Source of the DNA: Candidatus Dadabacteria bacterium
GTDB taxonomy: Bacteria > Desulfobacterota_D > UBA1144 > Nemesobacterales > Mycalebacteriaceae
Direction: 5' to 3'
Assembly: GCA_026708565.1 (NCBI GenBank)
Contig: JAPOUR010000002.1
Location: 49,131-113,130, forward strand
DNA: 64,000 nt
Part shown: in pieces, positions 1 through 64,000 of the stretch
How positions within the stretch are numbered: position 1 is the first letter of the stretch
Layout: each line of letters begins with the position of its first letter
Program-made: the position numbers and the translations under genes
The notes under the pieces: generated by a model
Told to the model about the DNA's origin: nothing
What the model saw: only the letters and a program-made list of their open reading frames with translations
The model's database searches: none

Positions 1-872
1 ACCGTCTTGGTCCAAATGGTTTTGGCCGGCGGGATTATCAGGTTGAAAGTGAAACTTATCAGCCCGACAACCTCTTTAGCCGGAATCTGGCCGCCCATGA
101 AATCAAAAGGCGTGCCGGACATGTACCAGGCGCGGATGTCATCTCCCGTTGCAGTCCTCACACTGTCCGGGTCAAGCTGGAAGCGGTGTCCCGTTCCAAA
201 TGCCGGAGGCAGCTCCGAAGGCAGGTAGGTAACCTCGTGGATGCTTGAGGTTACGTCCGGACGGGTCGTGATGCGGTAATTCATCCTTCCCCAGTCAGTC
301 TGTCCGTAGAAGGTAGGCTTCACAGACAGCTCCTTGTCGGAGTAGCGGCCGTTTGCAGTGTGCAGAATGTAGCCCCGACGCTCCATGAGCATGTTGAAGT
401 AGTTGTTGTTCGTTCCATGCTCAAAGGCGGCGATGTAGGCGGCCTTTTTCGGAAATCCGAAAGGCTCCTTTCCGGCCCATATCGGGGAGTCATTGGAAAG
501 ATACATGTAGGGGTAGTACCCCGCCTTGTATGTGTTTCCGTCCTCACCGTTAACGGCGGCCGAAAAAGTTACGCCCATCTCCATGTAGGGGCCGAGCATC
601 GTGTTCTTGTGGATGACGTACCAGAATTCGATAACGTCGTCCTGAAGCTGAATCGGCTCAGGCAGAATTTTCTTCATGTCGTTCTCATCTGCCCTAATTA
701 CGAATGCCATCCAGCGGCTCTCCGTGTAGGTGAGCGGCACGATGTCGTAGTCAAAGACAGGGTCGGCGACACCCTGAGAGATGATGTCTATCCTGTCTCT
801 GTCCATTGGCAGCGGGGGGACTTCCCCTTCCGCGAGCCAAGGGTAGCTGTACTCATTAGCTTGCATTCCCAT
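1..872 (-). CDS. acetoacetate decarboxylase (ADC) family protein; 3' end runs off the window
   Basis: Absent from the ORF track because there is no stop in the window. Hand translation of the minus strand from ATG (complement of 870-872) reads MGMQANEYSYPWLAEGEVPPLPMDRDRIDI...GYYPYMYLSNDSPIWAGKEPFGFPKKAAYI...LISFTFNLIIPPAKTIWTKTV, with no stop down to position 1. AAGGAGG lies 8 nt upstream. It aligns clearly with the next gene. The FGFPKK motif matches the ADC Schiff-base KK motif (Clostridium Adc ...SAYPKKLGY). Confidence 0.75.
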   Translation of the reverse strand, partial: MGMQANEYSYPWLAEGEVPPLPMDRDRIDIISQGVADPVFDYDIVPLTYTESRWMAFVIRADENDMKKILPEPIQLQDDVIEFWYVIHKNTMLGPYMEMGVTFSAAVNGEDGNTYKAGYYPYMYLSNDSPIWAGKEPFGFPKKAAYIAAFEHGTNNNYFNMLMERRGYILHTANGRYSDKELSVKPTFYGQTDWGRMNYRITTRPDVTSSIHEVTYLPSELPPAFGTGHRFQLDPDSVRTATGDDIRAWYMSGTPFDFMGGQIPAKEVVGLISFTFNLIIPPAKTIWTKT

Positions 873-901
873 TGTTCAATTAACCTCCTTGAAAGTTAAC
901 A

Positions 902-1879
902 TCAGGAACCCTGACTTATCGGGAACTGCTGGCGCAGACCGTATTTGTACGGAGTAGCAAATCCGGCGTAGTCAGCGGGTCTCTCGTAAGTCTCATTCCA
1001 AAGGACCTGCGCGGGCGGGATGACAAGGTCAAACACGAACGAGATGAGTCCCGTTACTTTGTCAATCTTGAGTTCCGTCCCCATGTTGTCAAACGGGGTG
1101 CCCTGCATAAACCAGTTCACGGCGTCGCCGGAAGCGGTTCTGGTGTGTTCAGGTTTGATCTGGAAGCGGTGTCCTTTGATCATTGAATCAAAGGGCGGCG
1201 GCAGTTCGGACGGCAGGTATGTGAGCTGCCACTCGGAGCTGGAAACATCAGGCCTTGTGATGACCTTCATGTTAAATTTGCCCCAATCCGTCTTTCCGTA
1301 GAAATACGGCGGCTTCACGTCCTTGTCGTCAAACTTACCTGTTGCGCTGTGCATCAGGTAGCCGTTACGCGACATTGCAAACCCGAAGAAGTCGGTTCCC
1401 TTCTCACCGCCGTGCACTGAGCAACGGATGTAGGACATCTTTTTGGGAAATCCAAGGACACGCCCCGCGTCAACGGGTGCGTCTCCGGTGAGATACATGT
1501 ACGGGTAGTAACCGGCTTTCCAGACGTTACCTTTCGGGTCCTTGTAGGTCGCCGACATGGTAACACCAAACTCCAGGTACGGGCCGAGCATCGTGTTCTT
1601 GTGGTCAACGTACCAGAATTCAACAAGGTCGGCGTCGTCCCCGTCCCACGGCTCAAGCGGCGGGTTAGGGATAAGGCGGCGCCTTGTCTCTTCTGAACAG
1701 CTGACTACAAAAGCAGACCAACGGCTGTCCGTGTAGGTGAGAGGAAGGACGTCTATGTCCCAAAGCGGATCCGAAGGATTCGCTATGATCCAAGACTTTA
1801 TATCCCTCTCAATCGGAGGAGGCGGAACCTCCTTCGTCATCTCCCAATATTTACTTGGGACATTGAGGTGACTAGGCAT
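902..1879 (-). CDS. acetoacetate decarboxylase (ADC) family protein, tandem paralog
   Basis: ORF 902..1945 trimmed to the internal ATG (MPSHLNVPSKYWEM...), which is preceded by AAGGAGG. Motifs YYPYMYLTGDAPVDAGRVLGFPKKMSY align to the ADC catalytic region. Confidence 0.75.
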   Translation of the reverse strand: MPSHLNVPSKYWEMTKEVPPPPIERDIKSWIIANPSDPLWDIDVLPLTYTDSRWSAFVVSCSEETRRRLIPNPPLEPWDGDDADLVEFWYVDHKNTMLGPYLEFGVTMSATYKDPKGNVWKAGYYPYMYLTGDAPVDAGRVLGFPKKMSYIRCSVHGGEKGTDFFGFAMSRNGYLMHSATGKFDDKDVKPPYFYGKTDWGKFNMKVITRPDVSSSEWQLTYLPSELPPPFDSMIKGHRFQIKPEHTRTASGDAVNWFMQGTPFDNMGTELKIDKVTGLISFVFDLVIPPAQVLWNETYERPADYAGFATPYKYGLRQQFPISQGS

Positions 1880-2278
1880 AAGAGTAATTACCTCCTTTTT
1901 GGTAATCTCCCGGCCGCCACCTAGTTCTAAATGCGACCGGGGCAATTGATGTGGGAGTTGCGGGAAGAAGAGTGTGAGAACGACCTTACACCCTGCCCGC
2001 TACCCCAACCTCGCCGTAACTGTAAACACCGCTACTGGGGGCTGTCAATAGCGAAAGCGAAATTTTTTCAAAAAATTAAGTCTAAAATCTAACGGACTCC
2101 GCGTCCGCGCCCCCAAGCCGCCCCCGCATCCCTCAAATATAGTGTAAGTGCCTGAAATGTATAACTTTTTTGCACATACGCCGTTTTCAGCCGCAACCCC
2201 GCCCGCCGGTCGGCTGCTTTTGAGGCGGCTGTTTTGCCCGTCTCTGCGGGGCTTCAATAAAGTAAACCGCTTTTCCGC

Positions 2279-2698
2279 CTATTTCCCGCGTATGACCATG
2301 TAGGTAACCTGTGCCACGGCGACCTGCCGTCCGTCCGTGTCCGTCAGGGAGACGTCCACCGGGCAGAGGGTTCTGCCTGCTTTTATGACGGTTGCAGCGG
2401 CGGTTATGTCCGAGCGGCACGGGCGGAGAAACCGGATGTGAATGTCCGTTGTGGTAATGACGGCTTCCGCTCCGGCAACCGTCAGAACGGCGGCCGCCGC
2501 GACCGTGTCCGCCGCCGTGGTTATGAGGCCGCCGTGGAAGGTGTCAAATATGCCCTCGTAGTTTTTCTTTCTGGGAACTCTCAGTTCGCACGTCCCTTCG
2601 TCCAGCCTTGTTATCTCGGCGGAGAGGAGTTTCATTATGGGAACTCCGTTCATCTTCCGCTCCACCTCTTTCAGAACAGCACTTTTTTTTGCGTCCAT
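2279..2698 (-). CDS. PaaI-family hotdog-fold thioesterase
   Basis: C-terminal 139 aa of ORF 2279..3049, starting MDAKKSAVLKEVERKMNGVPIMKLL. The FHGGLITTAADTVAAAAV motif is typical of PaaI/YbgC-like thioesterases. The upstream ORF extension overlaps folD and is rejected. Confidence 0.7.
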   Translation of the reverse strand: MDAKKSAVLKEVERKMNGVPIMKLLSAEITRLDEGTCELRVPRKKNYEGIFDTFHGGLITTAADTVAAAAVLTVAGAEAVITTTDIHIRFLRPCRSDITAAATVIKAGRTLCPVDVSLTDTDGRQVAVAQVTYMVIRGK

Positions 2699-2789
2699 TT
2701 GACAAGCCCTCCGGTGTTTGCCGCTTCCCGGCTCTCTTTTTATGGTAACCTGTAACTCCCGCCTGCGGCAACGGCGCGGGATTTTACCG

Positions 2790-3653
2790 ATGGCCGCAAA
2801 GATAATAGACGGAGAAAAGATTTCCGCCCGCTTGCGGCGCGGCATCGCCTCGGAGGTTGAATCTCTCAGAGAGTCAAGCGGTGTTACGCCCGGCCTCGCG
2901 GCCGTTCTGGTGGGAAACGACCCGGCTTCCGAGATATATGTGGAGCGCAAAACGCGCGCGTGTGGCGAGGTGGGAATTCGCTCCGAAGAAGTGCGTCTCG
3001 GCGCGGAGACGACCGAAGGGGAGTTGCTCTCCGTCATAGAGCGCCTCAACGCAGACCCGGAAGTTCACGGCATACTGGTTCAACTGCCGCTCCCTCAGGG
3101 CATAAATGAAACCGCCGTGCTGGGCGCGGTCTCGCCCCTGAAAGATGTGGACGGCTTTCATCCCGAAAACATGGGAATGCTTATGGAGGGCAATCCGCGT
3201 TTTATCTCGTGCACGCCCTACGGCATTATGGAGATTATTGACCATTTGGGGATAGATGTTCTCGGCAAAGACATAGTGGTTATCGGCAGAAGCAACATAG
3301 TGGGCAAGCCGGTCGCGGCGATGCTTTTGAACAGAGACGCCACTGTTACGGTCTGCCACTTGTGCACGAAGAACCTTGCCGCTTTCACGCGCGGGGCGGA
3401 GATACTTATAGTTGCCATCGGCTGCTCCGAGTTCATCAAGGGGGATATGATAAGGGAGGGGGCGGTGGTGATAGATGTGGGAATCAACAGGGACGGGAAC
3501 GGCAGGATAACGGGAGATGTGGATTTTGAGTCCGCATCAAAGGTGTGTTCGCGCATAACGCCCGTTCCGGGCGGGGTTGGCCCTATGACTATAACAATGC
3601 TTCTGAGCAACACCCTTCAGGCGGCGCGGTTGGCGGTTGAAAGGAAGGGGTAA
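2790..3653 (+). CDS. folD: bifunctional methylenetetrahydrofolate dehydrogenase/cyclohydrolase
   Basis: MAAKIIDGEKISARLR...PGLAAVLVGNDPASEIYVERKTRAC...HGILVQLPLP...ITPVPGGVGPMTI are canonical FolD motifs. Start set at the ATG at 2790. Confidence 0.95.
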   Translation: MAAKIIDGEKISARLRRGIASEVESLRESSGVTPGLAAVLVGNDPASEIYVERKTRACGEVGIRSEEVRLGAETTEGELLSVIERLNADPEVHGILVQLPLPQGINETAVLGAVSPLKDVDGFHPENMGMLMEGNPRFISCTPYGIMEIIDHLGIDVLGKDIVVIGRSNIVGKPVAAMLLNRDATVTVCHLCTKNLAAFTRGAEILIVAIGCSEFIKGDMIREGAVVIDVGINRDGNGRITGDVDFESASKVCSRITPVPGGVGPMTITMLLSNTLQAARLAVERKG

Positions 3654-3662
3654 AGGTTGCCG

Positions 3663-4334
3663 TCAGGGACGGAGCAAGTCTGAGATTTCTTGAAAATCAG
3701 GATGGTTTTTGTGTATGTCTTGCCACATATCAAAAGTCGTTTTGCCCTCACTATCCCTTGCCTCAATATCCGCCCCCGCTTTCAGTAACTCCCTTATTGC
3801 TTCAGTTTGCCCTCTGATCGCCGCCCACATCAGAGATGTCTCGCCGAAATTAGCCTTTGCGTTGACATCCGCCCCTGCTTTCAACAACTCCCTTATTGCT
3901 TCGGTTTGCTTGAACCATGTCGCCCCTATCAGGGCTGTATTACCGAGATTACTCCTTGCCTCAATATTTGCCCCCGCTTTCAGCAACTCCCTTATTGCTT
4001 CGGTATGCCCTTTGGTCGCCGCCACTCCCAGAGCTGTATTGCCGAGATTATCCCCTGCTTCAATATTCGCCCCTGCTTTCAGCAACTCCCTTGTTGCTTC
4101 GGTATGCCCTAAATACGCCGCCACTCCCAGAGCCGTATTGCCGAAATTATCCCTTGCGTTGACATCCGCCCCTGCTTTTAACAATTCTCGTATTGTTTCG
4201 GTTTGTCCTTCTACCACCGCCACAATCAAAGCCGTCCTACCGTCATTATCCCTTGCATTAACATTAGAACTCTTCTTGTAAAGAAAAACCATTCCCGCCA
4301 AGATAAGAACTGCCACAACTATTGCTACCTCCAT
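3663..4334 (-). CDS. membrane-anchored ankyrin-repeat protein (N-terminal TM helix plus 6 ANK repeats)
   Basis: N-terminus MEVAIVVAVLILAGMVFLY is hydrophobic. It is followed by six 33-aa units of the form DNxGNTALxxAxxxGHTEAIRELLKAGAxxxA. AGGAGGG SD upstream. Confidence 0.9.
   Translation of the reverse strand: MEVAIVVAVLILAGMVFLYKKSSNVNARDNDGRTALIVAVVEGQTETIRELLKAGADVNARDNFGNTALGVAAYLGHTEATRELLKAGANIEAGDNLGNTALGVAATKGHTEAIRELLKAGANIEARSNLGNTALIGATWFKQTEAIRELLKAGADVNAKANFGETSLMWAAIRGQTEAIRELLKAGADIEARDSEGKTTFDMWQDIHKNHPDFQEISDLLRP
3765..4259. repeat. tandem 99-bp coding repeats (ankyrin units) with high nucleotide identity
   Basis: Five consecutive 99-nt units share long identical strings, e.g. 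gcccc(t/c)gctttcagcaactccctt(a/g)ttgcttcggt. The period equals one 33-aa ANK repeat. Confidence 0.85.
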
Positions 4335-4369
4335 CTCAAACCCTCCTGTAACAGTTTAATGTAGGCATT

Positions 4370-4476
4370 ATATCCACCCACCAAACCGCTTCTCCACAAT
4401 TCCACAAACCTTTCCACACAGTTTCAACGGGTTTTCCACAGTTCAGGGGCAGTTTTCCACACCCGGATGTGGAAAA
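4370..4476. promoter_or_regulatory. cluster of seven DnaA-box-like 9-mers (TTWTNCACA family)
   Basis: TTTTCCACA at 4432-4440 and 4453-4461, with the inverted TGTGGAAAA at 4468-4476, are perfect fits to TTWTNCACA. TTCTCCACA (4390-4398) and CTTTCCACA (4410-4418) have one mismatch each. AATTCCACA (4398-4406) and ATATCCACC (4370-4378) have two mismatches each. An AT-rich stretch, acagtttaatgtaggcattatat, lies just to the left. Confidence 0.5.
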
Positions 4477-4970
4477 AAACGGCTCTCTTTCATCTCAACC
4501 CTGAAGTTGTCTTTAACGCCCGCAAGCATCTCCGCAACTGTTTCGCCCGTTTCCGGGTGAGTGAAACCGGGCGCAATGAGGGCTAACGGCTCAAGAATAA
4601 AACGCCTTTCACGGGCAAGCGGGTGGGGAATTCGCAACCCCCCGCTTTCAATCACTTCGCCCCCGTAAAACAGTATGTCAAGATCAATTATTCTCGGTCT
4701 GTTGTTTCCCTTTTCCCGCCGCCCCATTGCCCTTTCAACCTCCTGAAGTTTCATCAGCAGGTCTTCCGGAGCGGGCGCGCCCTCCAACTCCGCGACCGCA
4801 TTCATAAAAAACGGCTGTTCATCCTCCACGCCCACCGGCTCGGTTTCAAACAGGGGCGAGACCTTTACGACAGACGCAAAAGATGACACATGCAAAAGCG
4901 CGCGGACGCAGTTTGCCTCCCTGTCGCCAAGGTTTGTTCCTATTCCGATAAAGATTCGCGCCCCGCTCAA
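4443..4970 (-). CDS. folK: 2-amino-4-hydroxy-6-hydroxymethyldihydropteridine diphosphokinase (HPPK)
   Basis: IFIGIGTNLGDREANC...SPLFETEPVG...RPRIIDLDILFYG...IPHPLARERRFILEPL are HPPK signatures. The stop overlaps the thiD-folK ATGA junction at 4967-4970. Confidence 0.9.
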   Translation of the reverse strand: MSGARIFIGIGTNLGDREANCVRALLHVSSFASVVKVSPLFETEPVGVEDEQPFFMNAVAELEGAPAPEDLLMKLQEVERAMGRREKGNNRPRIIDLDILFYGGEVIESGGLRIPHPLARERRFILEPLALIAPGFTHPETGETVAEMLAGVKDNFRVEMKESRFFPHPGVENCP

Positions 4971-5707
4971 GAGTTCCGCTCCCGCCTTATCATATCGGAC
5001 ACAAAATCCCCCGCCCTTGCGACCGCCTCTTTTTCGTCCAGCCCCCTTGCAAGAAACGCGCAGAGGGCGGACGAGAACACACAGCCCGTTCCGCGCGCGC
5101 TCCCGCCCTCCCTTTTGCGCCTGATTTTATGAGACCGCCCGCCGGAAAACAGCAAGTCGCAAACCTCGCTTCCCGGCAAATGCCCGCCCGTTATGATGAC
5201 CGCGCGCGCCCCGAACGCCCCTATGGCGCGCGCTGCGGTTTCCATGTCATCCTCGCTTTCCACCGCCCCGCCGCAAAACCTGCCCGCCTCCTCGGTGTTG
5301 GGCGTAACAAAGTCGCACAGCGGGAGCAACTCTTTTTTGAGCGCCTCCACGCCGCCGTCAGTCAGCAGGGGCGAGCCGGAGGAGGATTTCATAACGGGGT
5401 CCGCCACTATATTGCCGAGGGAATAGTCCCTTATGTTGCGGCACACGGCGATGACCGTTTCCTCGTCAAACAGCATTCCCGTTTTTGCCGCGTCCGGCGC
5501 TCCCGCCTCCACAGCGGCGGCGAACATGGCGTCTATAAGGGCGGTCGGGGTTTTTTCCGCCGCCCGAACCCCGCCGCCGGTCTGCGCCGTCAGGCAGACG
5601 CACACCGCGCTTCCCCGGACGCCGAGGGCGGAAAATGTTTTCAAGTCGGCGCTGAGACCCGCGCCGTCCGAGGAATCAAAACCGGCTATTGAGAGCGCGC
5701 TACGCAT
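4967..5707 (-). CDS. thiD: hydroxymethylpyrimidine/phosphomethylpyrimidine kinase
   Basis: ALSIAGFDSSDGAGLSADLKTFSALGV...VADPVMKSSSG...VTPNTEEA...GTGCVFSSAL is the ThiD/PfkB-type pattern. Confidence 0.85.
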   Translation of the reverse strand: MRSALSIAGFDSSDGAGLSADLKTFSALGVRGSAVCVCLTAQTGGGVRAAEKTPTALIDAMFAAAVEAGAPDAAKTGMLFDEETVIAVCRNIRDYSLGNIVADPVMKSSSGSPLLTDGGVEALKKELLPLCDFVTPNTEEAGRFCGGAVESEDDMETAARAIGAFGARAVIITGGHLPGSEVCDLLFSGGRSHKIRRKREGGSARGTGCVFSSALCAFLARGLDEKEAVARAGDFVSDMIRRERNS

Positions 5708-5798
5708 GGCTTGAACTGTTTAACAGACGGCGGGGGATTTTACAAAAACGCGCGGGGCTGTATAATTGCGGTCTCAAGTTCAAACGGAGAGGTGAGTT

Positions 5799-6215
5799 AT
5801 GGGAGAACCGCAGATATTTATGCCCGAACTTTTCAGGGAGGATGAGGAGGGGAGAGTCCGCCTTGTCGCCGGATACTGCCCGGAGTCAAAGAACTGGACA
5901 TTCCCCCGGTATCTTGCCGACCCGGTGAGTTTCACCGATAACATTGAGGAAAAACTGCTGAGCCCCACCGGGGTTCTTCACTCTTTCACAGTCGTGCGCA
6001 GGCACATGAAGGAATATGAGAATGTGATTCCATTTGTGCTTGCCCTTGTTGATTTCCCTGAGACCGTGCGCGTTATGGCGCAGGTTGAGACCAAGGATTT
6101 TGACGCGCTGACCTTCGGCGAAGAGATGGCGGTTACCACCGGCATCATAAGAAAAGCCGCCGACGGCAGCGATGTGGTTTCCTACAAATTCATCCCCGTG
6201 CGGGAAATGAAGTAA
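5799..6215 (+). CDS. DUF35-type OB-fold protein (acyl-CoA/thiolase-associated family)
   Basis: 138 aa. The C-terminal OB-fold pattern GVLHSFTVVR...PFVLALVDFPETVRVMAQV is typical of DUF35. The N-terminal Zn ribbon looks degenerate. Preceded by TATAAT and a GGAGAGG SD. Confidence 0.55.
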   Translation: MGEPQIFMPELFREDEEGRVRLVAGYCPESKNWTFPRYLADPVSFTDNIEEKLLSPTGVLHSFTVVRRHMKEYENVIPFVLALVDFPETVRVMAQVETKDFDALTFGEEMAVTTGIIRKAADGSDVVSYKFIPVREMK

Positions 6216-6220
6216 CTAAC

Positions 6221-6751
6221 CTACCACTCAGCCCTGATGGTCTTGCCGGGCACAAGCCCCTTCCTTTTCAAAAATCCCGCCGGAAGTTCAAGGGCGGCGG
6301 TGTATTCAGCGCCGGGCGCGTATTTTCCCGCCTCCGCAAAACACCGCCGCTCCCACCGCCGCTTGCTCTCAAAAACCCCGCGCGGACACTTCTTCATCCT
6401 CACCGCCCGGACAACATTTCCGTCTTCTCCTATGTAGAGAATGTCCAGATCTATGTAAGTGTTGAGCATCCAGAATCCGCCCGACACGGGGGAGTCAAAC
6501 ACAAACAGCATCCCGCTTCCGTCAGGCAAATTTCTTCTGCACATCAGGCCGAGGGCTTTGTCTTTGGCGGAGGACGCAACCTCCGCGCGGACTTCCGCCC
6601 GCGCCCCCGCGCCTGAGAGCAGCACGGTTGTCTTTTCAAGCGGCGGGCGGGCAACCCCCCCGCAGTCAGACCGGAAGTGAAAGTCCGCCGCCGCTGGTCG
6701 CGCCCACAAAACCGCCGTCAGGCAGAAAACAAAAAACGCCGCGCCTTTCAA
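6221..6751 (-). CDS. DUF192 domain protein, secreted
   Basis: Signal peptide MKGAAFFVFCLTAVLWARPAAA. The core GLMCRRNLPDGSGMLFVFDSPVSGGFWMLNTYIDLDILYI matches the DUF192 consensus (GLM.R...GMLF.F...FWM.NT..PLDI). Confidence 0.65.
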   Translation of the reverse strand: MKGAAFFVFCLTAVLWARPAAADFHFRSDCGGVARPPLEKTTVLLSGAGARAEVRAEVASSAKDKALGLMCRRNLPDGSGMLFVFDSPVSGGFWMLNTYIDLDILYIGEDGNVVRAVRMKKCPRGVFESKRRWERRCFAEAGKYAPGAEYTAALELPAGFLKRKGLVPGKTIRAEW

Positions 6752-8109
6752 CCTTCCATCGCTTCGGCGACCGCCCGCTCAACCGCGCCCCTTATTTCAC
6801 CGAGGCGTTTTTCACTCTCCGCCTCAAAGCGAAGCACCAGCGCGGGCTGGGTGTTTGATGCCCGCACAAGCCCCCACCCGCCCGGAAACTCCGCCCGGAC
6901 GCCGTCTATGTCAACGATTTTCGCTTCGGGGAATCTCTCCGCTATCAGGGTTTTCACCCTTTCCGCCGCCCCGAACTTTTTATCATCCGGGCAGTCCGCC
7001 CGTATCTCCGGCGTGGAGAAAAGGGGCGGAACATCCGCCAGAAGCCCGGAGGGGCTCTTGCCCGTTTTTGACACTATTTCCAGAAGTCTTACCCCCGCAT
7101 AAAGCGCGTCATCGTATCCGGGAAACCTGTCTCCGAAGAATATGTGCCCGCTCATTTCTCCGGCAAGGTCGGCCTTCTCATCGGTCAGTTTCTTTTTCAT
7201 AAGCGAGTGCCCGGTTTTCCACATAATCGCTTCCGCTCCGGATTTTTCCGACAGTTCAAACAGCAATTTTGAGCATTTGACATCACCTATTATCTTCGCG
7301 CCCGGCACGCCCGCGGCTATGTCAAGGGCGAAGATGAGCGTGAGCATGTCGCCCCGCACAACGTCTCCGCCGCCGTCCACAACGCCGAGGCGGTCTGCGT
7401 CTCCGTCAAACGCCATTCCCAGAGGAAGGTTTTTGTCCCGCACCGCCGCAATGAGGTCTGCCAGGTTTTCCTCCACTGACGGGTCGGGGTGGTGGTTGGG
7501 AAATGTTCCGTCCGGTTCGGTGAACAGCCCCTCCGCCCTGCAGCCCAGTTTTTCAAACACAAGCGGAGCGGCAATGCCGCCCGTTCCGTTCCCGCAGTCG
7601 TAGGCAAACTCAATTCCCCTCTCCACCCGGACGTTTTCGCACAGAAAGTCCGCATATCTTCCGGTTATGTCGGCTTCGGACTTTTTGCCGCGCCCGACTC
7701 TTGAGGGCGGCGGGCTTGTTGCGAGAGCCCTTATGTCATCGCCGAACATGGCGCTTTTGCCCATGCACAGTTTGAGCCCGTTGTATTCGGGGGGGTTGTG
7801 GCTCGCCGTTACCACCGCGCCGCCGCCGAGGTCCATATCAAAAATGGAGAAATAAAGCATGGGCGTTGACACAAGGCCGATGTCAACAACGTTCACTCCC
7901 TCGCCTGTTATGCCGTCCGCGAGGGCGGCGGCAAGTTTCTCCGAGTCAGGGCGGCAGTCTCTGCCGACGGCGACCGTTTCCGCCCCCTCGCGCCTTGCCC
8001 TCGCGCCGTATGACCGCCCAATGGCGAAGACCGTCTCCTCGTTTATCTGGTCTCCCACCGTTCCCCTGATGTCGTACTCTCTGAAGATGTTTTGCATGTT
8101 TCCACTCAT
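6748..8109 (-). CDS. phosphomannomutase/phosphoglucomutase (alpha-D-phosphohexomutase family)
   Basis: IFREYDIRG..., TASHNPPEYNGLKL (active-site Ser loop), MAFDGDADRLG (Mg loop) and GEMSGHIFF. ORF 6748..8214 trimmed to the ATG at 8109 (MSGNMQNIFREYDIRG). Confidence 0.9.
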   Translation of the reverse strand: MSGNMQNIFREYDIRGTVGDQINEETVFAIGRSYGARARREGAETVAVGRDCRPDSEKLAAALADGITGEGVNVVDIGLVSTPMLYFSIFDMDLGGGAVVTASHNPPEYNGLKLCMGKSAMFGDDIRALATSPPPSRVGRGKKSEADITGRYADFLCENVRVERGIEFAYDCGNGTGGIAAPLVFEKLGCRAEGLFTEPDGTFPNHHPDPSVEENLADLIAAVRDKNLPLGMAFDGDADRLGVVDGGGDVVRGDMLTLIFALDIAAGVPGAKIIGDVKCSKLLFELSEKSGAEAIMWKTGHSLMKKKLTDEKADLAGEMSGHIFFGDRFPGYDDALYAGVRLLEIVSKTGKSPSGLLADVPPLFSTPEIRADCPDDKKFGAAERVKTLIAERFPEAKIVDIDGVRAEFPGGWGLVRASNTQPALVLRFEAESEKRLGEIRGAVERAVAEAMEG

Positions 8110-8187
8110 AAACTTGAGTATTTTACCTCTTTTACCGAGGGTATTGAGGACTTTAGTAGGTATGTTTATTACAGTAAAGCAATATAG

Positions 8188-8757
8188 ATGAGGAACACGA
8201 AAAGCCATACGCATGAAGTCTGGGCAAGTCTAATTCTTTGCGATAGAGACCAGAAAAGGATTAAAAAATTCCTTGTAAGTGATTTTGGACTCAAAGAGAA
8301 AAGCGTAGTTAAGGAAATGCACCTAACCGTATACCATTCCCGTAGACTCTTTCGAGGTGTTTACCCACTTTCAGAGTCGGCTTCTGTTGAGTTAGATGTA
8401 GGGGATACCCGCTTCATGGTAATGATTTCAGGTGGAGAAAATCCTCGTGTTGGCGTTAAACCGGGAGACAAACGCATTGGTATCAGAGTGCAAAAAAGAA
8501 GCAAGACAAGAAACATAGTTGACCAATACCGTTCTTGCTTGACAGCACTGGAGTCTCAAGACATTCTCGGTAAGCGAAAACGTAGCACCAGAAGCCATAA
8601 TGCTTTTGGTGCAAAATCTTTTCAACCCCACATGACATTACTGCTTCCCGGTAGCGGTATAGGGCAAGACCTGAGAGAGATAGGCATTGCTTTTCGTAAA
8701 ACCCTAGGACTTTTAGTATTTGATAGATTCTCAGTTGAAGTCTCGAAGATTCGCTGA
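8188..8757 (+). CDS. 2H phosphoesterase superfamily protein (LigT/ThpR-like), divergent
   Basis: 189 aa with two H-x-T motifs at the expected spacing (MHLTVY and PHMTLL) and an N-terminal beta-strand, WASLILCD. About 40% GC on a counted sample line, well below the flanks. Confidence 0.55.
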   Translation: MRNTKSHTHEVWASLILCDRDQKRIKKFLVSDFGLKEKSVVKEMHLTVYHSRRLFRGVYPLSESASVELDVGDTRFMVMISGGENPRVGVKPGDKRIGIRVQKRSKTRNIVDQYRSCLTALESQDILGKRKRSTRSHNAFGAKSFQPHMTLLLPGSGIGQDLREIGIAFRKTLGLLVFDRFSVEVSKIR

Positions 8758-8861
8758 CCAATCCTATAGAAATGAAGTACGCAGACAAAATCAACATTGA
8801 GCAACTGATGCCTGAATTAGGGTTTTTTGCCATTGGGCTGTAATAACTTACACTTCCACCC

Positions 8862-10334
8862 GTGATAACTCCTTCCTTTACAGAGTTCAAAAAGAAACTG
8901 AAACACGGAAACCTGATTCCCGTATGGGACGAGATACCGCAAGTTGACGACACGCCCGTATCCGTGTTTGCCAAGATAGACAGGTCGGAGCATTCGTTTC
9001 TTTTTGAAAGCGCGGACGGCACGGACAAGTGGGCGCGCCACAGTTTTCTGGGGTCGGGCTCAAACTGCATTTTCCGCGCCAGAGGGCGGAGTGTTGAGAT
9101 CATTGAAAACGGCTCGGCGCGAACCGAAACGGGCGACCCGTTTGAACTTCTGCGGAAACTTCTGGGAAGATACAAGTTTGTGGCGGACCCCGGCGTTGCC
9201 CCCTTTTCCGGCGGCGCGGTGGGCCATATGAACTATGACGCCGTGCGGCTGATTGAAGACCTGCCCGCAAGCAAGCCCGACCTGCTTGGAGTCTGGGACT
9301 TGCACTTTGCCGTTACCTTTTCCGTCCTCATTTTTGACAACACAAACAGTAGCGTGAAAATCGTTGTCTGCGCCCACTGCCCCGATCCCGGGCGCGCAAA
9401 AGAGGTTTACGACTCCGCCACGAAGGAGATAGAGCGGCTGAAAAGCGCGGTTGCCGCCCCCCCGCCCCGGAGTTCCGCTCCCGCGCGGGACGGCGGCGCG
9501 GGAGCGCCGTCATCCAATTTTGAGAGGGCGGACTTTGAAAGCGCGGTCGCCGCAGTGAAGGAATACATACGCGCGGGCGACATAATACAGGCGGTAATAT
9601 CGCAGAGGTGGCATACCCCCCTTGATGTGAAGCCGCTCGCTCTTTACCGCGCGCTGAGGGAACTCAACCCGTCTCCCTACATGTTTCTGCTGAAAACCGG
9701 CGGACAGACGCTTGTCGGCGCGTCTCCCGAAGTGATGGTCAGAAAAACCGGCGCCGTTGTGGAGAGCCGCCCCATTGCCGGGACCCGCCCGAGGGGCGCG
9801 GACGCCGCCGCCGATGACGCGCTCGCCCGCCAGCTTCTTGCCGATGAAAAGGAGCGCGCGGAACACATAATGCTTGTGGACCTGGCGCGCAACGACCTTG
9901 GAAGGGTCGCAAAGCCCGGCACGGTCAAGGTGGATTCCTTTATGAAGGTTGAGAGGTATTCGCACGTGATGCACATGACATCCAATGTGAGGGGCGAGAT
10001 CGCCCCCGGGCGCGACATGATTGATTTGGTGAAGGCGGTGTTTCCGGCGGGCACGCTCAGCGGCGCGCCCAAGGTCCGGGCGATGGAGATAATAGACGAG
10101 ATAGAGCCGAGCACGAGGGGCCCCTACGGCGGCGCGGTGGGCTATATGAGTTTTTCGGGCGATATGGACACGTGCATCGCCATCAGGACTTTCCTGATTA
10201 AGGACGGCTCAATATACTTTCAGGCGGGCGCGGGAATTGTGGCGGATTCCGACCCCGCAAAGGAATACGAGGAGACGGTCAACAAAGCGAGGGCGCTGAT
10301 TAAGGCGCTTGAAAAGGCGCGGAGTGTAAAATAA
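8862..10334 (+). CDS. trpE: anthranilate synthase component I
   Basis: N-terminus ...KHGNLIPVWDEIPQVDDTPVSVFAKI, plus chorismate-binding motifs IAGTRPRG, LLADEKERAEHIMLVDLARND and GGAVGYMSFSGDMDTCIAIRT. GTG start at 8862. Confidence 0.95.
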   Translation: MITPSFTEFKKKLKHGNLIPVWDEIPQVDDTPVSVFAKIDRSEHSFLFESADGTDKWARHSFLGSGSNCIFRARGRSVEIIENGSARTETGDPFELLRKLLGRYKFVADPGVAPFSGGAVGHMNYDAVRLIEDLPASKPDLLGVWDLHFAVTFSVLIFDNTNSSVKIVVCAHCPDPGRAKEVYDSATKEIERLKSAVAAPPPRSSAPARDGGAGAPSSNFERADFESAVAAVKEYIRAGDIIQAVISQRWHTPLDVKPLALYRALRELNPSPYMFLLKTGGQTLVGASPEVMVRKTGAVVESRPIAGTRPRGADAAADDALARQLLADEKERAEHIMLVDLARNDLGRVAKPGTVKVDSFMKVERYSHVMHMTSNVRGEIAPGRDMIDLVKAVFPAGTLSGAPKVRAMEIIDEIEPSTRGPYGGAVGYMSFSGDMDTCIAIRTFLIKDGSIYFQAGAGIVADSDPAKEYEETVNKARALIKALEKARSVK

Positions 10335-10362
10335 GAAGGATAATGACCTTATTAAAAGGTCT

Positions 10363-10659
10363 TTACTTGCAATTTATAATTAACACCCCTTTGCTTGAGG
10401 AGAAAAAAGTATCGCCCTTAAAACTAATGCCTACGCTACTGCCACTCTCTTTCGCTCCCCCTTCGTGCATTAGTTCGTATTCCCCGCCTTCGCACATTTC
10501 AACGGCTTTTGCGTAGCATTCGTGAGTTGAATCGCACTCTATCACATATCCCTTTTTACCATGGGGACCAGTAATGGGCTTTGCGGTTGCACAACCCAGC
10601 AAACTAGCCGAGCACAAAAGGAGCACCAGAGCAGAAGAAAGGTTTACTTCCTTATTCAT
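10363..10659 (-). CDS. small Cys-containing lipoprotein, function unknown
   Basis: Signal peptide with lipobox LLGC (MNKEVNLSSALVLLLCSASLLGC). 98 aa. AT-richer than the flanks. Lies between trpE and trpG on the opposite strand. Confidence 0.6.
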   Translation of the reverse strand: MNKEVNLSSALVLLLCSASLLGCATAKPITGPHGKKGYVIECDSTHECYAKAVEMCEGGEYELMHEGGAKESGSSVGISFKGDTFFSSSKGVLIINCK

Positions 10660-10762
10660 TGTCTTTTCTTTGTAGCGAGTGCCCCCATACTATAATAGGA
10701 ACTGCGGAGCGTCAAAGGGGCTTTATCGTCTTGATTTATCATTCGTGTATAATTCTATCTCA

Positions 10763-11368
10763 ATGATTTTAATGATAGACAATTACGACTCTTTCACCTA
10801 CAACCTTGTTCACTATTTCTGCGAACTGGGCGCGGAGGTTTCCACCCGCCGCAATGACGCCATAACAACGGATGAGGTGGAAGAACTTGCCCCGGAGATG
10901 ATAGTCATATCGCCGGGCCCGTGCTCTCCCGACAAGGCGGGGATTTCGCTTGAACTGGTGAAAAGGTTTGCCGGGAAGACACCCATCCTCGGCGTCTGCC
11001 TCGGTCATCAGGCGGTTGCCCAGGCGTTCGGGGCGCGCATAGAGAGGGCAAAGCGGCTTCTTCACGGCAAGACCTCCGACATACTCCACGGCGGCGGCGG
11101 CGTGTTCAAAGGGCTTCCCAGCCCGTTTCGCGCCACAAGGTATCACTCGCTCATCGTTGACCCGCCTTCCCTTCCCGATTATTTTGAAGTAACGGCGTGG
11201 ACGGATGAGGACGAGATAATGGGCATAAGACACAAGGGCTTTTCCGGCGGGGGCAGGCTTGAAGGGGTTCAGTTTCATCCCGAATCCGTCCTGACAGAGC
11301 ACGGAATGGAACTGCTTAAAAACTTTATGGAGGGAGGCGGAAAATGCTCCGCCCTTCGGCCCGTCTGA
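10763..11368 (+). CDS. trpG: anthranilate synthase component II / glutamine amidotransferase
   Basis: [19 protein letters not shown]..., GVCLGHQ (catalytic Cys) and [11 protein letters not shown] 10679 trimmed to the ATG at 10763. TATAAT (10748-10753) lies 9 nt upstream and there is no SD. Confidence 0.9.
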
Positions 11369-11399
11369 CGGCGCGCGCCTGAACACCTGACCTGAAACA

Positions 11400-13499
11400 A
11401 TGAAGGGACGTTCCCCCAAAATGGCAAAATCTAAAAGACGGCGAAACAGACCCGCGCCCCCTCCGCCCCCGCCTCCTCCGCCCGCTTCTGATGTCTCCGT
11501 TCTTCCCTCTTATCCCCGCTTGTCGCGGATAGTCCCGCCGGCGGCGCTGATACTGCTGGCGGCGGTCAGTTACTGGCCGGTTTATTTCGCCGGGTTTGTC
11601 TGGGATGATGCGGTGTTTACGGACTCTCAGGCGGTCGCCACATGGTCGGGGCTTTGGGATATATGGTTTACACGGGGCGGCGTGGAATACGAGGGGCATT
11701 ACTGGCCGGTGATATACACCTCCTTCTGGCTGGAGCATAAGTTGTGGGGTTACAGCCCGGCCGGATTTCACGCGGTCAACGTCCTGTTGCACGGGACTGT
11801 TTCCGTGTTGCTGTGGCGGTTGCTGGCGCGGCTTGCCGTGCCCGGCGCGTGGCTTGCCGCGGCGGTCTTCGCCGCGCACCCGATACACGTTGAGGCGGTG
11901 GCGTGGATCATCTCCCGCAAGAACCTTCTCGCCACTCTGTTCTACCTGCTTGCGGCGGGCTTCTGGTTGCGCCACTACGAACGTTCCCAAACCGGCGACT
12001 ACATAAAGATGCTTGCCCTGTTCACCGTCGGTATGTTCAGCAAGAGTTTCGTCATCACCCTGCCCGCCGCCATTCTGATATGGGAATGGTGGAAGCGCGG
12101 GAGTGTTACCGCCACGAGTTTTATGCGGGTCATTCCCATGTTGCTGATTGGCACGGTTATAACCCTCTACGACATAAGCCTCTTCACCGCCCGCGCCCAC
12201 ATAGAGTTTGAGTATTCCTTTGTTGAGCGCGTCATTGCCGCGGGCAAGGCGTTGTGGTTTTACCCCGCCAAAATGCTGTGGCCCGACCCGCTGCCGGTGG
12301 TTTACTCCAAGTGGGACGTCAGTCCGGGCGGTTTGCTGAACTGGCTGCCGCTGCTTGCCGTCTTTGCTCTTGTGTTTGCCTTGTGGCGGGCAAGACGCCG
12401 CATAGGGCGCGGCCCTCTGGCGGCGACTCTGTTCTTCGGAGCCACGATCTCGCCCATGCTCGGCCTCGCCGTTAATTCCTATATGCTGTTTGCCTTTGCC
12501 GCCGACCGTTATCTGTATCCCGCGTCCATCGGTTTCATAGCGCTCCTTGTCGCCGCCGCAGTGGTCGCCTGTCGGCGGCTGCCCGTCCCCGCCATGCGCG
12601 CGGCGCAGGCGGTTGCCGCCCTGCTGCTTGTCTGTTACGGCGCTCTGACATGGAATCATTCACGGATTTACCATGACGAGATAACCTTTTTCACCCATGT
12701 TTCCTCCCACAATCCGGACGCTCATCACGCCTATTACAACCTTGGCGTCGCCCTCCGGGACGAGGAGCGCACGGAGGAGGCGCTTGCCGCCTTCCGCAAT
12801 GCGGTTAAGCAAGACCCGAATTCCGCAAAAGTTCACCTTGACCTCGGAGTGGCATGGTTGAAAACCAAGGATTTCCGGGAGCCGGAGATGGAAGACTACC
12901 GCCGCGCGGAGCGGGCGTTCCGCGAAGCCATAAGGTTGAAGTCCAAAGACGCCAAGGCGTGGAAAAATCTGGCCGCCGCTCTGCGCCGGCAAAAACGTTT
13001 CAAGGAATCGCTTGAGACTATGGAGACCGCTGCCAAGATAGATAAGGATGTTCCGGCGTGGCACTATTTCTACATGGGGCGTGACGCCGAGGAGCTGAAG
13101 CAGACCGCAAAGGCGGAACGTTACTACCGCCGTGCGCTGGAAGCGGACCCGGAATTCAAATCGGCGCTCAGGGAACTTGTTTTTCTTTACATGAATGCGG
13201 GCCGCTACGGGGAGGCGCTGGAGGCTTATCCCGAACTCCCCAAGTTTATTGACCGCCTTGCCTACGAGCATTTCAACGCGGGCCGCTTTGAGAAAGCGCT
13301 GGAGATTTACCGGCACGGCATTGCCGTTTCCCCCGGCGATGCGGATGTCCGTGCCAACCTCGGCGCGGTGCTTGCGCAACTCGGGCGTTACCCTGAGGCG
13401 GTGGACGCTCTGGAGAAAGCGCTGGAGATCAACCCCCGGCAGGAAACGGCGCTCGCCAACATAAAACTGGTGCGCGAGAGGCTGAACCGGCCCGAGTGA
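11400..13499 (+). CDS. TMTC/PMT-like GT-C membrane protein with C-terminal TPR repeats
   Basis: Multi-TM N-terminal half with a first-loop FVWDDAVF (DD) motif, as in PMT_2/TMTC O-mannosyltransferases. The C-terminal ~250 aa are TPR units (AYYNLGVALRDEERTEEALAAFRNAVKQDP...). The N-terminal tail contains a Pro run (PAPPPPPPPPPAS). Confidence 0.6.
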   Translation: MKGRSPKMAKSKRRRNRPAPPPPPPPPPASDVSVLPSYPRLSRIVPPAALILLAAVSYWPVYFAGFVWDDAVFTDSQAVATWSGLWDIWFTRGGVEYEGHYWPVIYTSFWLEHKLWGYSPAGFHAVNVLLHGTVSVLLWRLLARLAVPGAWLAAAVFAAHPIHVEAVAWIISRKNLLATLFYLLAAGFWLRHYERSQTGDYIKMLALFTVGMFSKSFVITLPAAILIWEWWKRGSVTATSFMRVIPMLLIGTVITLYDISLFTARAHIEFEYSFVERVIAAGKALWFYPAKMLWPDPLPVVYSKWDVSPGGLLNWLPLLAVFALVFALWRARRRIGRGPLAATLFFGATISPMLGLAVNSYMLFAFAADRYLYPASIGFIALLVAAAVVACRRLPVPAMRAAQAVAALLLVCYGALTWNHSRIYHDEITFFTHVSSHNPDAHHAYYNLGVALRDEERTEEALAAFRNAVKQDPNSAKVHLDLGVAWLKTKDFREPEMEDYRRAERAFREAIRLKSKDAKAWKNLAAALRRQKRFKESLETMETAAKIDKDVPAWHYFYMGRDAEELKQTAKAERYYRRALEADPEFKSALRELVFLYMNAGRYGEALEAYPELPKFIDRLAYEHFNAGRFEKALEIYRHGIAVSPGDADVRANLGAVLAQLGRYPEAVDALEKALEINPRQETALANIKLVRERLNRPE

Positions 13500-13595
13500 T
13501 GTTCCGTCCTTGTGAGGTTGCGGAAAAACCGGTTAATCTGTCGTTGTAATCGGTATGGATTTTGTTCTGAACTCAACCGGGGAGAGGGGCGCAGT

Positions 13596-15326
13596 ATGAA
13601 ACTGCTTTTCCGTCCGCGCGACAAAAAATACATCGGCGGGGGCGACCTGCCTTTCGGCTCTTTTGACGATACGGGCGAGTGGCTTCCAATCACGAAATAT
13701 CTTGAGGCGGGGGCGGAACGATTCGGGGAAAAGACCCTCTTTGCGGTCGCTGGCGCTGACGGCGAAGAGACCGTGTCTCACACCTACAAAGAGGCGAACG
13801 GGCTCGCAAACCGCATAGCCGCCGGTCTCACGGGCGGGCTGGGGGTTGTCAAGGGGGAGACGGTCGGCATATACATGCTCAACCGCGCGGAGTTTGTGCT
13901 TTCAATTCTCGGCATACACAAGGCGGGGGCGGTTCAAGTTCCCGTCAACAAAGATGAGAAGGGTGAACGCCTCGCCTACATAGTCAACTATTCCGGGCAG
14001 AGGGTTCTTATGACCGATGAGGAGAGCGTGCCTCTGCTTGCGGACGTGGCGGGCGAGATTAAGGATCTGGAGTTTGTGCTTGTCGCGTCTTCGGGCGGGG
14101 GCGGAAAACTGCCGGAGAAAATAGGCCCCGCGAAGGTTCTTCCGTTCTCGTTTTTTGAAAAGTTTCCGGCTGAAAATCCGCCCGTGGAGGTGTTGGTTTC
14201 CGACACCGAAAGGTGCATGTTCACTTCGGGCACGACCGGAATGCCCAAGGGCGTTTCAAGAAATCACAGCGGGGTTATCCTGACCGTGCGCGCATACCTT
14301 GAGCATCAGGGGGTGCGCAGCGATGATGTGCTGATGACGGTGCTTTCCCTCGCCCACGCGAACGCGCAGGTGATGTGCCTGTTCGCCTCAATAGCGGCGG
14401 GGGCGAGTTGCCGGATATACCCGCGGTTTTCCGCGTCCAATTTCTGGAAGTGGGCGGCGCAGTGCGGGGCCACGGTTACCAACATGCTGGGCTCGGTTCC
14501 CGAATATCTGTGGGCGGCTGAGCCATCGGAATTTGACTCAAAGCACGCCGTCAGAACAGTGCTTGCGGGCCCCGCGCCCAAAAACCGGACGGAGTTTGAA
14601 GAGAGGTTCGGCGTGCGGGTGGTTGAGGGCTACGGCTCAACCGAGATGGGGATGGCGCTTTGGCAGTATGCGGAGGACTTCCGCCCCGGCTCGTCCGGCT
14701 TTGTTACGGCGGGCTACCATTTGGAGATAAGAGACCCTGAAGACACGGACAGGGTTGTTCGGGAGGAATGGGACACGGAGAGGCATGATTCCCCGCCGCC
14801 GGAGTGCGTGGGGCTGTTGTTTATCCGCCCCCTGATACCGGACACAACTCTCAATGAGTATTTCAAAGACCCCGAACGGACAAAGCAGGCGTTTGACAGT
14901 GAAGGTTTTTTCAACTCGGACGACCTTTTCGCCAGAGGCGTGGACGGCAGGTATTACTTTCAGGGCCGTTACAGCAGGATAAGGGTTTCGGGTGAAAATG
15001 TTGACCCGAACGCCGTTGCCAACACCGCGCTGCGGCATGAGGCGGTCGGGCAGGCGATTGCGCTTGGCGTGCGTCTGCCCGAAGTGTCGGACGATGAGGT
15101 CAAACTCAACATAGTTCTCAACCCCGGCGCACAGTTTGACCATAAGCAGTTCTGCCTGTGGATGGCGGAACAGGTTCCCGTTTACATGGTTCCCAGATTC
15201 ATCCAGATATACGAACAGTTTCCGCTTACCTCAACGCAGAAGATAAACCTCGGCGCGCTCAAGGCTGTCGGAGACGAAACATGGGACAGAAGCGGGTCGG
15301 GGATTTCGCTGAAAACCAGAAAGTAG
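13596..15326 (+). CDS. AMP-dependent synthetase/ligase (acyl-CoA synthetase family), paralog 1
   Basis: FTSGTTGMPKGV (AMP-binding P-loop), GYGSTEMG and a YFQGRYSRIRVSGENV hinge. ORF trimmed to the ATG at 13596 (MKLLFRPRDKKYIGGGDLPFG). GGGGAGAGGGG SD. Confidence 0.85.
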   Translation: MKLLFRPRDKKYIGGGDLPFGSFDDTGEWLPITKYLEAGAERFGEKTLFAVAGADGEETVSHTYKEANGLANRIAAGLTGGLGVVKGETVGIYMLNRAEFVLSILGIHKAGAVQVPVNKDEKGERLAYIVNYSGQRVLMTDEESVPLLADVAGEIKDLEFVLVASSGGGGKLPEKIGPAKVLPFSFFEKFPAENPPVEVLVSDTERCMFTSGTTGMPKGVSRNHSGVILTVRAYLEHQGVRSDDVLMTVLSLAHANAQVMCLFASIAAGASCRIYPRFSASNFWKWAAQCGATVTNMLGSVPEYLWAAEPSEFDSKHAVRTVLAGPAPKNRTEFEERFGVRVVEGYGSTEMGMALWQYAEDFRPGSSGFVTAGYHLEIRDPEDTDRVVREEWDTERHDSPPPECVGLLFIRPLIPDTTLNEYFKDPERTKQAFDSEGFFNSDDLFARGVDGRYYFQGRYSRIRVSGENVDPNAVANTALRHEAVGQAIALGVRLPEVSDDEVKLNIVLNPGAQFDHKQFCLWMAEQVPVYMVPRFIQIYEQFPLTSTQKINLGALKAVGDETWDRSGSGISLKTRK

Positions 15327-15392
15327 TTTCGCTTTCAGGGTCGGTTTTGTTATAATAGGGTGGCGATTACGCGCCACAGGGAGGTTTTTTTA

Positions 15393-15929
15393 ATGTTCAG
15401 AGTAATTTATTTTGCGGTGTTCGCATTACTTTTGGGAACTGCGGCGGACGCGCGCGCCACTACAAAGCCCTTGTCCAACGCTCAGGAGAGCGGAGTCAAA
15501 GTTTGCGCCCAGGCAATTCAGAGGGAATCCGAAATATTCCTCAAAGACAAGCCGCACGAAAGCCATGACTTTGTTTCCCCCGAGGAAAGGGAGATAGACA
15601 AACGACCGTTCTTTTCCATGTCTTTCAGCGGATATCCGGACGTGGGCATAAGCCACATAAACATAACGGCCACCCCCTCTCAGGTGGGAAGGAGAAAAAC
15701 CAAGTGCGATGTGCATGTGACCGAGACTTTTCTGTCGCCCACCACTTGTCAGGAGTGGTCAAGGAATCTTTCCGCCGCTCAGGGCTTTGAAGTGCTTCCC
15801 CTTGCAAGAGACATAGTGCTGCTCCAGAACCGGGGGGAGGCGAGTATTTTCACCCAGTATTATCTGACCGAAGCGGTGGACAACAGGGGTTGCCTTGTAA
15901 CCAGAAGAAGAACCGCCTACGAAAGATAG
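15393..15929 (+). CDS. hypothetical secreted protein
   Basis: ATG at 15393 preceded by AGGGAGG. Signal peptide MFRVIYFAVFALLLGTAADARA. No family recognised. Confidence 0.5.
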   Translation: MFRVIYFAVFALLLGTAADARATTKPLSNAQESGVKVCAQAIQRESEIFLKDKPHESHDFVSPEEREIDKRPFFSMSFSGYPDVGISHINITATPSQVGRRKTKCDVHVTETFLSPTTCQEWSRNLSAAQGFEVLPLARDIVLLQNRGEASIFTQYYLTEAVDNRGCLVTRRRTAYER

Positions 15930-15936
15930 GTTTCCG

Positions 15937-16884
15937 CTACCACTGGAAAACCCTGTAGAGAAACAGCCCGTATAGGATGAGCAGGGCGGCCCCCGCTCCC
16001 CTGCCTATGGTTGCGCCCTTTTTCATAAACGGCAGGGCGACCAGCGACATGGCGGCGGCAAACGGCATCTGAAATCCCGGCGCGTCCGCGTCCACCGAAA
16101 GCGGGGCGGCGGTTGCGGTAATCCCCAGAATCACTATGTTGAACAGGTTGCTTCCGGCGATGTTTCCGATTGCGATTGAGTTCTCCCTCTTTGCCACGGC
16201 GGCCATTGACGCCGCGAGTTCGGGAAGCGAAGTGCCAACGGCGACCGCGCTCGCCCCGATGACCAGTTCGGGGACGCCCGCGCCGCGCGCGATGCCGGTT
16301 GCCCCCTCAACAATCAGGTCGCTCCCCAGCGCGAGCGCGGCAAGCCCCGCAAGTGTGGAGACCAGCACGATGCCGATGCCGCCCGAAACGGCGGGGATGT
16401 CCGTGACGGTTCCATCAGTGATGGGTTCGTTTTTGTTTGCCTGCCTCAGGTAAAGAGCGATTATCAGGGGCAAAAGCAGAGCGGTTACCGCCGCCCCTTC
16501 CGGGCGGCTGAGGTTGCCGTCCGCGCAAAGCGGTATCAGGGCCGCCATAAACAGGGCCGCCGCCGCTCCTTCCGCCCTCAGCCCCTGAGGCGTCCGCAAC
16601 GGCAGGACGACCGCGCTCAAGCCTAATATCAGGCATACGTTTGCCACATTGCTGCCCGTTATGTTGCCCGCCGCGATGTCCGCCGAGCCTTTAAGCGCGG
16701 CTATGAGGCAGACGATGAGTTCGGGCAGAGATGTTCCGATTGCGATAACGGTAAGCCCCGCGACAACGGGATGAACGCCCACCCTTTTTGCCAGAGCGGA
16801 CGCGCCGCTGACGGCGGAGTCCGCGCCGACCCACAGGCCGGTAATGCCGATTGCGAGAATGGTGATTTCAAAAAGCGCGGGCAT
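15937..16884 (-). CDS. Ca2+/Na+ antiporter (CaCA / YrbG family)
   Basis: Two alpha-repeat motifs, GTSLPELIVCLIAALKG...GNITGSNVANVCLILG and GTSLPELAASMAAV...GNIAGSNLFNIV. ORF trimmed to the ATG at 16884 (MPALFEITIL). Confidence 0.9.
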   Translation of the reverse strand: MPALFEITILAIGITGLWVGADSAVSGASALAKRVGVHPVVAGLTVIAIGTSLPELIVCLIAALKGSADIAAGNITGSNVANVCLILGLSAVVLPLRTPQGLRAEGAAAALFMAALIPLCADGNLSRPEGAAVTALLLPLIIALYLRQANKNEPITDGTVTDIPAVSGGIGIVLVSTLAGLAALALGSDLIVEGATGIARGAGVPELVIGASAVAVGTSLPELAASMAAVAKRENSIAIGNIAGSNLFNIVILGITATAAPLSVDADAPGFQMPFAAAMSLVALPFMKKGATIGRGAGAALLILYGLFLYRVFQW

Positions 16885-17119
16885 AAGGAGGGGCTCGGAA
16901 ATTGGGCGGGTGTATCCTACCCCGTCATCGCTTCCGCGCAAGCGGGCTTCGGTATTGCCGGGCGACTCCGGTGTCCGTCCGTTTCAGTCCCCCGCCGCCC
17001 CCTACCGGTTGAAATCCCCCCGCGCTTTGTATAGCATTTCCGTCTGTGGCTTGTGGAGACGGTGAACCGTTTCCACCAAAACACCGGACAGCACGCGACC
17101 AACAGGAGGATTTACCGCA

Positions 17120-18850
17120 ATGCGTCTTTTATTCAAACCGCGCGACCAGAAATATGTGGGGACGGGGGACTTGCCCTTCGGAACCTTTGATGACACTTCC
17201 CAGTGGCATCCCGTTACAAAGAACCTTGAGAAAGGAGCCGAACAGTTTCCCGGCAAAGACATGTTCAAAGTGGGCGACAGGGACGGCAACATCGTCAAAA
17301 CCTTTTCCTACGGGGAGACCAACGAACTTGCCAACAAGGTGGCAAACACGCTTATAAAGGATTTCGGCGTCAAAAAGGGCGACAAGGTGGGTATGTATAT
17401 GCTCAACTGCGCCGAATATGTTCTCACCATCATCGCGGCGCACAAAACCGGCGCCGTGCAGGTTCCCGTGAACAAAGACGAAAAGGGCGAGCGCCTCGCC
17501 TATGTCATCAACTACTCCGGGATGAAAGTGCTTGTCATAGACGGCGGCAGCATTCCCTACCTTGAAGAGATAGCGGACTCGCTTGAAGCCCTTGAAGCCA
17601 TCTTCGTTGTGGCGGAGGGGGACGAGAAAATTCCCGAAAGCATAGGAAAGGTGAAAGTTCACCCCTTTTCGGTTTTTGACGGCGGCGACACCGCCAACCC
17701 CGGCGTGGATGTTTCCGTGGACGACATGGAGAGATGCATGTTCACTTCGGGCACGACCGGAATGCCCAAGGGCGTGGCAAGAGACCACGGCGGCGTTGTT
17801 ATGACGGTGCGCTCCTACATACAGCAGCAGGGAATACGGGGCGATGACACCCTGATGAGCGTTCTGTCGCTCGGGCACGCAAACGCGCAGGTTATGTGCC
17901 TTTTCAGCGCCATGGGCGCGGGCGCGACGGCGGTTTTCTTCCCGCGCTTTTCCGCCTCCAATTTCTGGAAATGGGCCGCCGGTTGCGGAGCAACTTCCAT
18001 CAACATGCTCGGCGCGGTCGCCGAATACCTGTGGTCCGCCCCGCAAAGCGAATGGGACGCCAAACACAAGGTCAGAATAATGCTTGGCTCTCCCGCCCCC
18101 AGAGACCTTGACCAGTTTCAGCAGAGGTTCAATGTGAGGGTTATAGACGGATACGGCTCAACGGAGATGGGAATGGTTCTCTGGAAAGACCCCGAAGACC
18201 ACCGCCCCGGCTCCTCAGGCTTCCCGATGGAGGGATACCACGTGGAGCTCAGAAAGCCCGAAAGCGCGGACGAGCCGGTGAAATACTTCTGGGACCCCTC
18301 AGACAACATCACCCCGCCCGATGAGGCAAAGGGGCTTCTGTTCATAAAGCCGCTTGTGCCCCACACCACTCTCAACGAATACTTCAAGGATGAAAGGCGC
18401 ACAAGGGAAGCGTTTGACGATGAAGGATTTTTCAACTCCGATGACCTTTTCGCAAGGGGCATTGACGGCAGATACTACTTTGCCGGCAGATACAGCAGGA
18501 TAAGGGTTTCGGGCGAAAACGTTGACCCCGTGGCCGTTGCCGACGAGGCGATGCAGTATGCGGCGATTCAGGAGGCGATAGCCGTGGGTCTGCGCCTTCC
18601 CAACGTTTCGGATGACGAAATCAAACTGTGCCTGACTCTGAAGAAGGGCGAAACCTTTGACCCGGCGGAGTTCTGCAAATGGATGGCCGAAAGGGTTATG
18701 GTTGCCATGGTTCCGAGGTTCATTGAGGTTTACGAAGACGGGTTTCCCGTAACCGCCACCCAGAAGGTCAAGGTTGCCGAGATAAAAGAGATAACCGACA
18801 AGACATGGGACAGGAATGAGGCGGGGCTCAAATTTAGTGCGAGAAAGTAA
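17120..18850 (+). CDS. AMP-dependent synthetase/ligase (acyl-CoA synthetase family), paralog 2
   Basis: Aligns along its full length with 13596..15326, sharing MxLLFxPRDxKYxGxGDLPFGxFDDT, FTSGTTGMPKGV and GYGSTEMG. AGGAGG SD. Confidence 0.85.
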   Translation: MRLLFKPRDQKYVGTGDLPFGTFDDTSQWHPVTKNLEKGAEQFPGKDMFKVGDRDGNIVKTFSYGETNELANKVANTLIKDFGVKKGDKVGMYMLNCAEYVLTIIAAHKTGAVQVPVNKDEKGERLAYVINYSGMKVLVIDGGSIPYLEEIADSLEALEAIFVVAEGDEKIPESIGKVKVHPFSVFDGGDTANPGVDVSVDDMERCMFTSGTTGMPKGVARDHGGVVMTVRSYIQQQGIRGDDTLMSVLSLGHANAQVMCLFSAMGAGATAVFFPRFSASNFWKWAAGCGATSINMLGAVAEYLWSAPQSEWDAKHKVRIMLGSPAPRDLDQFQQRFNVRVIDGYGSTEMGMVLWKDPEDHRPGSSGFPMEGYHVELRKPESADEPVKYFWDPSDNITPPDEAKGLLFIKPLVPHTTLNEYFKDERRTREAFDDEGFFNSDDLFARGIDGRYYFAGRYSRIRVSGENVDPVAVADEAMQYAAIQEAIAVGLRLPNVSDDEIKLCLTLKKGETFDPAEFCKWMAERVMVAMVPRFIEVYEDGFPVTATQKVKVAEIKEITDKTWDRNEAGLKFSARK

Positions 18851-18872
18851 CCTCTCTCCGGACATCCGCTTT

Positions 18873-19322
18873 ATGGAGGCGGCCCTTGCCGAGGCGCGCA
18901 TTGCGGCGGGCGGGGGCGAGGTCCCCGTGGGGGCGGTCATACGCGGCCCCGGCGGCGGGGTTATTGCCTCGGCGCACAACAGCATGGAGTCTCTGGGAGA
19001 CCCCACCGCGCACGCCGAAATACTTGCGGTAAGAAGCGCCGCCGCAAAGACGGGCGACTGGCGCCTCGGCGGTTGCGTTCTCTACGTTACCCTTGAGCCG
19101 TGTATGATGTGCATGGGCGCGGTGGCGAATTCGCGCATTGAGACCGTTGTTTTCGGCGCATACGATGAAACTGTCGGCGCTCTTGACAGCAACCGCGCGC
19201 CGGTGTCCCATACGGTCGGATACCGCGGCGGCGTGCTGGAGCGCGAGTGCGGAGACCTGATAAGGGACTTCTTCCGCGATGTCAGGCAAAGGAGGCAAAA
19301 ATGTCACTTAACTTTGAGTTGA
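18873..19322 (+). CDS. tadA: tRNA adenosine(34) deaminase
   Basis: HAEILAV and PCMMCMGA zinc-binding deaminase motifs, plus FMEAALAEA. The start is uncertain (ATG 18873 or an upstream GTG around 18837). Confidence 0.85.
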   Translation: MEAALAEARIAAGGGEVPVGAVIRGPGGGVIASAHNSMESLGDPTAHAEILAVRSAAAKTGDWRLGGCVLYVTLEPCMMCMGAVANSRIETVVFGAYDETVGALDSNRAPVSHTVGYRGGVLERECGDLIRDFFRDVRQRRQKCHLTLS

Positions 19323-20443
19323 GCGAAGAGCAGAAGCTGTTTCAGGAAACACTTGCGGACTTCTGCGCGAACAAGATAGAGCCGCTTGTTGAGGAGCATG
19401 AGAAAGAGGAGAAGTTCCCGATGGAGATTTTCTCCATGCTCGGGGAGATGGGATTTTTGGGAATTATGTATCCCGAAGAATACGGCGGGGTCGGCATGGA
19501 CAAGGTAACCGACTGCGTGTTTGCCGAGGAGATGGGCAAGGTGTGGTCGGCGGCGGCAATGGCGGTCAACGCCCACATAGGGCTTGCGTGCTTCCCGATA
19601 TACAAGTTCGGGACCGAGGAGCAGAAGCAGAAATATCTTGTTCCGGGAATCAAGGGGGAAAAGATAGGCGCGCTCGGTCTGACGGAGCCCGGAGCCGGGT
19701 CGGACGCCCGCAGCATCAGGTCTCAGGCGGTAAAAGAGGGTGACAAATACATACTGAACGGCACAAAGACGTGGATAACAAACGGCAGCATGGCGGATTT
19801 CTCGGTGGTCGCCGCCTATACGGACAAGACAAAAAAGGGCGAGGGGATAAGCATATTCATAGTGGAGAAGGGCTTTCCCGGATTTAGTGTCAGCAGCAAA
19901 ATACACAAACTCGGCCACCGCGCCGCGGACACCTCCGAATTGATTTTTGAAAACTGCGAAGTTCCCGCCGAAAACCTTCTGGTGGGCGAGGGCGGTTTCG
20001 GCTCCGCGATGGAGACTCTTCTCGGCGCGCGCATAACGCATGCGGCGAAATCGGTCGGCCTTGCTCAGGCCGCCTACGAATACGCGCTTCAATACGCAAC
20101 GGAGAGGGAGACCTTCGGCAAGCCCATATCAAAGCATCAGGAGATAAGTTCCAAACTTGCGACCATGGCGACCAAAATAGAGGCCGCGCGCTTGCTGGTC
20201 TATGAGGCCGCATGGCTCTACGGCGGCGGCGGGCCCGCGCTCAAGAATGCTTCAATGGCGAAACTGTTCGCCGCCGATGTCGTTCAATGGGTGGCGACCG
20301 AGGCCATTCAGGTACTCGGCGGATACGGCTACAGCGTTGAATACAAGGCGGAGCGCTTCTTCAGAGACGCGCGCCTGTCCTCCATAACCGAGGGGACTTC
20401 TGAGATTCAGCGCCTTGTAATAGCGCGTGAAATCGGTTGCTGA
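19301..20443 (+). CDS. acyl-CoA dehydrogenase
   Basis: MSLNFELSEEQKLFQETLADF..., GLTEPGAGSD, WITNG, and a C-terminal RDARLSSITEGTSEIQRLVIARE. AAGGAGG SD before the ATG at 19301. Confidence 0.9.
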   Translation: MSLNFELSEEQKLFQETLADFCANKIEPLVEEHEKEEKFPMEIFSMLGEMGFLGIMYPEEYGGVGMDKVTDCVFAEEMGKVWSAAAMAVNAHIGLACFPIYKFGTEEQKQKYLVPGIKGEKIGALGLTEPGAGSDARSIRSQAVKEGDKYILNGTKTWITNGSMADFSVVAAYTDKTKKGEGISIFIVEKGFPGFSVSSKIHKLGHRAADTSELIFENCEVPAENLLVGEGGFGSAMETLLGARITHAAKSVGLAQAAYEYALQYATERETFGKPISKHQEISSKLATMATKIEAARLLVYEAAWLYGGGGPALKNASMAKLFAADVVQWVATEAIQVLGGYGYSVEYKAERFFRDARLSSITEGTSEIQRLVIAREIGC

Positions 20444-20543
20444 CCGCCTTTGCCCGCAGTCTCCGACTGTTAATAAACTATTGACTTGCCCCCCTTTTTT
20501 CTGTTAAAAAGGTCTTAACTCTTACTTAAGGAGGTAAGGAGAA

Positions 20544-21077
20544 ATGGTAGTTGAAGGACTGTTAGGTTACGTTCTTCTGCTGGTAGGGTTTGTATTCTTT
20601 GCAAATGGAATGACCCTGCTCGGTAAGACAGGAGGCAAAGAGGTCGGGGTTCTCAACCTCGGTGTTGCGCTTCTTATAGCGAAAGCGGCGTGGGAACTTC
20701 ACGCGGCGGGTGTAACTGCGGGAGCCGCTCTGGTTTCTGTATTCGCGCTCATATACCTTCTGGTATATGCGGTTTTTGTGCACGGGCACGACGCCAAGGG
20801 TCTTGGCTGGTATTGTCTGTTCGCGACGATAGCGTTCGTATGGTACGCCCTTAAGGTGTTCCCTGCGGGAATGGAGTCGGCTGGAGTCGGCATGTTTGGC
20901 GTTTTCTGCCTTGCATGGGCTTTGCTTACTCTGCTTTGCTTCTTCGCGTTTGCTCAGGGCAAAAATCTTGGAAGCATGATAGGGTATCTCTTCATTATTG
21001 AAGCGTTTTTGACCCTGCTGATTCCGGGAATGATGCTTTTGTCAGGCACATGGAAGCCCCTTACGGGCGGTGTCTGA
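20544..21077 (+). CDS. AmiS/UreI-family channel-like membrane protein (6 TM)
   Basis: 177 aa and highly hydrophobic. The N-terminus GYVLLLVGFVFFANGMTLLGKTGGKEVGVLNL resembles the AmiS/UreI N-terminal consensus. Strong SD (AAGGAGGTAAGGAG) and a TTGACT-17-TAAAAA promoter-like element at about 20483. Confidence 0.5.
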   Translation: MVVEGLLGYVLLLVGFVFFANGMTLLGKTGGKEVGVLNLGVALLIAKAAWELHAAGVTAGAALVSVFALIYLLVYAVFVHGHDAKGLGWYCLFATIAFVWYALKVFPAGMESAGVGMFGVFCLAWALLTLLCFFAFAQGKNLGSMIGYLFIIEAFLTLLIPGMMLLSGTWKPLTGGV

Positions 21078-21110
21078 TAAAGACGCATTTTCCAAACTGG
21101 AAGAACAAAA

Positions 21111-21146
21111 AAGAGGAAGTCCCTTGCGGGGCTTCCTCTTTTTTTA
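21111..21146 (+). terminator. rho-independent terminator
   Basis: aagaggaagtccc-ttgc-ggggcttcctctt hairpin followed by a T run, immediately after the 20544..21077 gene. Confidence 0.8.
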
Positions 21147-21170
21147 TGCGGCTGTGGTATAGTTTGAACC

Positions 21171-21788
21171 GTGGCCATAAAAGTCAAAGTTGTCCGCTCC
21201 CCTGAGCTCAGTTTCCTTGAGCGTCTGCACTTTCCGCAGATACTTGCCGGGCTTTGGATAACATTCAAAAGCCTGTTTCGCTCCAAGGTAACCGTCAGTT
21301 ACCCCGATGAGGTAAAGGAACTCCCCCCGAACTACAGGGGTCTTCATGAGATGCCCGCCGATGATGACGGCGAAATCCGGTGCGTTGCGTGCAAACTGTG
21401 CGAGGTGGCATGCCCCACTCAGGCGATCTCAATAGTCAGCGAGCCCGCCGATGACTACGGGGTTGAGAGAAGACCGGGTGTTTACAACATAGATTTTATG
21501 CGCTGCGTTTTCTGCGGCTTCTGCGTTGAGGCGTGTCCGTGCGATGCGCTCAGAATGGGCATGAAGTTTGAACTCTCTTCCTACAACAGGGCGGGGCTTG
21601 TTCATACAAAAGAGGTGTTCTTCAACCCGAATTTGAAAAGCGACGCCCCGAGAGACAACGCCAACTTTCTCTACCAGTGCATGAAGGGAGACACGCTCGG
21701 CGCAACCGCCGAGGAGGTGGGCGGGGTCAGGCGGCTTGACGGCTCCTACCGGCTTTCTTCCGGTTCGGAGGGCGGCGGCAGGTCCTGA
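21171..21788 (+). CDS. nuoI: NuoI-like 2x[4Fe-4S] ferredoxin subunit (NADH-quinone oxidoreductase subunit I family), not in a nuo operon
   Basis: FLERLHFPQILAGLWITFK..., VSYPDE, CVACKLCEVACP and CVFCGFCVEACP. GTG start 7 nt after an extended -10 (TGGTATAGT, 21155-21163). The C-terminal ~50-aa extension overlaps the convergent accAD 3' end. Confidence 0.75.
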   Translation: MAIKVKVVRSPELSFLERLHFPQILAGLWITFKSLFRSKVTVSYPDEVKELPPNYRGLHEMPADDDGEIRCVACKLCEVACPTQAISIVSEPADDYGVERRPGVYNIDFMRCVFCGFCVEACPCDALRMGMKFELSSYNRAGLVHTKEVFFNPNLKSDAPRDNANFLYQCMKGDTLGATAEEVGGVRRLDGSYRLSSGSEGGGRS

Positions 21789-23581
21789 GTCCCGCCGTCC
21801 GGCTTTTTGTTTCTCAGTCTTAAAAGCCCGGAGACAAGCGGCTTTAGCTGCGTTCTCTCCACCGCCGCGTGAATGCCGCCGTTTTTCAGATAAAAGTCCG
21901 GAGTCATGGTGTCGGGGTTCACCCCTCTTCCCCCGCTTGTCAGTTTCACGACCCTGTCTCCCGCAAATGCTATTATGGATTTTTTCTCGGCAATGATGAA
22001 ATCGCCCTGAACCGCATAACTGGCAAGAGAGCCGCCCGTGGTGGGGTGGGCGAGAACCGATATGTATGACAGCCCCGACTCTTTGAGTTTGAGGATGGCC
22101 GAGATGGTTTTTGCCATTTGATAAAGGGCGACCGTTCCTTCCTGCATTCTTGCGCCGCCGCTTGCGGTTACCGATATCAAGTCCAGATCGTTCTGTATGC
22201 AGTAGTCAACTATCATCCGCATCTTCTCGCCGAAAACCGCGCTCATTGAGCCCCCCATGAAGCGGAAATCGCATATGGCGCAACCCGCCGGGCGGCCGAA
22301 TATGGAGCCGTATCCCACTACCAGAGAGTCTTTTGAGTTTGTTTTGCCCGCCATCTTTTTTCTGGTCTGGGAGTAGTCCGCGAGGTTGAACTGCGAGGAC
22401 AGGTCCTCCACGGTCAATTCCGGGCTTATCTCGTTAAAACTGCCCTCGTCAAACAGAAACTCTATGTAGTCGTCAGAGCCCAGCGATTCGGGCTTGTTGC
22501 AGTAGGGGCAGGAAAACAGGTTGGCCTCAACCTCCTCTCTCTTGTAGCGGTTGTGGCATCCGGCGCGCACTATCTTGCCCTCCGAATCCTTTTCATCGTT
22601 GCAGAAAAACGGCTCCGCGCCGTAAATGGCGAGTTGTATTTCGGACACTTCCGGCGTTTTGGCGACGGACAGCCTTGAAGGCAGAAACGACTTGAGTTTT
22701 CTGCTTATGACCTTGTAAATGTCCGACCGGTCTTCCACCCGTCCGCACAGGTTTATGTTGCTCCGCAGAGTGTTTTTGAGCTCTTCAACATCTCTTTTCT
22801 CAATGTCTTCAATGGCCTGCGCGAGGCGTCGCCCCGCATTTTTGGCGGTTTCCGCCGCATAGTTTTTTGAGCCGATTTTCGGCTCCCGAATGATGTCGTC
22901 AATTATGTTGTATTTCAGCATGTGCTCCGGCGAGGGCTGAAGAACCTCAAGGGCTTCGGCCACCTTGTCCGGGCTTCTGAACAGAATGGCGGAACACCCC
23001 TCCGGTGTGATGACCGAGAACTCCGCCCGCGCGAGCATAAGACGGCAGTGCGCGAGTTGCAGCGCTATCGCGCCGCCGCTGCCACCAAGCCCGATTATTG
23101 TTGAGACCGACCGGGTCGCCAGCGAGAGCATCTTTGCCTGACACCCCGATATGAGCCACGACTGAAGTTTTTCCGCCGAATACTCGTACGGGTCTCCGCC
23201 CACGGTGTCTATGAAGGTGTTGATAATAAGCCCGTTCTTCTCGGCGTATTCCATCATGTTAATGGATATGGCGTAGCCGTCCGCCTTCACCATTCCGTAG
23301 TTCATCGCCGCGCGCTCCTCTTCATTTGAGGGGGTTTGCTGGGCTATAACGGCAACCCGTTTGCCGTTTTCTTTAAGCGTTCCCACCCCGGCTATAACGG
23401 CCGGGTCGTCCGCTATCTCAATCACCCTTCCGGAGGGTGATTTTATGGTTCGTGAAAAGCCGTCAAGCCCACTCCACGGCGTAAAGTCGGCATACAAAAG
23501 ACCGACAAGCGCGCGCGCCTTGATTCTGTCAGGGGATTTGGCTTCCTCGTGCGCCTCAACCGCTTTGGATTGTTTTGACAT
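21746..23581 (-). CDS. fused carboxyltransferase, AccA-like N-terminal half plus AccD-like C-terminal half
   Basis: The N-terminal half aligns to E. coli AccA (NYGMVKADGYAISINMMEYAEKNGLIINTFIDTVGG...IGLGGSGGAIAL...SVITPEGCSAILF...IIDDIIREP). The C-terminal half aligns to AccD (Zn-ribbon CPYCN, FRFMGGSMSAVFGEK, SASGGARMQEG, ISVLAHPTTGGSLASYA). Confidence 0.8.
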   Translation of the reverse strand: MSKQSKAVEAHEEAKSPDRIKARALVGLLYADFTPWSGLDGFSRTIKSPSGRVIEIADDPAVIAGVGTLKENGKRVAVIAQQTPSNEEERAAMNYGMVKADGYAISINMMEYAEKNGLIINTFIDTVGGDPYEYSAEKLQSWLISGCQAKMLSLATRSVSTIIGLGGSGGAIALQLAHCRLMLARAEFSVITPEGCSAILFRSPDKVAEALEVLQPSPEHMLKYNIIDDIIREPKIGSKNYAAETAKNAGRRLAQAIEDIEKRDVEELKNTLRSNINLCGRVEDRSDIYKVISRKLKSFLPSRLSVAKTPEVSEIQLAIYGAEPFFCNDEKDSEGKIVRAGCHNRYKREEVEANLFSCPYCNKPESLGSDDYIEFLFDEGSFNEISPELTVEDLSSQFNLADYSQTRKKMAGKTNSKDSLVVGYGSIFGRPAGCAICDFRFMGGSMSAVFGEKMRMIVDYCIQNDLDLISVTASGGARMQEGTVALYQMAKTISAILKLKESGLSYISVLAHPTTGGSLASYAVQGDFIIAEKKSIIAFAGDRVVKLTSGGRGVNPDTMTPDFYLKNGGIHAAVERTQLKPLVSGLLRLRNKKPDGGTQDLPPPSEPEESR

Positions 23582-23615
23582 ATAAGCCGCCGCTACCGCC
23601 GCGGTGCGGCGCGAT

Positions 23616-23945
23616 TCAGAGGTTGAAAGACTGCCCGCAACCGCAGGAGCCTTTTGAATTGGGGTTGCTTATGGAAAACCCCGTGCCGTCCAGTCCGCCC
23701 CGGTAGTCAAGGCTTGCGCCTTCAAGGTATCCGAAACTTATGCCGTCAACCACGACCCTGACGCCTTGCTCCTCAAACACTTTGTCCGACTCGTCGGTCT
23801 CGTCATCAAACCCCATCTCGTAGGAAAATCCGGAGCAGCCGCCCGGCACCACACGAACGCGCAGAAACCCGCCCGTCATATCCTCGGCGGAAAGCAGTTT
23901 TTTTATCTCGTCCGCCGCCTGTTTGGTAACCCCGAACATTGCCAT
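23616..23945 (-). CDS. erpA: iron-sulfur cluster insertion protein (HesB/IscA/ErpA family)
   Basis: 109 aa. GGCSGFSYEMGFDD... and C-terminal CGCGQSF are the A-type carrier signature. Confidence 0.9.
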   Translation of the reverse strand: MAMFGVTKQAADEIKKLLSAEDMTGGFLRVRVVPGGCSGFSYEMGFDDETDESDKVFEEQGVRVVVDGISFGYLEGASLDYRGGLDGTGFSISNPNSKGSCGCGQSFNL

Positions 23946-23963
23946 TTCAAACCTCCCCGCCGT

Positions 23964-23998
23964 AAGCGGGCTCTGCGATTATACAACAGAGCCCGCTT
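23964..23998. promoter_or_regulatory. 12-bp perfect inverted repeat bracketing the erpA -10 box (candidate operator)
   Basis: aagcgggctctg (23964-23975) and cagagcccgctt (23987-23998). The 11-nt loop reads ttgtataatcg on the minus strand, i.e. TATAAT for erpA. It lies in the divergent erpA/pepP intergenic region, so it is not a terminator. Confidence 0.5.
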
Positions 23999-24041
23999 TA
24001 AGACAACCACCGCCTTGCTATTGCGGTATAGTTGTTGGCAA

Positions 24042-25166
24042 ATGAAAAGCAAAAAAGCGGTGTTGATCATAGATTCAAGCGAAGCAAACCCCGACCTGCT
24101 TTACGCCACGGGCGGGTTTGCCGTTCCCGACCCCGTTGTTTTTCTCAAGCACGGCGGCGAGTCCATACTGGTTTTGAGCGACCTTGAACTCGCGCGCGGA
24201 AAAAAAGAGGCCGCCGTTTCCAAAGTGATTCCGCTTTCCCGGTATGCGGGGTCGCGGGGCCGCCGTTCTCTTGCCGATATAGCGGCGGCCCTTGCCGCCG
24301 AGAGAAAAATTTCCCGCGTGGAAGTGGGCGCGACCTTTCCCCTCGCGTTTGCGGACGCGCTCAGAAAGAAGGGTTTGAAGGTGTCGTGCGCAAGCGGGGC
24401 GATGCTGTTTGAGGAAAGGATGAAAAAGAGCGCGGGGGAGGTGTCGCTCATCCGCAAGTCTCTTGCGGACACGGCATCCGCCATGAGAGAGGCAACCGCC
24501 CTTGTGCTGGGAGCGAAGGCGGGCAGAAACGGCGTTCTGCTGTCGGGCGGAAAGCCTCTGACTTCGGAGAGGATAAAGGGTGTAATAAATTCCCGTCTTG
24601 CGGGCGCGGGATATTCGGTTTCGGGAACAATAGTCGCCTGCGGAGAGCATTCCGCCATGCCGCACCACGGGGGGGAGGGTCCCGTTTTCACAGGCCGCCC
24701 GGTTGTCATAGACATCTTTCCCCGGTCGCCGTCCGGCTACTTCGGAGACATGACGCGCACGGTGGTTCACGGTCGCCCGCCGCCTGAGATTGTCCGCATG
24801 CACGGGGCTGTTTTGAAAGCCCAGCGTCTCGCCTTCGGGATGATAAGGCACGGTGTCAAAGCCGCGGATGTTCACGGGGCGGTAACGGAATTTTTTGAGT
24901 CCTCGGGGTTTCATACCGACAGGGGGGAAACCCCTCAGGGCTTTATCCATTCCACCGGACACGGGCTTGGCATGGGGCTTCACGAGCCGCCGTCCGTGGG
25001 GCCTTCGGGCGGGGTGTTGCGGGAGGGCAATGTCGTAACCGTTGAGCCGGGGCTTTACTACGAGGGCGCGGGCGGAGTGCGAATTGAAGATGTTGTTGTT
25101 GTAACGCGGTCCGGTTGCGTCAACTTGACGAGGTGTTCAAAACGGCTTTTCAACCCTTGCCCGTGA
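24042..25166 (+). CDS. M24-family Xaa-Pro peptidase
   Basis: ORF 23766 trimmed to the ATG at 24042 (MKSKKAVLIIDSSEANPDLLY). Metal-ligand motifs VVIDIFPR..GYFGDMTRT, HSTGHGLGMGLHEPP and VTVEPGLYYEGAGGVRIED. Confidence 0.85.
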   Translation: MKSKKAVLIIDSSEANPDLLYATGGFAVPDPVVFLKHGGESILVLSDLELARGKKEAAVSKVIPLSRYAGSRGRRSLADIAAALAAERKISRVEVGATFPLAFADALRKKGLKVSCASGAMLFEERMKKSAGEVSLIRKSLADTASAMREATALVLGAKAGRNGVLLSGGKPLTSERIKGVINSRLAGAGYSVSGTIVACGEHSAMPHHGGEGPVFTGRPVVIDIFPRSPSGYFGDMTRTVVHGRPPPEIVRMHGAVLKAQRLAFGMIRHGVKAADVHGAVTEFFESSGFHTDRGETPQGFIHSTGHGLGMGLHEPPSVGPSGGVLREGNVVTVEPGLYYEGAGGVRIEDVVVVTRSGCVNLTRCSKRLFNPCP

Positions 25167-26355
25167 GGTCGCGGGCGAGTTTCCAGCCGTCCTCAAAAAC
25201 TGTTCCCGAATCTTCGGCGCACTTTTCCGAATACACCCTTTCTCCGTAATCGGCAACGGAGCGCGAATCGTATATGGCAAACGGCACAGGGTCTCTTGAG
25301 TGGGTTCTGAGGGACAGGGGCGTGGGATGGTCGGATGTGAGCAGCGCTCTGAAATCACCGAACCGCTCCATACCCTCCAGCGCGGGACCCGCCACTCTGC
25401 CGTCAAAGTCTTCAACGGCGCGGAGTTTCAGTTCCGTCTTGCCCACATGCCCGGTTTCGTCCGTTGCCTCTATGTGAATCATCACAAGGTCGGTTGTCTC
25501 AAGAGCCCGTAGAGCGCTCTCAACCTTGCCTTCGTAGTTTGTGTCCAGATACCCGGTCGCGCCGGGAACTTCTATCACTTCCATTGCGGCGCACCTGCCG
25601 ATACCCTTCACAAGGTCAACCGCCGAGATAACCGCCCCCTTCACGCCGAGAGTCTCCTCCAGAGGCGGGAGGGACGGAGCGGTTCCCTCGCCCCACAGCC
25701 ATACGGCGTTTGCGGGATGTTCGCCTTTTTCCTCTCTGCGCCGGTTGACCGGGTGGTTTTTAAGGACCTCTTTTGCGTCCTCCATAAGTTTGCGGAAAAA
25801 TCCGGAGTCTTTTCCGCGCGGGAGAAACTGCTCCGTCTCCTTTCCTAAAATGTCGTGCGGCGGCGTTGACGAAATTCCGGAGCGCGACCTGTCGGTAATC
25901 AGGAGGTGGCGGTAACTCACGCCCGCAAGCAGCCGGACGCCCCGCGACTCAAACGCTTGGGCTACGCTTTCTATGAGTTCGCGCGCCTGCTCCGTGGAGA
26001 TATGCCCGGCGCTGTAGTCTTCCATGACCTCCGCGCCGCCGGTCTCCGTCAGGGTTACCAGATTGCACCTGCAAGTCAGGTCTGTTTCTTTAAGGGGGAT
26101 GCCCATTCCCGCCGCCTCAAGCGGAGACCTGCCCGTGTAGTGGGCAAGGGGGTCGTATCCCAGAACGCTGAGGTTGCCCACATCGCTTCCGGGCGGAAGG
26201 GACGGGGGGATGTGCGAGGCGATGCCGAAAACGGACGCGCCGCGCGCTATGCGGTCAAGGTTTGGTGTCGCCGCAACCTCAAGAACGGTTTTGCCCCCCA
26301 GTTCGGCAAGCGGTCTGTCCGGCATGCCGTCTCCCTGAAGAATGAGATATTTCAA
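25150..26355 (-). CDS. apgM: cofactor-independent phosphoglycerate mutase, archaeal-type (ApgM family)
   Basis: MKYLILQGDGMPDRPL...TPNLDRIA..., IHIEATDETGH and LLTSDHPTP are the ApgM/metalloenzyme superfamily pattern. Confidence 0.85.
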   Translation of the reverse strand: MKYLILQGDGMPDRPLAELGGKTVLEVAATPNLDRIARGASVFGIASHIPPSLPPGSDVGNLSVLGYDPLAHYTGRSPLEAAGMGIPLKETDLTCRCNLVTLTETGGAEVMEDYSAGHISTEQARELIESVAQAFESRGVRLLAGVSYRHLLITDRSRSGISSTPPHDILGKETEQFLPRGKDSGFFRKLMEDAKEVLKNHPVNRRREEKGEHPANAVWLWGEGTAPSLPPLEETLGVKGAVISAVDLVKGIGRCAAMEVIEVPGATGYLDTNYEGKVESALRALETTDLVMIHIEATDETGHVGKTELKLRAVEDFDGRVAGPALEGMERFGDFRALLTSDHPTPLSLRTHSRDPVPFAIYDSRSVADYGERVYSEKCAEDSGTVFEDGWKLARDLTGKG

Positions 26356-27311
26356 TTTGCCCCGGCGCGGAGACCGGATTCTCCGCCGCTGTGTTTTGAG
26401 CCAAGGGCGGTCGCCTGTTTCTCCGCATGATAGGAACTGCGCACAAGCGGCCCCGCCTCAACGTGCGGTATGCCCACTATTTTTTCCCCGTATTCTTTGA
26501 GCGACTCAAACTCAACCGGGTGATAGAAGCGCGACACGGGGATATGGTCATAAGTGGGCTGTAGATACTGCCCTATGGTAACAATGCCGCATCCGGCGGC
26601 GCGGAGGTCTCTGAGGGTGAGGGTTATTTCCTCAAACGTTTCCCCAAGCCCCACCATGATGCCGGATTTTGTGAGCGTCCCTCCGGCGGACGCGGTTTTC
26701 AGAAGCGCGAGTGAACGTTCGTAAACCGCCTGAGGGCGGACGGCGCGCAGTTTGCCGGTTTGTGTTTTCTGTTGCAGCGCGTAAAGGCGCGGAACGGTCT
26801 CTATGTTGTGGTTCAGCACGTCCGGCTTTTCGCACAGAACGGTTTCAAGCGCTTCTTCCGAGCCCTTGAAGTCGGGAATGAGGCACTCCACTTTGACGGA
26901 CGGCGCGGCTCTCTTTATCTCCCTCACTGTCAGCGCGAAGATTTTTGCGCTGTCAAGGTTTTTGTCGTCCCTGTTGACCGATGTTACAACGACGTGGGAA
27001 ATAAGGGAGTTGTGGCTTATAAGGTTGCTCACCGCTTCCGCGACCCGCAGGGGCTCGTCCCAGTCAAGCGGGCCTCCGGCGCCGGTTTTCACATGGCAGA
27101 AGCCGCAACTTCTTGTGCAGGTGTCGCCCATTATCATAAAAGTGAGCGTCCCCGCGCTCCAGCACTCCCCGATGTTCGGACAGCGCGCCTCTTCGCAAAC
27201 GGTGTGAAGCCCAAGGTTGCGGGTAAGCCCTTTGAGCCGGGTGTAGTTATCGCCGGAAGGGATTTTCGCCTTTATCCAGGAGGGCTTGCCGGATGGTGTT
27301 TGCGCTTTCAT
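26352..27311 (-). CDS. lipA: lipoyl synthase
   Basis: VCEEARCPNIGECW and CTRSCGFCHV are the two Fe-S cluster motifs. 4-nt overlaps with both neighbouring genes. Confidence 0.95.
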   Translation of the reverse strand: MKAQTPSGKPSWIKAKIPSGDNYTRLKGLTRNLGLHTVCEEARCPNIGECWSAGTLTFMIMGDTCTRSCGFCHVKTGAGGPLDWDEPLRVAEAVSNLISHNSLISHVVVTSVNRDDKNLDSAKIFALTVREIKRAAPSVKVECLIPDFKGSEEALETVLCEKPDVLNHNIETVPRLYALQQKTQTGKLRAVRPQAVYERSLALLKTASAGGTLTKSGIMVGLGETFEEITLTLRDLRAAGCGIVTIGQYLQPTYDHIPVSRFYHPVEFESLKEYGEKIVGIPHVEAGPLVRSSYHAEKQATALGSKHSGGESGLRAGAN

Positions 27312-28075
27312 AACGGTGTTCCGCTTTGTGGGGGGACGGGGATAACAGGGTTTCGCCCGCCCAAGTGCTCACTTACTGATTTGTAAAGATACTTATCGCT
27401 TATTTCATCAGGTGTTTTGCGGTTACTTGTGAAGAACCATCTGCGCGGGTCGATGCGGTGACTGCCTATGTTATGATTTGGAAACTCTTCTATTGTTGCG
27501 TCTACTGCTCTATGCCATTCATCTACAGAAAACACACCGCGCACAGTTCCGTTGAACACCCCGAAAGCGTATTGGGCTTTCTCTCTGTGTTCTTCTTTGA
27601 TAAGCCAAAAACCGCGAGTCATCTCATAAATTTGCTTTTGACACATGCCCGGTTTGAAGGTGTTTTTAATGTTAAAGAGAAGAACATAATGCTGTATGTC
27701 AACTAGCTCGTTCCTTTCCTGAATCACGATTTCCCCAAGCAGTTCCCTACCATGTTCGGTGTCATGCCCGCGCACGATGTTTGTAAGGTTCTCCAAGCCG
27801 ATGGCGTCTATAACACACCGCTCAACCAATTGGGCTTCATCTTCCGTAGCCAACCTGCGGGCGAGAATCTCAATGCGCGGTTCAAACCCTTTGGCTCTCA
27901 ATTCTTGTATCCATCTGACTTTCTTGGATTCCCTTCTGTCAGATAGATGCTCAATGGCGCGGTTACCGACACCTTTGCCTACATACATGACTTTCCCGTT
28001 GCGGGGGTCAACATACAGGTAAACGTAATGCCCCAGTTTCTCGGCGACTTCAGGGGGGATTTCCTGATTTTTCAT
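27308..28075 (-). CDS. GIY-YIG nuclease-superfamily protein with an uncharacterised C-terminal domain
   Basis: N-terminus HYVYLYVDPRNGKVMYVGKGVGNRAIEH...E carries GIY-YIG-type motifs. The C-terminal ~130 aa were not recognised. 33-43% GC on counted sample lines. The stop overlaps the lipA start (ATGA at 27308-27311). Confidence 0.65.
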   Translation of the reverse strand: MKNQEIPPEVAEKLGHYVYLYVDPRNGKVMYVGKGVGNRAIEHLSDRRESKKVRWIQELRAKGFEPRIEILARRLATEDEAQLVERCVIDAIGLENLTNIVRGHDTEHGRELLGEIVIQERNELVDIQHYVLLFNIKNTFKPGMCQKQIYEMTRGFWLIKEEHREKAQYAFGVFNGTVRGVFSVDEWHRAVDATIEEFPNHNIGSHRIDPRRWFFTSNRKTPDEISDKYLYKSVSEHLGGRNPVIPVPPQSGTPL

Positions 28076-28092
28076 AACGAAATCTCAAATAG

Positions 28093-28398
28093 TCAGCCTT
28101 CTTCCGTGTCGCTCTCTTCCACCTTCCCCGCTTCTTTCTCAAGTTTTCTTATCTTTCTGTTTTTGCCAATCAGTTCTATCCAGTTGAGAGACGAATGCCC
28201 CAGAGCGAAGACCATTCCCAGAAGGAAAGTTGTCGCGAGAATGATTCCGTTCGTGCTGAAAACCGGGGGAATGCTGTAGAACGGGACGGAATCAAACCCG
28301 ATGACCGCCGGGGTGTCCGCCCATTCCCTGTTGCTGAAGTAAAGGGCGGCCCCCGCGGCAACGAATATGAGAGTAAAGATTATTTTCAGGTATTTCAT
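28093..28398 (-). CDS. LapA-domain (DUF1049) inner-membrane protein
   Basis: 101 aa with two TM helices and a charged C-terminal tail (NRKIRKLEKEAGKVEESDTEEG), the usual LapA-like architecture. Confidence 0.55.
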   Translation of the reverse strand: MKYLKIIFTLIFVAAGAALYFSNREWADTPAVIGFDSVPFYSIPPVFSTNGIILATTFLLGMVFALGHSSLNWIELIGKNRKIRKLEKEAGKVEESDTEEG

Positions 28399-28451
28399 CC
28401 GGTTCTCCTTCCACCGACAGTTTTACATAACATACAAGGATTTGCCGTCAG

Positions 28452-29327
28452 TTAAAAGACCTTTCCCGCCGCAAGACGGGCGGACAGATAGTAAAGCCCG
28501 GACGGACGCAGTATGCGCTCCGCAACCGCCCCGACATCCGCCGCGCCACTCAGTTGCGATATGAAAGAGGAAAGCCCCAGCGGTTGCTCAGGGAAGTTCT
28601 CCACGGGCGAGTCTGCGGGGATGCCCGCCTTTTCCGCCGCCATTTCAATCGCGCTCTGCAACGTCCCCATCTCATCAACAAGCCCCGCCTCCTGCGCGGC
28701 AAGCCCTAAAATTATCTTTCCGTCCGACACCTTCTCCACCTGCCCGGCGCTCATGCCCCTGCTGTCCGCAACGGCTTTTTGAAACTGCCCCAGCGCGCCG
28801 TCCATTATGCCCTGAAGGTATTCGCGCTCCTCCTCCGAGAGGGGGCGCAGGGGGGAGCCGGAGTCTTTGAACTCGCCGGTTTTGATGACCTCAAAATCCA
28901 TCTTTGCCCACCGGAGCAGGTCGCCGTAGTTGGCGAAAGTCGCTATGACCCCTATGCTTCCCGTTACCGTTCCCGGATTTGCCACAATCACCGGAGCGCC
29001 GCACGCCACGTAGTAGCCGCCCGAAGTTGCAATGTTGCCCATGCTTGCCACGGTCGGCATCTTTTCGCCAAGCCGCCGGACAAGCGCGTGAATTTCCTGA
29101 GACGCGGCAACGCTGCCGCCCGGAGAGTCAATCCTCACCACAAGCGCCTTGATGGAGTCGTCCCTCTCTATCTCCCTTGCGGCCCGTGTGTAGGTTTCGG
29201 CGGAAAGAATCACGCCCTCAATTTTGAGAACCGCCACTTTGGGCGCTCTTGCGCCGACCACAAAGGCGATTGCGACAATCACAATCACGCCCGCCGCCGC
29301 AAGGCGCAAACTATTTTTGAGGGTCAT
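28452..29327 (-). CDS. sppA: signal peptide peptidase SppA (36K type)
   Basis: KALVVRIDSPGGSVAASQEI, ATSGGYYVA (catalytic Ser region) and an N-terminal TM helix. Confidence 0.85.
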   Translation of the reverse strand: MTLKNSLRLAAAGVIVIVAIAFVVGARAPKVAVLKIEGVILSAETYTRAAREIERDDSIKALVVRIDSPGGSVAASQEIHALVRRLGEKMPTVASMGNIATSGGYYVACGAPVIVANPGTVTGSIGVIATFANYGDLLRWAKMDFEVIKTGEFKDSGSPLRPLSEEEREYLQGIMDGALGQFQKAVADSRGMSAGQVEKVSDGKIILGLAAQEAGLVDEMGTLQSAIEMAAEKAGIPADSPVENFPEQPLGLSSFISQLSGAADVGAVAERILRPSGLYYLSARLAAGKVF

Positions 29328-30783
29328 CGTTTCCCGTCCCGCCGGACATCAGGTCGCCGAGTTTGGGGGAGTCCGTCTCTCCGTGCCGGGAGGTGAACTC
29401 CTTTAGCATTTCCCTTTCGTTCTTTCTGCTGAGCATAACGGCGCTCAAGGTGACCACGCGCGCATGGTCGTCCACATTCTTCACAACGCCGGTTATCTCA
29501 TCGCCCGCCTTTTTGTCGGCATCCCTGTCCGAATCACCCATGTCCGCAAACCGGATGAAACCCTCCATGTCATCCTCAAGGTCCAGAACGAAGCCGCCCC
29601 GCGTCTCTTTTTTAACCGTGCCCGTGAGAACCGTCTCGCCTTTTTTCAGTTTTTTAACCGCGGTTTTCCACGGGTCTTTCTGGAGCTGCTTGACGCCGAG
29701 GGAGACCTTTTTCTTTTCCGTGTCGCACCTGAGCACCACCACTTCAATCTCCTCGCCTTTTCTGTCGCCGTAAACCTCAACGGGGTCAACCTTTTCCTTC
29801 CAACTTATGTTGTCGGGGTGAAGCAACCCCACAACGCCCCTTGCGACCTCAATGAAAACGCCCACCTCGTTGACGTTTGAGATCTTCCCTTTGACCTTTG
29901 AATTCTGCGGGGTCGTGGCAGCAAATTCCTCCCACGGGGTCGGCTGCGTCTGTTTGTAACTGAGGCCGATTCTGTCGCCGTTGTTCTCTATCCTTATGAT
30001 CTGGACGGGAATTTCCTGTCCGGAGGAAAGCACGTCCGAGGGGGTTTTGATGTGCCTCCACGCCACTTCTCCGACCGGTATGAAACCCTCAACCACGCCG
30101 CTGCCGTCCGAAAGGTCCACAAAGGCGCCGGAGGGGATTATTTTTGACACCACGCCCCTGACCTCCGTTCCCACTTCCACCTGCGAGACAAACTCCGCGA
30201 CCCGCTCCGCCCTGCTTCTCTCAAGTATCTTTTTTCTTGAAAGAACGACCCTCTTGCCGTCCAGTTCAATTATCAGCGAATCAAAGGTCTCGCCGACAAG
30301 TTTGTCCGCGCTGTTGCGCCCCCCCCGTATTCCCGATTCCGAAGCGGGCATAAACGCGCCCGTTATGTTCCCCTCAACAACACACTCAAGGCCGCCCTTG
30401 ATTCTCTTGACCGCCTTTGTCCGCACCGGGGTTTCTTCATTGAAAAGGTCGCCCAGCCGCTTTATGTGCCTGAGGCCGTCCGCCTCGGCTTTTGATATTC
30501 TGGGAATGCCGCGCCTCACGCTTTTGACGAGAACGTCAACCTCCTGCCCCTCCGACACCTTGCAGTCGCCGCCTTCCTCATCCGTAAACTCCCGCAGGGG
30601 GACGATGCCTTCGGAGCGAAGCCCTATGCTGATGAAAACATTTTCCTTTTCAACGCGCACCACCGTGCCCCGGACAACCCTGCCCGTGAGGTTTTCGCGC
30701 TCAAAGCCGCTGCTTTCCTCAAGGAGGCGTGAAAAGTCCTGTGAGCTGTTACCTGTTGTTTTACCTGCGGGATCTGACATCAT
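29311..30783 (-). CDS. rpsA: 30S ribosomal protein S1
   Basis: Repeated S1 domains (GxVVxGxVxxxxxxGxFVDL type). Conserved aroA-cmk-rpsA order. Start set at the ATG pair at 30783/30780. Confidence 0.85.
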   Translation of the reverse strand: MMSDPAGKTTGNSSQDFSRLLEESSGFERENLTGRVVRGTVVRVEKENVFISIGLRSEGIVPLREFTDEEGGDCKVSEGQEVDVLVKSVRRGIPRISKAEADGLRHIKRLGDLFNEETPVRTKAVKRIKGGLECVVEGNITGAFMPASESGIRGGRNSADKLVGETFDSLIIELDGKRVVLSRKKILERSRAERVAEFVSQVEVGTEVRGVVSKIIPSGAFVDLSDGSGVVEGFIPVGEVAWRHIKTPSDVLSSGQEIPVQIIRIENNGDRIGLSYKQTQPTPWEEFAATTPQNSKVKGKISNVNEVGVFIEVARGVVGLLHPDNISWKEKVDPVEVYGDRKGEEIEVVVLRCDTEKKKVSLGVKQLQKDPWKTAVKKLKKGETVLTGTVKKETRGGFVLDLEDDMEGFIRFADMGDSDRDADKKAGDEITGVVKNVDDHARVVTLSAVMLSRKNEREMLKEFTSRHGETDSPKLGDLMSGGTGNDDPQK

Positions 30784-30847
30784 ACGGACCGACTCAGCCC
30801 GCAATGCAGCCGCCTGTCCGTCCGCCGTGCCTTTGTGAAAAAAGCGT

Positions 30848-31501
30848 TCAACCTTTTACCAAGCTGAGAATTTCCTCAACAACCTCATCCACACTCATGT
30901 GTGTGGTGTCTATTATCACAGCATCGGGGGCGGGTTTCAAGGGCGAGTGACTCCGTTTGCTGTCGCGCGCGTCTCTTGAGGCCATTTCGGCAAGCGTCTC
31001 CCCGACGCTCCGCCGTATGCCCGCCGCCGCCAGTTCGGCGGTTCGCCTTCTCGCTCTTTCCCGCTCATCGGCGGTGAGAAAAAACTTGTGACCGGCATCG
31101 GCAAACACCCTCGTTCCCATGTCTCTGCCCTCCGCAACTATGCTTGAATTCCCCCCGAAGGCGCGCTGAATCCGCCCCAGCGCCTCTCTCACCGCCGGTA
31201 TGCGCGACAGTCTGGAAGCGCTTTCCGAGATTTCAGGCGTTCTGATAAGCGCGCTCACATCCCGCCCGTTGAGAAGCGCCGCGCAGTTTCCGTCTCCGGT
31301 GTCCTCAAACGAAATTTCCGCCTCGCCGACAAGCGCCGCCGCCTCGCTCTCGTCCGCGCCCCGCTCCGTGGCGAAAAGGGCGAAAGCCCTGTACATCGCG
31401 CCCGTGTCCATATATTTCATTCCAAGCCGCCTTGCCACTATGCGCGCCACCGTTCCCTTGCCGGACGCTCCGGGGCCGTCAATGGTGATAACCTTTCTCA
31501 T
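30848..31501 (-). CDS. cmk: cytidylate kinase
   Basis: MRKVITIDGPGASGKGTVARIVARRLGMKYMDTGAMYRA is the canonical Cmk N-terminus. Confidence 0.95.
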   Translation of the reverse strand: MRKVITIDGPGASGKGTVARIVARRLGMKYMDTGAMYRAFALFATERGADESEAAALVGEAEISFEDTGDGNCAALLNGRDVSALIRTPEISESASRLSRIPAVREALGRIQRAFGGNSSIVAEGRDMGTRVFADAGHKFFLTADERERARRRTAELAAAGIRRSVGETLAEMASRDARDSKRSHSPLKPAPDAVIIDTTHMSVDEVVEEILSLVKG

Positions 31502-32793
31502 TTGCCGCCTCTGAGGTTTTCAAGGGTCTGAAAAAATTCCGGGAAAGATATTGCCACGCAGTCCGCATCTTCAATGCGGCTTTCCCCCTCCGCTCCGGTT
31601 GCGGCAACGGCCAGAGCCATTGCGACCCTGTGGTCGCCCGCGCTGGAGACTGTTCCCGCGCGGAGTTCCCCGCCCTCTATTTGCATTCCGTCCGGAGTTT
31701 CCTCAACCTTCGCGCCGAGATTGCGCAGCCCTTCGGCCATCGCGCTTATCCGGTCGCTTTCCTTCACCCTGAGTTCGCCCGCGCCGGAAATGGTTGTCTT
31801 TCCACGCGCAAAGCACGCCACGGCGGCGATTGCGGGGAGTTCGTCTATGGCGGCGGGCACTTCGCTCCCGCCTATCTCCGCGCCCCTGAGTTCGCCCGTC
31901 CACGCCGCCTCAATGTCCGCCACCGGCTCGCCGCCCGCGCTCCGCATGTTGCCGAGGCGGACATCCGCGCCCATCTTGCCGAGAATGTCAATCGCGCCCG
32001 TCCTCGCGGGGTTGACCCCGACATTTTCCACCCTCACTTTTGAGCCGGGATTTATCAGCGCGGCTACCAGCGGAAATATGGCGGACGATATGTCTCCCGG
32101 AATCTCCACTTCCGTTCCCCGGAGGCGTTCCGCTCCCTTTCCCCCGACAGTTATTTTCGCCCCGGCGGTTGTTACCCGCGCCCCGAAGTGTTTGAGCATT
32201 ATTTCGGTGTGGTCTCTGGTTTTCGCTGGCTCAACAATGGTTGTGTCTCCGTCCGCAAACAGGGCGGCGAGAGCAATGGCGGATTTTACCTGCGCGCTTG
32301 CCACGGGCGTCCGGTAGTGAATGGCGGAGAGTTTGCCGCCTTTTATGCGTAGGGGCAGCCGCCCGCCTTCGGACGATATGCTTGCCCCCATCAGCGACAG
32401 GGGCGTGATTACCCGCTCCATCGGTCTTTTTTTCAGGTAGCGGTCTCCCGTTATGGTTGATTCAAACGGTTGCGCGCTCAAAACTCCGGCGAGAAGCCGC
32501 GCGGTTGTGCCGGAGTTTCCCGCGTCAATCGCGCCCGAAGGCCGGATGAGTTTTTCGCACCGCACGGATGTCTTTCCCGCCGATGTCTCTATGGTCGCTC
32601 CGAGAGCGCGCAATGCGGCGGCGGTTGAGGCTACGTCCGCGCCGTCCGCAAGGCCCGTTATCTCCGTCCGTCCCCGCGCAAGAGAGCCGATCATCAGCGC
32701 CCTGTGCGATATGGACTTGTCTCCCGGAACTGTAACAGTCCCTCTGACGGGTCCGCCTTTTCCGGCGATTGTTATGGTTGTTTTTCCGGACAC
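31498..32793 (-). CDS. aroA: 3-phosphoshikimate 1-carboxyvinyltransferase (EPSP synthase)
   Basis: GDKSISHRALMIGSLA, NSGTTARLLAGVL, GDHRVAMALAVA. 431 aa. Confidence 0.95.
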   Translation of the reverse strand: MSGKTTITIAGKGGPVRGTVTVPGDKSISHRALMIGSLARGRTEITGLADGADVASTAAALRALGATIETSAGKTSVRCEKLIRPSGAIDAGNSGTTARLLAGVLSAQPFESTITGDRYLKKRPMERVITPLSLMGASISSEGGRLPLRIKGGKLSAIHYRTPVASAQVKSAIALAALFADGDTTIVEPAKTRDHTEIMLKHFGARVTTAGAKITVGGKGAERLRGTEVEIPGDISSAIFPLVAALINPGSKVRVENVGVNPARTGAIDILGKMGADVRLGNMRSAGGEPVADIEAAWTGELRGAEIGGSEVPAAIDELPAIAAVACFARGKTTISGAGELRVKESDRISAMAEGLRNLGAKVEETPDGMQIEGGELRAGTVSSAGDHRVAMALAVAATGAEGESRIEDADCVAISFPEFFQTLENLRGGK

Positions 32794-32816
32794 TTTTCTC
32801 CGCGCCCGCCGAAGGT

Positions 32817-33239
32817 TCAGGGGGTGATTATTCTTCCCCCGCCTTTGTTGCCCCCGTCGTCTGTGCCGCCGCTTTCTCCGCCGGGCGCCCCCTGTTTTCT
32901 GGCGCGGGCTTCAATCAGCGAGAGAAGCCGTTCCTTGAAGTTGTCCTCGTAGTCGCATATTGACGGGACTATGTATCCGAGCAGGGCGATTTGCAGCAGG
33001 TATTCGGTGTTTGCGATGATGTATTCCTGCTGAAACCTTTCTCCGTGCGCCTTGTTGAGGCTGGTGAAAATATGCTCTCCCATCTCGGCGAGCGCCTGCG
33101 CTATGCTCATTGAGCCTTTTGCCTGCTGGTTGAAGGAAACGCCCAGATTGAAGGCCATGCCTATTGATGCGGCAAGGTCTGTTTCGGGGGCTTCGCCGTT
33201 TTTCTCGGTCTGGCCGGAGGGCTTTTCAGAATCGGGCAT
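32817..33239 (-). CDS. hypothetical protein (helical core, low-complexity Gly/charged termini)
   Basis: 140-aa ORF 24 nt upstream of aroA on the same strand. No family recognised. Confidence 0.4.
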   Translation of the reverse strand: MPDSEKPSGQTEKNGEAPETDLAASIGMAFNLGVSFNQQAKGSMSIAQALAEMGEHIFTSLNKAHGERFQQEYIIANTEYLLQIALLGYIVPSICDYEDNFKERLLSLIEARARKQGAPGGESGGTDDGGNKGGGRIITP

Positions 33240-33281
33240 TTGCTGTTACTCTAACACGGGGCGGGCGGCCTGTAAATCATC

Positions 33282-33776
33282 GTGATAAAAGCGTCTCACA
33301 TAATAAAGAAACTGGGTCTCAAGCCGCTTGAGCCCGAAGGCGGGCTTTACCGGGAGACTTACTTAAGTTCCGAAACCTTTCCGTCTCTTCCCGCCCGCTA
33401 CCGGGGGGAGAGGCGTTTTTCATCGGCAATTTACTATCTGCTTGAAAAAGGGCGGGTTTCCGCCATGCACCGGCTGCAATCCGATGAGGTTTACCATTTC
33501 TATCTCGGCGACCCGGTTCAGTTGCTCACCCTGAGCCCCGCAGGGGCGGGGCTGATGTTTCTCGGCACGGACATAATGTCCGGCCAGCATCCGCAGGCGG
33601 TTGTTCCGGCGGGCGCGTGGCAGGGTTTGAAACTTGTTGACGGCGGCGAGTTTGCGCTGATGGGAACCACTGTTTCCCCCGCCTACAAGCAGGAGGATTT
33701 TGAACTCGGCAATACGGAAAAACTGGCGGAGCGGTTTCCGGCGCATGCGGGGCTGATAAGAGAGTTGTCGGTTTGA
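33282..33776 (+). CDS. cupin-fold DUF985 protein
   Basis: LGLKPLEPEGGLYRETY...SAIYYLL...SAMHRLQSDEVYHFYLGDPV...GTTVSPAY is the DUF985 cupin pattern. GTG start. Confidence 0.75.
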   Translation: MIKASHIIKKLGLKPLEPEGGLYRETYLSSETFPSLPARYRGERRFSSAIYYLLEKGRVSAMHRLQSDEVYHFYLGDPVQLLTLSPAGAGLMFLGTDIMSGQHPQAVVPAGAWQGLKLVDGGEFALMGTTVSPAYKQEDFELGNTEKLAERFPAHAGLIRELSV

Positions 33777-33777
33777 A

Positions 33778-33800
33778 GGGGGTTTGCGCCCCCGTTTTTT
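33778..33800 (+). terminator. weak rho-independent terminator
   Basis: ggggg-tttgcg-ccccc followed by gtttttt, directly after the cupin stop codon. Confidence 0.45.
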
Positions 33801-33869
33801 GACACGGCGGCGGTTTGAAGTTAGAAACTTTACCCGCCGCGCATACGGCGGAGAGGTTGAGGTTTTTAT

Positions 33870-35225
33870 ATGGCAGATGTTTCGGGCATCCCCACGAGCG
33901 AAGACTCGGAAAGGGCGGTTCTCGGCGCCATAATGCTTGAAAACTCGTGCATAAACGAAGTTCTTGAGATAGTGGCGCCGGATGACTTTTACTCAAAATC
34001 CAACAAGAAAATTTTTGAGGTAATGGTTGAACTGGACAAGGAGGGCAAGCCGATGGACGTGCTCACCGTTTCCGAACACATAAGCGGACTGGGCGGCTCG
34101 TCTCTCAGCGAAGTGGGCGGCAACCACTACATAACCTTTCTGGCGGACGTTGTTACCTCGGCCTCAAATGTTTCCTACTACGCGCAGAGGGTGAAAGACA
34201 CCTCCATTCTCAGGCAGATAATCCGCACGGGCGGCGACATAGCGCGGAGCGGGGCAAACGGCGCAAGCCCCGAAGAACTGCTGGACCAGGCGGAAAGCAA
34301 AATTATGGAAATAGCCCGCAAGAGGGTGAGGCCGGCGTTCTCGCAACCGGTGGACCTTGCCGTGCGCACCATGGAACACCTTGAGGAGGCGCGCAAAAAG
34401 AAACTGGCCATTACGGGGATTTCCACGGGATTCAGAAAGATAGACGAACTTACATCCGGGCTTCAGCCGTCCGACCTTGTGGTTGTGGCGGCGCGCCCCA
34501 GCCTCGGCAAAACCTCTTTGTGTCTGAACATGGCGGAACACGTGGGTGTGGAGTTGAGTAAAACGGTGGCGCTGTTCTCCCTTGAGATGACCGAAATACA
34601 ACTTGCCCAGAGGCTGTATTCCTCCATGGCCGATGTAAGTTTTTCAAGCCTCAGAAGCGGGCATGTGAACGAAAAGGATATGGACAAGATAAGCGTTGCC
34701 GCCGAACAGTTCGGGCGGTCGCGCATACTGATAGACGACACCGCCGCCCAGACCGCCTTTGAAATTCGCGCCAAATGCAGGCGGCTCAAAAAAGACAAGG
34801 GGCTTGACCTTATAATCATTGACTACCTCCAACTTATGAGGGGCGACACAAGAATAGAAAGCAGGGAGAGGGAAATAGCCCAGATATCCTCGTCTCTCAA
34901 GGCGCTTGCCAAAGAGTTGGATGTGCCGGTCATTGCGGTTTCGCAGCTTAGCAGACAGACAGAGATACGTTCAGACCGGAGGCCGCAACTCTCGGACTTG
35001 CGGGAGAGCGGCGCGATAGAGCAGGACGCCGATGTGGTGATGTTCATACACCGTCCCGATTTTTACGCCAAGGATGATGACAGCAAAGACGGCACGGCGG
35101 AGGTGATCATCGGCAAGCAGAGGAACGGGCCTCTCGGCGTGTGCAAACTCGCGTTTCTTGAACAGAGAGGAATTCCGGGTTTTGCCAACCTCGCCGATGA
35201 ATACGACGGCTACGGCGGCCAGTAA
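33870..35225 (+). CDS. dnaB: replicative DNA helicase
   Basis: SEDSERAVLGAIMLEN..., Walker A ARPSLGKTS, IIIDYLQLM and SQLSRQTE are DnaB motifs. Confidence 0.95.
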   Translation: MADVSGIPTSEDSERAVLGAIMLENSCINEVLEIVAPDDFYSKSNKKIFEVMVELDKEGKPMDVLTVSEHISGLGGSSLSEVGGNHYITFLADVVTSASNVSYYAQRVKDTSILRQIIRTGGDIARSGANGASPEELLDQAESKIMEIARKRVRPAFSQPVDLAVRTMEHLEEARKKKLAITGISTGFRKIDELTSGLQPSDLVVVAARPSLGKTSLCLNMAEHVGVELSKTVALFSLEMTEIQLAQRLYSSMADVSFSSLRSGHVNEKDMDKISVAAEQFGRSRILIDDTAAQTAFEIRAKCRRLKKDKGLDLIIIDYLQLMRGDTRIESREREIAQISSSLKALAKELDVPVIAVSQLSRQTEIRSDRRPQLSDLRESGAIEQDADVVMFIHRPDFYAKDDDSKDGTAEVIIGKQRNGPLGVCKLAFLEQRGIPGFANLADEYDGYGGQ

Positions 35226-35229
35226 AACT

Positions 35230-35868
35230 TCACACAAGCAGCGGCTTGACCGGCCTCTCCTCGGCGGTCTCCCTTTGGTGCGCCCCGCCGTCCCGCTGCC
35301 ACAGGGCAAACCGGTCAAAAATCTTTTTTAACTGCGTCTGCGTGGAATGCCATCCGAAGCCCCAGTCATGGTTTCTTTTTGAGTTCTCAAAGAAGGTTTT
35401 GAGGAAGAATTCCCTTTCCCGGCGGAGGCCCTTTTCCGCAATCCAGCCCGTCCGCGCGACCGAGTAGCCGCACGCAAACCCCATCGCCAGAGTGCCGGAC
35501 AGGCCCAGAGAGTTTGCCGCCTTGGTTGCGAGTTCAATGTGGCAGTAAAGCGCGGGCTGGGTGTGGTATCCGCGCGCGGGCATGAGGGCGTCCATCTCAA
35601 GCAGATTTTTAACCAGATACATCGGATAGTAGGTCGGGCTGTTGATGTCAACCGATTTTGTGGCGCACGCAAGCGGGTTTTTGATTATCACATCCTCGCT
35701 TAAAACGCCTATCATAAAAAGAGACGGGTCAAACTCTCCCGTTTTGCCGCACATCTCAAGGCTCAGGGAGATTCTGCCCCACTCCCTTGCCGCAACTTCC
35801 ATTGCGGCTTCCACCGCGCCGCCCGCGCCGTCAACAATCTCGTCAAGGGTTTTTACTTTTGCGCTCAC
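35230..35868 (-). CDS. hypothetical protein, translationally coupled to the glycerate kinase gene
   Basis: 212-aa ORF that fills the otherwise ~640-nt gap between the dnaB stop and the glycerate kinase stop. GTG start overlaps the upstream stop (GTGA at 35865-35868). No family recognised. Confidence 0.45.
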   Translation of the reverse strand: MSAKVKTLDEIVDGAGGAVEAAMEVAAREWGRISLSLEMCGKTGEFDPSLFMIGVLSEDVIIKNPLACATKSVDINSPTYYPMYLVKNLLEMDALMPARGYHTQPALYCHIELATKAANSLGLSGTLAMGFACGYSVARTGWIAEKGLRREREFFLKTFFENSKRNHDWGFGWHSTQTQLKKIFDRFALWQRDGGAHQRETAEERPVKPLLV

Positions 35869-37211
35869 CGCCCGCCCCCCGGCGCGCCGATCAGCGCCAT
35901 GCCTATGTCCATAACATTTGTCCCCGTGGGGCCGGTTTTTATCAGGTCTCCGAGAGAGTCAAAGAAAGAGTAGGAGTCATTCGCCATCAGGTGGTCTCGC
36001 GCGCTGACGCCCCTTGCGCGCGCGACAAGGCGCGAGTCGCCGTCGCATATCGCCCCCGCCGCATCGGTGGGCCCGTCTATGCCGTCAGTTCCCGCGAAAA
36101 GCCCCACTATGTTGCCGTGCCCGACAACCTCCATGCAGAAGGAAAGCGCGGTTTCGGTGTTTCTTCCGCCTTTGCCGCCGCCTTTGACATTCACGGTTGT
36201 TTCGCCGCCGAAAATGACGCATGCGGGCGTCTCAAGCGGCTTTTCAAACCTCTCTATGTCAAGCGCGACCGCCGCCACGCACTTGGCCACCTCTCTTGCC
36301 TCGCCTCTGATTTGCGATGAAAGCACAAGCGTCCCGTAGCCGAGCGAACGCGCCTTTGCCGCCGCCGCGTCAAGGCACTTGCCGTTGTTGCCCACTATCA
36401 CGGTCTGGGCGGCTTCCCCCCCGTCCGCAGGCGCGGGGCGCGGGTTTTTTTCCTCCTCCCTGAGCCCTTTTTCAAGTTCAACCACCACCCTCGGCGGTAT
36501 CTGGTGCTCAACGCCAAGGGCCTCTATCACCCGCCACGCCTCCTTGTAGGTGGTGGTGTCCGCCACGGTGGGGCCCGATGCGATCATCTCAAGGTTGTCT
36601 CCCACGACATCGGACAGAATGAGGGTTGCCGCCTCGGACGGCAGCGCCTGTTTCAGAAGCCCCCCGCCCTTGATTTTTGAAAGTTTCTTTCTGACCGTGT
36701 TGAGGCCGTAGGTGTCAACCCCGGATATGAGCAACTGCTCCGTAACCCTGCTTTTGTCTTCAAGGGACAGCCCCTCGCGGGGCATTGCGAGCATTGAACT
36801 GCCGCCGCCCGATATCAGAAACAGCACAAGGTCCGCCGGGCCGGTCTTTTCCAGCAGCGCCATCACCGCGCGCGCCGCCGCCACACTCTTTTCATCGGGA
36901 ACGGGGTGGCTTGACAGCATGAACCGCGCCTTCCTGAAATCCTCGCGCGGACGGGAGCCCGAAATTACAATGCCGTCCGTAATTGTGTCTCCCAGCAGTT
37001 TCTCCACCGCCGCCGCCATTGCGCTTGCCGCCTTGCCGAAGGAAACCACAAACACATTCTCATAAGACGGCAGGTTGTAGGTTTTCCCTTCAATGCGAAG
37101 TTCCCGCCCCTCAACCGACACGTGCTCAAACACGCACCTTTGCGGGTCCGCCGCATCAATTGCGGCGTCCAGTATCCGCATCGCGTGCTCTCTCATGGTT
37201 TTGTCAGGCAT
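35865..37211 (-). CDS. glycerate 2-kinase / hydroxypyruvate reductase (DUF4147 + MOFRL, TtuD-like)
   Basis: ILDAAIDAADPQRCV..., VVSFGKAASAMA, LFLISGGGSSM and GGETTVNVKGGGKGGRNTE. Confidence 0.85.
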   Translation of the reverse strand: MPDKTMREHAMRILDAAIDAADPQRCVFEHVSVEGRELRIEGKTYNLPSYENVFVVSFGKAASAMAAAVEKLLGDTITDGIVISGSRPREDFRKARFMLSSHPVPDEKSVAAARAVMALLEKTGPADLVLFLISGGGSSMLAMPREGLSLEDKSRVTEQLLISGVDTYGLNTVRKKLSKIKGGGLLKQALPSEAATLILSDVVGDNLEMIASGPTVADTTTYKEAWRVIEALGVEHQIPPRVVVELEKGLREEEKNPRPAPADGGEAAQTVIVGNNGKCLDAAAAKARSLGYGTLVLSSQIRGEAREVAKCVAAVALDIERFEKPLETPACVIFGGETTVNVKGGGKGGRNTETALSFCMEVVGHGNIVGLFAGTDGIDGPTDAAGAICDGDSRLVARARGVSARDHLMANDSYSFFDSLGDLIKTGPTGTNVMDIGMALIGAPGGGR

Positions 37212-37219
37212 TTGAAGTT

Positions 37220-37714
37220 TCAGGATTTTTTCAACTCGTCAAGCACTTCGTCCACACGCTCGCGCGTCAGGTTTTCATGCAGAACATTGTCCACCAGCAT
37301 CACCGGAGCCGTTCCGCAGGACGCGAGGCATTCGGCTTCCATAACCGTTATTTTGCCGTCCCCGGTGGTTTCTCCCGCCGATATGCCGAGTTTGCCGCAG
37401 ATGTATTTCTCAACCTCTCCCGCGCCCCGCAGCGCGCACGACAGCGTTCCGCAGACCCAGACCGTGTGTTTGCCCACGGGCTTTGTGAAGAACATGGTGT
37501 AAAAGGTCGCCACATTCTGAACGCTTGCCGGCGGGACGCCGAGCATGCCCGCGACCTCGGCCATTGACTCCGTGGAAAGCCACCCAAGCCGCTTCTGAAC
37601 CGCCCAAAGCGCCGGAATAAGGGCCGAGCGCGGGGTTTCGGCCTCTTCAATAATCTGTTTTATCCGCTCTCTGGTCTCATCGGGCAGGGGCATTGGAAAC
37701 ACACTCTCCGTCAA
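37220..37714 (-). CDS. nuoE: NuoE-like [2Fe-2S] thioredoxin-fold subunit, not in a nuo operon
   Basis: SALIPALWAVQKRLGWLS...VATFYTMF...VCGTLSCALRGA...ECLASCGTAP is the NuoE/HoxF-N Cys pattern. Confidence 0.8.
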   Translation of the reverse strand: MTESVFPMPLPDETRERIKQIIEEAETPRSALIPALWAVQKRLGWLSTESMAEVAGMLGVPPASVQNVATFYTMFFTKPVGKHTVWVCGTLSCALRGAGEVEKYICGKLGISAGETTGDGKITVMEAECLASCGTAPVMLVDNVLHENLTRERVDEVLDELKKS

Positions 37715-37844
37715 CGCTCAAAATCGGCTTAAAACTATACTATTGGCAAGGGCGGTCAAGGAAAGGGTTGTTTGCGGGTTTGACATTAAAGCGCCGGTTT
37801 TATGTTATAGTTCAGACGGGCCGGTTGCCCCGGAGGAAAAGACT

Positions 37845-38792
37845 ATGACGGAGCGTTTGAAATTTGCGGTAAAGAGTTTTCGGAGTCGCCCGCCGCTGAC
37901 GGCGCTGGCGGTTGCCGTTGTTCTTTCCCTTTCCGCCTGCGGCGGGGGAGGGGGAGGCGGAGGCGGCGCCGGTGGCATCGGACCCACTTCCCTCGGCTTG
38001 GGTTCCGGCGCGGCGGTCAGACAGAGAGCCGCTGGAAATGACCCCGTTCCCGGCAGTGTTACTCAGGGGAGCCGCGCTACTTCCGGAATAACCGCCGATA
38101 CGGTTCAGTATCAGGGAGGCAGTATTGTGGCAGATGGCGTAGGCACTCTTGCCCCCGCATCCGTCTCCATTCCCGAACTTCCCGGGGCGCAAGTTTTCAT
38201 GCACGAGCGCGCGATTGCCGTTGCCATTTCGGGTTTTGACGCTCAAGATGTGCCTCAGTATGAGAATACCGACCCTCTGCTGTTTGGATTCTGGGCTTAC
38301 GAGGTGACTCCAGACAACATAATATGGGGGGCGTTTGCTGACGGGCTGAGCGTTAGTAAAACTCCCGCCGCCACCATTACCGCTGCTACAGGTAGCGCAA
38401 CATATCAGGGAAAGACACTGGCCGCTTATGAAAACATTGGCGGTCAAGGAGATTCCGGTATGGCAACGGCGGACGTGAATCTTCTTGTACAATTTGGGGG
38501 TAGTCCTACGGTCGGCGGAACTATAGACAACCTCATAGACATCTCGAACAACATGGGTGTGCCCGGGCAGATACTTCTTGGGGCGGCCTCAATTGACCGC
38601 ACCGTTGACGGAGGATTTTTCAAGGGTGAAACCTCCGGACCCGATAATGTTAGAGGAAAATGGGGCGGCCAGTTTTTCGGTACGGAATACCAATACATCG
38701 GAGGCACTTGGGGCGCCAGTTTCCGCGATGAGGATGGCGTTTTTTCCGCAGCCGGGGCTTTCAGCGCTACAAAGCAACCCCCTACGGAATAA
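37845..38792 (+). CDS. surface-lipoprotein candidate with TbpB-like C-terminal beta-barrel domain (Slam substrate-like)
   Basis: ATG at 37845 after GGAGGAAAAG. Lipobox LSLSAC followed by a Gly-rich linker. The C-terminus GSATYQGKTLAAY...ATADVNLLVQFGGSPTVGGTIDNL...GGFFKGETSG...GKWGGQFFGTEYQYIGGTWGASF resembles the TbpB_B_D / Lipoprotein_5 barrel consensus (ATYxG...VDF...G.I...G.F.G...G.FYG..A.E.GG.F). Confidence 0.6.
   Translation: MTERLKFAVKSFRSRPPLTALAVAVVLSLSACGGGGGGGGGAGGIGPTSLGLGSGAAVRQRAAGNDPVPGSVTQGSRATSGITADTVQYQGGSIVADGVGTLAPASVSIPELPGAQVFMHERAIAVAISGFDAQDVPQYENTDPLLFGFWAYEVTPDNIIWGAFADGLSVSKTPAATITAATGSATYQGKTLAAYENIGGQGDSGMATADVNLLVQFGGSPTVGGTIDNLIDISNNMGVPGQILLGAASIDRTVDGGFFKGETSGPDNVRGKWGGQFFGTEYQYIGGTWGASFRDEDGVFSAAGAFSATKQPPTE
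37894..37942. repeat. 49-nt exact repeat, copy 1 (lipoprotein signal peptide coding)
   Basis: cgctgacggcgctggcggttgccgttgttctttccctttccgcctgcgg is identical at 40214-40262. Weaker similarity extends ~25 nt further upstream. Confidence 0.9.
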
Positions 38793-38808
38793 AATCCGCG
38801 CGCCCGTT

Positions 38809-40128
38809 TTGTTGACCCGCGCAATACCCGCCTTTCTGTTTTTTCTCGCTCTTTTTCCGGCAATGCCCGCGCCCGCCTTTGCGGACGCCGTGCCTTTGGA
38901 GGCCGAATCCCTCAACTCAGCCCGCGCCGCTCTTTCCGGCGGCGATGCGGAGGACGCCCTCCGCATTCTGGACTCTCTTGACCCCGGCGGGGTTGCTGAC
39001 CGCAGAACCTTTGATTTTGTGCGCGGTCTTGTCCTCATGGAACTTGGCCGCCCGAAGGAGGCGGTTGACTCCTTCAAATCGGTGGTCAACCGCGAGCCGT
39101 GGCTGCTCCGCCCGCGTCTGGAACTTGCCCGCGCCTATTTTGCCTCTGGCGATTACCCGAACGCCAAAAATCAGTTTGAGGCCGTTCTCTCCGAAGACAT
39201 TCCCCCGGCGGTGCGCGGAAACATAGAAAAATTTCTGTCGCTGATGAAAGAGCGGCGTTCGTGGACTGTGGACTTTGCAATAGGGGTTGCCGAAGACAGC
39301 AATATAAACGAGTCCACTTCCCTGCAAACCGTTGTCATCGGCGGGTTGCCCTTCCGGCTGAGCGATGATTCCCGCGAGACCGGCGGCAGGGGGGTGAACT
39401 TTTTTCTCGGCGGCTCATGGCGGACGGGTTTCGGGGGGCTTGGCGGCGGAGACACCCTTGGCGTTTCGGCGCGGCTGTGGGTCAAGGATTACGGGGGCGA
39501 GAGTTTTGACCAGCACACGTTTGAGGTTTTTCCGAACTATGTAAAGAGTCTTGGCGGCGGGGAGGTTGCCGCCGGTCCCGTATTCTGGCGCAGTCTGCTT
39601 GCGGGGCGTTTATACGAGCAGTCAATCGGGGGCAGGGTGGAAGGCAATCTGCCGCTCTCCCCGGTCTGGCGGCTGTCCGCCGGGGCGGAGGTCATAAATC
39701 ACGAGTTCCCGCGCAATTCCCTTCAGGACGGCAACAGCGCGGGGGCAAGATTTTCCCTTACCCGTTTGTTTGGCATTCGCACTGCCTCAACTCTTCTTGC
39801 CGCCGCGGTCTTACGCCGCGCCGGGGCGGGGCATCTTGAATACGATGAGTTTTCCGCCGGAAAGGGTTTTTACCGCGAAATGCCCATGGGATTCACCGTC
39901 TCCCTGAGGGCAGACGCCGCGAGGCGCGTTTACAGGGAGGCGGACCCCTTTTTCGGAGACCGCCGCGAGTGGACGGGGTATTTTTCGGCGAGCATGGCAA
40001 ACAGGCTGCTTTCATACCGGGGGTTTTATCCGAGGGTGACGGTCATCCATACGAGGCGCGATTCATCGGCGGACTTTTACGACTACACGAGAACGCGCTT
40101 TGTTTTTGATATAACGCGGAGGTTTTGA
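38809..40128 (+). CDS. Slam-like outer-membrane protein (N-terminal TPR plus DUF560 beta-barrel)
   Basis: A TTG start at 38809 gives the signal peptide (M)LTRAIPAFLFFLALFPAMPAPAFA/DA. TPR region ...ELARAYFASGDYPNAKNQFEAVLSEDIPPAVRGNIEKFLSLM, then VDFAIGVAEDSNINEST. Alternating barrel strands and a terminal ...FVFDITRRF (C-terminal Phe). Lies adjacent to the TbpB-like lipoprotein. Confidence 0.65.
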   Translation: MLTRAIPAFLFFLALFPAMPAPAFADAVPLEAESLNSARAALSGGDAEDALRILDSLDPGGVADRRTFDFVRGLVLMELGRPKEAVDSFKSVVNREPWLLRPRLELARAYFASGDYPNAKNQFEAVLSEDIPPAVRGNIEKFLSLMKERRSWTVDFAIGVAEDSNINESTSLQTVVIGGLPFRLSDDSRETGGRGVNFFLGGSWRTGFGGLGGGDTLGVSARLWVKDYGGESFDQHTFEVFPNYVKSLGGGEVAAGPVFWRSLLAGRLYEQSIGGRVEGNLPLSPVWRLSAGAEVINHEFPRNSLQDGNSAGARFSLTRLFGIRTASTLLAAAVLRRAGAGHLEYDEFSAGKGFYREMPMGFTVSLRADAARRVYREADPFFGDRREWTGYFSASMANRLLSYRGFYPRVTVIHTRRDSSADFYDYTRTRFVFDITRRF

Positions 40129-40161
40129 AAGGGTTGATTTGCTGGTATCCTGATTATTGTC

Positions 40162-40374
40162 ATGACAATGCGTTTGAAAGACTTCACAGCAAAGAGTTTT
40201 CCGGGTCGCCTGACGCTGACGGCGCTGGCGGTTGCCGTTGTTCTTTCCCTTTCCGCCTGCGGAGGCGCGGGGAGCGGGGAAGGCGCGAGATTCGGGACGC
40301 CTCCCGAAACTCTTGTTCGCCCCGATATAGGAATTGGCGGCCACATCAAGCGTGTCGCGCCCGCTTTGCGTTAG
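40162..40374 (+). pseudogene. truncated second surface-lipoprotein gene (signal peptide plus ~35 codons only)
   Basis: MTMRLKDFTAKSFPGRLTLTALAVAVVLSLSACGGAGSGEG... has an N-terminus paralogous to 37845..38792 but stops after 70 codons. No barrel domain follows; the AT-rich island begins downstream. Confidence 0.55.
40214..40262. repeat. 49-nt exact repeat, copy 2
   Basis: Identical to 37894-37942. Confidence 0.9.
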
Positions 40375-40567
40375 GGGAGTGGCGCGACACGGGCGCGTGG
40401 CCGGGGTGTGATGGTTGGTTGTGCGGCGCGCAGTTTATCTGCGGGTTTTTGAGACTGCGGGAGGCTGTGCGGGGTTTGTGCTACACTAAAGCAAACAACA
40501 TGTTGCTTGCTAGGGGAATAATGAATAGTAGATGTCTCAATAATCTTTGTAGTAAGGTAGATGAGTT

Positions 40568-41773
40568 GTGAGTCAAATCGAAGAAGTGACTATTACGAGC
40601 CTTGAAGACTACCTGTTAGAGGTAAAGAAACTTTACATGGAAGAGACGGAAAAAGCCGAAAGTGCACCTCGCTTTATTTATCGTGGACAAAAAAACGCGA
40701 GTTGGAAACTACAAAGCAGTGCTACTGTTAGGCTTCTTAATGAGAGCGAATTAGAATTCAAATACCCATTTCAGATTTCCTCCTTGTTTTTAGGCTATTT
40801 AGATCAGATGGTAGACGAAGTTCGCTTGACATATCCTAATATCTACAAAAATCTTGATCATTTGGAGATAATGGCACACTTGCAACATAATAGAGTGGCA
40901 ACAGGATTGATAGATTTTACATACAGTTCCTTGGTGGCTTTGTGGTTTGCTTGCGAGGAAGACAATCAAAATGAAGAAGGTAAGTATAATGATGGGAAAG
41001 TGTTTTGCATGAATGTAAACTACAAGGATAGCAAGATAGAAGAGATTAGGACTAAAGACGAACTAAAAAAGGATGTAGAAAGTTTTTTTAAAAATGATGG
41101 TAGATGGTATATTTGGCAACCAGCAATTGGGAATCCGAATGTAGAGACTCAACGCCTAACTATGCAACAATCGGTATTTCTGTTTGGAATGCCGAGTGTT
41201 GAAGAAAAAATGTTAGCGAAAGTTTTTATTGTGCTCGCAGACAACAAGAGAAACATGCATCAAGAATTGGAATATATGGGAATTACTGAGAAAAACCTCT
41301 TTTCTGACTTGGCGGGATTTATAGAGAGGAATAGTAAAACAAAATACTACAATAAAAGACTGGGTGTCCACTACTATGACAAGAAACTCAAAAGAAAAAG
41401 AAGTTTTACCAATCTCTATCAAAGAGGAATGTTTTACCTTGCTTTAGAAGAATATAAAAAGGCAATTGAAGATTTCACCGAAGCGACTGGCCTTGTAGAT
41501 GTTGAGAAATATCAGAAGAGTATTGCTTATGTAGGTAGCGGCTGGGCCAAGAGCCGATTAGATATGGTTGCAGAGGCAGTAATGGATTATACGGAAGCAA
41601 TCAGGCTCAATTCCCAAAATGACGGAGCGTACACCAATCGCGGCTGGCTTCAGTATAAATTAGGAAAGCACGCAGAAGCAATAAACGATCTGAAAAAATC
41701 TCTTGAAATCAATTCCGGAAATTTGACTGCATCTAACATTCTTAAGAGAATAGAAGGAGAACTGAAAATCTAA
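40568..41773 (+). CDS. FRG-domain protein with C-terminal TPR repeats
   Basis: FIYRGQKNASWKLQSS (the F/YRG motif), MAHLQHNRVATGLIDFTYSSLVALWFACEE and RLTMQQSVFLF match my recall of the FRG domain (PF08867). The C-terminal ~120 aa form 3 TPR units (YQRGMFYLALEEYKKAIEDFTEA..., AYTNRGWLQYKLGKHAEAINDLKKSLEIN). GTG start at 40568. Confidence 0.65.
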   Translation: MSQIEEVTITSLEDYLLEVKKLYMEETEKAESAPRFIYRGQKNASWKLQSSATVRLLNESELEFKYPFQISSLFLGYLDQMVDEVRLTYPNIYKNLDHLEIMAHLQHNRVATGLIDFTYSSLVALWFACEEDNQNEEGKYNDGKVFCMNVNYKDSKIEEIRTKDELKKDVESFFKNDGRWYIWQPAIGNPNVETQRLTMQQSVFLFGMPSVEEKMLAKVFIVLADNKRNMHQELEYMGITEKNLFSDLAGFIERNSKTKYYNKRLGVHYYDKKLKRKRSFTNLYQRGMFYLALEEYKKAIEDFTEATGLVDVEKYQKSIAYVGSGWAKSRLDMVAEAVMDYTEAIRLNSQNDGAYTNRGWLQYKLGKHAEAINDLKKSLEINSGNLTASNILKRIEGELKI

Positions 41774-41980
41774 AGGTTGCATTGATGACAGACTTTGTTT
41801 CAGACATCTTGTTTAGAGTTGCTTATTTGCAGAATGAGCCATTGTAGTGGTGATGAGCACACACAACTGACAAATTCCATGTACTATCCTCACCTCTTTA
41901 ATGTAGGGGGATTATGTGGTGAACCTCTATGTGGTTTTATCCGTTTGGCTTAACGAAAAAGTTGGAATCTATGTATTAAA

Positions 41981-42023
41981 GTTGCCAAACCCATTTGACA
42001 CTTTGGCAACTGTAATATATAGT
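41981..42023 (+). promoter_or_regulatory. sigma70-type promoter (TTGACA-17-TATAGT) overlapped by a 9-bp inverted repeat
   Basis: TTGACA at 41995-42000, a 17-nt spacer, then TATAGT at 42018-42023. The inverted repeat gttgccaaa (41981-41989) / tttggcaac (42002-42010) straddles the -35. GAAGGAGG SD at 42038-42045 precedes the ATG at 42054. Confidence 0.65.
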
Positions 42024-42053
42024 GTTGTTATCTTGATGAAGGAGGTAATTCAG

Positions 42054-42254
42054 ATGACAACATACGAATTACATAAACGCGCTCTTGGAGCGACCAGTTT
42101 AGTAGCCTCTTGTTTGGCAAAGACAAATGACCTTCGCCGTGTAGCTATTACCGAGAATGATCGGAGCAAGTCCGCCGAGATAGCGGGCGAACTTTCGGAC
42201 TTGGCTGACACTCTCAAGAAGACAGCAAACGCGATTGCTGACAGGGCGGAATAA
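42054..42254 (+). CDS. small (66 aa) predicted all-helical protein, first gene of the island operon
   Basis: ORF 41916 trimmed to the ATG at 42054, which has a strong SD. MTTYELHKRALGATSLVASCLAKTNDLRRVAITENDRSKSAEIAGELSDLADTLKKTANAIADRAE. No family recognised. Confidence 0.5.
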   Translation: MTTYELHKRALGATSLVASCLAKTNDLRRVAITENDRSKSAEIAGELSDLADTLKKTANAIADRAE

Positions 42255-42257
42255 GCA

Positions 42258-42632
42258 ATGCCAGAAAACAAGAGCGTTTACGGATTTTTGCGCCGGTTTC
42301 CCAACGAGGCGGCGGCGCGGGAGTTCTTTGAAAATCTGAAATGGGGAGACGAGCCGCATTGTCCGCATTGCGGTTGTTTTGAAGTGTCGGAAGTGAAGCA
42401 TAAATCTATGCCTTATCGCTGTCGGGGTTGCCGGAGGTACTTCAGCGTCCGCACAGGGTCGGTTCTGGAGAGTAGCAAGGTCTCTCTCCACACATGGCTA
42501 ATGGCGATGTATCTGGTTGCTGAGTCCAGCAAAGGGGTTTCTTCCGTCCAGTTGGCGAAATGGCTTGGCGTTCAGCAAAAGACCGCTTGGTTTATGGCTC
42601 ATCGGATGAAGTATGGAGAGTTGACACAATGA
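42258..42632 (+). CDS. IS1595-family transposase N-terminal Zn-ribbon/HTH module only (DDE domain absent)
   Basis: FPNEAAAREFFENLKWGDEPHCPHCGC...YRCRGCRRYFSVRTGSVLESSKVSLHTWLMAMYLV...LAKWLGVQQKTAWFMAHRM matches the Zn_Tnp_IS1595 (PF12760) region. The ORF ends where the DDE_Tnp_IS1595 domain would begin. Its stop overlaps the next ATG (ATGA at 42629-42632). Confidence 0.65.
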   Translation: MPENKSVYGFLRRFPNEAAAREFFENLKWGDEPHCPHCGCFEVSEVKHKSMPYRCRGCRRYFSVRTGSVLESSKVSLHTWLMAMYLVAESSKGVSSVQLAKWLGVQQKTAWFMAHRMKYGELTQ

Positions 42633-43453
42633 AAACGGCAACGGCAAAAAAAGACCTGTTCAAAATAGACGCGCCTTTTGAGGATGTTGCGCGGGCTGTT
42701 GTGAACGCACCCCCGCCGAAGAAAAGCAAAACGGTTTTCAGCAAGGCACGCGACATTGTTTCCCCGTCCTTTGTCATTCCCAAAGGCGTTAAGACAAACG
42801 CTCCGAACGTAAATGACGGCCTCATCCTTCTTGCGGAGTTGCCCGCTGGAGTTGTGCCGGTTGTTGTCTTTGACCCTCAATATAGGGGCGTTCTGGATTA
42901 TCAAGGGTTTGGTAATGAGGGAGACAAGCGGGGGCGCGCCCGTGCCGAACTCCCACAAATGGGAGAGGATACAATCACGGAGTTTATTCACGCAATCAGC
43001 CGGGTTCTCATTCCGTCTGGTCATCTCTTTTTGTGGGTTGACAAGTTTCATCTCTGTAACGGTATAGACCCCTGGATTTCCGGGACCGACCTGTTTACCG
43101 TTGATATGGTTGTCTGGCATAAGGAACGGCTCGGAATGGGCTACCGGACGCGCCGGACTTGCGAGAGTCTGGTCGTGATACAGAAAGCCCCGAAACGCGC
43201 TAAAGGTGTTTGGAAAATCCACAACATTCCCGATGTATGGTCGGAGGCGAAGGAAAACAGCGGACACACCCACCGCAAGCCCATAGGGTTACAATCGCGC
43301 CTGATTGAGGCCGTAACAAATGAGGGCGACTTTGTTGTTGACCCTGCCGCAGGCAGTTATTCTGTTCTCAAGTCCTGCCAAGAGGTAGGGCGAAACTTTA
43401 TAGGTTGCGACATCGTTGGCACGGTTAAAAAAGGCAAAACCCGGACGGACTGA
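42629..43453 (+). CDS. beta-class (N6A/N4C type) DNA methyltransferase, motif IV variant DPQY
   Basis: Motif IV VVVFDPQYRG precedes motif I FVVDPAAGSYSVLKSCQEVGRNFIGCDI, with HTHRKPIGLQSRLIE in between. This is the N6_N4_Mtase (PF01555) order IV->I. Confidence 0.7.
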   Translation: MKTATAKKDLFKIDAPFEDVARAVVNAPPPKKSKTVFSKARDIVSPSFVIPKGVKTNAPNVNDGLILLAELPAGVVPVVVFDPQYRGVLDYQGFGNEGDKRGRARAELPQMGEDTITEFIHAISRVLIPSGHLFLWVDKFHLCNGIDPWISGTDLFTVDMVVWHKERLGMGYRTRRTCESLVVIQKAPKRAKGVWKIHNIPDVWSEAKENSGHTHRKPIGLQSRLIEAVTNEGDFVVDPAAGSYSVLKSCQEVGRNFIGCDIVGTVKKGKTRTD

Positions 43454-44093
43454 CGGCGGATATACGCGCTTGTTCGGCGTTCCTGAACTTGGTGCGCTGA
43501 TTTCGCAAGTTCATTCCACAAGCATATCGGCAGGAAGGGAACTTGAGAGTATCATCCTTGAGCGTTCCCGCACAATCTCTGACCTTGATGCCTTCCTTGC
43601 TCAAGACATCATTACTGCGGGCGTCTCTGTTGCCTCAAAAGAGGCAATCAAGCAATGCGAGACAATAGATTACCCCGGAGCAGAGCCGGACTTTATGATC
43701 TTCCGGCGCAAGGGAACAGCTCAGGAATGTCTTGTTCTTGAACTCAAAGACGGAGATGCTTTTGACACAAAGAAAGCCGCCGGGGAACGCGCAAACCTTC
43801 ATAGGTTCATCCAGTATCTCGGAACGCGCATTCCTTGGACTGTTGACATGCGCTTTTGTTGCTTCAATCAGCCAGACAAAGACAAAATCCGCGCGGGGTT
43901 CAAAAACAAAATCAGCGAGGCCCAAGCAATGACCGGCTCTGAACTTTGCGGTCTTCTCAATCTTGACTACGCAGAAATCGTGAGAGAGCGGGAAAAAGAC
44001 CAGCCAGAAAACCTTACTGTCTTTGTTGAAAAACTCCTAGGTATTGAGGCGGTCAAATCGGAGATTGTAAAGAGTGGCAACTTTAATACATGA
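43416..44093 (+). CDS. putative PD-(D/E)xK nuclease (restriction endonuclease candidate)
   Basis: GAEPDFMIFRRKGTAQECLVLELKDG provides a PD...ExK arrangement. It lies immediately downstream of, and overlapping, the methyltransferase gene. There is no in-frame ATG near the 5' end, so the start is TTG at 43416 or TTG at 43470 (uncertain). Confidence 0.5.
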   Translation: MARLKKAKPGRTDGGYTRLFGVPELGALISQVHSTSISAGRELESIILERSRTISDLDAFLAQDIITAGVSVASKEAIKQCETIDYPGAEPDFMIFRRKGTAQECLVLELKDGDAFDTKKAAGERANLHRFIQYLGTRIPWTVDMRFCCFNQPDKDKIRAGFKNKISEAQAMTGSELCGLLNLDYAEIVREREKDQPENLTVFVEKLLGIEAVKSEIVKSGNFNT

Positions 44094-44136
44094 TTCCCAG
44101 TTTCGTAATCCAGTAACAATCTCTTATTCCCCCTCA

Positions 44137-44889
44137 TCAATTCACATACTCAAACTGCGGATAAACAAAACTCCCCTTCATCCACACCGCCCATGTGGGG
44201 TCGGCTATCGGTTTCAGTCTGTGCAACGGATGCCCTTCGGGCGCGGTTATCTCTATCTTCGGGTCGCTTATAGCCCTTGTTGAGCCGAGATAGGGAATAG
44301 GGTGTTTCACCACCCTGCCGTTTTTCAGCCCGAAATAGTTCAAATGCCCGCTTTCAGGGTTTTTAAGCCTTCTGCTTTTCAACTTCGCCTCGGCCTTTAT
44401 CAGCCGCTTGCCGCCTATTCTGAGGGACGCTTTCACCTTTCCGCCCCTTACATAAGCCGCCGTCCTGCCCGCCTCGGCGGGAATGCCCGCGCTCTCGGCA
44501 AACTTCCTCATCTTCGGTGAACTGTTGAAATAGTGGACGAAATACCTGCCCGGATAGCCGTTTTCCCTGTCCATTACATAGGAGTCATGCCCGTCTATCT
44601 CAATGGCAAGATATGTGAGATTGTAAGCCCCGAAGCCCGAAGTCTGCGTTTCCTCCGGCACGGTATACATGTTGATAAACACATGCCCGTTCGGATGCGG
44701 CTTGAGACCTCCGGGAAGAAGTTCCTCAAGGGCAACCGGGTCAGCCTTGTAGGCCGCCATGAACATCCACGCATCCTGAACAAGTTGCGGCGCCGGAAGA
44801 GGGTCGGGCGTTTTCCCCGCGCCCGCAATTGAAAGCGGAACGGCTACCGCCACCAGAACCGCTACAACAACTCTTTTCAAAAATCTCAT
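44137..44889 (-). CDS. secreted ADC-fold-like protein lacking the catalytic Lys-Lys
   Basis: ORF trimmed to the ATG at 44889. Signal peptide MRFLKRVVVAVLVAVAVPLSIAGA. The region RYFVHYFNSSPKMRKFAESAGIPAEAG aligns to ADC YLHMMYLDNEPAIAVGRELSAYPKKLG, but KK is replaced by AE. Confidence 0.45.
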   Translation of the reverse strand: MRFLKRVVVAVLVAVAVPLSIAGAGKTPDPLPAPQLVQDAWMFMAAYKADPVALEELLPGGLKPHPNGHVFINMYTVPEETQTSGFGAYNLTYLAIEIDGHDSYVMDRENGYPGRYFVHYFNSSPKMRKFAESAGIPAEAGRTAAYVRGGKVKASLRIGGKRLIKAEAKLKSRRLKNPESGHLNYFGLKNGRVVKHPIPYLGSTRAISDPKIEITAPEGHPLHRLKPIADPTWAVWMKGSFVYPQFEYVN

Positions 44890-44995
44890 GACACCGTCAC
44901 CTCCCAGTGAAACAATACGGCGGAAAGCGTAATACACGGCGCGCGTCCTTGCAACCCCGTTTGAATTGCCCCGGTCGCTGGGCTATTCTTTTTCA

Positions 44996-45559
44996 GTGGC
45001 GAAAAAGCGCATAACAAAGGTTTACACAAAGACGGGAGACGGCGGGGAGACCTCGCTTGTCGGCGGCATGCGGGCTTCCAAAGACTCCGCCAGAGTAGCC
45101 GCCTACGGCGATGTGGACGAGTTGAACTCATCCATAGGCGCGGCGCGCTCCTTCTGCTCCGATGAAGAGATTCTTTCGGTGCTTTCGGAGATTCAGAACG
45201 ACCTGTTTATTCTCGGCTCGGACCTGGCAAGCCCGCCCGGTGTGGACGCTCCCAGAATTGACGCCGCAAGAACGGAGAAACTGGAGGGATGGCTTGACCG
45301 TTTTCTTGAGACAATGGAGCCGCTGAAAGAGTTTATCCTTCCCGCGGGAACTCCGGCGGGGGCGGCCCTGCACCTTGCCCGCGCGGTGTGCAGGAGGGCG
45401 GAGAGAAGCGCGGTTTCACTGATGAAAAAGGAGAAAACCTCCCCCGATGCGGTCGTGTATCTCAACCGGCTGTCCGACCTGCTTTTTGTGCTTGCGCGCG
45501 CCTCAAACATCCGCGAAGGATTTGCCGAAGTTCCGGTTGACTTCGGCGCGAAACCTTGA
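44996..45559 (+). CDS. PduO-type ATP:cob(I)alamin adenosyltransferase
   Basis: (M)AKKRITKVYTKTGDGGETSLVGG...YGDVDELNSSIG...FILPAG...LHLARAVCRRAER. GTG start at 44996. Confidence 0.85.
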   Translation: MAKKRITKVYTKTGDGGETSLVGGMRASKDSARVAAYGDVDELNSSIGAARSFCSDEEILSVLSEIQNDLFILGSDLASPPGVDAPRIDAARTEKLEGWLDRFLETMEPLKEFILPAGTPAGAALHLARAVCRRAERSAVSLMKKEKTSPDAVVYLNRLSDLLFVLARASNIREGFAEVPVDFGAKP

Positions 45560-46227
45560 AACAAAGCGAGAAAGAACGGAAATTAGCCATAGTCCACCCG
45601 GTGATAGACGCCTATATGGATTCTCTCGCCGGGGGCGCGGCGTTTCCGCCGGAGGACGAAACCGTTTCCGAAATGGAGAATCTGGCGCGGGAAAGGGACT
45701 TCCCCATAGTGGGGCGGCTTGCGGGCAGGTTTCTTTTTCAGCAGGCGCTGATGCTCGGCGCGCGCAGGGTTTTTGAACTGGGCTCCGGCTTCGGGTATTC
45801 GGCCTACTGGTTTGCCAAGGCGGCGGGTCCCGGCGGCTCGGTTGTATGCACGGACAGGTCGGAGGAAAACGCGGCTTCCGCCGCGGAGTTTATGAAGAAA
45901 AGCGGCCTTGAAAAGATCGTGTCCTTCCGCGCGGGCGACGCGCTGCAAATCCTGTCGGAAACGCGGGGAACTTTTGACATAATTTTTTGCGATGCGGACA
46001 AGGAAAGTTATCCCGAAATGTTTGCCGCCGCGCGGGGCAGGGTTCGCAAGGGGGGGCTTTTTATTGCGGACAACGCCTTCTGGGACGGCAGGGCCGCCCG
46101 CCCGGACGGCGCGCCCGATTCCGAGGCCGTTGCGCGGTTCAACAAACTGGTCGCCGCCGACCCGGATTTTATGACGGTTCAAGTTCCCATAAGAGACGGC
46201 CTCTCGGTGAGCCTGCGGCTTCGTTAA
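45556..46227 (+). CDS. class I SAM-dependent O-methyltransferase (caffeoyl-CoA OMT-like, family 3)
   Basis: VFELGSGFGYSAYWFA (SAM motif I), FDIIFCDADKESYPEMF and GGLFIADNAFW. TTG start overlaps the upstream stop. Confidence 0.75.
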   Translation: MKQSEKERKLAIVHPVIDAYMDSLAGGAAFPPEDETVSEMENLARERDFPIVGRLAGRFLFQQALMLGARRVFELGSGFGYSAYWFAKAAGPGGSVVCTDRSEENAASAAEFMKKSGLEKIVSFRAGDALQILSETRGTFDIIFCDADKESYPEMFAAARGRVRKGGLFIADNAFWDGRAARPDGAPDSEAVARFNKLVAADPDFMTVQVPIRDGLSVSLRLR

Positions 46228-46231
46228 CACC

Positions 46232-48859
46232 ATGGCAACCGCGACACAGCAGCCGGACGGGCGCGCCAAACTGAAAAGTTTCTACCTCAGGGGCGCAAAG
46301 CGGATAGAGAAAAAACACCATTCCTTCGGGCCCGCAAACAGGTTTACGGCGGGCATAACGCTGGCGCGCGAAAGGGCCGCCCTTGCCGACTCTTTCATCA
46401 GGAAAGCGGCGGAGCTGCCGCCTTCCGCCCCGCGCGGGGTGGCGTTTGTCGCTCTGGGCGGATACGGCCGCGGAGACCTGTGCCCTTTTTCCGACATAGA
46501 CCTTCTCGTTCTGCACGAGCCGGGGCTTGAAGAGGAGGCGGCGGTCGCCGCCGAGGGGGTGTTTCATCCCCTGTGGGACATGAAAATTGACCTCGGCCAT
46601 GCGGTGAGAACCGTTGAAGACTGCGCGCTGCTCTGCAAAAAGGATTTCGTCACCTTCACCTCGCTTCTTGACTGCCGCTTTGTGGCGGGAGACCCGCGCC
46701 CGTATGAGGCGCTTGAGGCCGCCATTGCCAATGACCTTATGCCCGAACTGTCAAAGCGGTTCATAACGGAGAAGATAGCCGAGGCGGAAAAACGGAGGGA
46801 GAAGTTCGGAAGCTCGGTCTGGATGCTTGAGCCCAATGTGAAGGAGTCCGAAGGGGCGCAGAGAGACCTGAACACCATGCTGTGGATAGCGCAGGCAAAA
46901 TACAAGGTCAAAAGTTTTGAAGACCTGCTTGCCAAGGGGGTCTTGAGCGAAAAAGAGTTCCGGGTGACGATGAAGTGCATGAGTTTTCTGCTTCTTGTGC
47001 GCTCGCACCTTCACTACCTTGCGGGCAGAAAGCAGGACAGGCTGGCGTTTGACTGCCAGAGCGATGTGGCGCGGTTTTTCGGCTATCAGGACTCCTCAAT
47101 GAAGGCGGTTGAGAAGTTTATGAGGGTTTACTATCTCCGCGCGGGGCTTGTGAGCGAGCAGTTTCAGCGCACGCTTGAGAGGGTTGCGGCGAGTTACACG
47201 CCCGCCCGCAACACGGGAGCCCGCCATCTGGGGGGCGGGTTTACCGTGAGCGACGGCGTTTTGTCGGTTACGGGAAAGAACGTGTTCACAAAGACGCCGG
47301 AAAATCTGGTCAGGGCGTTTGAATACGCGGACAGGCACGGGGTTGAGATGAGCAGGTATCTGCGCGGCCTGATACGGGAGCGCGTCCCGCTTATGGACGA
47401 GGAGATGAGAAACAGCCCGGAGTTCAGCCGCATATTTACCGGCATTCTGAAAACCGGCAAAAACGTTTACAAAACCCTCTCCCTTATGAACCGCCTGCGG
47501 TTTCTCGCCCATTACATACCGGAATTCGGAAAGATAGTGTGCATGATGCGGCACAACGCCTACCACCTTTACACGGTGGACATCCATTCCCTGTTTCTTG
47601 TTGACGAGGTGGAGAAACTTTTCAACTACAGCCGCGAGCGGGAGTTTCCCCTGCTTACCAAGGTTGCCGAGTCCGTAATGTGCAGGGAGGTTTTATACCT
47701 CGCCTGCCTGTTTCACGACATCGGCAAGAGCGTCGTCGGCAAGGGGCACGAGCGCGCCGGGCGCGACATGGTGGGGAAGATTGCCCGCCGCCTCGGCCTC
47801 CCCCCGCGCGACCGCGACCTGCTGGAGTTCCTTGTGGAGAACCATCAGGTAATGTCGGATTTCTCCCAGAAGCAGGACATCAACGACACCGAACTGGTTT
47901 CAAACCTTGCCCGCCGGATAGGAGACGAGGAGCGGCTGTCTCTGCTTTACATCCTCACCTTCGCCGATTTAAGGTCGGTGGGCGGCGATGTGTGGAACAA
48001 CTGGAAGGGGATGCTGCTCAAAAACCTTTATTTCTCCCTGCTCAGGGTGTTTGAGTCCGGCAGGGTGGAGCGCTCCCCCTCCGCCGGGGCAAGAAAGAAG
48101 ACGGTGTGCGCCGAGATAGAACGCCTGTCCGGCGGAAAGGTCTCCGCCGGACAGGCGGCGGAAGCGATAGGCAAAATGCCCCCGTCCTACCTGTTCAACC
48201 ACTCGCCCGCCAGTATGGCAAAGCATCTGGAGATAATGGGAGCGCACCGGGGCGGCGTGTCAACGGGGGTGGTTCACCACGAGACCGAGGGTTATGACGA
48301 GTTTGTTTTCTGGGGAAAAGACCGCAAGCGGCTGTTCCGCACTCTTTGCGGCGTGATGAGCGCGAACGGGTTTAACATACTGGACGCGCGGGCGGAAAAC
48401 TCGCGCGAAGGCAATGTTCTGGACGTTATGTATGTCAGCAGGCCGGACGGCTCCGCCGTCGGCAGCCCGGAGTTGTGGGGCAAGGTTGAGGCCGACATAA
48501 AGAAAGCCCTTGCTGGAGCGCTTGACCTTGACGGCGAGATGAAAAAGCGGCGGCGGTTTGCCCTTGCGCAGAGAAAGACCGCCTCGTCCGCGCCTGCGGT
48601 CGTGTTTGACAACAGGTCTTCGGACAGGGCGACAATCGTTGAAGTGGTCGCGGACGACAGGGAGGGCGTACTCTACGACATTACAAGCGCGCTTGCGGAG
48701 GCGGGCGTCTCAATAACCTACGCGAAGGTGTCAACGCGTGCCGAGCAGGTTTTTGATGTTTTCTATGTGACGGGGCGCGGCGGGCGCAAGGTGGAAAGCC
48801 GGAGCGCTCTTGAGAAGATCAGGCGCTCCCTGCTTGCCCGTCTGGGGGAGGAGGGATGA
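46232..48859 (+). CDS. glnD: [protein-PII] uridylyltransferase/uridylyl-removing enzyme
   Basis: 875 aa. Nucleotidyltransferase motif ALGGYGRGDLCPFSDIDLLVL, HD domain LFHDIGK, and two C-terminal ACT domains. Confidence 0.9.
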   Translation: MATATQQPDGRAKLKSFYLRGAKRIEKKHHSFGPANRFTAGITLARERAALADSFIRKAAELPPSAPRGVAFVALGGYGRGDLCPFSDIDLLVLHEPGLEEEAAVAAEGVFHPLWDMKIDLGHAVRTVEDCALLCKKDFVTFTSLLDCRFVAGDPRPYEALEAAIANDLMPELSKRFITEKIAEAEKRREKFGSSVWMLEPNVKESEGAQRDLNTMLWIAQAKYKVKSFEDLLAKGVLSEKEFRVTMKCMSFLLLVRSHLHYLAGRKQDRLAFDCQSDVARFFGYQDSSMKAVEKFMRVYYLRAGLVSEQFQRTLERVAASYTPARNTGARHLGGGFTVSDGVLSVTGKNVFTKTPENLVRAFEYADRHGVEMSRYLRGLIRERVPLMDEEMRNSPEFSRIFTGILKTGKNVYKTLSLMNRLRFLAHYIPEFGKIVCMMRHNAYHLYTVDIHSLFLVDEVEKLFNYSREREFPLLTKVAESVMCREVLYLACLFHDIGKSVVGKGHERAGRDMVGKIARRLGLPPRDRDLLEFLVENHQVMSDFSQKQDINDTELVSNLARRIGDEERLSLLYILTFADLRSVGGDVWNNWKGMLLKNLYFSLLRVFESGRVERSPSAGARKKTVCAEIERLSGGKVSAGQAAEAIGKMPPSYLFNHSPASMAKHLEIMGAHRGGVSTGVVHHETEGYDEFVFWGKDRKRLFRTLCGVMSANGFNILDARAENSREGNVLDVMYVSRPDGSAVGSPELWGKVEADIKKALAGALDLDGEMKKRRRFALAQRKTASSAPAVVFDNRSSDRATIVEVVADDREGVLYDITSALAEAGVSITYAKVSTRAEQVFDVFYVTGRGGRKVESRSALEKIRRSLLARLGEEG

Positions 48860-50388
48860 GCGCGAAACCCTCGGACATTCTCGTCATAGGGAGCGGCCTT
48901 GCGGGGCTGTATGCGGCTTTCTGCGCGGCGGGGCGCGGGGCGCGGGTAACGGTTGTTACCCGGACCACTCTCAAGGAGAGCAATTCGTATTGGGCGCAGG
49001 GCGGAATTGCGGCGGCGGTTGACGCGGGCGACTCCACTTTTCTGCACAGGGATGACACCCTGAAGGCGGGTTGCGGCCTTTGCTCGGAGACGGCGGTTGA
49101 GGCGCTGGTGTGCGAGGGCAGGGAGAGGGTGATTGAGATGGCGGATTTCGGAATGGAGTTTGATGTTTCAGACCGGGGTTTTGACCTCGGCCTTGAGGGG
49201 GGCCATTCAAAGCGGCGGGTTCTGCATGCGGGCGGCGCGGCGACCGGCAGAAAAATGGTTGATTTTCTCATATCGTCCGTGTCGCGCTCGGAGAATGTAA
49301 CGATTATGGAGCAGACCGGGGTGGAGGGGCTTATGTATGCGGGCGGCAGTTGCCTCGGCGCGTGGGTTGTTCGCGGCGGAGAGCGCGGCGCGGCGCGGGC
49401 TCGCTCCACCATACTTGCCACGGGAGGGGCGGCGGCGCTTTTTGCCCGGACGACCAACCCCCGGTCGGCGAGGGGGGACGGCATTTCCATGGCTTATGAG
49501 GCGGGCGCGGAGATAATGGACATGGAGTTTGTGCAGTTTCACCCTACGGCGTTTCACTCTCCCGGCGGCGGCGCGAGTTTTCTCATATCCGAAGCCCTGA
49601 GGGGGGAGGGGGGCCGCCTTGTGAACGCAAGCGGCGAAAAGTTTATGGAGGGGGCGCACCCCCTCGGAGACCTTGCTCCCAGAGATGCGGTTTCAAAGGC
49701 GATACATCTGGAGACGGGCCGGGGGCCCGTTTACCTTGATTTGACCGGGGTTGACCCCGCCGTCATAAAAAACAGGTTTGCAGACATTCGCCGCATGTGC
49801 CTTGACAGCGGCGTTGACTGCCTCACGCAGCCCATACCGGTTGCCCCGGCGGCTCACTACACCATCGGCGGCGTCCGCACGGGGCTTTTCGGCGAGACCA
49901 GCCTTAAAGGTCTGTTCTGCTGCGGCGAGACCGCATGCACGGGCGTCCACGGCGCAAACCGCCTTGCGAGCAACTCGCTTCTTGAGTGCCTTGTTTTTTC
50001 AAGAAGGTCGGCGCTGGGCGCGCTTGAAAACGGCGGCACGGGTAGCCTTGCCTCCCCTGAGTCCGCCGCTCCTCCCCCCCTTCCGCGCGAAGAGGCCGCC
50101 GGAGACGGGACGCTTGCCGAAAAAGCCTCGGATATGTTAGGCGTTGTCCGGAGCGGAGAGAAGATAAGGGAGTTTGTCTCCGTCCTTGAGGGTGTTCTTG
50201 ACCGGACGGGCGGGCGGTCGCGCGCGGCGGGTCTTTATATGATGATGGCGCGCGCGGCGCTAATGAGGGAGGAGTCAAGGGGGGTTCACATACGGGAGGA
50301 TTTCCCCGAGACCGACCCCGCGCTTTGCCGCCACAGTATTTTCAGTAAGAATGCGGGCGGGCTGGTTCCCGGCTGGGAGGACTTGTGA
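48856..50388 (+). CDS. nadB: L-aspartate oxidase
   Basis: DILVIGSGLAGLYAA (FAD), AQGGIAA, HYTIGGV and TACTGVHGANRLASNSLLE. Confidence 0.95.
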   Translation: MSAKPSDILVIGSGLAGLYAAFCAAGRGARVTVVTRTTLKESNSYWAQGGIAAAVDAGDSTFLHRDDTLKAGCGLCSETAVEALVCEGRERVIEMADFGMEFDVSDRGFDLGLEGGHSKRRVLHAGGAATGRKMVDFLISSVSRSENVTIMEQTGVEGLMYAGGSCLGAWVVRGGERGAARARSTILATGGAAALFARTTNPRSARGDGISMAYEAGAEIMDMEFVQFHPTAFHSPGGGASFLISEALRGEGGRLVNASGEKFMEGAHPLGDLAPRDAVSKAIHLETGRGPVYLDLTGVDPAVIKNRFADIRRMCLDSGVDCLTQPIPVAPAAHYTIGGVRTGLFGETSLKGLFCCGETACTGVHGANRLASNSLLECLVFSRRSALGALENGGTGSLASPESAAPPPLPREEAAGDGTLAEKASDMLGVVRSGEKIREFVSVLEGVLDRTGGRSRAAGLYMMMARAALMREESRGVHIREDFPETDPALCRHSIFSKNAGGLVPGWEDL

Positions 50389-51260
50389 AGATTGAGAGAA
50401 AGCCGCCGGTTCTTGACCGGGAAAAGGTTGACGCCCTCATAGAGGCGGCCGTCCGGGAGGACATTGGCGGCGGGGACGTTACCACGGAGTTGTTGTTTGA
50501 AACCGATGTTGAGTGCGGCGCGGCGGTGCGCTCAAAGCAGCGCGGCATTCTTGCGGGTCTCGGTGTGGCAAAGACCGTTTTTGAGAAACTGGACAAAAAC
50601 CTTGCCTGGCGGTCGCGTGTGAAAGACGGGGACGCGCTGGAGGCCGGTGATGAAATCGTTTTCATAACCGGCTCACAGAGGCACATACTTTCGGGCGAGA
50701 GGCTCGCGCTCAACATCCTTCAGCGCATGAGCGGAATAGCCACTTTCACCTCCCGTTTTGTTGAGGCGGTGCGGGGAACAGGCGTAAGAATAATGGACAC
50801 CCGCAAGACGGCTCCGGGTTTGAGGGAACTTGAAAAATACGCCGTCCGCATGGGCGGCGGCGAAAACCACCGGTTCGGGCTTTATGACGGCATACTGATA
50901 AAAGACAACCATATTAAACTTGCCGGAGGGGTCGCCGGGGCTGTGTCAAAAGCGCGGCGGAGGGCGGAAGAGGCGGAGGAGAATTATGTTCGTTTCCCGC
51001 TTGAGGTGGAGGCGAAGGAACTCTCTCAGGTTACCGAGGCCGTTGCCGCCGGGGCGGATATTGTTATGCTGGACAATATGAGCGCGGAGCAGATGAAAGA
51101 GGCGGTCGCCCTTGCGAAGGGGAAGGTTCTGCTTGAGGCGTCGGGCGGGGTTACGCTTGAAAATGTGAGAGAGGTTGCTGAAACCGGCGTTGATATTATA
51201 TCGGTCGGGGCGCTCACACATTCCGCGCCCGCGCTGGATATCAGTTTGGATATGGTTTGA
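50385..51260 (+). CDS. nadC: nicotinate-nucleotide diphosphorylase (carboxylating)
   Basis: DIGGGDVTT, ERLALNILQRMSGIAT, DTRKTAPGLR, KDNH and MLDNM. GTG start overlaps the nadB stop. Confidence 0.95.
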   Translation: MKIERKPPVLDREKVDALIEAAVREDIGGGDVTTELLFETDVECGAAVRSKQRGILAGLGVAKTVFEKLDKNLAWRSRVKDGDALEAGDEIVFITGSQRHILSGERLALNILQRMSGIATFTSRFVEAVRGTGVRIMDTRKTAPGLRELEKYAVRMGGGENHRFGLYDGILIKDNHIKLAGGVAGAVSKARRRAEEAEENYVRFPLEVEAKELSQVTEAVAAGADIVMLDNMSAEQMKEAVALAKGKVLLEASGGVTLENVREVAETGVDIISVGALTHSAPALDISLDMV

Positions 51261-51268
51261 AGGCGGCT

Positions 51269-51306
51269 CCGCCCCCCGTTTGTGTGCTATAGTCAAATTG
51301 CAATGG
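51269..51306. repeat. junction repeat, copy 1 (hairpin tail + -10 box + start codon), imperfect
   Basis: ccgccccccgtttgtgtgctatagtcaaattgcaatgg versus ccgccccccgtttctatgctataatcaaaaccgcaatgg at 56188-56226. Shared blocks are ccgccccccgttt, tgctata, tcaaa and gcaatgg. Confidence 0.8.
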
Positions 51307-52238
51307 TTCGCAAAACATCGGCAAAATCAGAAACAGTTTTGATTACAGGCGGGGGCGGGCTTTTGGGAACCGCAACGCGAAGGGCTTTTGAAAACATCAA
51401 CTGGCCGGTGAAGACTCTTGACCTGCGCCCGTGCGACCTTGACGGGCATCCCGTGGATTGTATGAGTGACATAACCTCTAATGACCTTAATGCTTTGCTG
51501 AAAGGGGTTGCCGGAGTTGTTCACTTTGCCGCAGTGTCAAGGGTGTGTGATGCCGAGAGAAACCCTGAGGTATGTAGCCATGTCAATCTGTATGGCGTTT
51601 TGCGGTTGCTCAGGGCAGTGGCCGCGTCGGGTTGTCGGTGGTTTATTTTTGGCAGTAGCCGCGAGGTGTATGGAGAGCCCTCATTTTTTCCTGTTTGTGA
51701 AACGGCGGCATTAAGTCCGATAAACCACTACGGGCGGATAAAAGCGGAGGGGGAGCGTCTGGTAACGGAGTATTGTCGTAAAGACGGAGTGACTCATTCG
51801 GTTCTCAGATTCTCAAATGTTTACGGCCACCCCGGCGACCACCCCACCAGACTGCTCAACTCCTTTATCCGCAACGCCTTGGGCGGCAAGCCTCTGGAGA
51901 TTCACGGTGGCGGGCAGGTGTTTGATTTTACCCATGTAGAGGATGCGGCAAACGCTGTTGTCATGACCGCAAAACATCTTCACGGCGGTGGGGCTTCACT
52001 TCCGCCAATGCATGTTCTGCCGGGGGAGCCGACCGGCATAGAGGACCTTGCGGAACTTGTGCGGAAAACAGCGGGCGGCAACTCCGGCATTGTCTACGGG
52101 CGGGGCAGAGATTATGATGTCAGTCGCTTTTATGGCGACCCCTCGCTTATAAGGGAAAAACTGGGATTCTCCTGCAAAATCTTCATAGCGGAAGGGGTTA
52201 AGCTTGCCGTAAGAAGTTTTGAAAGGTGTTCGGGGTAA
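51303..52238 (+). CDS. NAD-dependent epimerase/dehydratase (SDR family)
   Basis: VLITGGGGLLG (Rossmann motif), FAAVSR and a YGRIK (YxxxK) catalytic motif. ATG at 51303 lies 9 nt after TATAGT. Confidence 0.8.
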   Translation: MVRKTSAKSETVLITGGGGLLGTATRRAFENINWPVKTLDLRPCDLDGHPVDCMSDITSNDLNALLKGVAGVVHFAAVSRVCDAERNPEVCSHVNLYGVLRLLRAVAASGCRWFIFGSSREVYGEPSFFPVCETAALSPINHYGRIKAEGERLVTEYCRKDGVTHSVLRFSNVYGHPGDHPTRLLNSFIRNALGGKPLEIHGGGQVFDFTHVEDAANAVVMTAKHLHGGGASLPPMHVLPGEPTGIEDLAELVRKTAGGNSGIVYGRGRDYDVSRFYGDPSLIREKLGFSCKIFIAEGVKLAVRSFERCSG

Positions 52239-52241
52239 AGG

Positions 52242-53561
52242 ATGAAAGCACTGCTGGTAATACACGGCTATCCGAGGCGCTACAATGCGGGCTCAGAGGT
52301 TTACACCCAGACGCTGGCGCATGCCTTGAGTGACAAGGGTTGCGAGGTGGAGGTATTTGCAAGACAGGAAGACCCCTTTCTGCCAGACTATACACTGCAA
52401 ACGGAAACAGACCCTGTCAGAGATAACATTCCGGTTCACTTGGTCAACCACGCGCGGTCAAACTCGCGCTTTCAGAACCATCACATTGACAAGGTGTTTG
52501 AGCGCGTCATTCATTCCGCCTCGCCGGATATTGTTCATTTCGGGCATCTTAACCATCTTTCCATGGGGTTGCCCTTGGTCGCGAAATCATGCGGGTTGCC
52601 AGTGGTTTTCACCCTACATGATTTCTGGCTTATGTGTCCGCGCGGGCAGTTTCTGCAATGCGGACTTTCCAGCGGCGAGCCATGGAGTATCTGCGACGGT
52701 CAGGAAAACCGGAAGTGCGCCACGCAGTGCTACAACCGTTTCATTGAGGGCGTCCGCCCTGATGAGGAAACGCGTTACTGGGAGCGGTGGATTGGCAACA
52801 GAATGGAACAGGCCCATCGCACATGCGACAACGTGGACCTGTTCATCGCGCCGTCCCGTCATCTTATGTGCAGATATGTGAATGAGTTCGGCCTTGAAGA
52901 GGAAAAAACGGTTTTTACGGACTACGGCTTTGATCGTGACCGCTACAAAGGGCGCCAACGCGAATGTGAAAAAGATTTTGTTTTCGGGTTCATCGGACGC
53001 CACTCTCCGTCAAAGGGAATTCACCTTCTTATAGAGGCATTCTCCGGTATTCCGGGCGGAGCCCGCTTGCGCATCTGGGGAAGGGCCGAAGGACAACTGA
53101 CCGCTTCGCTGAAGCACCAAGCCGCAGATTACCCGAATACCGCATCGCGCATAGAGTGGATGTCCGAATACCGCAATGAGGATATTGTCAGGGATGTTTT
53201 CAACCGTTGCGACTGTATTGTTGTTCCGTCAATATGGGATGAAAACTCACCCCTCGTGATTCATGAAGCCCAGCAATGCCGCGTGCCGGTTATTACCGCA
53301 AGCCACGGGGGGATGGGCGAATATGTCAAAAACGGGGAGAACGGCCTGACTTTCAGACACCGCGACTCGGACGACCTACGCACGGCGATGCGCGCGGCAG
53401 TGGCAGACCCGGTTTCGCTCAAACGCATGGGAAAGCGCGGCTACCTGTTTTCCGATGACGGTCAAATTCCCTGCGCTCGGCGGCATGCGGATGAAGTTTT
53501 GCGACACTACGGGCGCTTGACACAAGGCGCGTCTCAATCCGGGCGGGAGGCAAGCAGTTGA
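52242..53561 (+). CDS. GT4-type (GT-B) glycosyltransferase
   Basis: N-terminus MKALLVIHGYPRRYNAGSEVYTQTLAHAL. C-terminus FVFGFIGRHSPSKGIHLL...VVPSIWDENSPLVIHEAQQCRVPVITASHGGMGEYV..GENG is the E-x7-E-like region. Confidence 0.8.
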   Translation: MKALLVIHGYPRRYNAGSEVYTQTLAHALSDKGCEVEVFARQEDPFLPDYTLQTETDPVRDNIPVHLVNHARSNSRFQNHHIDKVFERVIHSASPDIVHFGHLNHLSMGLPLVAKSCGLPVVFTLHDFWLMCPRGQFLQCGLSSGEPWSICDGQENRKCATQCYNRFIEGVRPDEETRYWERWIGNRMEQAHRTCDNVDLFIAPSRHLMCRYVNEFGLEEEKTVFTDYGFDRDRYKGRQRECEKDFVFGFIGRHSPSKGIHLLIEAFSGIPGGARLRIWGRAEGQLTASLKHQAADYPNTASRIEWMSEYRNEDIVRDVFNRCDCIVVPSIWDENSPLVIHEAQQCRVPVITASHGGMGEYVKNGENGLTFRHRDSDDLRTAMRAAVADPVSLKRMGKRGYLFSDDGQIPCARRHADEVLRHYGRLTQGASQSGREASS

Positions 53562-54619
53562 CCGGCGGCATGGGGGATTTGAAGTGCCTCGCCTCGCCTT
53601 GGCGCATAACCTTTGACACCAACCCGGATGACTGCAACCTTGGTTGCGTCATGTGTGAAGAGCATTCCGCATACAGCCCGCGGAAACAGGCGCGCGCAAG
53701 CGGAAGGGTTCCGCGCCGACGCATGTCCATTGAGACAGTTGAGCGTGTCATTGAGGAGTGCGCGCCAGCGGGGCTGAGAGAAATTATTCCCTCCACAATG
53801 GGCGAGCCACTGATGTATAAGCACATGCCGCGCATTATTGATTTGTGCCGGAAGCATGGTGTAAAAATGAACCTGACCACCAACGGCACCTTTCCCGGAC
53901 TTGGCGCGCAAAGGTGGGCGGAACTTATTGTCCCTATAGGGTCTGATGTGAAGATCAGTTGGAACGGAGCGGACGCGCAATCTCAAAGCATCGTCATGGT
54001 CGGCAATAATTTTGAAAAAAATCTTGAAAATCTCAGAACCTTTGTGCGGACGCGCGACAGGCATGCGGCGGGCGGCGGAAACTACTGTTCCGTAACTCTG
54101 CAAATGACCTTTATGGAAATGAACCTTCCTCAGGTTCCGCAGGTTGTGGAACTGGCTGTTGCGGAAGGCGTTGACAGGGTGAAGGGACACCATCTCTGGG
54201 CGCATTTCAGGGAGATTGCCGGTCAGGACTTGCGCCGCAACAGTGATTCCATCACGCGCTGGAATACAATTGCTCGGCAGTGCCGCCGTATTGCCGAAGA
54301 AAGGCGGCTACCGAACGGCAAGCGTATTCGCTTGGAAAATATCTATGAGATTGACCCCGGTCATGGCGGCGAGTTGCACCCGGACGCCCGATGCCCTTTT
54401 CTCGGTCAGGAGGCATGGGTGAACCATGCGGGGCGTTTCGACCCTTGTTGCGCGCCCGATACATTGCGCCGCACGTTGGGTGATTTTGGCAATGTGTCTG
54501 GCAAGGGGCTGTTGCCTATATGGAACAGCCCGGAATACAAAGACCTAATTAAAGATTACATGCGGCACGAGGTTTGTCGGAAGTGCAACATGCGCAAACC
54601 GCCGCTGGAGTTCGCATAG
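53558..54619 (+). CDS. radical SAM enzyme with C-terminal SPASM/twitch-like Cys cluster
   Basis: CNLGCVMCEE (CxxxCxxC) near the N-terminus. The C-terminus CPFLGQEAWVNHAGRFDPCCAP...EVCRKCNMR is Cys-rich. TTG 53558 has GGGAGG 7 nt upstream; ATG 53570 is the alternative start. Confidence 0.75.
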   Translation: MTGGMGDLKCLASPWRITFDTNPDDCNLGCVMCEEHSAYSPRKQARASGRVPRRRMSIETVERVIEECAPAGLREIIPSTMGEPLMYKHMPRIIDLCRKHGVKMNLTTNGTFPGLGAQRWAELIVPIGSDVKISWNGADAQSQSIVMVGNNFEKNLENLRTFVRTRDRHAAGGGNYCSVTLQMTFMEMNLPQVPQVVELAVAEGVDRVKGHHLWAHFREIAGQDLRRNSDSITRWNTIARQCRRIAEERRLPNGKRIRLENIYEIDPGHGGELHPDARCPFLGQEAWVNHAGRFDPCCAPDTLRRTLGDFGNVSGKGLLPIWNSPEYKDLIKDYMRHEVCRKCNMRKPPLEFA

Positions 54620-54681
54620 GTTTGAAAGAGGAAGCGCAAATTATCGGCGGCAAAAACGCCTTCGACCACATTGGAAAAGCG

Positions 54682-55344
54682 ATGGATGTAATCCCGCCTG
54701 ATGCCTTGGCGGCGGCGGTGATGCGCCACGCCGAGAGGGGTAAAATACCTGAGGGAGAGCACGGCAATGACGTGTTGTTGACGGCACGGGGCGAGCGCGA
54801 TGCCGTAGAGGCGGGAAAAATAATGCGGGGTGGAATCTCCCGGATACTGCACAGCCCGGTGCCGCGCTGTCGGCAAACGGCGGACGGTTTGCGGAGAGGC
54901 GGCGGTTCGGGGAGTGTCCCTGAAGAATGGTTGGGATTGCGGTGTGATATCTATGTTTCAAACTTTGAGGTGGCGGAAACCACCCTGTCCCGTCTGGTAT
55001 CGGAAAAAGATTTTTACGACCATTTCATCAAACGCATGTCGGAGTGCGGCGATAAAATTCCGTATCCGGGTTTTAGCCCTCCGTTTTCCGCAACAGTGGA
55101 ACTTATGAAAGGCATTATTGGCTCTCGAAGGCGCGGGCTGTGCGTCGGCATCACTCACGACTGGCTTGTTAATGTTGCCGTTTCATACGCAACGGGAAGG
55201 ATTGTCAGCCGGGCTGATGACAGTTATGCGAATTATCTGGACGCGCTGTTTATTTGGAAAGCCGATTCTTGCTGGATGTATTATCACAAGGGAAGAATCA
55301 GGAAATGTCCGATTTCCTTTACTTCCTTCATAGAGCGGCAATGA
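54682..55344 (+). CDS. histidine phosphatase superfamily (PGAM-like) protein
   Basis: VMRHAERG (RHG-type motif), LTARGERDAVEAG..ILHSPVPRCRQTA, and a later GITHDW. Start uncertain (ATG 54682, TTG 54622 or TTG 54574). Confidence 0.55.
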   Translation: MDVIPPDALAAAVMRHAERGKIPEGEHGNDVLLTARGERDAVEAGKIMRGGISRILHSPVPRCRQTADGLRRGGGSGSVPEEWLGLRCDIYVSNFEVAETTLSRLVSEKDFYDHFIKRMSECGDKIPYPGFSPPFSATVELMKGIIGSRRRGLCVGITHDWLVNVAVSYATGRIVSRADDSYANYLDALFIWKADSCWMYYHKGRIRKCPISFTSFIERQ

Positions 55345-55383
55345 TAATGGAGAACAGTTCTGTGGGCCGCTATTGAAATTCAA

Positions 55384-56109
55384 ATGAATTCTGAGCAGTG
55401 GAAAAACACCGCGCCCGCGCCTGAGGGCACTCATCACTTGAAAGTCCTCGGTGGTGAAGCCCTGTATCCGGCAAGATACGACAAGGTTTTGCCGTTTCGC
55501 GCCCCCGGGCTTGCAGCGGCGCAACTGGGCGCCGGTGGGTTTCACATCCTGCCAGACGGCAACCCGGCATACTCGGAGCGTTTCACTCGCGCCTTTAATT
55601 TCTATGAGGGTCTGGCGGCGGTCATGCTCCAGCGCGAGTGGTTTCACATACATCCGGACGGAGGCAGCGCATACGGGGGAACATGGAACTGGTGCGGCAA
55701 TTTTCAGCGGCAACGCTGTCCGGTCAGAGATGCGCGGGGACGCTATTACCACATACGCAAAAATGGCGAACCGCTTCCGGGCGGCCCGCATCTCTATGCG
55801 GGTGATTTCAGGGAGTGTGTTGCTGTGGTTCGCTCTCCGGACGGCTTGTGTCGGCACGTTGATTCGGAGGGCAGGTTTGTTAATACGGGTGCATTTTTTG
55901 ACCTGGATGTTCCTCACAAAGGATATGCGTGCGCCCGTGACGCGGGCGGCTGGTTTCATATAGACAAAGACGGAAATGATGCTTCGGGCGGTCACCGTTA
56001 CCGGTATCTTGAGCCTTTCTACAACGGACAGGCGCTTGCCAGAAAGCAGGATGGCGAGATGGTTGTTATAGACGAGAGCGGAGAAATCCGCATTTTTATA
56101 GGCGGGTAG
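55384..56109 (+). CDS. WG-repeat (KWG-type) protein
   Basis: Four or more units of the form F.EGLA.V....W..I..DG (FYEGLAAVMLQREWFHIHPDG, FRECVAVVRSPDGLCRHVDSEG, KGYACARDAGGWFHIDKDG, FYNGQALARKQDGEMVVIDESG). Confidence 0.65.
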   Translation: MNSEQWKNTAPAPEGTHHLKVLGGEALYPARYDKVLPFRAPGLAAAQLGAGGFHILPDGNPAYSERFTRAFNFYEGLAAVMLQREWFHIHPDGGSAYGGTWNWCGNFQRQRCPVRDARGRYYHIRKNGEPLPGGPHLYAGDFRECVAVVRSPDGLCRHVDSEGRFVNTGAFFDLDVPHKGYACARDAGGWFHIDKDGNDASGGHRYRYLEPFYNGQALARKQDGEMVVIDESGEIRIFIGG

Positions 56110-56187
56110 AAATCAGCCGGGTTGCATGAAGTCAGCGTGTCATTCCGGAAACCTCTGGCAATGCGACTTGGCGTAAGGCTCGGACTT

Positions 56188-56226
56188 CCGCCCCCCGTTT
56201 CTATGCTATAATCAAAACCGCAATGG
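56188..56226. repeat. junction repeat, copy 2 (nadA promoter/start)
   Basis: See 51269-51306. TATAAT at 56207-56212, a 10-nt spacer, then ATG at 56223. Confidence 0.8.
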
Positions 56227-57164
56227 CTGGTGAAACGGCGGAGACTGCGCGGCGTATAGAATCTCTCAAAAGAGACAAGAACGCCGTTATTCTGGCGCAC
56301 AACTACCAGATTCCAGAAGTGCAGGACGTGGCGGACTATGTCGGAGACTCGCTCGGCCTCTCTCAACTGGCGGCGCGCACCGACGCCGACATCATAGTTT
56401 TCTGCGGCGTCCACTTCATGGCGGAAACGGCAAGCATCATCTCGCCGGAAAAAAAGGTTTTAATCCCAGACACAGCGGCGGGCTGCTCGCTGTCCGACAC
56501 CATCACCGCCGACCAGTTGAGAGAATGGAAGGACGAACATCCGGGCGCGGTGGTGGTTTCATACGTGAACACATCGGCGGAGGTGAAGTCTGAAAGCGAC
56601 TACTGCGTTACCTCCTCAAACGCCGTCCGGGTGGTGGAATCAATCCCCCCGGACAGAAAAATACTGTTTCTGCCGGACATATTTCTGGGGTCATACGTTG
56701 CCAAGGTTACGGGCAGGGAAATGGAGATCTGGCCCGGCGAGTGCCATGTTCACACCGGCATTAAAGTCGGCGACATCAAACGCGCAAAAGACGAGCATCC
56801 GGGCGCGGAAGTGGTGGTTCATCCCGAATGCGGCTGCACAACCCACTACCTCTACCACGGCGCGGGGAAGGGCGATGTCAGGTTTCTCTCAACCTCCGGA
56901 ATGACGGAGCGCGCCCGCAGCGGCGGAGACGAGTTCATTGTCGCCACCGAAACGGGAATGCTTCACCGCCTCAGAAAAGACAACCCCGGCAAAAAGTTTT
57001 TTCCGGCAAGCGCCGAAGCCGTTTGCGAGTATATGAAAATGATAACCCTTGACAAGGTTCTGCGCTCCCTTGAGGAGGAAATCTTTGAGGTGAAAGTTCC
57101 CGAAGAACTGGCGCAGAGGGCAAAGAAGCCCATAGACAGAATGCTCGGAGTTCCCACGGGCTGA
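56223..57164 (+). CDS. nadA: quinolinate synthase
   Basis: ILAHNYQIPEVQDVADYVGDSL, FCGVHFMAETA, VSYVNTSAEVK and VHPEC. Confidence 0.95.
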   Translation: MAGETAETARRIESLKRDKNAVILAHNYQIPEVQDVADYVGDSLGLSQLAARTDADIIVFCGVHFMAETASIISPEKKVLIPDTAAGCSLSDTITADQLREWKDEHPGAVVVSYVNTSAEVKSESDYCVTSSNAVRVVESIPPDRKILFLPDIFLGSYVAKVTGREMEIWPGECHVHTGIKVGDIKRAKDEHPGAEVVVHPECGCTTHYLYHGAGKGDVRFLSTSGMTERARSGGDEFIVATETGMLHRLRKDNPGKKFFPASAEAVCEYMKMITLDKVLRSLEEEIFEVKVPEELAQRAKKPIDRMLGVPTG

Positions 57165-57165
57165 A

Positions 57166-57666
57166 TTATTCAGCCGCCTCTCTCGCTCCCACTTCCCTGT
57201 CAAGCATAAGCAGGGCGGCGGGGTTGTCTCCCGCCATTTTCAGACTGTCCAGAATGTCTGTGGCGGTTTTCTCCTCTTCAACCTGCTCCTCTATAAACCA
57301 CTCAAGCATCACGGCGGTCGCAGAATCCTTCTCGGCAACCGCAAGCCGGTGAAGGTCATGTATCATCTGCGTTACCTTGCGCTCGTGTTTGAGGGCCTCC
57401 TCAAACATCTTTGCGGGGCCGCCGAAAGACGATTTGGGCTTGGCTATCGCCCCCAGTTCCACACGCCCGCCCCTGTCAAGAACAAAGTCAAACAGTTTCA
57501 TCGCGTGGGCGGTTTCCTCCTCGCTCTGTTTCCTCATCCACCTGCCGAAGCCCGGAAAGCCTCCGGCTTCGCAGTCGGCAGCCATGGACAGATACAGGTA
57601 TGAGGCGTAAAACTCGGCGTTTACCTGCTTGTTTACGGCGGTCTGAAGCTTTTTTCCTATGGTCAT
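57166..57666 (-). CDS. ftn: non-heme ferritin
   Basis: LQTAVNKQVNAEFYASYLYLSMA...EEETAHAMKLFDFV...E.EH are the ferroxidase ligands. ATG at 57666 with a GGGAGGAAAA SD. Confidence 0.85.
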   Translation of the reverse strand: MTIGKKLQTAVNKQVNAEFYASYLYLSMAADCEAGGFPGFGRWMRKQSEEETAHAMKLFDFVLDRGGRVELGAIAKPKSSFGGPAKMFEEALKHERKVTQMIHDLHRLAVAEKDSATAVMLEWFIEEQVEEEKTATDILDSLKMAGDNPAALLMLDREVGAREAAE

Positions 57667-57827
57667 ATCCCTGTTTTCCTCCCGGTTCACTCATTATAAG
57701 GGCGCGCGGGGCGGCTTTCAACTTGAGAATTTTTCCCCCGCCCAGTTGATAAGCGTTGCGGCGTGCTTATATAATGTTATGTGAATGGTCAAACGAGGCG
57801 CGCCGCGCCAGGGAGAGTTCTCAAATC

Positions 57828-60251
57828 ATGAGCTCCGAAAAAATCTCCAAAGACATGCCGATGCTTCCCCTGAGGGATGTCGTTATGTTTCCGCACATGG
57901 TCGCCCCCCTGTTTGTGGGGCGCGCGCGCTCAATCAAGGCGATTGAAGAGGCCGAGAATGCCGACAAGGAAATCTTCCTGTGCACCCAGATGGACGCGAG
58001 TGAAAACGAGCCCAAAACTGAAGACATTTACTCCACGGGCGTCATAGGCACGGTCGCCCAGATGCTCCGCCTGCCGGACGGAACGGTGAAGGTTCTGGTT
58101 GAGGGCAAAAAGAGGGGGCGCATAGAGCAATACATTGAGACATCGGACTTCTACAAGGTCAGGGTGTCGGTCATTGAAGAGTCGCGGGGCGCAGAAAGCG
58201 TTGAGGGGGACGCGCTCAGAAGGTCGGTTCTCAAGGCGTTTGAGGGCTACATAAAACTCAACAGAAAAATACCGGGCGAGGTCTTCTCAACCGTTTCGGC
58301 AATTGAAGACATGGGACGCCTTTCGGATACGGTGGCCTCCCACCTGAACCTCAAAATTACCGACAAGCAGGAACTGCTTGAGACCGGAGACCCCGAAGAG
58401 AGGATGAAAAAACTGCACGAGAAGATGCAGGAAGAGGTGGAGATTCTTGAGATAGAAAAGAGGATAGGCAAGCGGGTGCGCAGGCAGATGGAGAAATCCC
58501 AGAGGGAGTACTATCTGACCGAGCAGATGAAGGCGATACAGAAGGAACTCGGCGAAAAGGACGACATGAAGTCCGATGTTCAGGAGATTGAGGCGAAACT
58601 CAAGGACAAGGGGCTTCCCAAAGAGGTTGAGGAGAGGGTCAAAAAGGAACTGAAAAAACTCAAGATGATGCCTTCAATGTCCGCCGAGGCAACCGTTGTC
58701 AGAAACTATGTTGACTGGATAATGGACCTCCCGTGGACCAAGGAGCACACCAAAGACCGCCTGGACATAAAAGAGGCGAGGAGCATACTTGAAGAAGACC
58801 ACTACGGCCTCAGAGACCCCAAGGACAGAATTCTTGAATACCTTTCGGTGCGGACGCTCACCGAGAAGATTCGCGGCCCCATACTTTGCTTTGTGGGTCC
58901 TCCGGGGGTGGGAAAAACCTCCCTTGCCAAGTCCATAGCCCGCTCAATGGGGAGGAAGTTCGTCCGTGTCTCCCTTGGCGGGGTGCGGGACGAGTCCGAG
59001 ATTCGCGGCCACAGGAGAACCTACATAGGCGCGCTTCCCGGAAAAATCATTCAGGGAATGAAAAAGGCGGGCACAATCAACCCTGTGTTCCTGCTTGACG
59101 AGATAGACAAACTGGGGATGGACTTCCGGGGCGACCCGGCGTCCGCCCTGCTTGAGTGCCTTGACCCGGAGCAGAACTCCAACTTCAACGACCACTACAT
59201 AGAGGCGGATTACGACCTGTCCAAAGTTCTGTTCATAGCCACGGCGAACATCACTCACACCATTCCGTGGGCGCTTCAGGACAGGATGGAGATCATCCGC
59301 ATACCGGGCTACACCGAGGATGAGAAACTGCACATCGCCAAAAAGTTTCTGCTCGGCAAGCAGACAAAAGAGCACGGGCTGGAGGATTCCCTGACGGGTG
59401 TCGCCGACACCGCGCTTCTTGAGATAATCCGCCGCTACACGCGGGAGGCCGGGGTGCGCACGCTTGAGCGCGAGATAGCCAAACTTTGCAGAAAGGTGGC
59501 AAGGAAGGTCGCCGAGACCGAAGGCGGCAAGTCCCGCTCCAAAGTCAGGGTAACGGCAAAGAACATCGGCGGCTATCTGGGCGTTCCCAAGTTCAAGCAC
59601 GGCGAGATAGAAGAAGATGACCAGATAGGGGCGGTAACCGGCCTTGCGTGGACCGAGGTGGGCGGCGAGTTGCTCACCATAGAGGTTACGATAGTTCCCG
59701 GAAAGGGGGGGTTCACGGTTACGGGAGTCAAGCCGGAGGGCGAAAACGTGATGAAGGAATCCGCCCGCGCGGCCATGAGTTACGTGCGCTCGCGCGGCGC
59801 GCAGCTGGGGCTGGACAGGGATTTCTACCAGATGGTTGACATACACATTCACGCCCCGGAGGGCGCGACCCCCAAGGACGGCCCCTCCGCCGGGATAGCG
59901 ATTGTTACCGCCATTGTGTCCGCCCTGCTCAAAAAACCGGTCAGGCGCGACATTGCGATGACCGGCGAGATAACGCTTCGCGGGCGGGTGCTGCCCATAG
60001 GCGGGCTGAAGGAGAAAATCCTTGCCGCCCAGCGCGGAAAGGTCAAAACCGTGCTTCTCCCGCAGGAGAATGAGAAAGACCTTGAGGACGTTCCCGCGGA
60101 GGTTAAGAAAGGTGTTGAGATTAAACTTGTTGAGCACATGGACAAGGTTCTTGAGGAGGCAATAATTTCCGATGAGCCGTTGCTCAAGAGTTTTGTCTCC
60201 CCGTTTGAAGCCAAGGGGGCCATCGGGGTTTCCGGGACGAAAATGAACTGA
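57828..60251 (+). CDS. lon: ATP-dependent Lon protease
   Basis: [15 protein letters not shown] (LON N domain), GPPGVGKTS (Walker A) and [14 protein letters not shown] (catalytic Ser). ORF 57756 trimmed to the ATG at 57828, which has a GGGAGAG SD. Confidence 0.95.
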
Positions 60252-61297
60252 TGAAAGCGGTGGTTTACAACAAACCGGGCGATGTGAGCGTTGAAAATGT
60301 CGCCGACCCCGCCATAAAAGACGGGCGCGATGCGATAGTGCGTGTTACAAAGAGCGCCGTTTGCGGCTCAGACCTTCATTTCTACAGGGGGGTTGTCCCC
60401 ATGGATGAGGGTTTTGTCGTGGGGCATGAGTTCATGGGCGTTGTTGAAGACGCCGGAAAGGACGCAAGGGGGCTGAAAAAGGGCGACAGGGTTGTGGCTC
60501 CGTTCTGGGTCAGTTGCGGGGGTTGCGCAAACTGCCACAACCATTTTCCGACTTCATGCACGGGGGGCGGCGGTTGCTTTGGTTTCGGCGAGGCGTTCGG
60601 GGGATACGGCGGCGGGCAGGCGGAGTTTGTCCGGGTGGCGCTTGCCGACACCACGCTTGAGAAAGTTCCCGAAAGTGTTGAGGACGAGAAACTTCTTTTT
60701 CTCGGTGATGTTTTCTCAACGGCGTATTTCTGCGCCGAGTGGGCGGACATCAAACCCGGCGGTGTGGTGGTGGTTTTCGGAGACGGCCCCCTCGGGCTTC
60801 TTGCGACCGCTTCGGCGCGGCTTTTCAGTCCTTCAAAGGTGATAACTGTCGGCCACCATGATTACCGGCTGGGCATGGCAAAGAGCGCGGGGGCGGATTT
60901 TGTCATCAACTCTTCAAATGAAGACCCGGCGGAGAGGGTTATGGAGATTACCGGCGGCCTCGGCGCAGACTCCGCGTGCGAGTGCATCGGTTCGGAGTCC
61001 GCTCTTCTTGAAACCTTCAAGGTTGTCCGTCCGGGCGGCGTAATATCGTTTATCGGTCTGTTTCTTGAGCCTGTGGCAATACCGATGCTTGATTTTTATC
61101 TTAAAAATTTCACTCTGCGCGGCGGGGTCTGCCCGGCGAAGAATTACATCTCAAAACTCCTTCCTCTCGTTGAGAGCGGGAGGGTTGACCCGTCTTTCAT
61201 CATCTCCCACGACTTGCCGCTTTCCGACACTCCGAAGGGGTATGAACTTATGGACAAGAGGATGGAAAATGCGGTCAAGGTCGTTTTGACCCCCTGA
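60251..61297 (+). CDS. zinc-dependent alcohol/formaldehyde dehydrogenase family (MDR)
   Basis: VCGSDLHFYRG, GHEFMGVV, a structural Zn motif CGGCANCHNHFPTSC, and GDGPLGL. Confidence 0.85.
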   Translation: MKAVVYNKPGDVSVENVADPAIKDGRDAIVRVTKSAVCGSDLHFYRGVVPMDEGFVVGHEFMGVVEDAGKDARGLKKGDRVVAPFWVSCGGCANCHNHFPTSCTGGGGCFGFGEAFGGYGGGQAEFVRVALADTTLEKVPESVEDEKLLFLGDVFSTAYFCAEWADIKPGGVVVVFGDGPLGLLATASARLFSPSKVITVGHHDYRLGMAKSAGADFVINSSNEDPAERVMEITGGLGADSACECIGSESALLETFKVVRPGGVISFIGLFLEPVAIPMLDFYLKNFTLRGGVCPAKNYISKLLPLVESGRVDPSFIISHDLPLSDTPKGYELMDKRMENAVKVVLTP

Positions 61298-61354
61298 TGA
61301 GGGTGTTTTTCCGGAATAACTCCTGTTTTCCCGTTTTATGTATAATTTGGCGTT

Positions 61355-61552
61355 ATGGAATACAAGGTTGTTTTACAGCATTCCGAAGAGGGATACAGCA
61401 TTTCCTGCCCCGGTCTTCCGGGTTGCGTCTCACAGGGTGAAACGGAGGCGGAGGCGCTTGCAAACATACGCGAGGCGATTTGTGACTATCTGGCGGTTGT
61501 GGATGAGAATTGTAAAGGGAAATACATCCGCAAAGTTGAAGTCGCCGTTTAG
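61355..61552 (+). CDS. hicB: HicB-family (UPF0150) antitoxin-like protein, N-terminal domain only
   Basis: MEYKVVLQHSEEGYSISCPGLPGCVSQGETEAEALANIREAICDYL is a typical HicB N-domain. 65 aa with no DNA-binding domain. TATAAT (61341-61346) lies 8 nt upstream and there is no SD. Confidence 0.7.
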   Translation: MEYKVVLQHSEEGYSISCPGLPGCVSQGETEAEALANIREAICDYLAVVDENCKGKYIRKVEVAV

Positions 61553-61554
61553 CA

Positions 61555-61654
61555 ATGCCGAAACCCACTGGGACGAATTCATAAGGGAAGTGCCGCTGGA
61601 CAGATAGGGGAAAATCCGGGGCAGAGACTTCCCATACCTGACCAAATGGGGTAA
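61555..61654 (+). pseudogene. possible degraded hicA remnant
   Basis: ATG at 61555 gives MPKPTGTNS-stop, a HicA-like MPK start. The +1 frame continues RIHKGSAAGQIGENPGQRLPIPDQMG-stop, faintly resembling HicA ..KGSH....PG..v.IP. It is far shorter than an intact HicA. Confidence 0.25.
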
Positions 61655-61725
61655 CTTTCAAGTGAAAACGGCTGGAAGAATACTGGTTATGCGGCTTTCT
61701 GTAGCACTTTCAGGGTATTAGTAAA

Positions 61726-62733
61726 ATGGCGATTTGGGTGGCAAGGGCTGGAAAACATGGGGGAGAAGAAGACCTCGCTCTTGAGCAAGGACGGGCGTTC
61801 ATTGGTTGGACTCATCTCGGCGATTTGTCCGACATACATACACGAGAACAAATACGCGAACTCTTGGAGAAAAAATATCCAGATTGGAACTCCTATAAAG
61901 TGGGGAACCATACGGGGCAGATATTTAGGTTCATCAAGGAGATTCAAGTTGGTGATTTGCTCGCGTTACCCCTAAAAAAACGACCTACAATTGCGTTTGG
62001 AGAGGTTGTCGGTGACTATGAGTATATAGGTGGTAATCCCGAAAGTGCTCATCACAGTAGAAAAGTAAAATGGAAAAGTGAGCCAATTCCACGGAGTGCT
62101 TTTGATAAGGACCTTCTCTATGCCTTTGGCTCCCTATTAACTGTCTTTCGTGTGAACAAAAACAAGGAAGATAGAATAAAAGCGGTCATAGAGGGAAAGC
62201 CACAGCCAGAGGAAGAGACTGATAATACAGGGGATGAAGAGCAGGCACTTCCTGATTTGGCACAGTTGGCACATGATCAAGTCAGCGATTTTATCGGTTA
62301 CAAATTCAAAAGTCATCGCATGGAAGATTTGGTTGCTGAAGTTTTGAAAGCTCAAGGTTTCGAAGTTCGCCCCAATCCGAGAAAGGGGTCCGATGGCGGT
62401 GTAGATATTCTGGCAGGACGAGGGTCAATGGGATTTGATGAACCTCGTCTTTGCGTTCAGGTGAAGTCAGGTGATACGCCGATTAACTCTACGACCTATA
62501 ATGAATTGAAAGGTGTTATGCAGAAATTTGGTGCCACGCATGGGCTCTTGGTCTCATGGGGTGGTTTTAATCGCAATGTGGAGGAGGAAGCCAAGCGCGA
62601 TTTTTTCAATATCCGCTTGTGGAATGCGGAAGATCTTGTCAATGAAATTCAGGATGTTTACTCTAACCTTCCAAAAGAGATTCAAGCCGAGCTACCTATG
62701 CAACAAATCTGGCTGTTGGTGGATGAGGATTGA
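61726..62733 (+). CDS. Mrr-like (Mrr_cat) restriction endonuclease with COG4127-type N-terminal domain
   Basis: C-terminus GSDGGVDILAG...RLCVQVKSGDTPI...GLLVSWGGF provides a D...QxK PD-(D/E)xK core. N-terminus MAIWVARAGKHGGEEDLALEQGRAFIGW. ~47% GC on a counted sample line. Confidence 0.7.
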   Translation: MAIWVARAGKHGGEEDLALEQGRAFIGWTHLGDLSDIHTREQIRELLEKKYPDWNSYKVGNHTGQIFRFIKEIQVGDLLALPLKKRPTIAFGEVVGDYEYIGGNPESAHHSRKVKWKSEPIPRSAFDKDLLYAFGSLLTVFRVNKNKEDRIKAVIEGKPQPEEETDNTGDEEQALPDLAQLAHDQVSDFIGYKFKSHRMEDLVAEVLKAQGFEVRPNPRKGSDGGVDILAGRGSMGFDEPRLCVQVKSGDTPINSTTYNELKGVMQKFGATHGLLVSWGGFNRNVEEEAKRDFFNIRLWNAEDLVNEIQDVYSNLPKEIQAELPMQQIWLLVDED

Positions 62734-62779
62734 ATCTTCATGCTAGACTGTGAAATCAGTTTTGCAAGTTTAACCCCGA

Positions 62780-63811
62780 CTACAAAATCCTTTTCTGCAT
62801 TCCCGAAGGCGTTTCCATTCCCAGATGACTGTAGGCGAGCGGCGCGGCCTTTCTTCCCCTCGGGGTTTTTTCAAGCAACCCGCACCTGAGCAGAAACGGC
62901 TCATACACCTGCTCTATGGTGTCTCTGTCTTCGCTTACTGTGGCGGCGATGGTTTCCACGCCCACGGGGCCGCCGCCGAACTTGACGATGATGGCCTCAA
63001 GTATGGCGCGGTCAAGCCCGTCAAGGCCCATGGTGTCAATCTCAAGCATCTCAAGACAGGCGGTCGCCTCTTTCTCGCCGATGTTGCCGTCCGCCTTCAC
63101 AAGGGCGTAGTCCCGCGCGCGGCGGAGAAGCCGGTTTGCCACCCTCGGCGTCCCCCGCGACCTCTCGGCTATGCGCGCGGCGGCGGCGGCGTCTATCTCA
63201 ACGCCCATTATGCGCGCCGAACGCTTTATGATGGTCTCAATCTCCGCGCCTTCGTAATACTCCAGCCGCAACTCCATTCCAAAACGCGAATGAAGCGGGG
63301 AGGTCAGCAGCCCGGTTCTGGTGGTCGCCCCGATGAGCGTGAACGGCTCAAGGGTTATCTTCATTGAACGGGCGGACGGGCCCTCGCCCATGAGAAGGTC
63401 TATGCTGAAATCCTCCATTGCGGAGTAAAGATATTCCTCAACTATCCTGTTGGTGCGGTGGATTTCGTCTATGAAAAGAACATCCCCCGCGCCGAGGCCG
63501 GTCAGCATGGCGGCAAGGTCTCCCGTTCTCTCAAGCACGGGGCCCGATGTCTGGTGAAGCTCCGCCCCCAGTTCCGCCGCAACTATGCGGGCGAGAGTCG
63601 TTTTGCCAAGCCCCGGAGGGCCGCAGAGAAGAAGATGGTCCGCCGCCGCCTTTCTCTTTTTTGCCGCGCCGATGAAAACGGCCACTTTTTCCTTGCTCTT
63701 TTCCTGCCCCAGAAAATCACCCAGTTTCTCCGGGCGCAACCTCTCCTCGCCCGCCCTTTCAGACGCCTCGGCCTCCGGGCTAACCGCCCTGTTTTCCGTC
63801 TCCCCGCTCAT
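62780..63811 (-). CDS. ruvB: Holliday junction branch migration helicase
   Basis: RPEKLGDFLGQEK, Walker A GPPGLGKTTLA, FIDEIH and a RGTPRVANRLLRR sensor motif. Confidence 0.95.
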   Translation of the reverse strand: MSGETENRAVSPEAEASERAGEERLRPEKLGDFLGQEKSKEKVAVFIGAAKKRKAAADHLLLCGPPGLGKTTLARIVAAELGAELHQTSGPVLERTGDLAAMLTGLGAGDVLFIDEIHRTNRIVEEYLYSAMEDFSIDLLMGEGPSARSMKITLEPFTLIGATTRTGLLTSPLHSRFGMELRLEYYEGAEIETIIKRSARIMGVEIDAAAAARIAERSRGTPRVANRLLRRARDYALVKADGNIGEKEATACLEMLEIDTMGLDGLDRAILEAIIVKFGGGPVGVETIAATVSEDRDTIEQVYEPFLLRCGLLEKTPRGRKAAPLAYSHLGMETPSGMQKRIL

Positions 63812-64000
63812 TTCCTCATCACCCTGAGCGCGCTCTTTACCGCCTCCTCAAAACTCCCCGCCTCCTTCGCCTCCTCCTCAATCTCCCTTTGCGCGCCCCT
63901 TATCTCCGCGGCGGTAAAGCCGTAGTTTCTCAGGACGGAAAAAACGGCCTCGGCGTCATCACCGGTTTCGCCGGTCTGGGGGCCCGGAGGCGGCAGAACC
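63808..64000 (-). CDS. ruvA: Holliday junction DNA-binding protein RuvA, C-terminal part (5' end outside the window)
   Basis: Hand translation of the minus strand gives ...DAEAVFSVLRNYGFTAAEIRGAQREIEEEAKEAGSFEEAVKSALRVMRK-stop. The TGA overlaps the ruvB ATG (ATGA). Confidence 0.75.
   Translation of the reverse strand, partial: VLPPPGPQTGETGDDAEAVFSVLRNYGFTAAEIRGAQREIEEEAKEAGSFEEAVKSALRVMRK

Follow-up and report, generated by a model that had tools for sequence, protein, structure and literature searches.

A probable mosaic of two independently acquired segments at a hot spot of gene turnover in Candidatus Dadabacteria

The window analysed here is a 64,000-nucleotide stretch of contig JAPOUR010000002.1 from a Candidatus Dadabacteria bacterium, with a mean GC content of 56%. 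The region of interest (40480-44136) lies ahead of an ADC-like gene on the opposite strand and comprises two compositionally distinct blocks, A and B. Related loci are cited by L numbers, and M and R denote a methyltransferase and a restriction endonuclease. The features are as follows.

37715..44136, no strand: whole segment that varies against species-level relatives; lipoprotein gene, Slam gene, lipoprotein fragment, block A and block B, between nuoE-like and ADC-like genes
40162..40374, plus: N-terminal fragment of a lipoprotein gene, 70 codons, with signal peptide, lipobox and Gly-rich linker
40429..40453, plus: terminator-like hairpin with T-run just ahead of the GC drop, closing the GC-rich Slam/lipoprotein block
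40471..41965, no strand: block A, AT-rich remainder of an older island (FRG-TPR gene and stub of an HNH restriction-modification (R-M) system), 37.6% GC, matching L019
40568..41773, plus: FRG-TPR protein, 401 aa; FRG domain at about aa 1-260, C-terminal TPR array at about aa 262-400
41796..41966, minus: HNH restriction nuclease pseudogene stub, about 170 nt, equivalent to aa 270-326 of a 338-aa HNH nuclease, with two in-frame stops
41964..44098, plus: block B, non-autonomous IS1595-family transposon (ORF2, cut-down transposase, M, R), 2135 bp, 50% GC
41964..41987, plus: left terminal inverted repeat (IRL), GGAATCTATGTATTAAAGTTGCCA, from an inverted-repeat search
41995..42023, plus: sigma-70-like promoter TTGACA-17-TATAGT, 11/12 matches, the best in 40100-44400
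42054..42254, plus: ORF2, 66 aa, predicted helical orphan, ATG start, AAGGAGG ribosome-binding site
42258..42632, plus: ORF3, IS1595 transposase remnant, 124 aa; Zn-ribbon and HTH part plus the last ~6 codons
42629..43453, plus: Type II DNA methyltransferase M, 274 aa, beta-class N6/N4, DPQY motif ahead of the AdoMet motif
43416..44093, plus: Type II restriction endonuclease R, 225 aa, PD-(D/E)XK, PADLOC REase_II PDLC03487 (5e-45)
44075..44098, minus: right terminal inverted repeat (IRR), reverse complement GGGAATCATGTATTAAAGTTGCCA, from the same search
44099..44130, no strand: 32-nt joint between IRR and L019-shared sequence, marking where the remainder of the older R-M system was lost; no target duplication

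A sequence-only reading of this DNA had described an AT-rich island inserted at a truncated lipoprotein gene. The GC profile displays the drop (35-42% over 40400-42200 vs 55-62% in the flanks), but the island is not a single block: 40480-41970 has 37.6% GC, whereas 41971-44091 has 50.2%, just mildly under the window mean. The 70-codon lipoprotein remnant exists. It and the 5' portion of the lipoprotein gene that precedes Slam (37845-38792) are paralogues, with 65% identity over aa 1-50 (tblastn) and 82-89% DNA identity over the first 99-124 nt; no DNA match to that gene extends past ~124 nt. At the other end, the island stops where the reading placed it, 44 nt short of the stop, at 44137, of the convergent ADC-like gene. 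Its statement that integrase, tRNA and flanking direct repeat are lacking also held, with no integrase in the region, no tRNA in the window and no flanking direct repeat found around the region.

The five ORFs are co-oriented and carry the domains that had been proposed (Pfam FRG, TPR, Zn_ribbon_IS1595 and N6_N4_Mtase; PADLOC REase_II), and the content is defence-island-like and horizontally acquired, in a combination that is not a named system. Two gene models changed. The second ORF, earlier a 112-aa GTG ORF, starts from an ATG and encodes 66 aa, and the methylase start moves to 42629, in an ATGA overlap with the ORF3 stop. PADLOC, suggested as a check, returned matches to PDC-S15, MTase_II and REase_II.

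In block A, the FRG-TPR protein matches Pfam FRG (1.8e-16) and TPR_1 (9e-17) and the PADLOC candidate PDC-S15 (3e-25). Dozens of other proteins, 41-47% identical, show the same fusion, and dN/dS against the L019 copy is 0.30. An AlphaFold2 model is confident for the TPR part and not for the FRG part (pLDDT 35-60). The fusion protein is not known to have an experimental defence phenotype. The FRG domain has been assigned to the ADP-ribosyltransferase superfamily as a predicted NADase (PMC9503650). With PDC-S15 and the FRG-domain proteins regarded as predicted NADase effectors (Iyer et al. 2022), the window protein shares the FRG domain and the defence-island setting; it differs in the fusion of FRG to a C-terminal TPR array. 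The gene is a candidate single-gene defence protein remaining from the older AT-rich island. Somewhat short of an even prospect, it may act as an independent single-protein defence, with the TPR array as sensor and the FRG domain as effector. Downstream of it lies the minus-strand HNH stub, which the sequence-only reading had overlooked. The L019 HNH protein aligns to the stub at 63% identity (E 5e-17, tblastn), and the stub is cut off exactly at the transposon left end, with L019 homology stopping at 41965.

Block B encodes what, by its profile matches, is an ordinary Type II R-M pair on an IS1595-family transposon. M matches PADLOC MTase_II PDLC03271 (3.4e-78) and Pfam N6_N4_Mtase (4e-17), has a dN/dS of 0.04, and its sequence relatives in the PDB include MboIIA, RsrI, DpnA and N4C methyltransferases. 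Motif order and the Pfam match liken it to the beta-class N6/N4 enzymes M.RsrI, M.MboIIA and DpnA. The first 38 nt of the R frame overlap the M 3' end, and its final codons fall within IRR. R has 346 homologues; P91-D92...E109-L110-K111 is invariant and the N-terminus is conserved. The AlphaFold2 model (pLDDT 90) resembles PD-(D/E)XK Type IIP nucleases in its PD...ELK catalytic motif and core fold, with EcoO109I as the nearest solved fold. Among the differences from these enzymes, R has no sequence match in the PDB and its EcoO109I-like fold match is weak (TM 0.49), and the pair has no C-protein gene.

The inverted repeats, also missed by the sequence-only reading, bracket ORF2, ORF3, M and R. 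They share a perfect 17-nt core and match at 23/24 nt with one indel; the window yields three matches vs 0.02 expected by chance. IS1595-type elements combine a DDE transposase bearing an N-terminal Zn ribbon with terminal inverted repeats of ~25 bp, and they duplicate 8 bp of the target (PMC5704250). L016 encodes an intact transposase of 304 aa that scores 196 bits against NCBIfam IS1595 (cut-off 75); M-R genes at 75% DNA identity come next, and both the 24-nt repeats and the 8-bp duplication, TAATGAAA, are perfect. Two distant elements, L064 and L095, have the order transposase-M-R, GGGAAYTATGTAT... repeats and perfect 8-bp duplications, and in distant elements the right repeat lies past the nuclease stop. 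Of the metagenome loci that extend 1 kb or more upstream of M (33 loci), 8 have the transposase directly ahead of M. Transposase and cargo do not co-diverge cleanly (Mantel r = 0.53, p = 0.009; Spearman not significant), and cargo swaps are evident. The unit at 41969-44091 is also 97.1% identical to L018 9716-11835, in unrelated neighbourhoods; the L018 copy lacks the outer 7 nt of its IRR. No target-site duplication surrounds either the window copy or the L018 copy. The acquisition mechanism, earlier called unclear, is resolved for the R-M half, which clearly arrived on an IS1595-family transposon with terminal inverted repeats, its transposase internally deleted here.

Related loci reveal how the site developed. 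L019, the corresponding locus in a relative, carries FRG-TPR with an intact HNH/MTase/MT-A70 set where the transposon now sits in the window; it matches 40520-41824 at 94.5% and 41826-41965 at 85.7%. Comparison with L019, which keeps the earlier state, shows that an AT-rich island with FRG-TPR, and with an HNH nuclease and two methyltransferases on the opposite strand, was once present here. The transposon, with M and the PD-(D/E)XK nuclease as passengers, appears to have inserted into the HNH gene at about codon 270; since the window copy has no target duplication, the case for transposition into precisely this site comes from where the HNH gene is truncated, not from direct observation. The remainder of the old HNH R-M system was then lost and the transposase decayed, from 304 aa in intact relatives to 280 aa in L022, which shares both locus and insertion with the window, and 124 aa in the window. 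The check for empty sites found them in species-level relatives, at L006 and L007, where ADC and nuoE are adjacent (15 and ~300 nt apart). Other loci hold different defence cargo between the two genes, namely type I R-M in L008 and Schlafen/AlbA_2 in L015. The lipoprotein remnant is a narrower reference point than the comparison supports, because species-level relatives lack all of 37715-44136, Slam and lipoproteins included.

The region is very probably a mosaic of two pieces that were acquired separately at a hot spot of gene turnover, not one five-gene defence system. That FRG-TPR, the small ORF, the Zn-ribbon protein, methylase and nuclease instead form one new system acquired as a unit, as first proposed, is highly improbable, although the genes are tightly packed and co-oriented, FRG-TPR has an R-M system as its neighbour in L019 as well as in the window, and the L018 R-M unit likewise adjoins an AT-rich NADase-type gene, a TIR protein. 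Against this, the halves differ in composition, and the transposon repeats and the HNH stub separate FRG-TPR from the remaining genes. The halves also occur apart: the R-M unit lacks FRG in L004, L005, L016, L017, L018 and 80 further metagenome loci, and FRG-TPR accompanies a different R-M in L019 and none of the window's kind in L020. Both are found together only in same-locus relatives (L022), and the partner genes beside the two R-M systems share no homology. The set is an ordinary Type II pair (MTase_II 3e-78, REase_II 5e-45) plus an unrelated FRG protein, the outcome that the sequence-only reading itself had named as contradicting a single unit. It is also very unlikely that the 17-24-nt repeats are merely operator sites of an ORF2/ORF3 controller for a stationary R-M operon. 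IRL and a further, inverted occurrence of the core sequence, inside the element in the promoter spacer at 42004-42020 with 2 mismatches, flank or overlap the promoter, and the -35 hexamer and inner repeat are conserved in five elements just 75-97% identical overall; the position of IRR inside coding sequence could by itself conserve it. However, perfect 8-bp duplications lie directly outside the repeats in L016, L064 and L095, a full IS1595 transposase lies within them in intact relatives, homology of the window to L018 and L019 starts and stops at them, and the right repeat of distant elements is beyond the nuclease gene. It is possible, as part of the mosaic explanation, that the repeats serve both as transposon ends and as operators.

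It is about as likely as not that ORF2 and ORF3 are functionless, with ORF3 a pseudogene kept open for ribosome read-through to the coupled M start and ORF2 a chance or selfish insertion. The transposase decays differently in every copy: ORF3 has stop codons in L004, only its last ~90 nt persist in L005, and it is absent in L017. Because these copies do without the protein, a regulatory role is not required for the R-M pair, which lacks both ORFs in L005, L017 and Campylobacter plasmids. ORF2 is an orphan that the window shares with L018 and L022 but not with L016 and L004; of 1.84 billion representative clusters, a single further one matches it. P0124, a test case for recurrent short forms, proved to be a split transposase with no tie to any R-M. 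Yet the 468-nt internal deletion of ORF3, defined against the L022 and L016 transposases, is in frame and leaves the DNA-binding part complete; the origin from a transposase, suggested earlier, is confirmed by Pfam Zn_ribbon_IS1595 (9e-10) and a match to NCBIfam IS1595 model positions 1-47 only. Relative to L018, ORF3 has 5 synonymous vs 1 non-synonymous change (dN/dS 0.05; ~2e-3 under neutrality), a signal comprising only 6 substitutions. ORF2 keeps its length, frame and ribosome-binding site across 86-97% identical copies, with a dN/dS of 0.39 and a mosaic N-terminal half. In IS1, the N-terminal Zn-finger/HTH product InsA binds the ends of the element and represses the left-repeat promoter; the title of a 2009 paper by Siguier reportedly relates IS1595 to IS1. 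ORF3 is exactly the Zn-ribbon and HTH part of a transposase, with a promoter within or beside the left repeat, whereas it arose by deletion, not programmed frameshifting, and its putative target is an R-M operon. Tentatively, and with some doubt, ORF3 may bind the repeats and promoter as an InsA-like repressor.

The IS1595-family 'transporter' elements tISCpe8 (Clostridium perfringens) and MTnSag1 (Streptococcus agalactiae), reportedly described by Siguier, Gagnevin and Chandler in 2009 with passenger genes downstream of the transposase, share the Zn-ribbon transposase, ~25-bp repeats and 8-bp duplication. In contrast, those elements carry lincomycin resistance with oriT and the present one carries a complete Type II R-M pair; the window copy also lacks the catalytic domain and has an extra orphan ORF between left repeat and transposase. 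Furuta, Abe & Kobayashi 2010 (PMC2853133) described a Type II unit of X. oryzae, whose repeats are 65 bp long, an N. gonorrhoeae unit with 26-bp repeats, an 8-bp duplication and a COG3677 transposase-like gene, and allelic substitution in which one R-M takes the place of another. The likeness lies in imperfect inverted repeats around R-M genes, an 8-bp target duplication on insertion and, in one case, a degenerate transposase-like gene. Their enzymes differ from the Type IIP-like M and R here; moreover, for the window element both intact autonomous relatives and the pre-insertion allele are identified, and the transposon sits in the nuclease gene of a rival system.

The left-end promoter would drive a single operon made up of ORF2, the truncated transposase, M and R, in which the M-first order and overlapping frames would favour protection ahead of cleavage. 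M would methylate host sites, R would cleave incoming unmethylated DNA, and post-segregational killing would make the element more stable. It is probably no longer self-mobile, and a full-length relative could mobilise it in trans via the intact repeats. Serial turnover has very probably taken place at this hot spot, just downstream of the ADC-like gene. The locus exemplifies the turnover of a defence island by an element of a familiar type.

Block B (41964-44098) is a repeat-bounded IS1595-family element with a promoter in its left end, and it adjoins block A (40471-41965), which holds an FRG-TPR gene and the stub of an HNH nuclease gene. The sequence-only reading had treated 40480-44136 as a single AT-rich defence island of five genes. 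The drop in GC content that it described is real, but it falls in two steps, and the region is composite. A GC profile of the window gives 55-62% in the flanks, 35-42% across 40400-42200 and about 50-54% across 42200-44000. Calculated per block, 40480-41970 stands at 37.6% and 41971-44091 at 50.2%, compared with a window mean of 56%. The ORFs and domains named in that reading were recovered (FRG-TPR, Zn_ribbon_IS1595, N6_N4 methyltransferase and nuclease). Its second ORF, drawn as 112 aa from a GTG, is better taken as a 66-aa frame (ORF2) starting at ATG 42054, with AAGGAGG 8 nt upstream. It had overlooked both the inverted repeat at 41964-41987/44075-44098, which brackets ORF2, ORF3, the methyltransferase (M) and the nuclease (R), and a minus-strand pseudogene stub at 41796-41966. 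Scans of the window for tRNAs and Rfam families returned none of either.

Principal genes of the region
40568-41773, plus strand, FRG-TPR gene
42258-42632, plus strand, Zn_ribbon_IS1595 protein (ORF3)
43416-44093, plus strand, nuclease R (PADLOC REase_II, 5e-45)

The two terminal repeats share a 17/17-nt core and match at 23 of 24 nt with one indel. A third, inner copy lies at 42004-42020, so that the window has three matches where chance predicts 0.02, and the terminal repeats also occur in four related elements (L004, L016, L018 and L022). ORF3 retains a Zn ribbon (Pfam, 9e-10), and its match to the NCBIfam IS1595 model covers positions 1-47 of 215 only (45.7 bits, below the cut-off of 75); the L022 transposase reaches 157 bits against that model. 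The intact form is found in L016, a 75%-identical relative with an 80%-identical nuclease. There, a 304-aa transposase with a full-length IS1595 match (196 bits; cut-off 75) is followed directly by M and R. Perfect GGGAACTATGTATTAAAGTTGCCA repeats mark the two ends of the unit, with a perfect 8-bp duplication, TAATGAAA, on either side. Decayed copies include L004, which keeps the terminal repeats around a transposase interrupted by stop codons, L005, where the transposase is reduced to its last ~90 nt, and L017, where only M and R are found. The extent of the unit is delimited by L018, a copy on a 1.2-Mb contig that has exactly 41969-44091 in common with the window (97.1% over 2125 nt, repeat to repeat), including ORF2 and the same 124-aa transposase remnant. 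Its neighbours (a TIR/ThsB-like gene, HicB, and argS to dnaE) are entirely unlike those in the window.

The sequence-only reading had reported no flanking direct repeat, and a search around the window and L018 copies likewise found none; an 8-bp target duplication is absent at both (AAAAAGTT versus AGTTTCGT at the window copy). At the window copy, a later deletion that took the right-hand target DNA, namely the rest of the old R-M system, accounts for the absence. Perfect 8-bp duplications do occur in the distant relatives L064 (AATATGAG) and L095 (CTTAATTT), whose elements carry GGGAAYTATGTAT... repeats. Immediately outside the transposon ends (41950-41963 and 44099-44110), the DNA forms an imperfect inverted, not direct, repeat (TTAACGAAAAAGT versus the reverse complement of AGTTTCGTAA). 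This feature is weak, and it is conserved in L022 (387-400 and 3002-3012).

Scanning metagenomes with the nuclease alignment yielded a further 80 loci at greater distance (36-50% identity). In 67 of them the nuclease gene directly follows that of its cognate methylase, and most of the others are contig-limited. Where at least 1 kb of sequence is available upstream of M (33 loci), an IS1595 transposase stands immediately upstream on the same strand in eight, L064 and L095 among them. The transposase-M-R arrangement is hence a mobile unit that recurs, and no accident of one locus. At short range, the identities of transposase and cargo run parallel (e.g., 89/88/91% and 80/82/76%). Overall co-divergence is ambiguous, being significant by the Mantel test (p = 0.009) and not by Spearman correlation, and long-range cargo swaps are evident. 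Despite the phage-like neighbours in L016, the nuclease had no match in a phage collection.

The M-R pair bears all the sequence hallmarks of a Type II R-M system. The methylase matches Pfam PF01555 (4e-17) and PADLOC MTase_II (3.4e-78), its PDB relatives are MboIIA, RsrI and DpnA, and its start at 42629 forms an ATGA overlap with the stop of the upstream gene. Compared with L018, it carries 15 synonymous and two non-synonymous changes (dN/dS 0.04). The nuclease shows an invariant PD-x16-ELK motif across its family, and a conserved N-terminus (A2, Y16, R18) backs the upstream TTG start at 43416, which places the first 38 nt of the gene within M. Searches against PDB sequences gave no match for the nuclease and a fold search gave a weak EcoO109I match only; neither points to a specificity. 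Within the M/R overlap, an A6 run at 43421-43426 reads A7 in L018 (about 11170); as a result of the added base, the C-terminus of the methylase is shifted (290 versus 274 aa) and the nuclease loses its conserved N-terminus. The A7 tract could reflect either inactivation of R or phase variation.

ORF3 is a transposase with a 468-nt in-frame internal deletion, as its alignment to L022 and L016 makes plain. What is left comprises Zn ribbon, HTH and a few final codons, and the DDE domain is wholly gone; hence, the window element cannot transpose alone and would be mobilisable in trans only. The best promoter match in 40100-44400 (TTGACA-17-TATAGT, 41995-42023) lies just inside the left repeat, and its spacer contains the inner repeat copy. 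Conservation of the -35 hexamer and of this inner copy extends across five elements that are otherwise only 75-97% identical. One transcript would run from this promoter through ORF2, ORF3, M and R, and gene order together with overlapping frames may ensure that M is made ahead of R. R would then restrict unmethylated DNA, and post-segregational killing could hold the unit in place. Relative to L018, ORF3 carries five synonymous changes and one non-synonymous change (dN/dS 0.05). The corresponding value for ORF2 is 0.39, its N-terminal half being far more diverged. In the window, L018 and L022, ORF2 separates the left repeat from the transposase; it is missing from L016 and L004, and has one other representative cluster only among 1.84 billion proteins.

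How this promoter may be controlled admits several readings. A C-protein-controlled R-M system, with a controller gene and C-boxes ahead of R, was considered and set aside: in profile searches ORF2 matches no C-protein or HTH family, ORF3 is transposase-derived, and the sole palindrome is the repeat/inner-repeat pair at the promoter. The protein P0124, examined as a recurrent short Zn-ribbon form upstream of R-M genes, proved to be a split IS1595 transposase with no R-M genes nearby. In IS1, the InsA protein binds its element's repeats and damps the promoter. By analogy, the DNA-binding domain retained in ORF3 might bind the repeats and act likewise, a tentative proposal whose chances we place somewhat short of even. 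Other copies of the R-M unit wholly lack the ORF3 protein, which counts against such a role. A broader scenario joins several claims: recruitment of ORF3 as an InsA-like R-M controller through the repeat promoter, ORF2 as a new accessory factor, and a long-lived IS1595 lineage with dedicated M-R cargo and a preference for AT-rich targets, able to insert into rival restriction systems, inactivate them and take their place. Taken as a whole, this scenario is unlikely.

The history of the site can be followed in relatives. At species level, these are Thermodesulfobacteriota metagenome genomes with an ADC-like protein 67-72% identical to that of the window. The 266-aa ADC-like ORF itself has no exact database record in an exact look-up because gene callers use a 250-aa start. 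An empty site is present in L006 and L007, where glnD-OMT-cobA-ADC is followed directly by nuoE-glyK. Since ADC and nuoE are adjacent there, all of 37715-44136 is extra, including the lipoprotein, Slam and lipoprotein-fragment genes. That cluster (37743-40374; Slam with SlipAM and TPR domains) has normal GC content and is itself accessory, given its absence from both relatives; the 5' ends of its two lipoprotein genes are 82-89% identical in DNA across about 100-124 nt. The ADC-downstream junction is a hot spot for defence cargo in the clade. At this position, L015 carries a Schlafen/AlbA_2-HATPase_c_4 protein (11063-12475), and L008 carries a type I R-M system (HsdR- and HsdS-like) with an ImmA-like protein (10823-16389).

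The allele at the same locus in L019 is without the element. Its left flank (78% identical), FRG-TPR gene (94.5%, DNA) and ADC end (97%) align with the window, and homology breaks at 41965. Between FRG-TPR and ADC, on the other strand, it encodes a 338-aa HNH nuclease, an N6_N4 methylase and an MT-A70 methylase at ~40% GC. The stub at 41796-41966 encodes amino acids 270-326 of this HNH protein with two in-frame stops and ends exactly at the left repeat. L022 has the transposon at this locus too, inserted as in the window (86-90% DNA identity), and its transposase measures 280 aa. Together, the L019 and L022 alleles point to an order of events: an AT-rich island with FRG-TPR and the HNH R-M system was present first, the transposon inserted into the HNH gene, the remainder of the old R-M system was lost, and the transposase decayed stepwise. 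Among the strain-level contigs L105-L108, which break at the island edge, no empty site was seen. L105-L107 (99-100% identical strains from other samples) start no more than 25 nt from the right edge of the island (44137-44159), which fits either strain heterogeneity or an assembly break at the boundary.

The FRG-TPR gene is unconnected with the transposon. Its product belongs to a recurring FRG+TPR fusion family and matches 14 models of the candidate system PDC-S15 (PADLOC, best 3.2e-25) and Pfam FRG (1.8e-16). A dN/dS of 0.30 indicates purifying selection, more relaxed in the TPR half (0.77, from few substitutions). According to published work (PMC9503650), the FRG domain falls in the ADP-ribosyltransferase superfamily and probably acts as an NADase effector; the AlphaFold2 model of this part is of low confidence (pLDDT 35-60). 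From its domain content, the likeliest reading of FRG-TPR is an abortive-infection protein with a predicted TPR sensor and FRG effector. At the left edge of the AT-rich block (40471-40519), ~35 nt absent from L019 hold a near-perfect palindrome, AGCAAACAACATGTTGCTTGCT; it lies 60-80 nt upstream of the FRG-TPR start and may be an operator.

The defence-island character proposed for the region is thus borne out, but the evidence does not support one new five-gene system acquired by an unknown route. Across unrelated genomes, the five genes do not co-occur; they are found together only in the same-locus relatives L001, L002 and L022, and outside these the components are found apart. The route for the R-M half is resolved as a repeat-bounded IS1595-family element. 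An apparent five-gene defence system hence becomes an explained acquisition history, and the combination is no unit and needs no chasing.

Further accessory segments occur in the window and in L018. A second low-GC islet (61300-62750, 47-48% GC) has an alcohol dehydrogenase gene (60251-61297) on one side and ruvB (62780-63811, minus strand) on the other. Its small ORFs are 90-98% identical in DNA to the HicB-antitoxin region of L018 (6548-7031), and it also encodes a 335-aa Mrr_cat nuclease (PADLOC candidate PDC-S02, 1.6e-126). With the transposon, this match brings the accessory segments common to the window and the L018 genome to at least two. In L018, the transposon adjoins an AT-rich block (7606-9618, 37-39% GC) encoding a 533-aa TIR/ThsB-like protein with an nSTAND3 domain and a 135-aa ORF, which parallels the FRG-TPR block of the window with no homology between the two. 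Elsewhere in the window, 8001-9000 is another low-GC 1-kb bin (43.6%), and ~925-nt direct repeats with 72% identity (14201-15106 and 17722-18627) are probably paralogous genes.

IS1595-family elements with passenger genes are an established kind. Among them, tISCpe8 and MTnSag1 have 25-bp repeats (PMC5704250), and the window element resembles them in its terminal inverted repeats. R-M genes that lie between inverted repeats and have 8-bp duplications were reported by Furuta et al. (2010), as was allelic substitution of R-M systems; one of their cases includes a degenerate transposase-like gene, and on IS-linked R-M or M genes they refer to the IS1595 paper (PMC2853133). Modestly new are the series of copies, intact and decayed, that was recovered, the allele from before the insertion, which places a transposon-borne R-M system inside a rival's nuclease gene, and the orphan ORF2 together with a possible regulatory afterlife of the transposase N-terminus.

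ORF3 offers a cheap test case for whether a leftover transposase DNA-binding domain can control an R-M system, and the FRG-TPR fusion is a single-gene defence candidate with a clear sensor-effector prediction. The set of IS1595-type transposons with Type II R-M cargo includes intact, target-duplicated copies whose mobility can be tested. The locus provides a clean, allele-resolved case of a transposon-borne R-M system that entered a rival R-M system's nuclease gene, followed by replacement. Such replacement at the HNH gene is direct evidence for competition and turnover of selfish R-M elements.

Follow-up and report, generated by a model that had tools for sequence, protein, structure and literature searches.

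What does a protein do that joins an FRG domain to TPR repeats in a single polypeptide, and does it belong to a conflict system? The gene that raises this question lies at positions 40568-41773 on the plus strand of the 64,000-nucleotide stretch of DNA analyzed here (the window). On the evidence of the ORF listing and of its Pfam and PADLOC matches, it runs from a GTG start to a TAA stop and encodes 401 amino acids. Use of the GTG start is supported by the N-termini of homologues, which also begin with 'MS', and an identical protein is encoded on ENA contig ROBB21-1_SAMN13943201 scaffold_3. As the sequence-only reading of this DNA had noted, the gene is the most AT-rich in the window, its GC content of 37.5% being the lowest among 58 ORFs tested (window mean, 56%). 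We considered whether an ORF at 40125-40571 (145-148 aa), whose TGA overlaps the GTG start, is a real upstream gene, and rejected it because its composition is Arg/Cys-rich and junk-like, because it runs over a lipoprotein fragment in another frame, and because its frame is broken by a 35-nt indel in an orthologous locus, L005. Among the window's other genes is one for an ankyrin-repeat protein; an Rfam scan of the window gave no match.

The N-terminal part of the protein is a complete FRG module spanning residues 1-271 (40568-41380, plus strand), as delimited by stand-alone homologues, PDC-S15 models and invariant columns. An FRG domain of ~270 aa had been proposed at this position, with a HMMER/Pfam search as the check; the Pfam FRG profile (PF08867) matched residues 35-136 (nt 40670-40975) with E=1.8e-16 and 61.2 bits, against a cutoff of 25 bits. 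Stand-alone FRG homologues of 257-269 aa cover exactly residues 1-271 at 48-51% identity. The YRGQ motif, the LIDFT block and the QQSVFLF block were all found as previously described, at Y38-R39-G40-Q41, at L114-IDFTYSSLVALWFA-A128 (LIDFT at 114-118) and at Q200-QSVFLF-F206 (QQSVFLF at 200-206), respectively. Conservation within the module centers on R39, G40, Q106, H107, T112, D116, R196, Q200, S202, K227 and D247; among these, R39, G40, D116, R196 and D247 are invariant across 97 diverse FRG members, and Q106, H107, Q200, S202 and K227 are near-invariant polar residues.

In PADLOC, the protein matched 14 PDC-S15 models over residues 5-253, as judged by E-value, the best being PDLC04938 (E=3.2e-25, profile positions 41-264 of 276). 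The PDC systems are a set of 145 candidates that were detected within BREX, DISARM and type I restriction-modification (RM) loci (bioRxiv 10.1101/2024.01.29.577857). The FRG family is large, with ~10,900 clusters at 50% identity matching the FRG profile at E<=1e-3, and its wider membership includes plasmids of Lactobacillaceae, Vibrio, Enterobacter and Pantoea. PHROGs holds two FRG-like phage families without known function. A pattern scan of IMG/VR contigs returned no relative and GenBank phage records gave only two weak matches, and we therefore rejected a phage origin for the gene.

The C-terminal part contains three TPR units and a capping helix (41405-41767, plus strand), identified by Pfam, AlphaFold2 and Foldseek. 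TPR_1 matched with E=9.2e-17 and 60.5 bits against a 27.8-bit cutoff, and TPR_2, TPR_8, TPR_11, TPR_12 and TPR_17 also scored above their Pfam cutoffs. The full-length AlphaFold2 model (mean pLDDT 78.9, pTM 0.69) exceeds a pLDDT of 90 in the TPR part, where it places the helix pairs 280-292/296-307, 314-330/334-347 and 352-364/368-381; the corresponding units comprise residues 280-313, 314-347 and 352-385, preceded by a linker helix (263-276) and followed by the capping helix (386-400). Foldseek aligned this region with TPR proteins of three repeats, among them CTPR3 (1na0, TM 0.87 on target), with TM scores of 0.87-0.92 on 3-TPR targets. The three C-terminal repeats proposed earlier are thus corroborated by the Pfam matches, the helix pairs and the model confidence. 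As to their role, the repeats may inhibit FRG, sense a trigger, provide a scaffold or direct the protein to a target.

The comparison with relatives shows that this pairing is the rule in the clade of the window protein. TPRs are carried by 90 of 97 long FRG representatives, making FRG-TPR the dominant architecture of the clade and not an unusual fusion. An exact-peptide-pattern scan yielded 68 species-representative genome loci, and 49 of 60 close-subfamily FRG ORFs at these loci have a separate TPR ORF, defined as one on the same strand starting -30 to +400 nt from the FRG ORF; two are fused, five are truncated or frameshifted, and four lack a called TPR ORF, at least two of these at contig ends. 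Additionally fetched contigs provided 11 fused and four split cases. Typical distances between the FRG and the TPR gene are -4 nt, where the two overlap in ATGA, and +11 nt. In Binatia, the FRG stop and the start of the TPR gene overlap, and the fused proteins read through this same junction (AQGNE followed by MNKEALSENYFQ); in Poribacteria, the separate TPR ORF, beginning with its residue 17, can be aligned to residues 285-381 of the window protein. TPR length ranges from ~130 to ~930 aa. The window protein is the fused form of an obligate pair that is more often encoded as two adjacent, usually overlapping genes. Split pairs were found mostly in Poribacteria and Binatia MAGs, and the 68 loci as a whole belong almost entirely to Poribacteria, Binatia, Entotheonella and similar MAG lineages, a bias to which the scan's reliance on exact peptide patterns contributed.

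Within the window, the gene sits in a foreign, low-GC islet of 3.7 kb that adjoins a type II RM cassette. The left edge of the islet is marked by a 70-aa fragment (40162-40374, plus strand) that copies the signal peptide and lipobox end of a Slam-dependent lipoprotein gene at 37845, with a 95-nt direct repeat of 87% identity at 37871-37965 and 40191-40285; the genes upstream of the islet include slam_lipo and Slam (SlipAM) matches. At ~40450, GC content drops from 0.63 to 0.42. The near-palindrome reported earlier at 40491-40510 is present, and the repeat search extends it to 22 nt (AGCAAACAACATGTTGCTTGCT, 40490-40511, with pairing at 10 of 11 positions), which places it 57-78 nt ahead of the start codon. 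The window has three palindromes that pair this well; a first-order Markov simulation predicts 0.6 (at most three in any of 40 runs). This one lies inside a 35-nt stretch that is absent from L005. We accordingly rejected it as a conserved operator, given its near-chance frequency and its absence from L005; it is probably not a conserved regulatory site. A promoter scan upstream of the gene revealed no strong sigma-70-like site.

Downstream of the gene, at 41826-41965 on the minus strand, is what remains of the 3' end of a gene for an HNH endonuclease (blastn to L005 1492-1630, 85.7% identity); the gene is intact in L005 (1422-2438, minus strand). The type II RM cassette (41966-44130, plus strand; PADLOC, Pfam and inverted repeats) is a neighbor that does not belong to the FRG-TPR gene and comprises a 66-aa ORF (42054-42254), an IS1595-type zinc-ribbon protein (42258-42632; Pfam Zn_ribbon_IS1595), an N6/N4 methyltransferase (~42629-43453; PADLOC MTase_II 3.4e-78, Pfam N6_N4_Mtase) and a restriction enzyme (~43470-44093; PADLOC REase_II 5.1e-45), with perfect inverted repeats of 17 nt as its boundaries (41971-41987 and 44075-44091). 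In L005, the same slot is filled by a different RM set, indicating that the RM genes have been swapped between the two strains and the FRG-TPR gene retained.

The 94.5%-identical orthologue in L005 allowed us to compare selection on the two parts. The FRG part is under purifying selection, with dN/dS = 0.20 (23 synonymous and 21 non-synonymous changes). In the TPR part, dN/dS is ~1.0 (3.5 synonymous and 13.5 non-synonymous changes), and selection there may be relaxed; the difference between the parts gave a Fisher p of 0.02-0.05, with 17 TPR substitutions from a single pair of sequences behind the contrast. The orthologues differ at 33 amino acids, none of them a family-invariant residue.

The sequence-only reading had placed the gene among conflict systems, and the genomic context of its relatives bears this out in part. 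The PDC-S15 match and the RM-adjacent, low-GC islet agree with it, as do the fused relatives, for which our tally found RM, toxin-antitoxin, SIR2 or dCTP-deaminase genes, or a plasmid location, in 6 of 6 independent contexts. Their neighbors include type IIG/Eco57I RM with PLD-SNF2, a BrxC-like ATPase, SIR2_2, DCD, HigB, PemK, HepT and SocA, and one fused copy lies directly after rep on a Rep3/ParA/relaxase plasmid. In a tally of 12 non-Poribacteria species-representative genomes, type IIG/ISP or type I RM enzymes occur within 7 kb at several loci, where an HKD-Snf2 helicase and mad2/mad3 matches were also found. Against this reading, the FRG+TPR pairs of Poribacteria occupy conserved chromosomal positions, mostly among housekeeping genes. 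In one synteny group the pair lies between POR/Peptidase_M55 and Fe-ADH genes, without defence neighbors; in a second it adjoins MazE/PemK and Fic genes, and several FRG paralogues can be present per locus. The association of FRG-TPR with defence islands is, therefore, not universal.

The fold of ADP-ribosyltransferases (ARTs) is a split beta-sheet that forms an NAD+ cleft, with an R-S-E or H-Y-E catalytic triad distributed over strands 1, 2 and 5. Whether FRG belongs here is a question that the literature has already addressed, and the earlier statement that FRG has no assigned function needs correction in this respect: the Aravind group assigned FRG to the ART superfamily as a probable or potential anti-viral NADase effector of prokaryotic immunity (PMC9503650), with RES as an ART-clade NAD+ processor (PMC9503650), and a survey of Legionella ARTs also puts FRG among the ART-like families (PMC12522546). 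Our full-length AlphaFold2 model has moderate confidence in residues 1-270. It contains a strand at 36-41 ending in YRG, a strand at 115-118 (IDFT) followed by a helix at 121-128, and a strand at 202-206 preceded by Q200-Q201, a predicted strand order that is compatible with the ART core. In this model, the triad positions would correspond to R39 at the end of strand 1 and to D116-F-T118 on strand 2. The position of the catalytic Glu on strand 5 is taken by Q200-x-S202, and NADase chemistry of FRG is, therefore, not assured.

Our searches for the ART link itself returned no match, although comparisons of HMMs with sequences are expected to miss links as remote as that between FRG and ARTs. Foldseek of the full-length model against PDB and BFVD gave only TPR proteins among the best 50 matches listed; the structural check thus recovered the three TPR units and, within those 50, no match to the FRG part. 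An FRG-only AlphaFold model built from a 38-sequence alignment had a pLDDT of 42. A PDB sequence search with a whole-protein profile returned only TPR proteins, and one with an FRG-only profile a single chance match (E=0.87). Pfam at E<=10 found no ART family for the 38 FRG members, the additional matches being DUF7587, SH3_10 and other weak non-ART families. Among the PADLOC models, the protein matched PDC-S15 and none of RES, DarT or AbiGi; NCBIfam gave only sub-threshold TPR families. By the published assignment, FRG is a predicted ART-fold enzyme that probably hydrolyzes NAD+ or transfers ADP-ribose.

We tentatively favor, at a little short of even confidence, the interpretation that the gene is a horizontally acquired, one-polypeptide version of a widespread two-component conflict module, an FRG enzyme plus TPR, of a toxin-antitoxin-like or abortive-infection-like type. 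In such a module, the TPR part would bind and restrain the FRG active site as an antitoxin-like auto-inhibitor, a phage-derived protein or peptide in the TPR groove would release FRG, and the freed FRG would deplete NAD+ or ADP-ribosylate an essential target, thereby stopping the infected cell. A bolder version, which we consider possible if doubtful, holds that FRG+TPR is a self-contained immune sensor-effector, in which TPR recognizes a phage protein and frees an ART-fold, NAD+-consuming FRG, and that it constitutes a dominant, so far unrecognized defence module of sponge-symbiont lineages (Poribacteria, Binatia), kept at fixed chromosomal sites with several paralogues per genome. A plain toxin-antitoxin or addiction module, with FRG as toxin and TPR as antitoxin, would instead stabilize the islet or plasmid without phage sensing. 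The two-gene, translationally coupled layout resembles that of toxin-antitoxin operons, other toxins of the ART superfamily, e.g., RES, are paired with antitoxins, and both the plasmid copy directly after rep and the Poribacteria copies beside MazE/PemK and Fic genes point the same way. We nevertheless judge this unlikely, since classical addiction needs separate degradation of the antitoxin, which is impossible when the antitoxin is covalently fused; in addition, the spread of TPR lengths from ~130 to ~930 aa and the possibly relaxed selection are a better fit to ligand recognition, and the FRG family came to notice inside BREX, DISARM and RM loci.

A conflict system could also operate through FRG chemistry unrelated to NAD+, such as nucleic-acid or nucleotide processing. 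The lack of an ART match for FRG in structure, PDB and Pfam searches is consistent with this, as are the missing canonical Glu, the invariant polar residues R39, D116, R196 and D247, and the phage FRG-like families without known function. Two independent groups, however, list FRG as ART-like from profile and structure comparisons (PMC9503650, PMC12522546), and the order of strands and helices around YRG, DFT and QxS fits the ART core. We consider a different chemistry somewhat less likely still than simple addiction. It is, finally, very improbable that the protein is a sponge-symbiont host-interaction factor whose 'eukaryotic-like' TPR targets a sponge protein that FRG then modifies. Such a role would suit the concentration of the 68 loci in Poribacteria, Binatia, Entotheonella and similar MAG lineages, the conserved non-island positions and multiple paralogues per locus in Poribacteria, and the ankyrin-repeat protein in the same window; yet the lineage bias stems partly from the exact peptide patterns, the ORF translation, judged by eye, has no obvious N-terminal signal peptide, the wider FRG family resides on plasmids of Lactobacillaceae, Vibrio, Enterobacter and Pantoea, and fused relatives lie in defence and toxin-antitoxin contexts.

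The FRG-TPR gene, which is real and horizontally acquired, is a good example of a large candidate anti-phage family rather than a new type of system. Our comparison shows that members of one FRG clade always have a TPR partner, be it in the same protein or encoded by a downstream gene that overlaps. This pairing points to a toxin-antitoxin-like control logic and suggests a concrete set of constructs, namely FRG by itself, FRG with TPR supplied in trans, and the fused protein. The window gene provides a compact fusion of 401 aa, with a 92%-identical orthologue on hand for comparison, and the sponge-symbiont phyla are flagged as a rich reservoir of the module.

Among known systems, a close parallel in layout is CapRel(SJ46), which is reportedly a fused toxin-antitoxin defence protein that senses a phage protein directly. 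Like FRG-TPR, it places a toxin and a C-terminal regulatory domain in one polypeptide, and in its relatives the two parts are neighboring but distinct genes, the same fused/split pattern as for FRG and TPR. The domains themselves, a RelA/SpoT-like pyrophosphokinase and an antitoxin domain, are unrelated to FRG and TPR, and sensing of a phage protein, shown for CapRel, is a matter of inference for FRG-TPR. STAND/Avs proteins similarly combine an effector with TPR arrays, which vary in length and are proposed to recognize invader proteins. They carry an NTPase (NACHT, NB-ARC or AAA), whereas Pfam finds only FRG and TPR in the window protein, which is, therefore, not a STAND protein; with its three repeats it is also far smaller.

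The ART toxins and NADases RES-Xre, DarT-DarG and AbiGi share a superfamily with FRG according to the Aravind group and the Legionella survey, and their logic, an enzyme gene with a neutralizing or regulatory partner gene, is like that of FRG+TPR. In contrast, RES, DarT and AbiGi have no sequence similarity to FRG detectable with Pfam or PADLOC models; the partners are Xre, a macrodomain and AbiGii, respectively, as opposed to a TPR array; and the catalytic position holds Glu in ARTs and Gln/Ser in FRG, the activity of which is predicted. Lastly, PDC-S15 and the window protein have the (F/Y)RG, LIDFT and QxSVF motifs in common. The PADLOC matches are confined to the FRG part, with none extending into the TPR region, and the TPR partner of the window subfamily, fused or adjacent, does not appear in the accessible part of the published family description. 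The PDC set and the window protein are alike in lying beside or inside RM-type loci.

The gene that the sequence-only reading had proposed at 40568-41773 is real: it lies on the + strand, has a GTG start and encodes a 401-aa protein, and alignment showed that its homologues begin with the same 'MS...' N-terminus. All three motifs read as marks of an FRG domain were located in the protein, namely Y38-R39-G40-Q41, the LIDFT block LIDFTYSSLVALWFA (residues 114-128) and QQSVFLF (residues 200-206), and Pfam placed FRG (PF08867) at residues 35-136 with E=1.8e-16 and 61.2 bits, well over the 25-bit cutoff. Several TPR families were also matched, TPR_1 among them at E=9.2e-17. An AlphaFold2 model of the full-length protein, with 60 homologues as input (mean pLDDT 78.9, pTM 0.69), contains three TPR helix pairs (280-313, 314-347 and 352-385) plus a capping helix, with pLDDT >90 throughout this part, and the matches listed by Foldseek for this model were three-repeat TPR proteins, in agreement with the three units first proposed. 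The gene is also, as claimed, the most AT-rich in the window, at 37.5% GC versus a window mean of 56%, the lowest among 58 ORFs tested.

A scan with exact peptide patterns, using one genome per species, yielded 68 loci; HMMs of both halves were run on all of their ORFs, and 60 close-subfamily FRG ORFs were retained. For 49 of these 60, a same-strand TPR ORF follows, starting at -30 to +400 nt, with a typical gap of -4 nt (an ATGA overlap) or +11 nt. FRG and TPR are fused in two cases, FRG is truncated or frameshifted in five, and no TPR ORF was called in four, at least two of which lie at contig ends. The Binatia pairs have their TPR ATG overlapping the FRG stop, and the fused proteins read across a junction that they share with these pairs (...AQGNE followed by MNKEALSENYFQRANVR...). 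Window residues 285-381 align with a Poribacteria TPR protein from its residue 17, and the TPR partners are between about 130 and about 930 aa long. Together, the split pairs in relatives, the common junction and the TPR alignment indicate that the module has two obligate parts, which the window protein carries in fused form. This fusion-fission of FRG and TPR is the main new point of our analysis. Neither the obligate pairing, which interconverts between a fused gene and overlapping genes, nor the concentration of this FRG subfamily in Poribacteria and Binatia MAGs was found stated in the literature consulted; the lineage bias toward these MAGs is partly due to the exact peptide patterns of the scan.

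Separate Poribacteria TPR partners (L016 10774-12030, L021, L028, L040 and others) share a C-terminal tail, ...F-E-Q-K-H-x-L-K-L-P-E-D-I-A-A-M-L-T-P..., which also occurs on other TPR and FRG-TPR proteins of the same loci; a similar tail is present on the fused proteins P0012 and P0018, and the window protein does not carry it. In about ten Poribacteria genomes (L031, L032, L049, L058, L061, L062, L066, L067, L070, L071) the FRG gene lies in 2-3 ORFs, separated by frameshifts or stops, representing either pseudogenes or indel errors of long-read assemblies. Some Poribacteria loci (L017, L023, L050, L057, L058) hold arrays of up to 7 FRG/TPR-cluster ORFs within 20 kb.

At E<=1e-3, a profile search with the FRG module picked up 10,897 cluster representatives, of which 2,425 remained at E<=1e-10. 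Among the best new representatives, 117 of 146 are at least 330 aa long, and TPR_1 was present in 90 of the 97 scanned representatives of at least this length; FRG-TPR thus counts as a common architecture, not as a rare fusion. One family protein (P0125) carries two FRG modules followed by TPRs. Stand-alone FRG homologues (257-269 aa) align to window residues 1-270 at 48-51% identity, which extends the functional unit to about 2.5 times the length of the 94-position Pfam model. Consistent with this extent, 14 PADLOC models of the candidate family PDC-S15 match residues 5-253 (best E=3.2e-25). The PDC systems are 145 candidates gathered because they lie inside BREX, DISARM and type I restriction-modification (RM) loci (bioRxiv 10.1101/2024.01.29.577857), and are still regarded as unvalidated by other authors.

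The fused relatives occur in six independent contexts: type II and HNH RM systems (the window and its orthologous locus, L005); a shared hotspot with either a BrxC-like ATPase and methylases or an N6 methylase and a T5orf172 gene (L002, L004); two tandem FRG-TPR genes (2352-5741) with HigB, SIR2_2, PemK and HepT (L003); HNH, an SMC-like ATPase and SNase (L074); loci where the gene comes right after PLD-SNF2 and an Eco57I-type methylase, accompanied by another FRG gene, SocA, a Schlafen-like ATPase and DCD (L075, L078, L079); and a Rep3/ParA/relaxase plasmid with M78/HTH, MazG, DCD and SIR2_2 (L076, L077). Within 7 kb of the gene, 12 species genomes from outside Poribacteria contribute 66 non-redundant neighbours. 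Several of these are type IIG/ISP and type I RM enzymes; an HKD-Snf2 helicase and mad2/mad3 matches are also among them, along with many ordinary metabolic genes. The Poribacteria FRG+TPR pairs occupy conserved positions; one group, between POR/Peptidase_M55 and Fe-ADH/PQQ genes, has no defence neighbour, and another adjoins MazE/PemK and Fic within a BatA-VWA-DUF58 region. By this tally of contexts, association with defence genes is thus clear for the fused clade and weak for the Poribacteria pairs. About 8 kb from one such pair, L080 encodes a 1,619-aa UvrD helicase + RuvC + TPR protein (16729 onward).

The same locus is present in another sample on a contig of 3,983 nt (L005), with flanks matching the window on both ends and an FRG-TPR gene of 94.5% DNA and 92% protein identity. 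To the right of FRG-TPR, the window holds a type II RM cassette (41966-44130). It includes an N6/N4 methylase and a restriction enzyme (PADLOC MTase_II 3.4e-78, REase_II 5.1e-45), together with a 66-aa ORF and an IS1595-type zinc-ribbon protein, and it is delimited by two copies of ATGTATTAAAGTTGCCA (41971-41987 and 44075-44091) that form a perfect 17-nt inverted repeat. Next to a strong promoter-like site, TTGACA-17-TATAGT (41995-42023), lies a third copy that has 2 mismatches (42004-42020). The L005 slot is occupied by an unrelated set (HNH, N6/N4 methylase, MT-A70), which suggests that the cassette is mobile and exchangeable. Window 41826-41965 (-), a scar of cassette replacement, is what remains of the 3' end of the HNH gene (85.7% identity over 140 nt), which L005 retains whole. 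The RM cargo turns over and FRG-TPR is retained. Between the two copies, dN/dS is 0.20 for the FRG part (23 synonymous, 21 non-synonymous changes) versus about 1.0 for the TPR part (3.5 and 13.5; Fisher p 0.02-0.05), and the family-invariant residues are identical. On this pattern of substitutions the gene is functional; selection on the TPR part may be relaxed or diversifying, as suggested by one sequence pair with few substitutions.

FRG-TPR lies within an islet of 3.7 kb whose composition marks it as foreign. To its left lies a Slam locus (37743-40374) comprising a Slam-dependent surface lipoprotein (37743-38792), Slam/SlipAM (38557-40128) and a truncated second lipoprotein. The latter, a 70-aa fragment (40162-40374) at the islet edge, duplicates the signal-peptide end of the lipoprotein gene upstream of Slam, its first 95 nt repeating 37871-37965 at 87% identity, and the second lipoprotein gene appears to have been cut off by the islet. 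An ORF in public annotation (40125-40571, +, 145-148 aa), whose TGA overlaps the FRG-TPR GTG, is probably not a gene: in composition it resembles GC-rich sequence read out of frame, and in L005 its frame is broken by an indel of 35 nt. The upstream near-palindrome is positioned as described, with a full extent of 40490-40511, and is not conserved in L005, where the 35 nt holding it are missing; the window contains three palindromes of like quality versus 0.6 expected by chance. The two others, also 22-nt near-palindromes, are at 4454-4475 (TTTCCACACCCGGATGTGGAAA) and 38945-38966 (ATGCGGAGGACGCCCTCCGCAT).

Elsewhere in the window lie two more low-GC genes with nuclease domains, which are possibly also defence or mobile genes: one for an Mrr_cat restriction endonuclease (61726-62733, +; E=7e-22, 45% GC), the other for a LEM-3-like GIY-YIG protein (27308-28075, -; 47% GC). 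The second most AT-rich stretch (8188-9175, 43-47% GC) holds overlapping opposite-strand ORFs of 189 aa (+) and 230 aa (-), neither with a Pfam match. An ankyrin-repeat protein (3663-4334, -; Ank_2, E=5e-43), a eukaryotic-like repeat, is in keeping with a sponge-symbiont origin.

The view that FRG lacks an assigned function is outdated as to prediction: the Aravind group assigns it to the ADP-ribosyltransferase (ART) superfamily as a probable NADase effector of immunity in prokaryotes (PMC9503650), and a Legionella ART survey (PMC12522546) counts it among the known ART-like families. Full-text literature searches found no biochemical or phage experiment on FRG. Mapped to the window protein, R39, G40, D116, R196 and D247 are invariant among 97 diverse members, and Q106, H107, T112, Q200, S202 and K227 nearly so. 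In the AlphaFold2 model, R39 lies at a strand end, D116-F-T118 on a strand that leads into a helix, and Q200 and Q201 precede another strand, a predicted order that fits an ART core. At the position of the usual catalytic Glu, however, stands Gln/Ser. Profile searches retrieved no PDB chain and no ART family, and the fold matches listed for the full-length model were taken up by TPR proteins. We hold a conflict enzyme with non-NAD chemistry to be distinctly unlikely, slightly more so than a pure addiction module, itself unlikely. A role as a sponge-host interaction factor seems very improbable.

The fused/split pattern, the gene overlap and the published ART assignment point to a putative toxin-antitoxin-like module. 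FRG would be an active, potentially toxic enzyme and TPR the partner restraining it; in a defence setting, a phage product bound by TPR would release FRG, leading to NAD+ loss or to ADP-ribosylation of a target in the cell. Taken overall, we consider this mechanism a tentative proposal with slightly less than even prospects; membership of the conflict or toxin-antitoxin class is likelier, and the specific FRG chemistry and TPR sensing role are less certain. The domain, predicted superfamily, candidate-defence status and FRG-TPR architecture are already in databases or papers, and we do not expect the finding to surprise specialists; the gene offers a good, compact experimental way into the large FRG family. 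CapRel is a fused toxin-antitoxin defence protein, and the proposed FRG-TPR logic would parallel that of such proteins.
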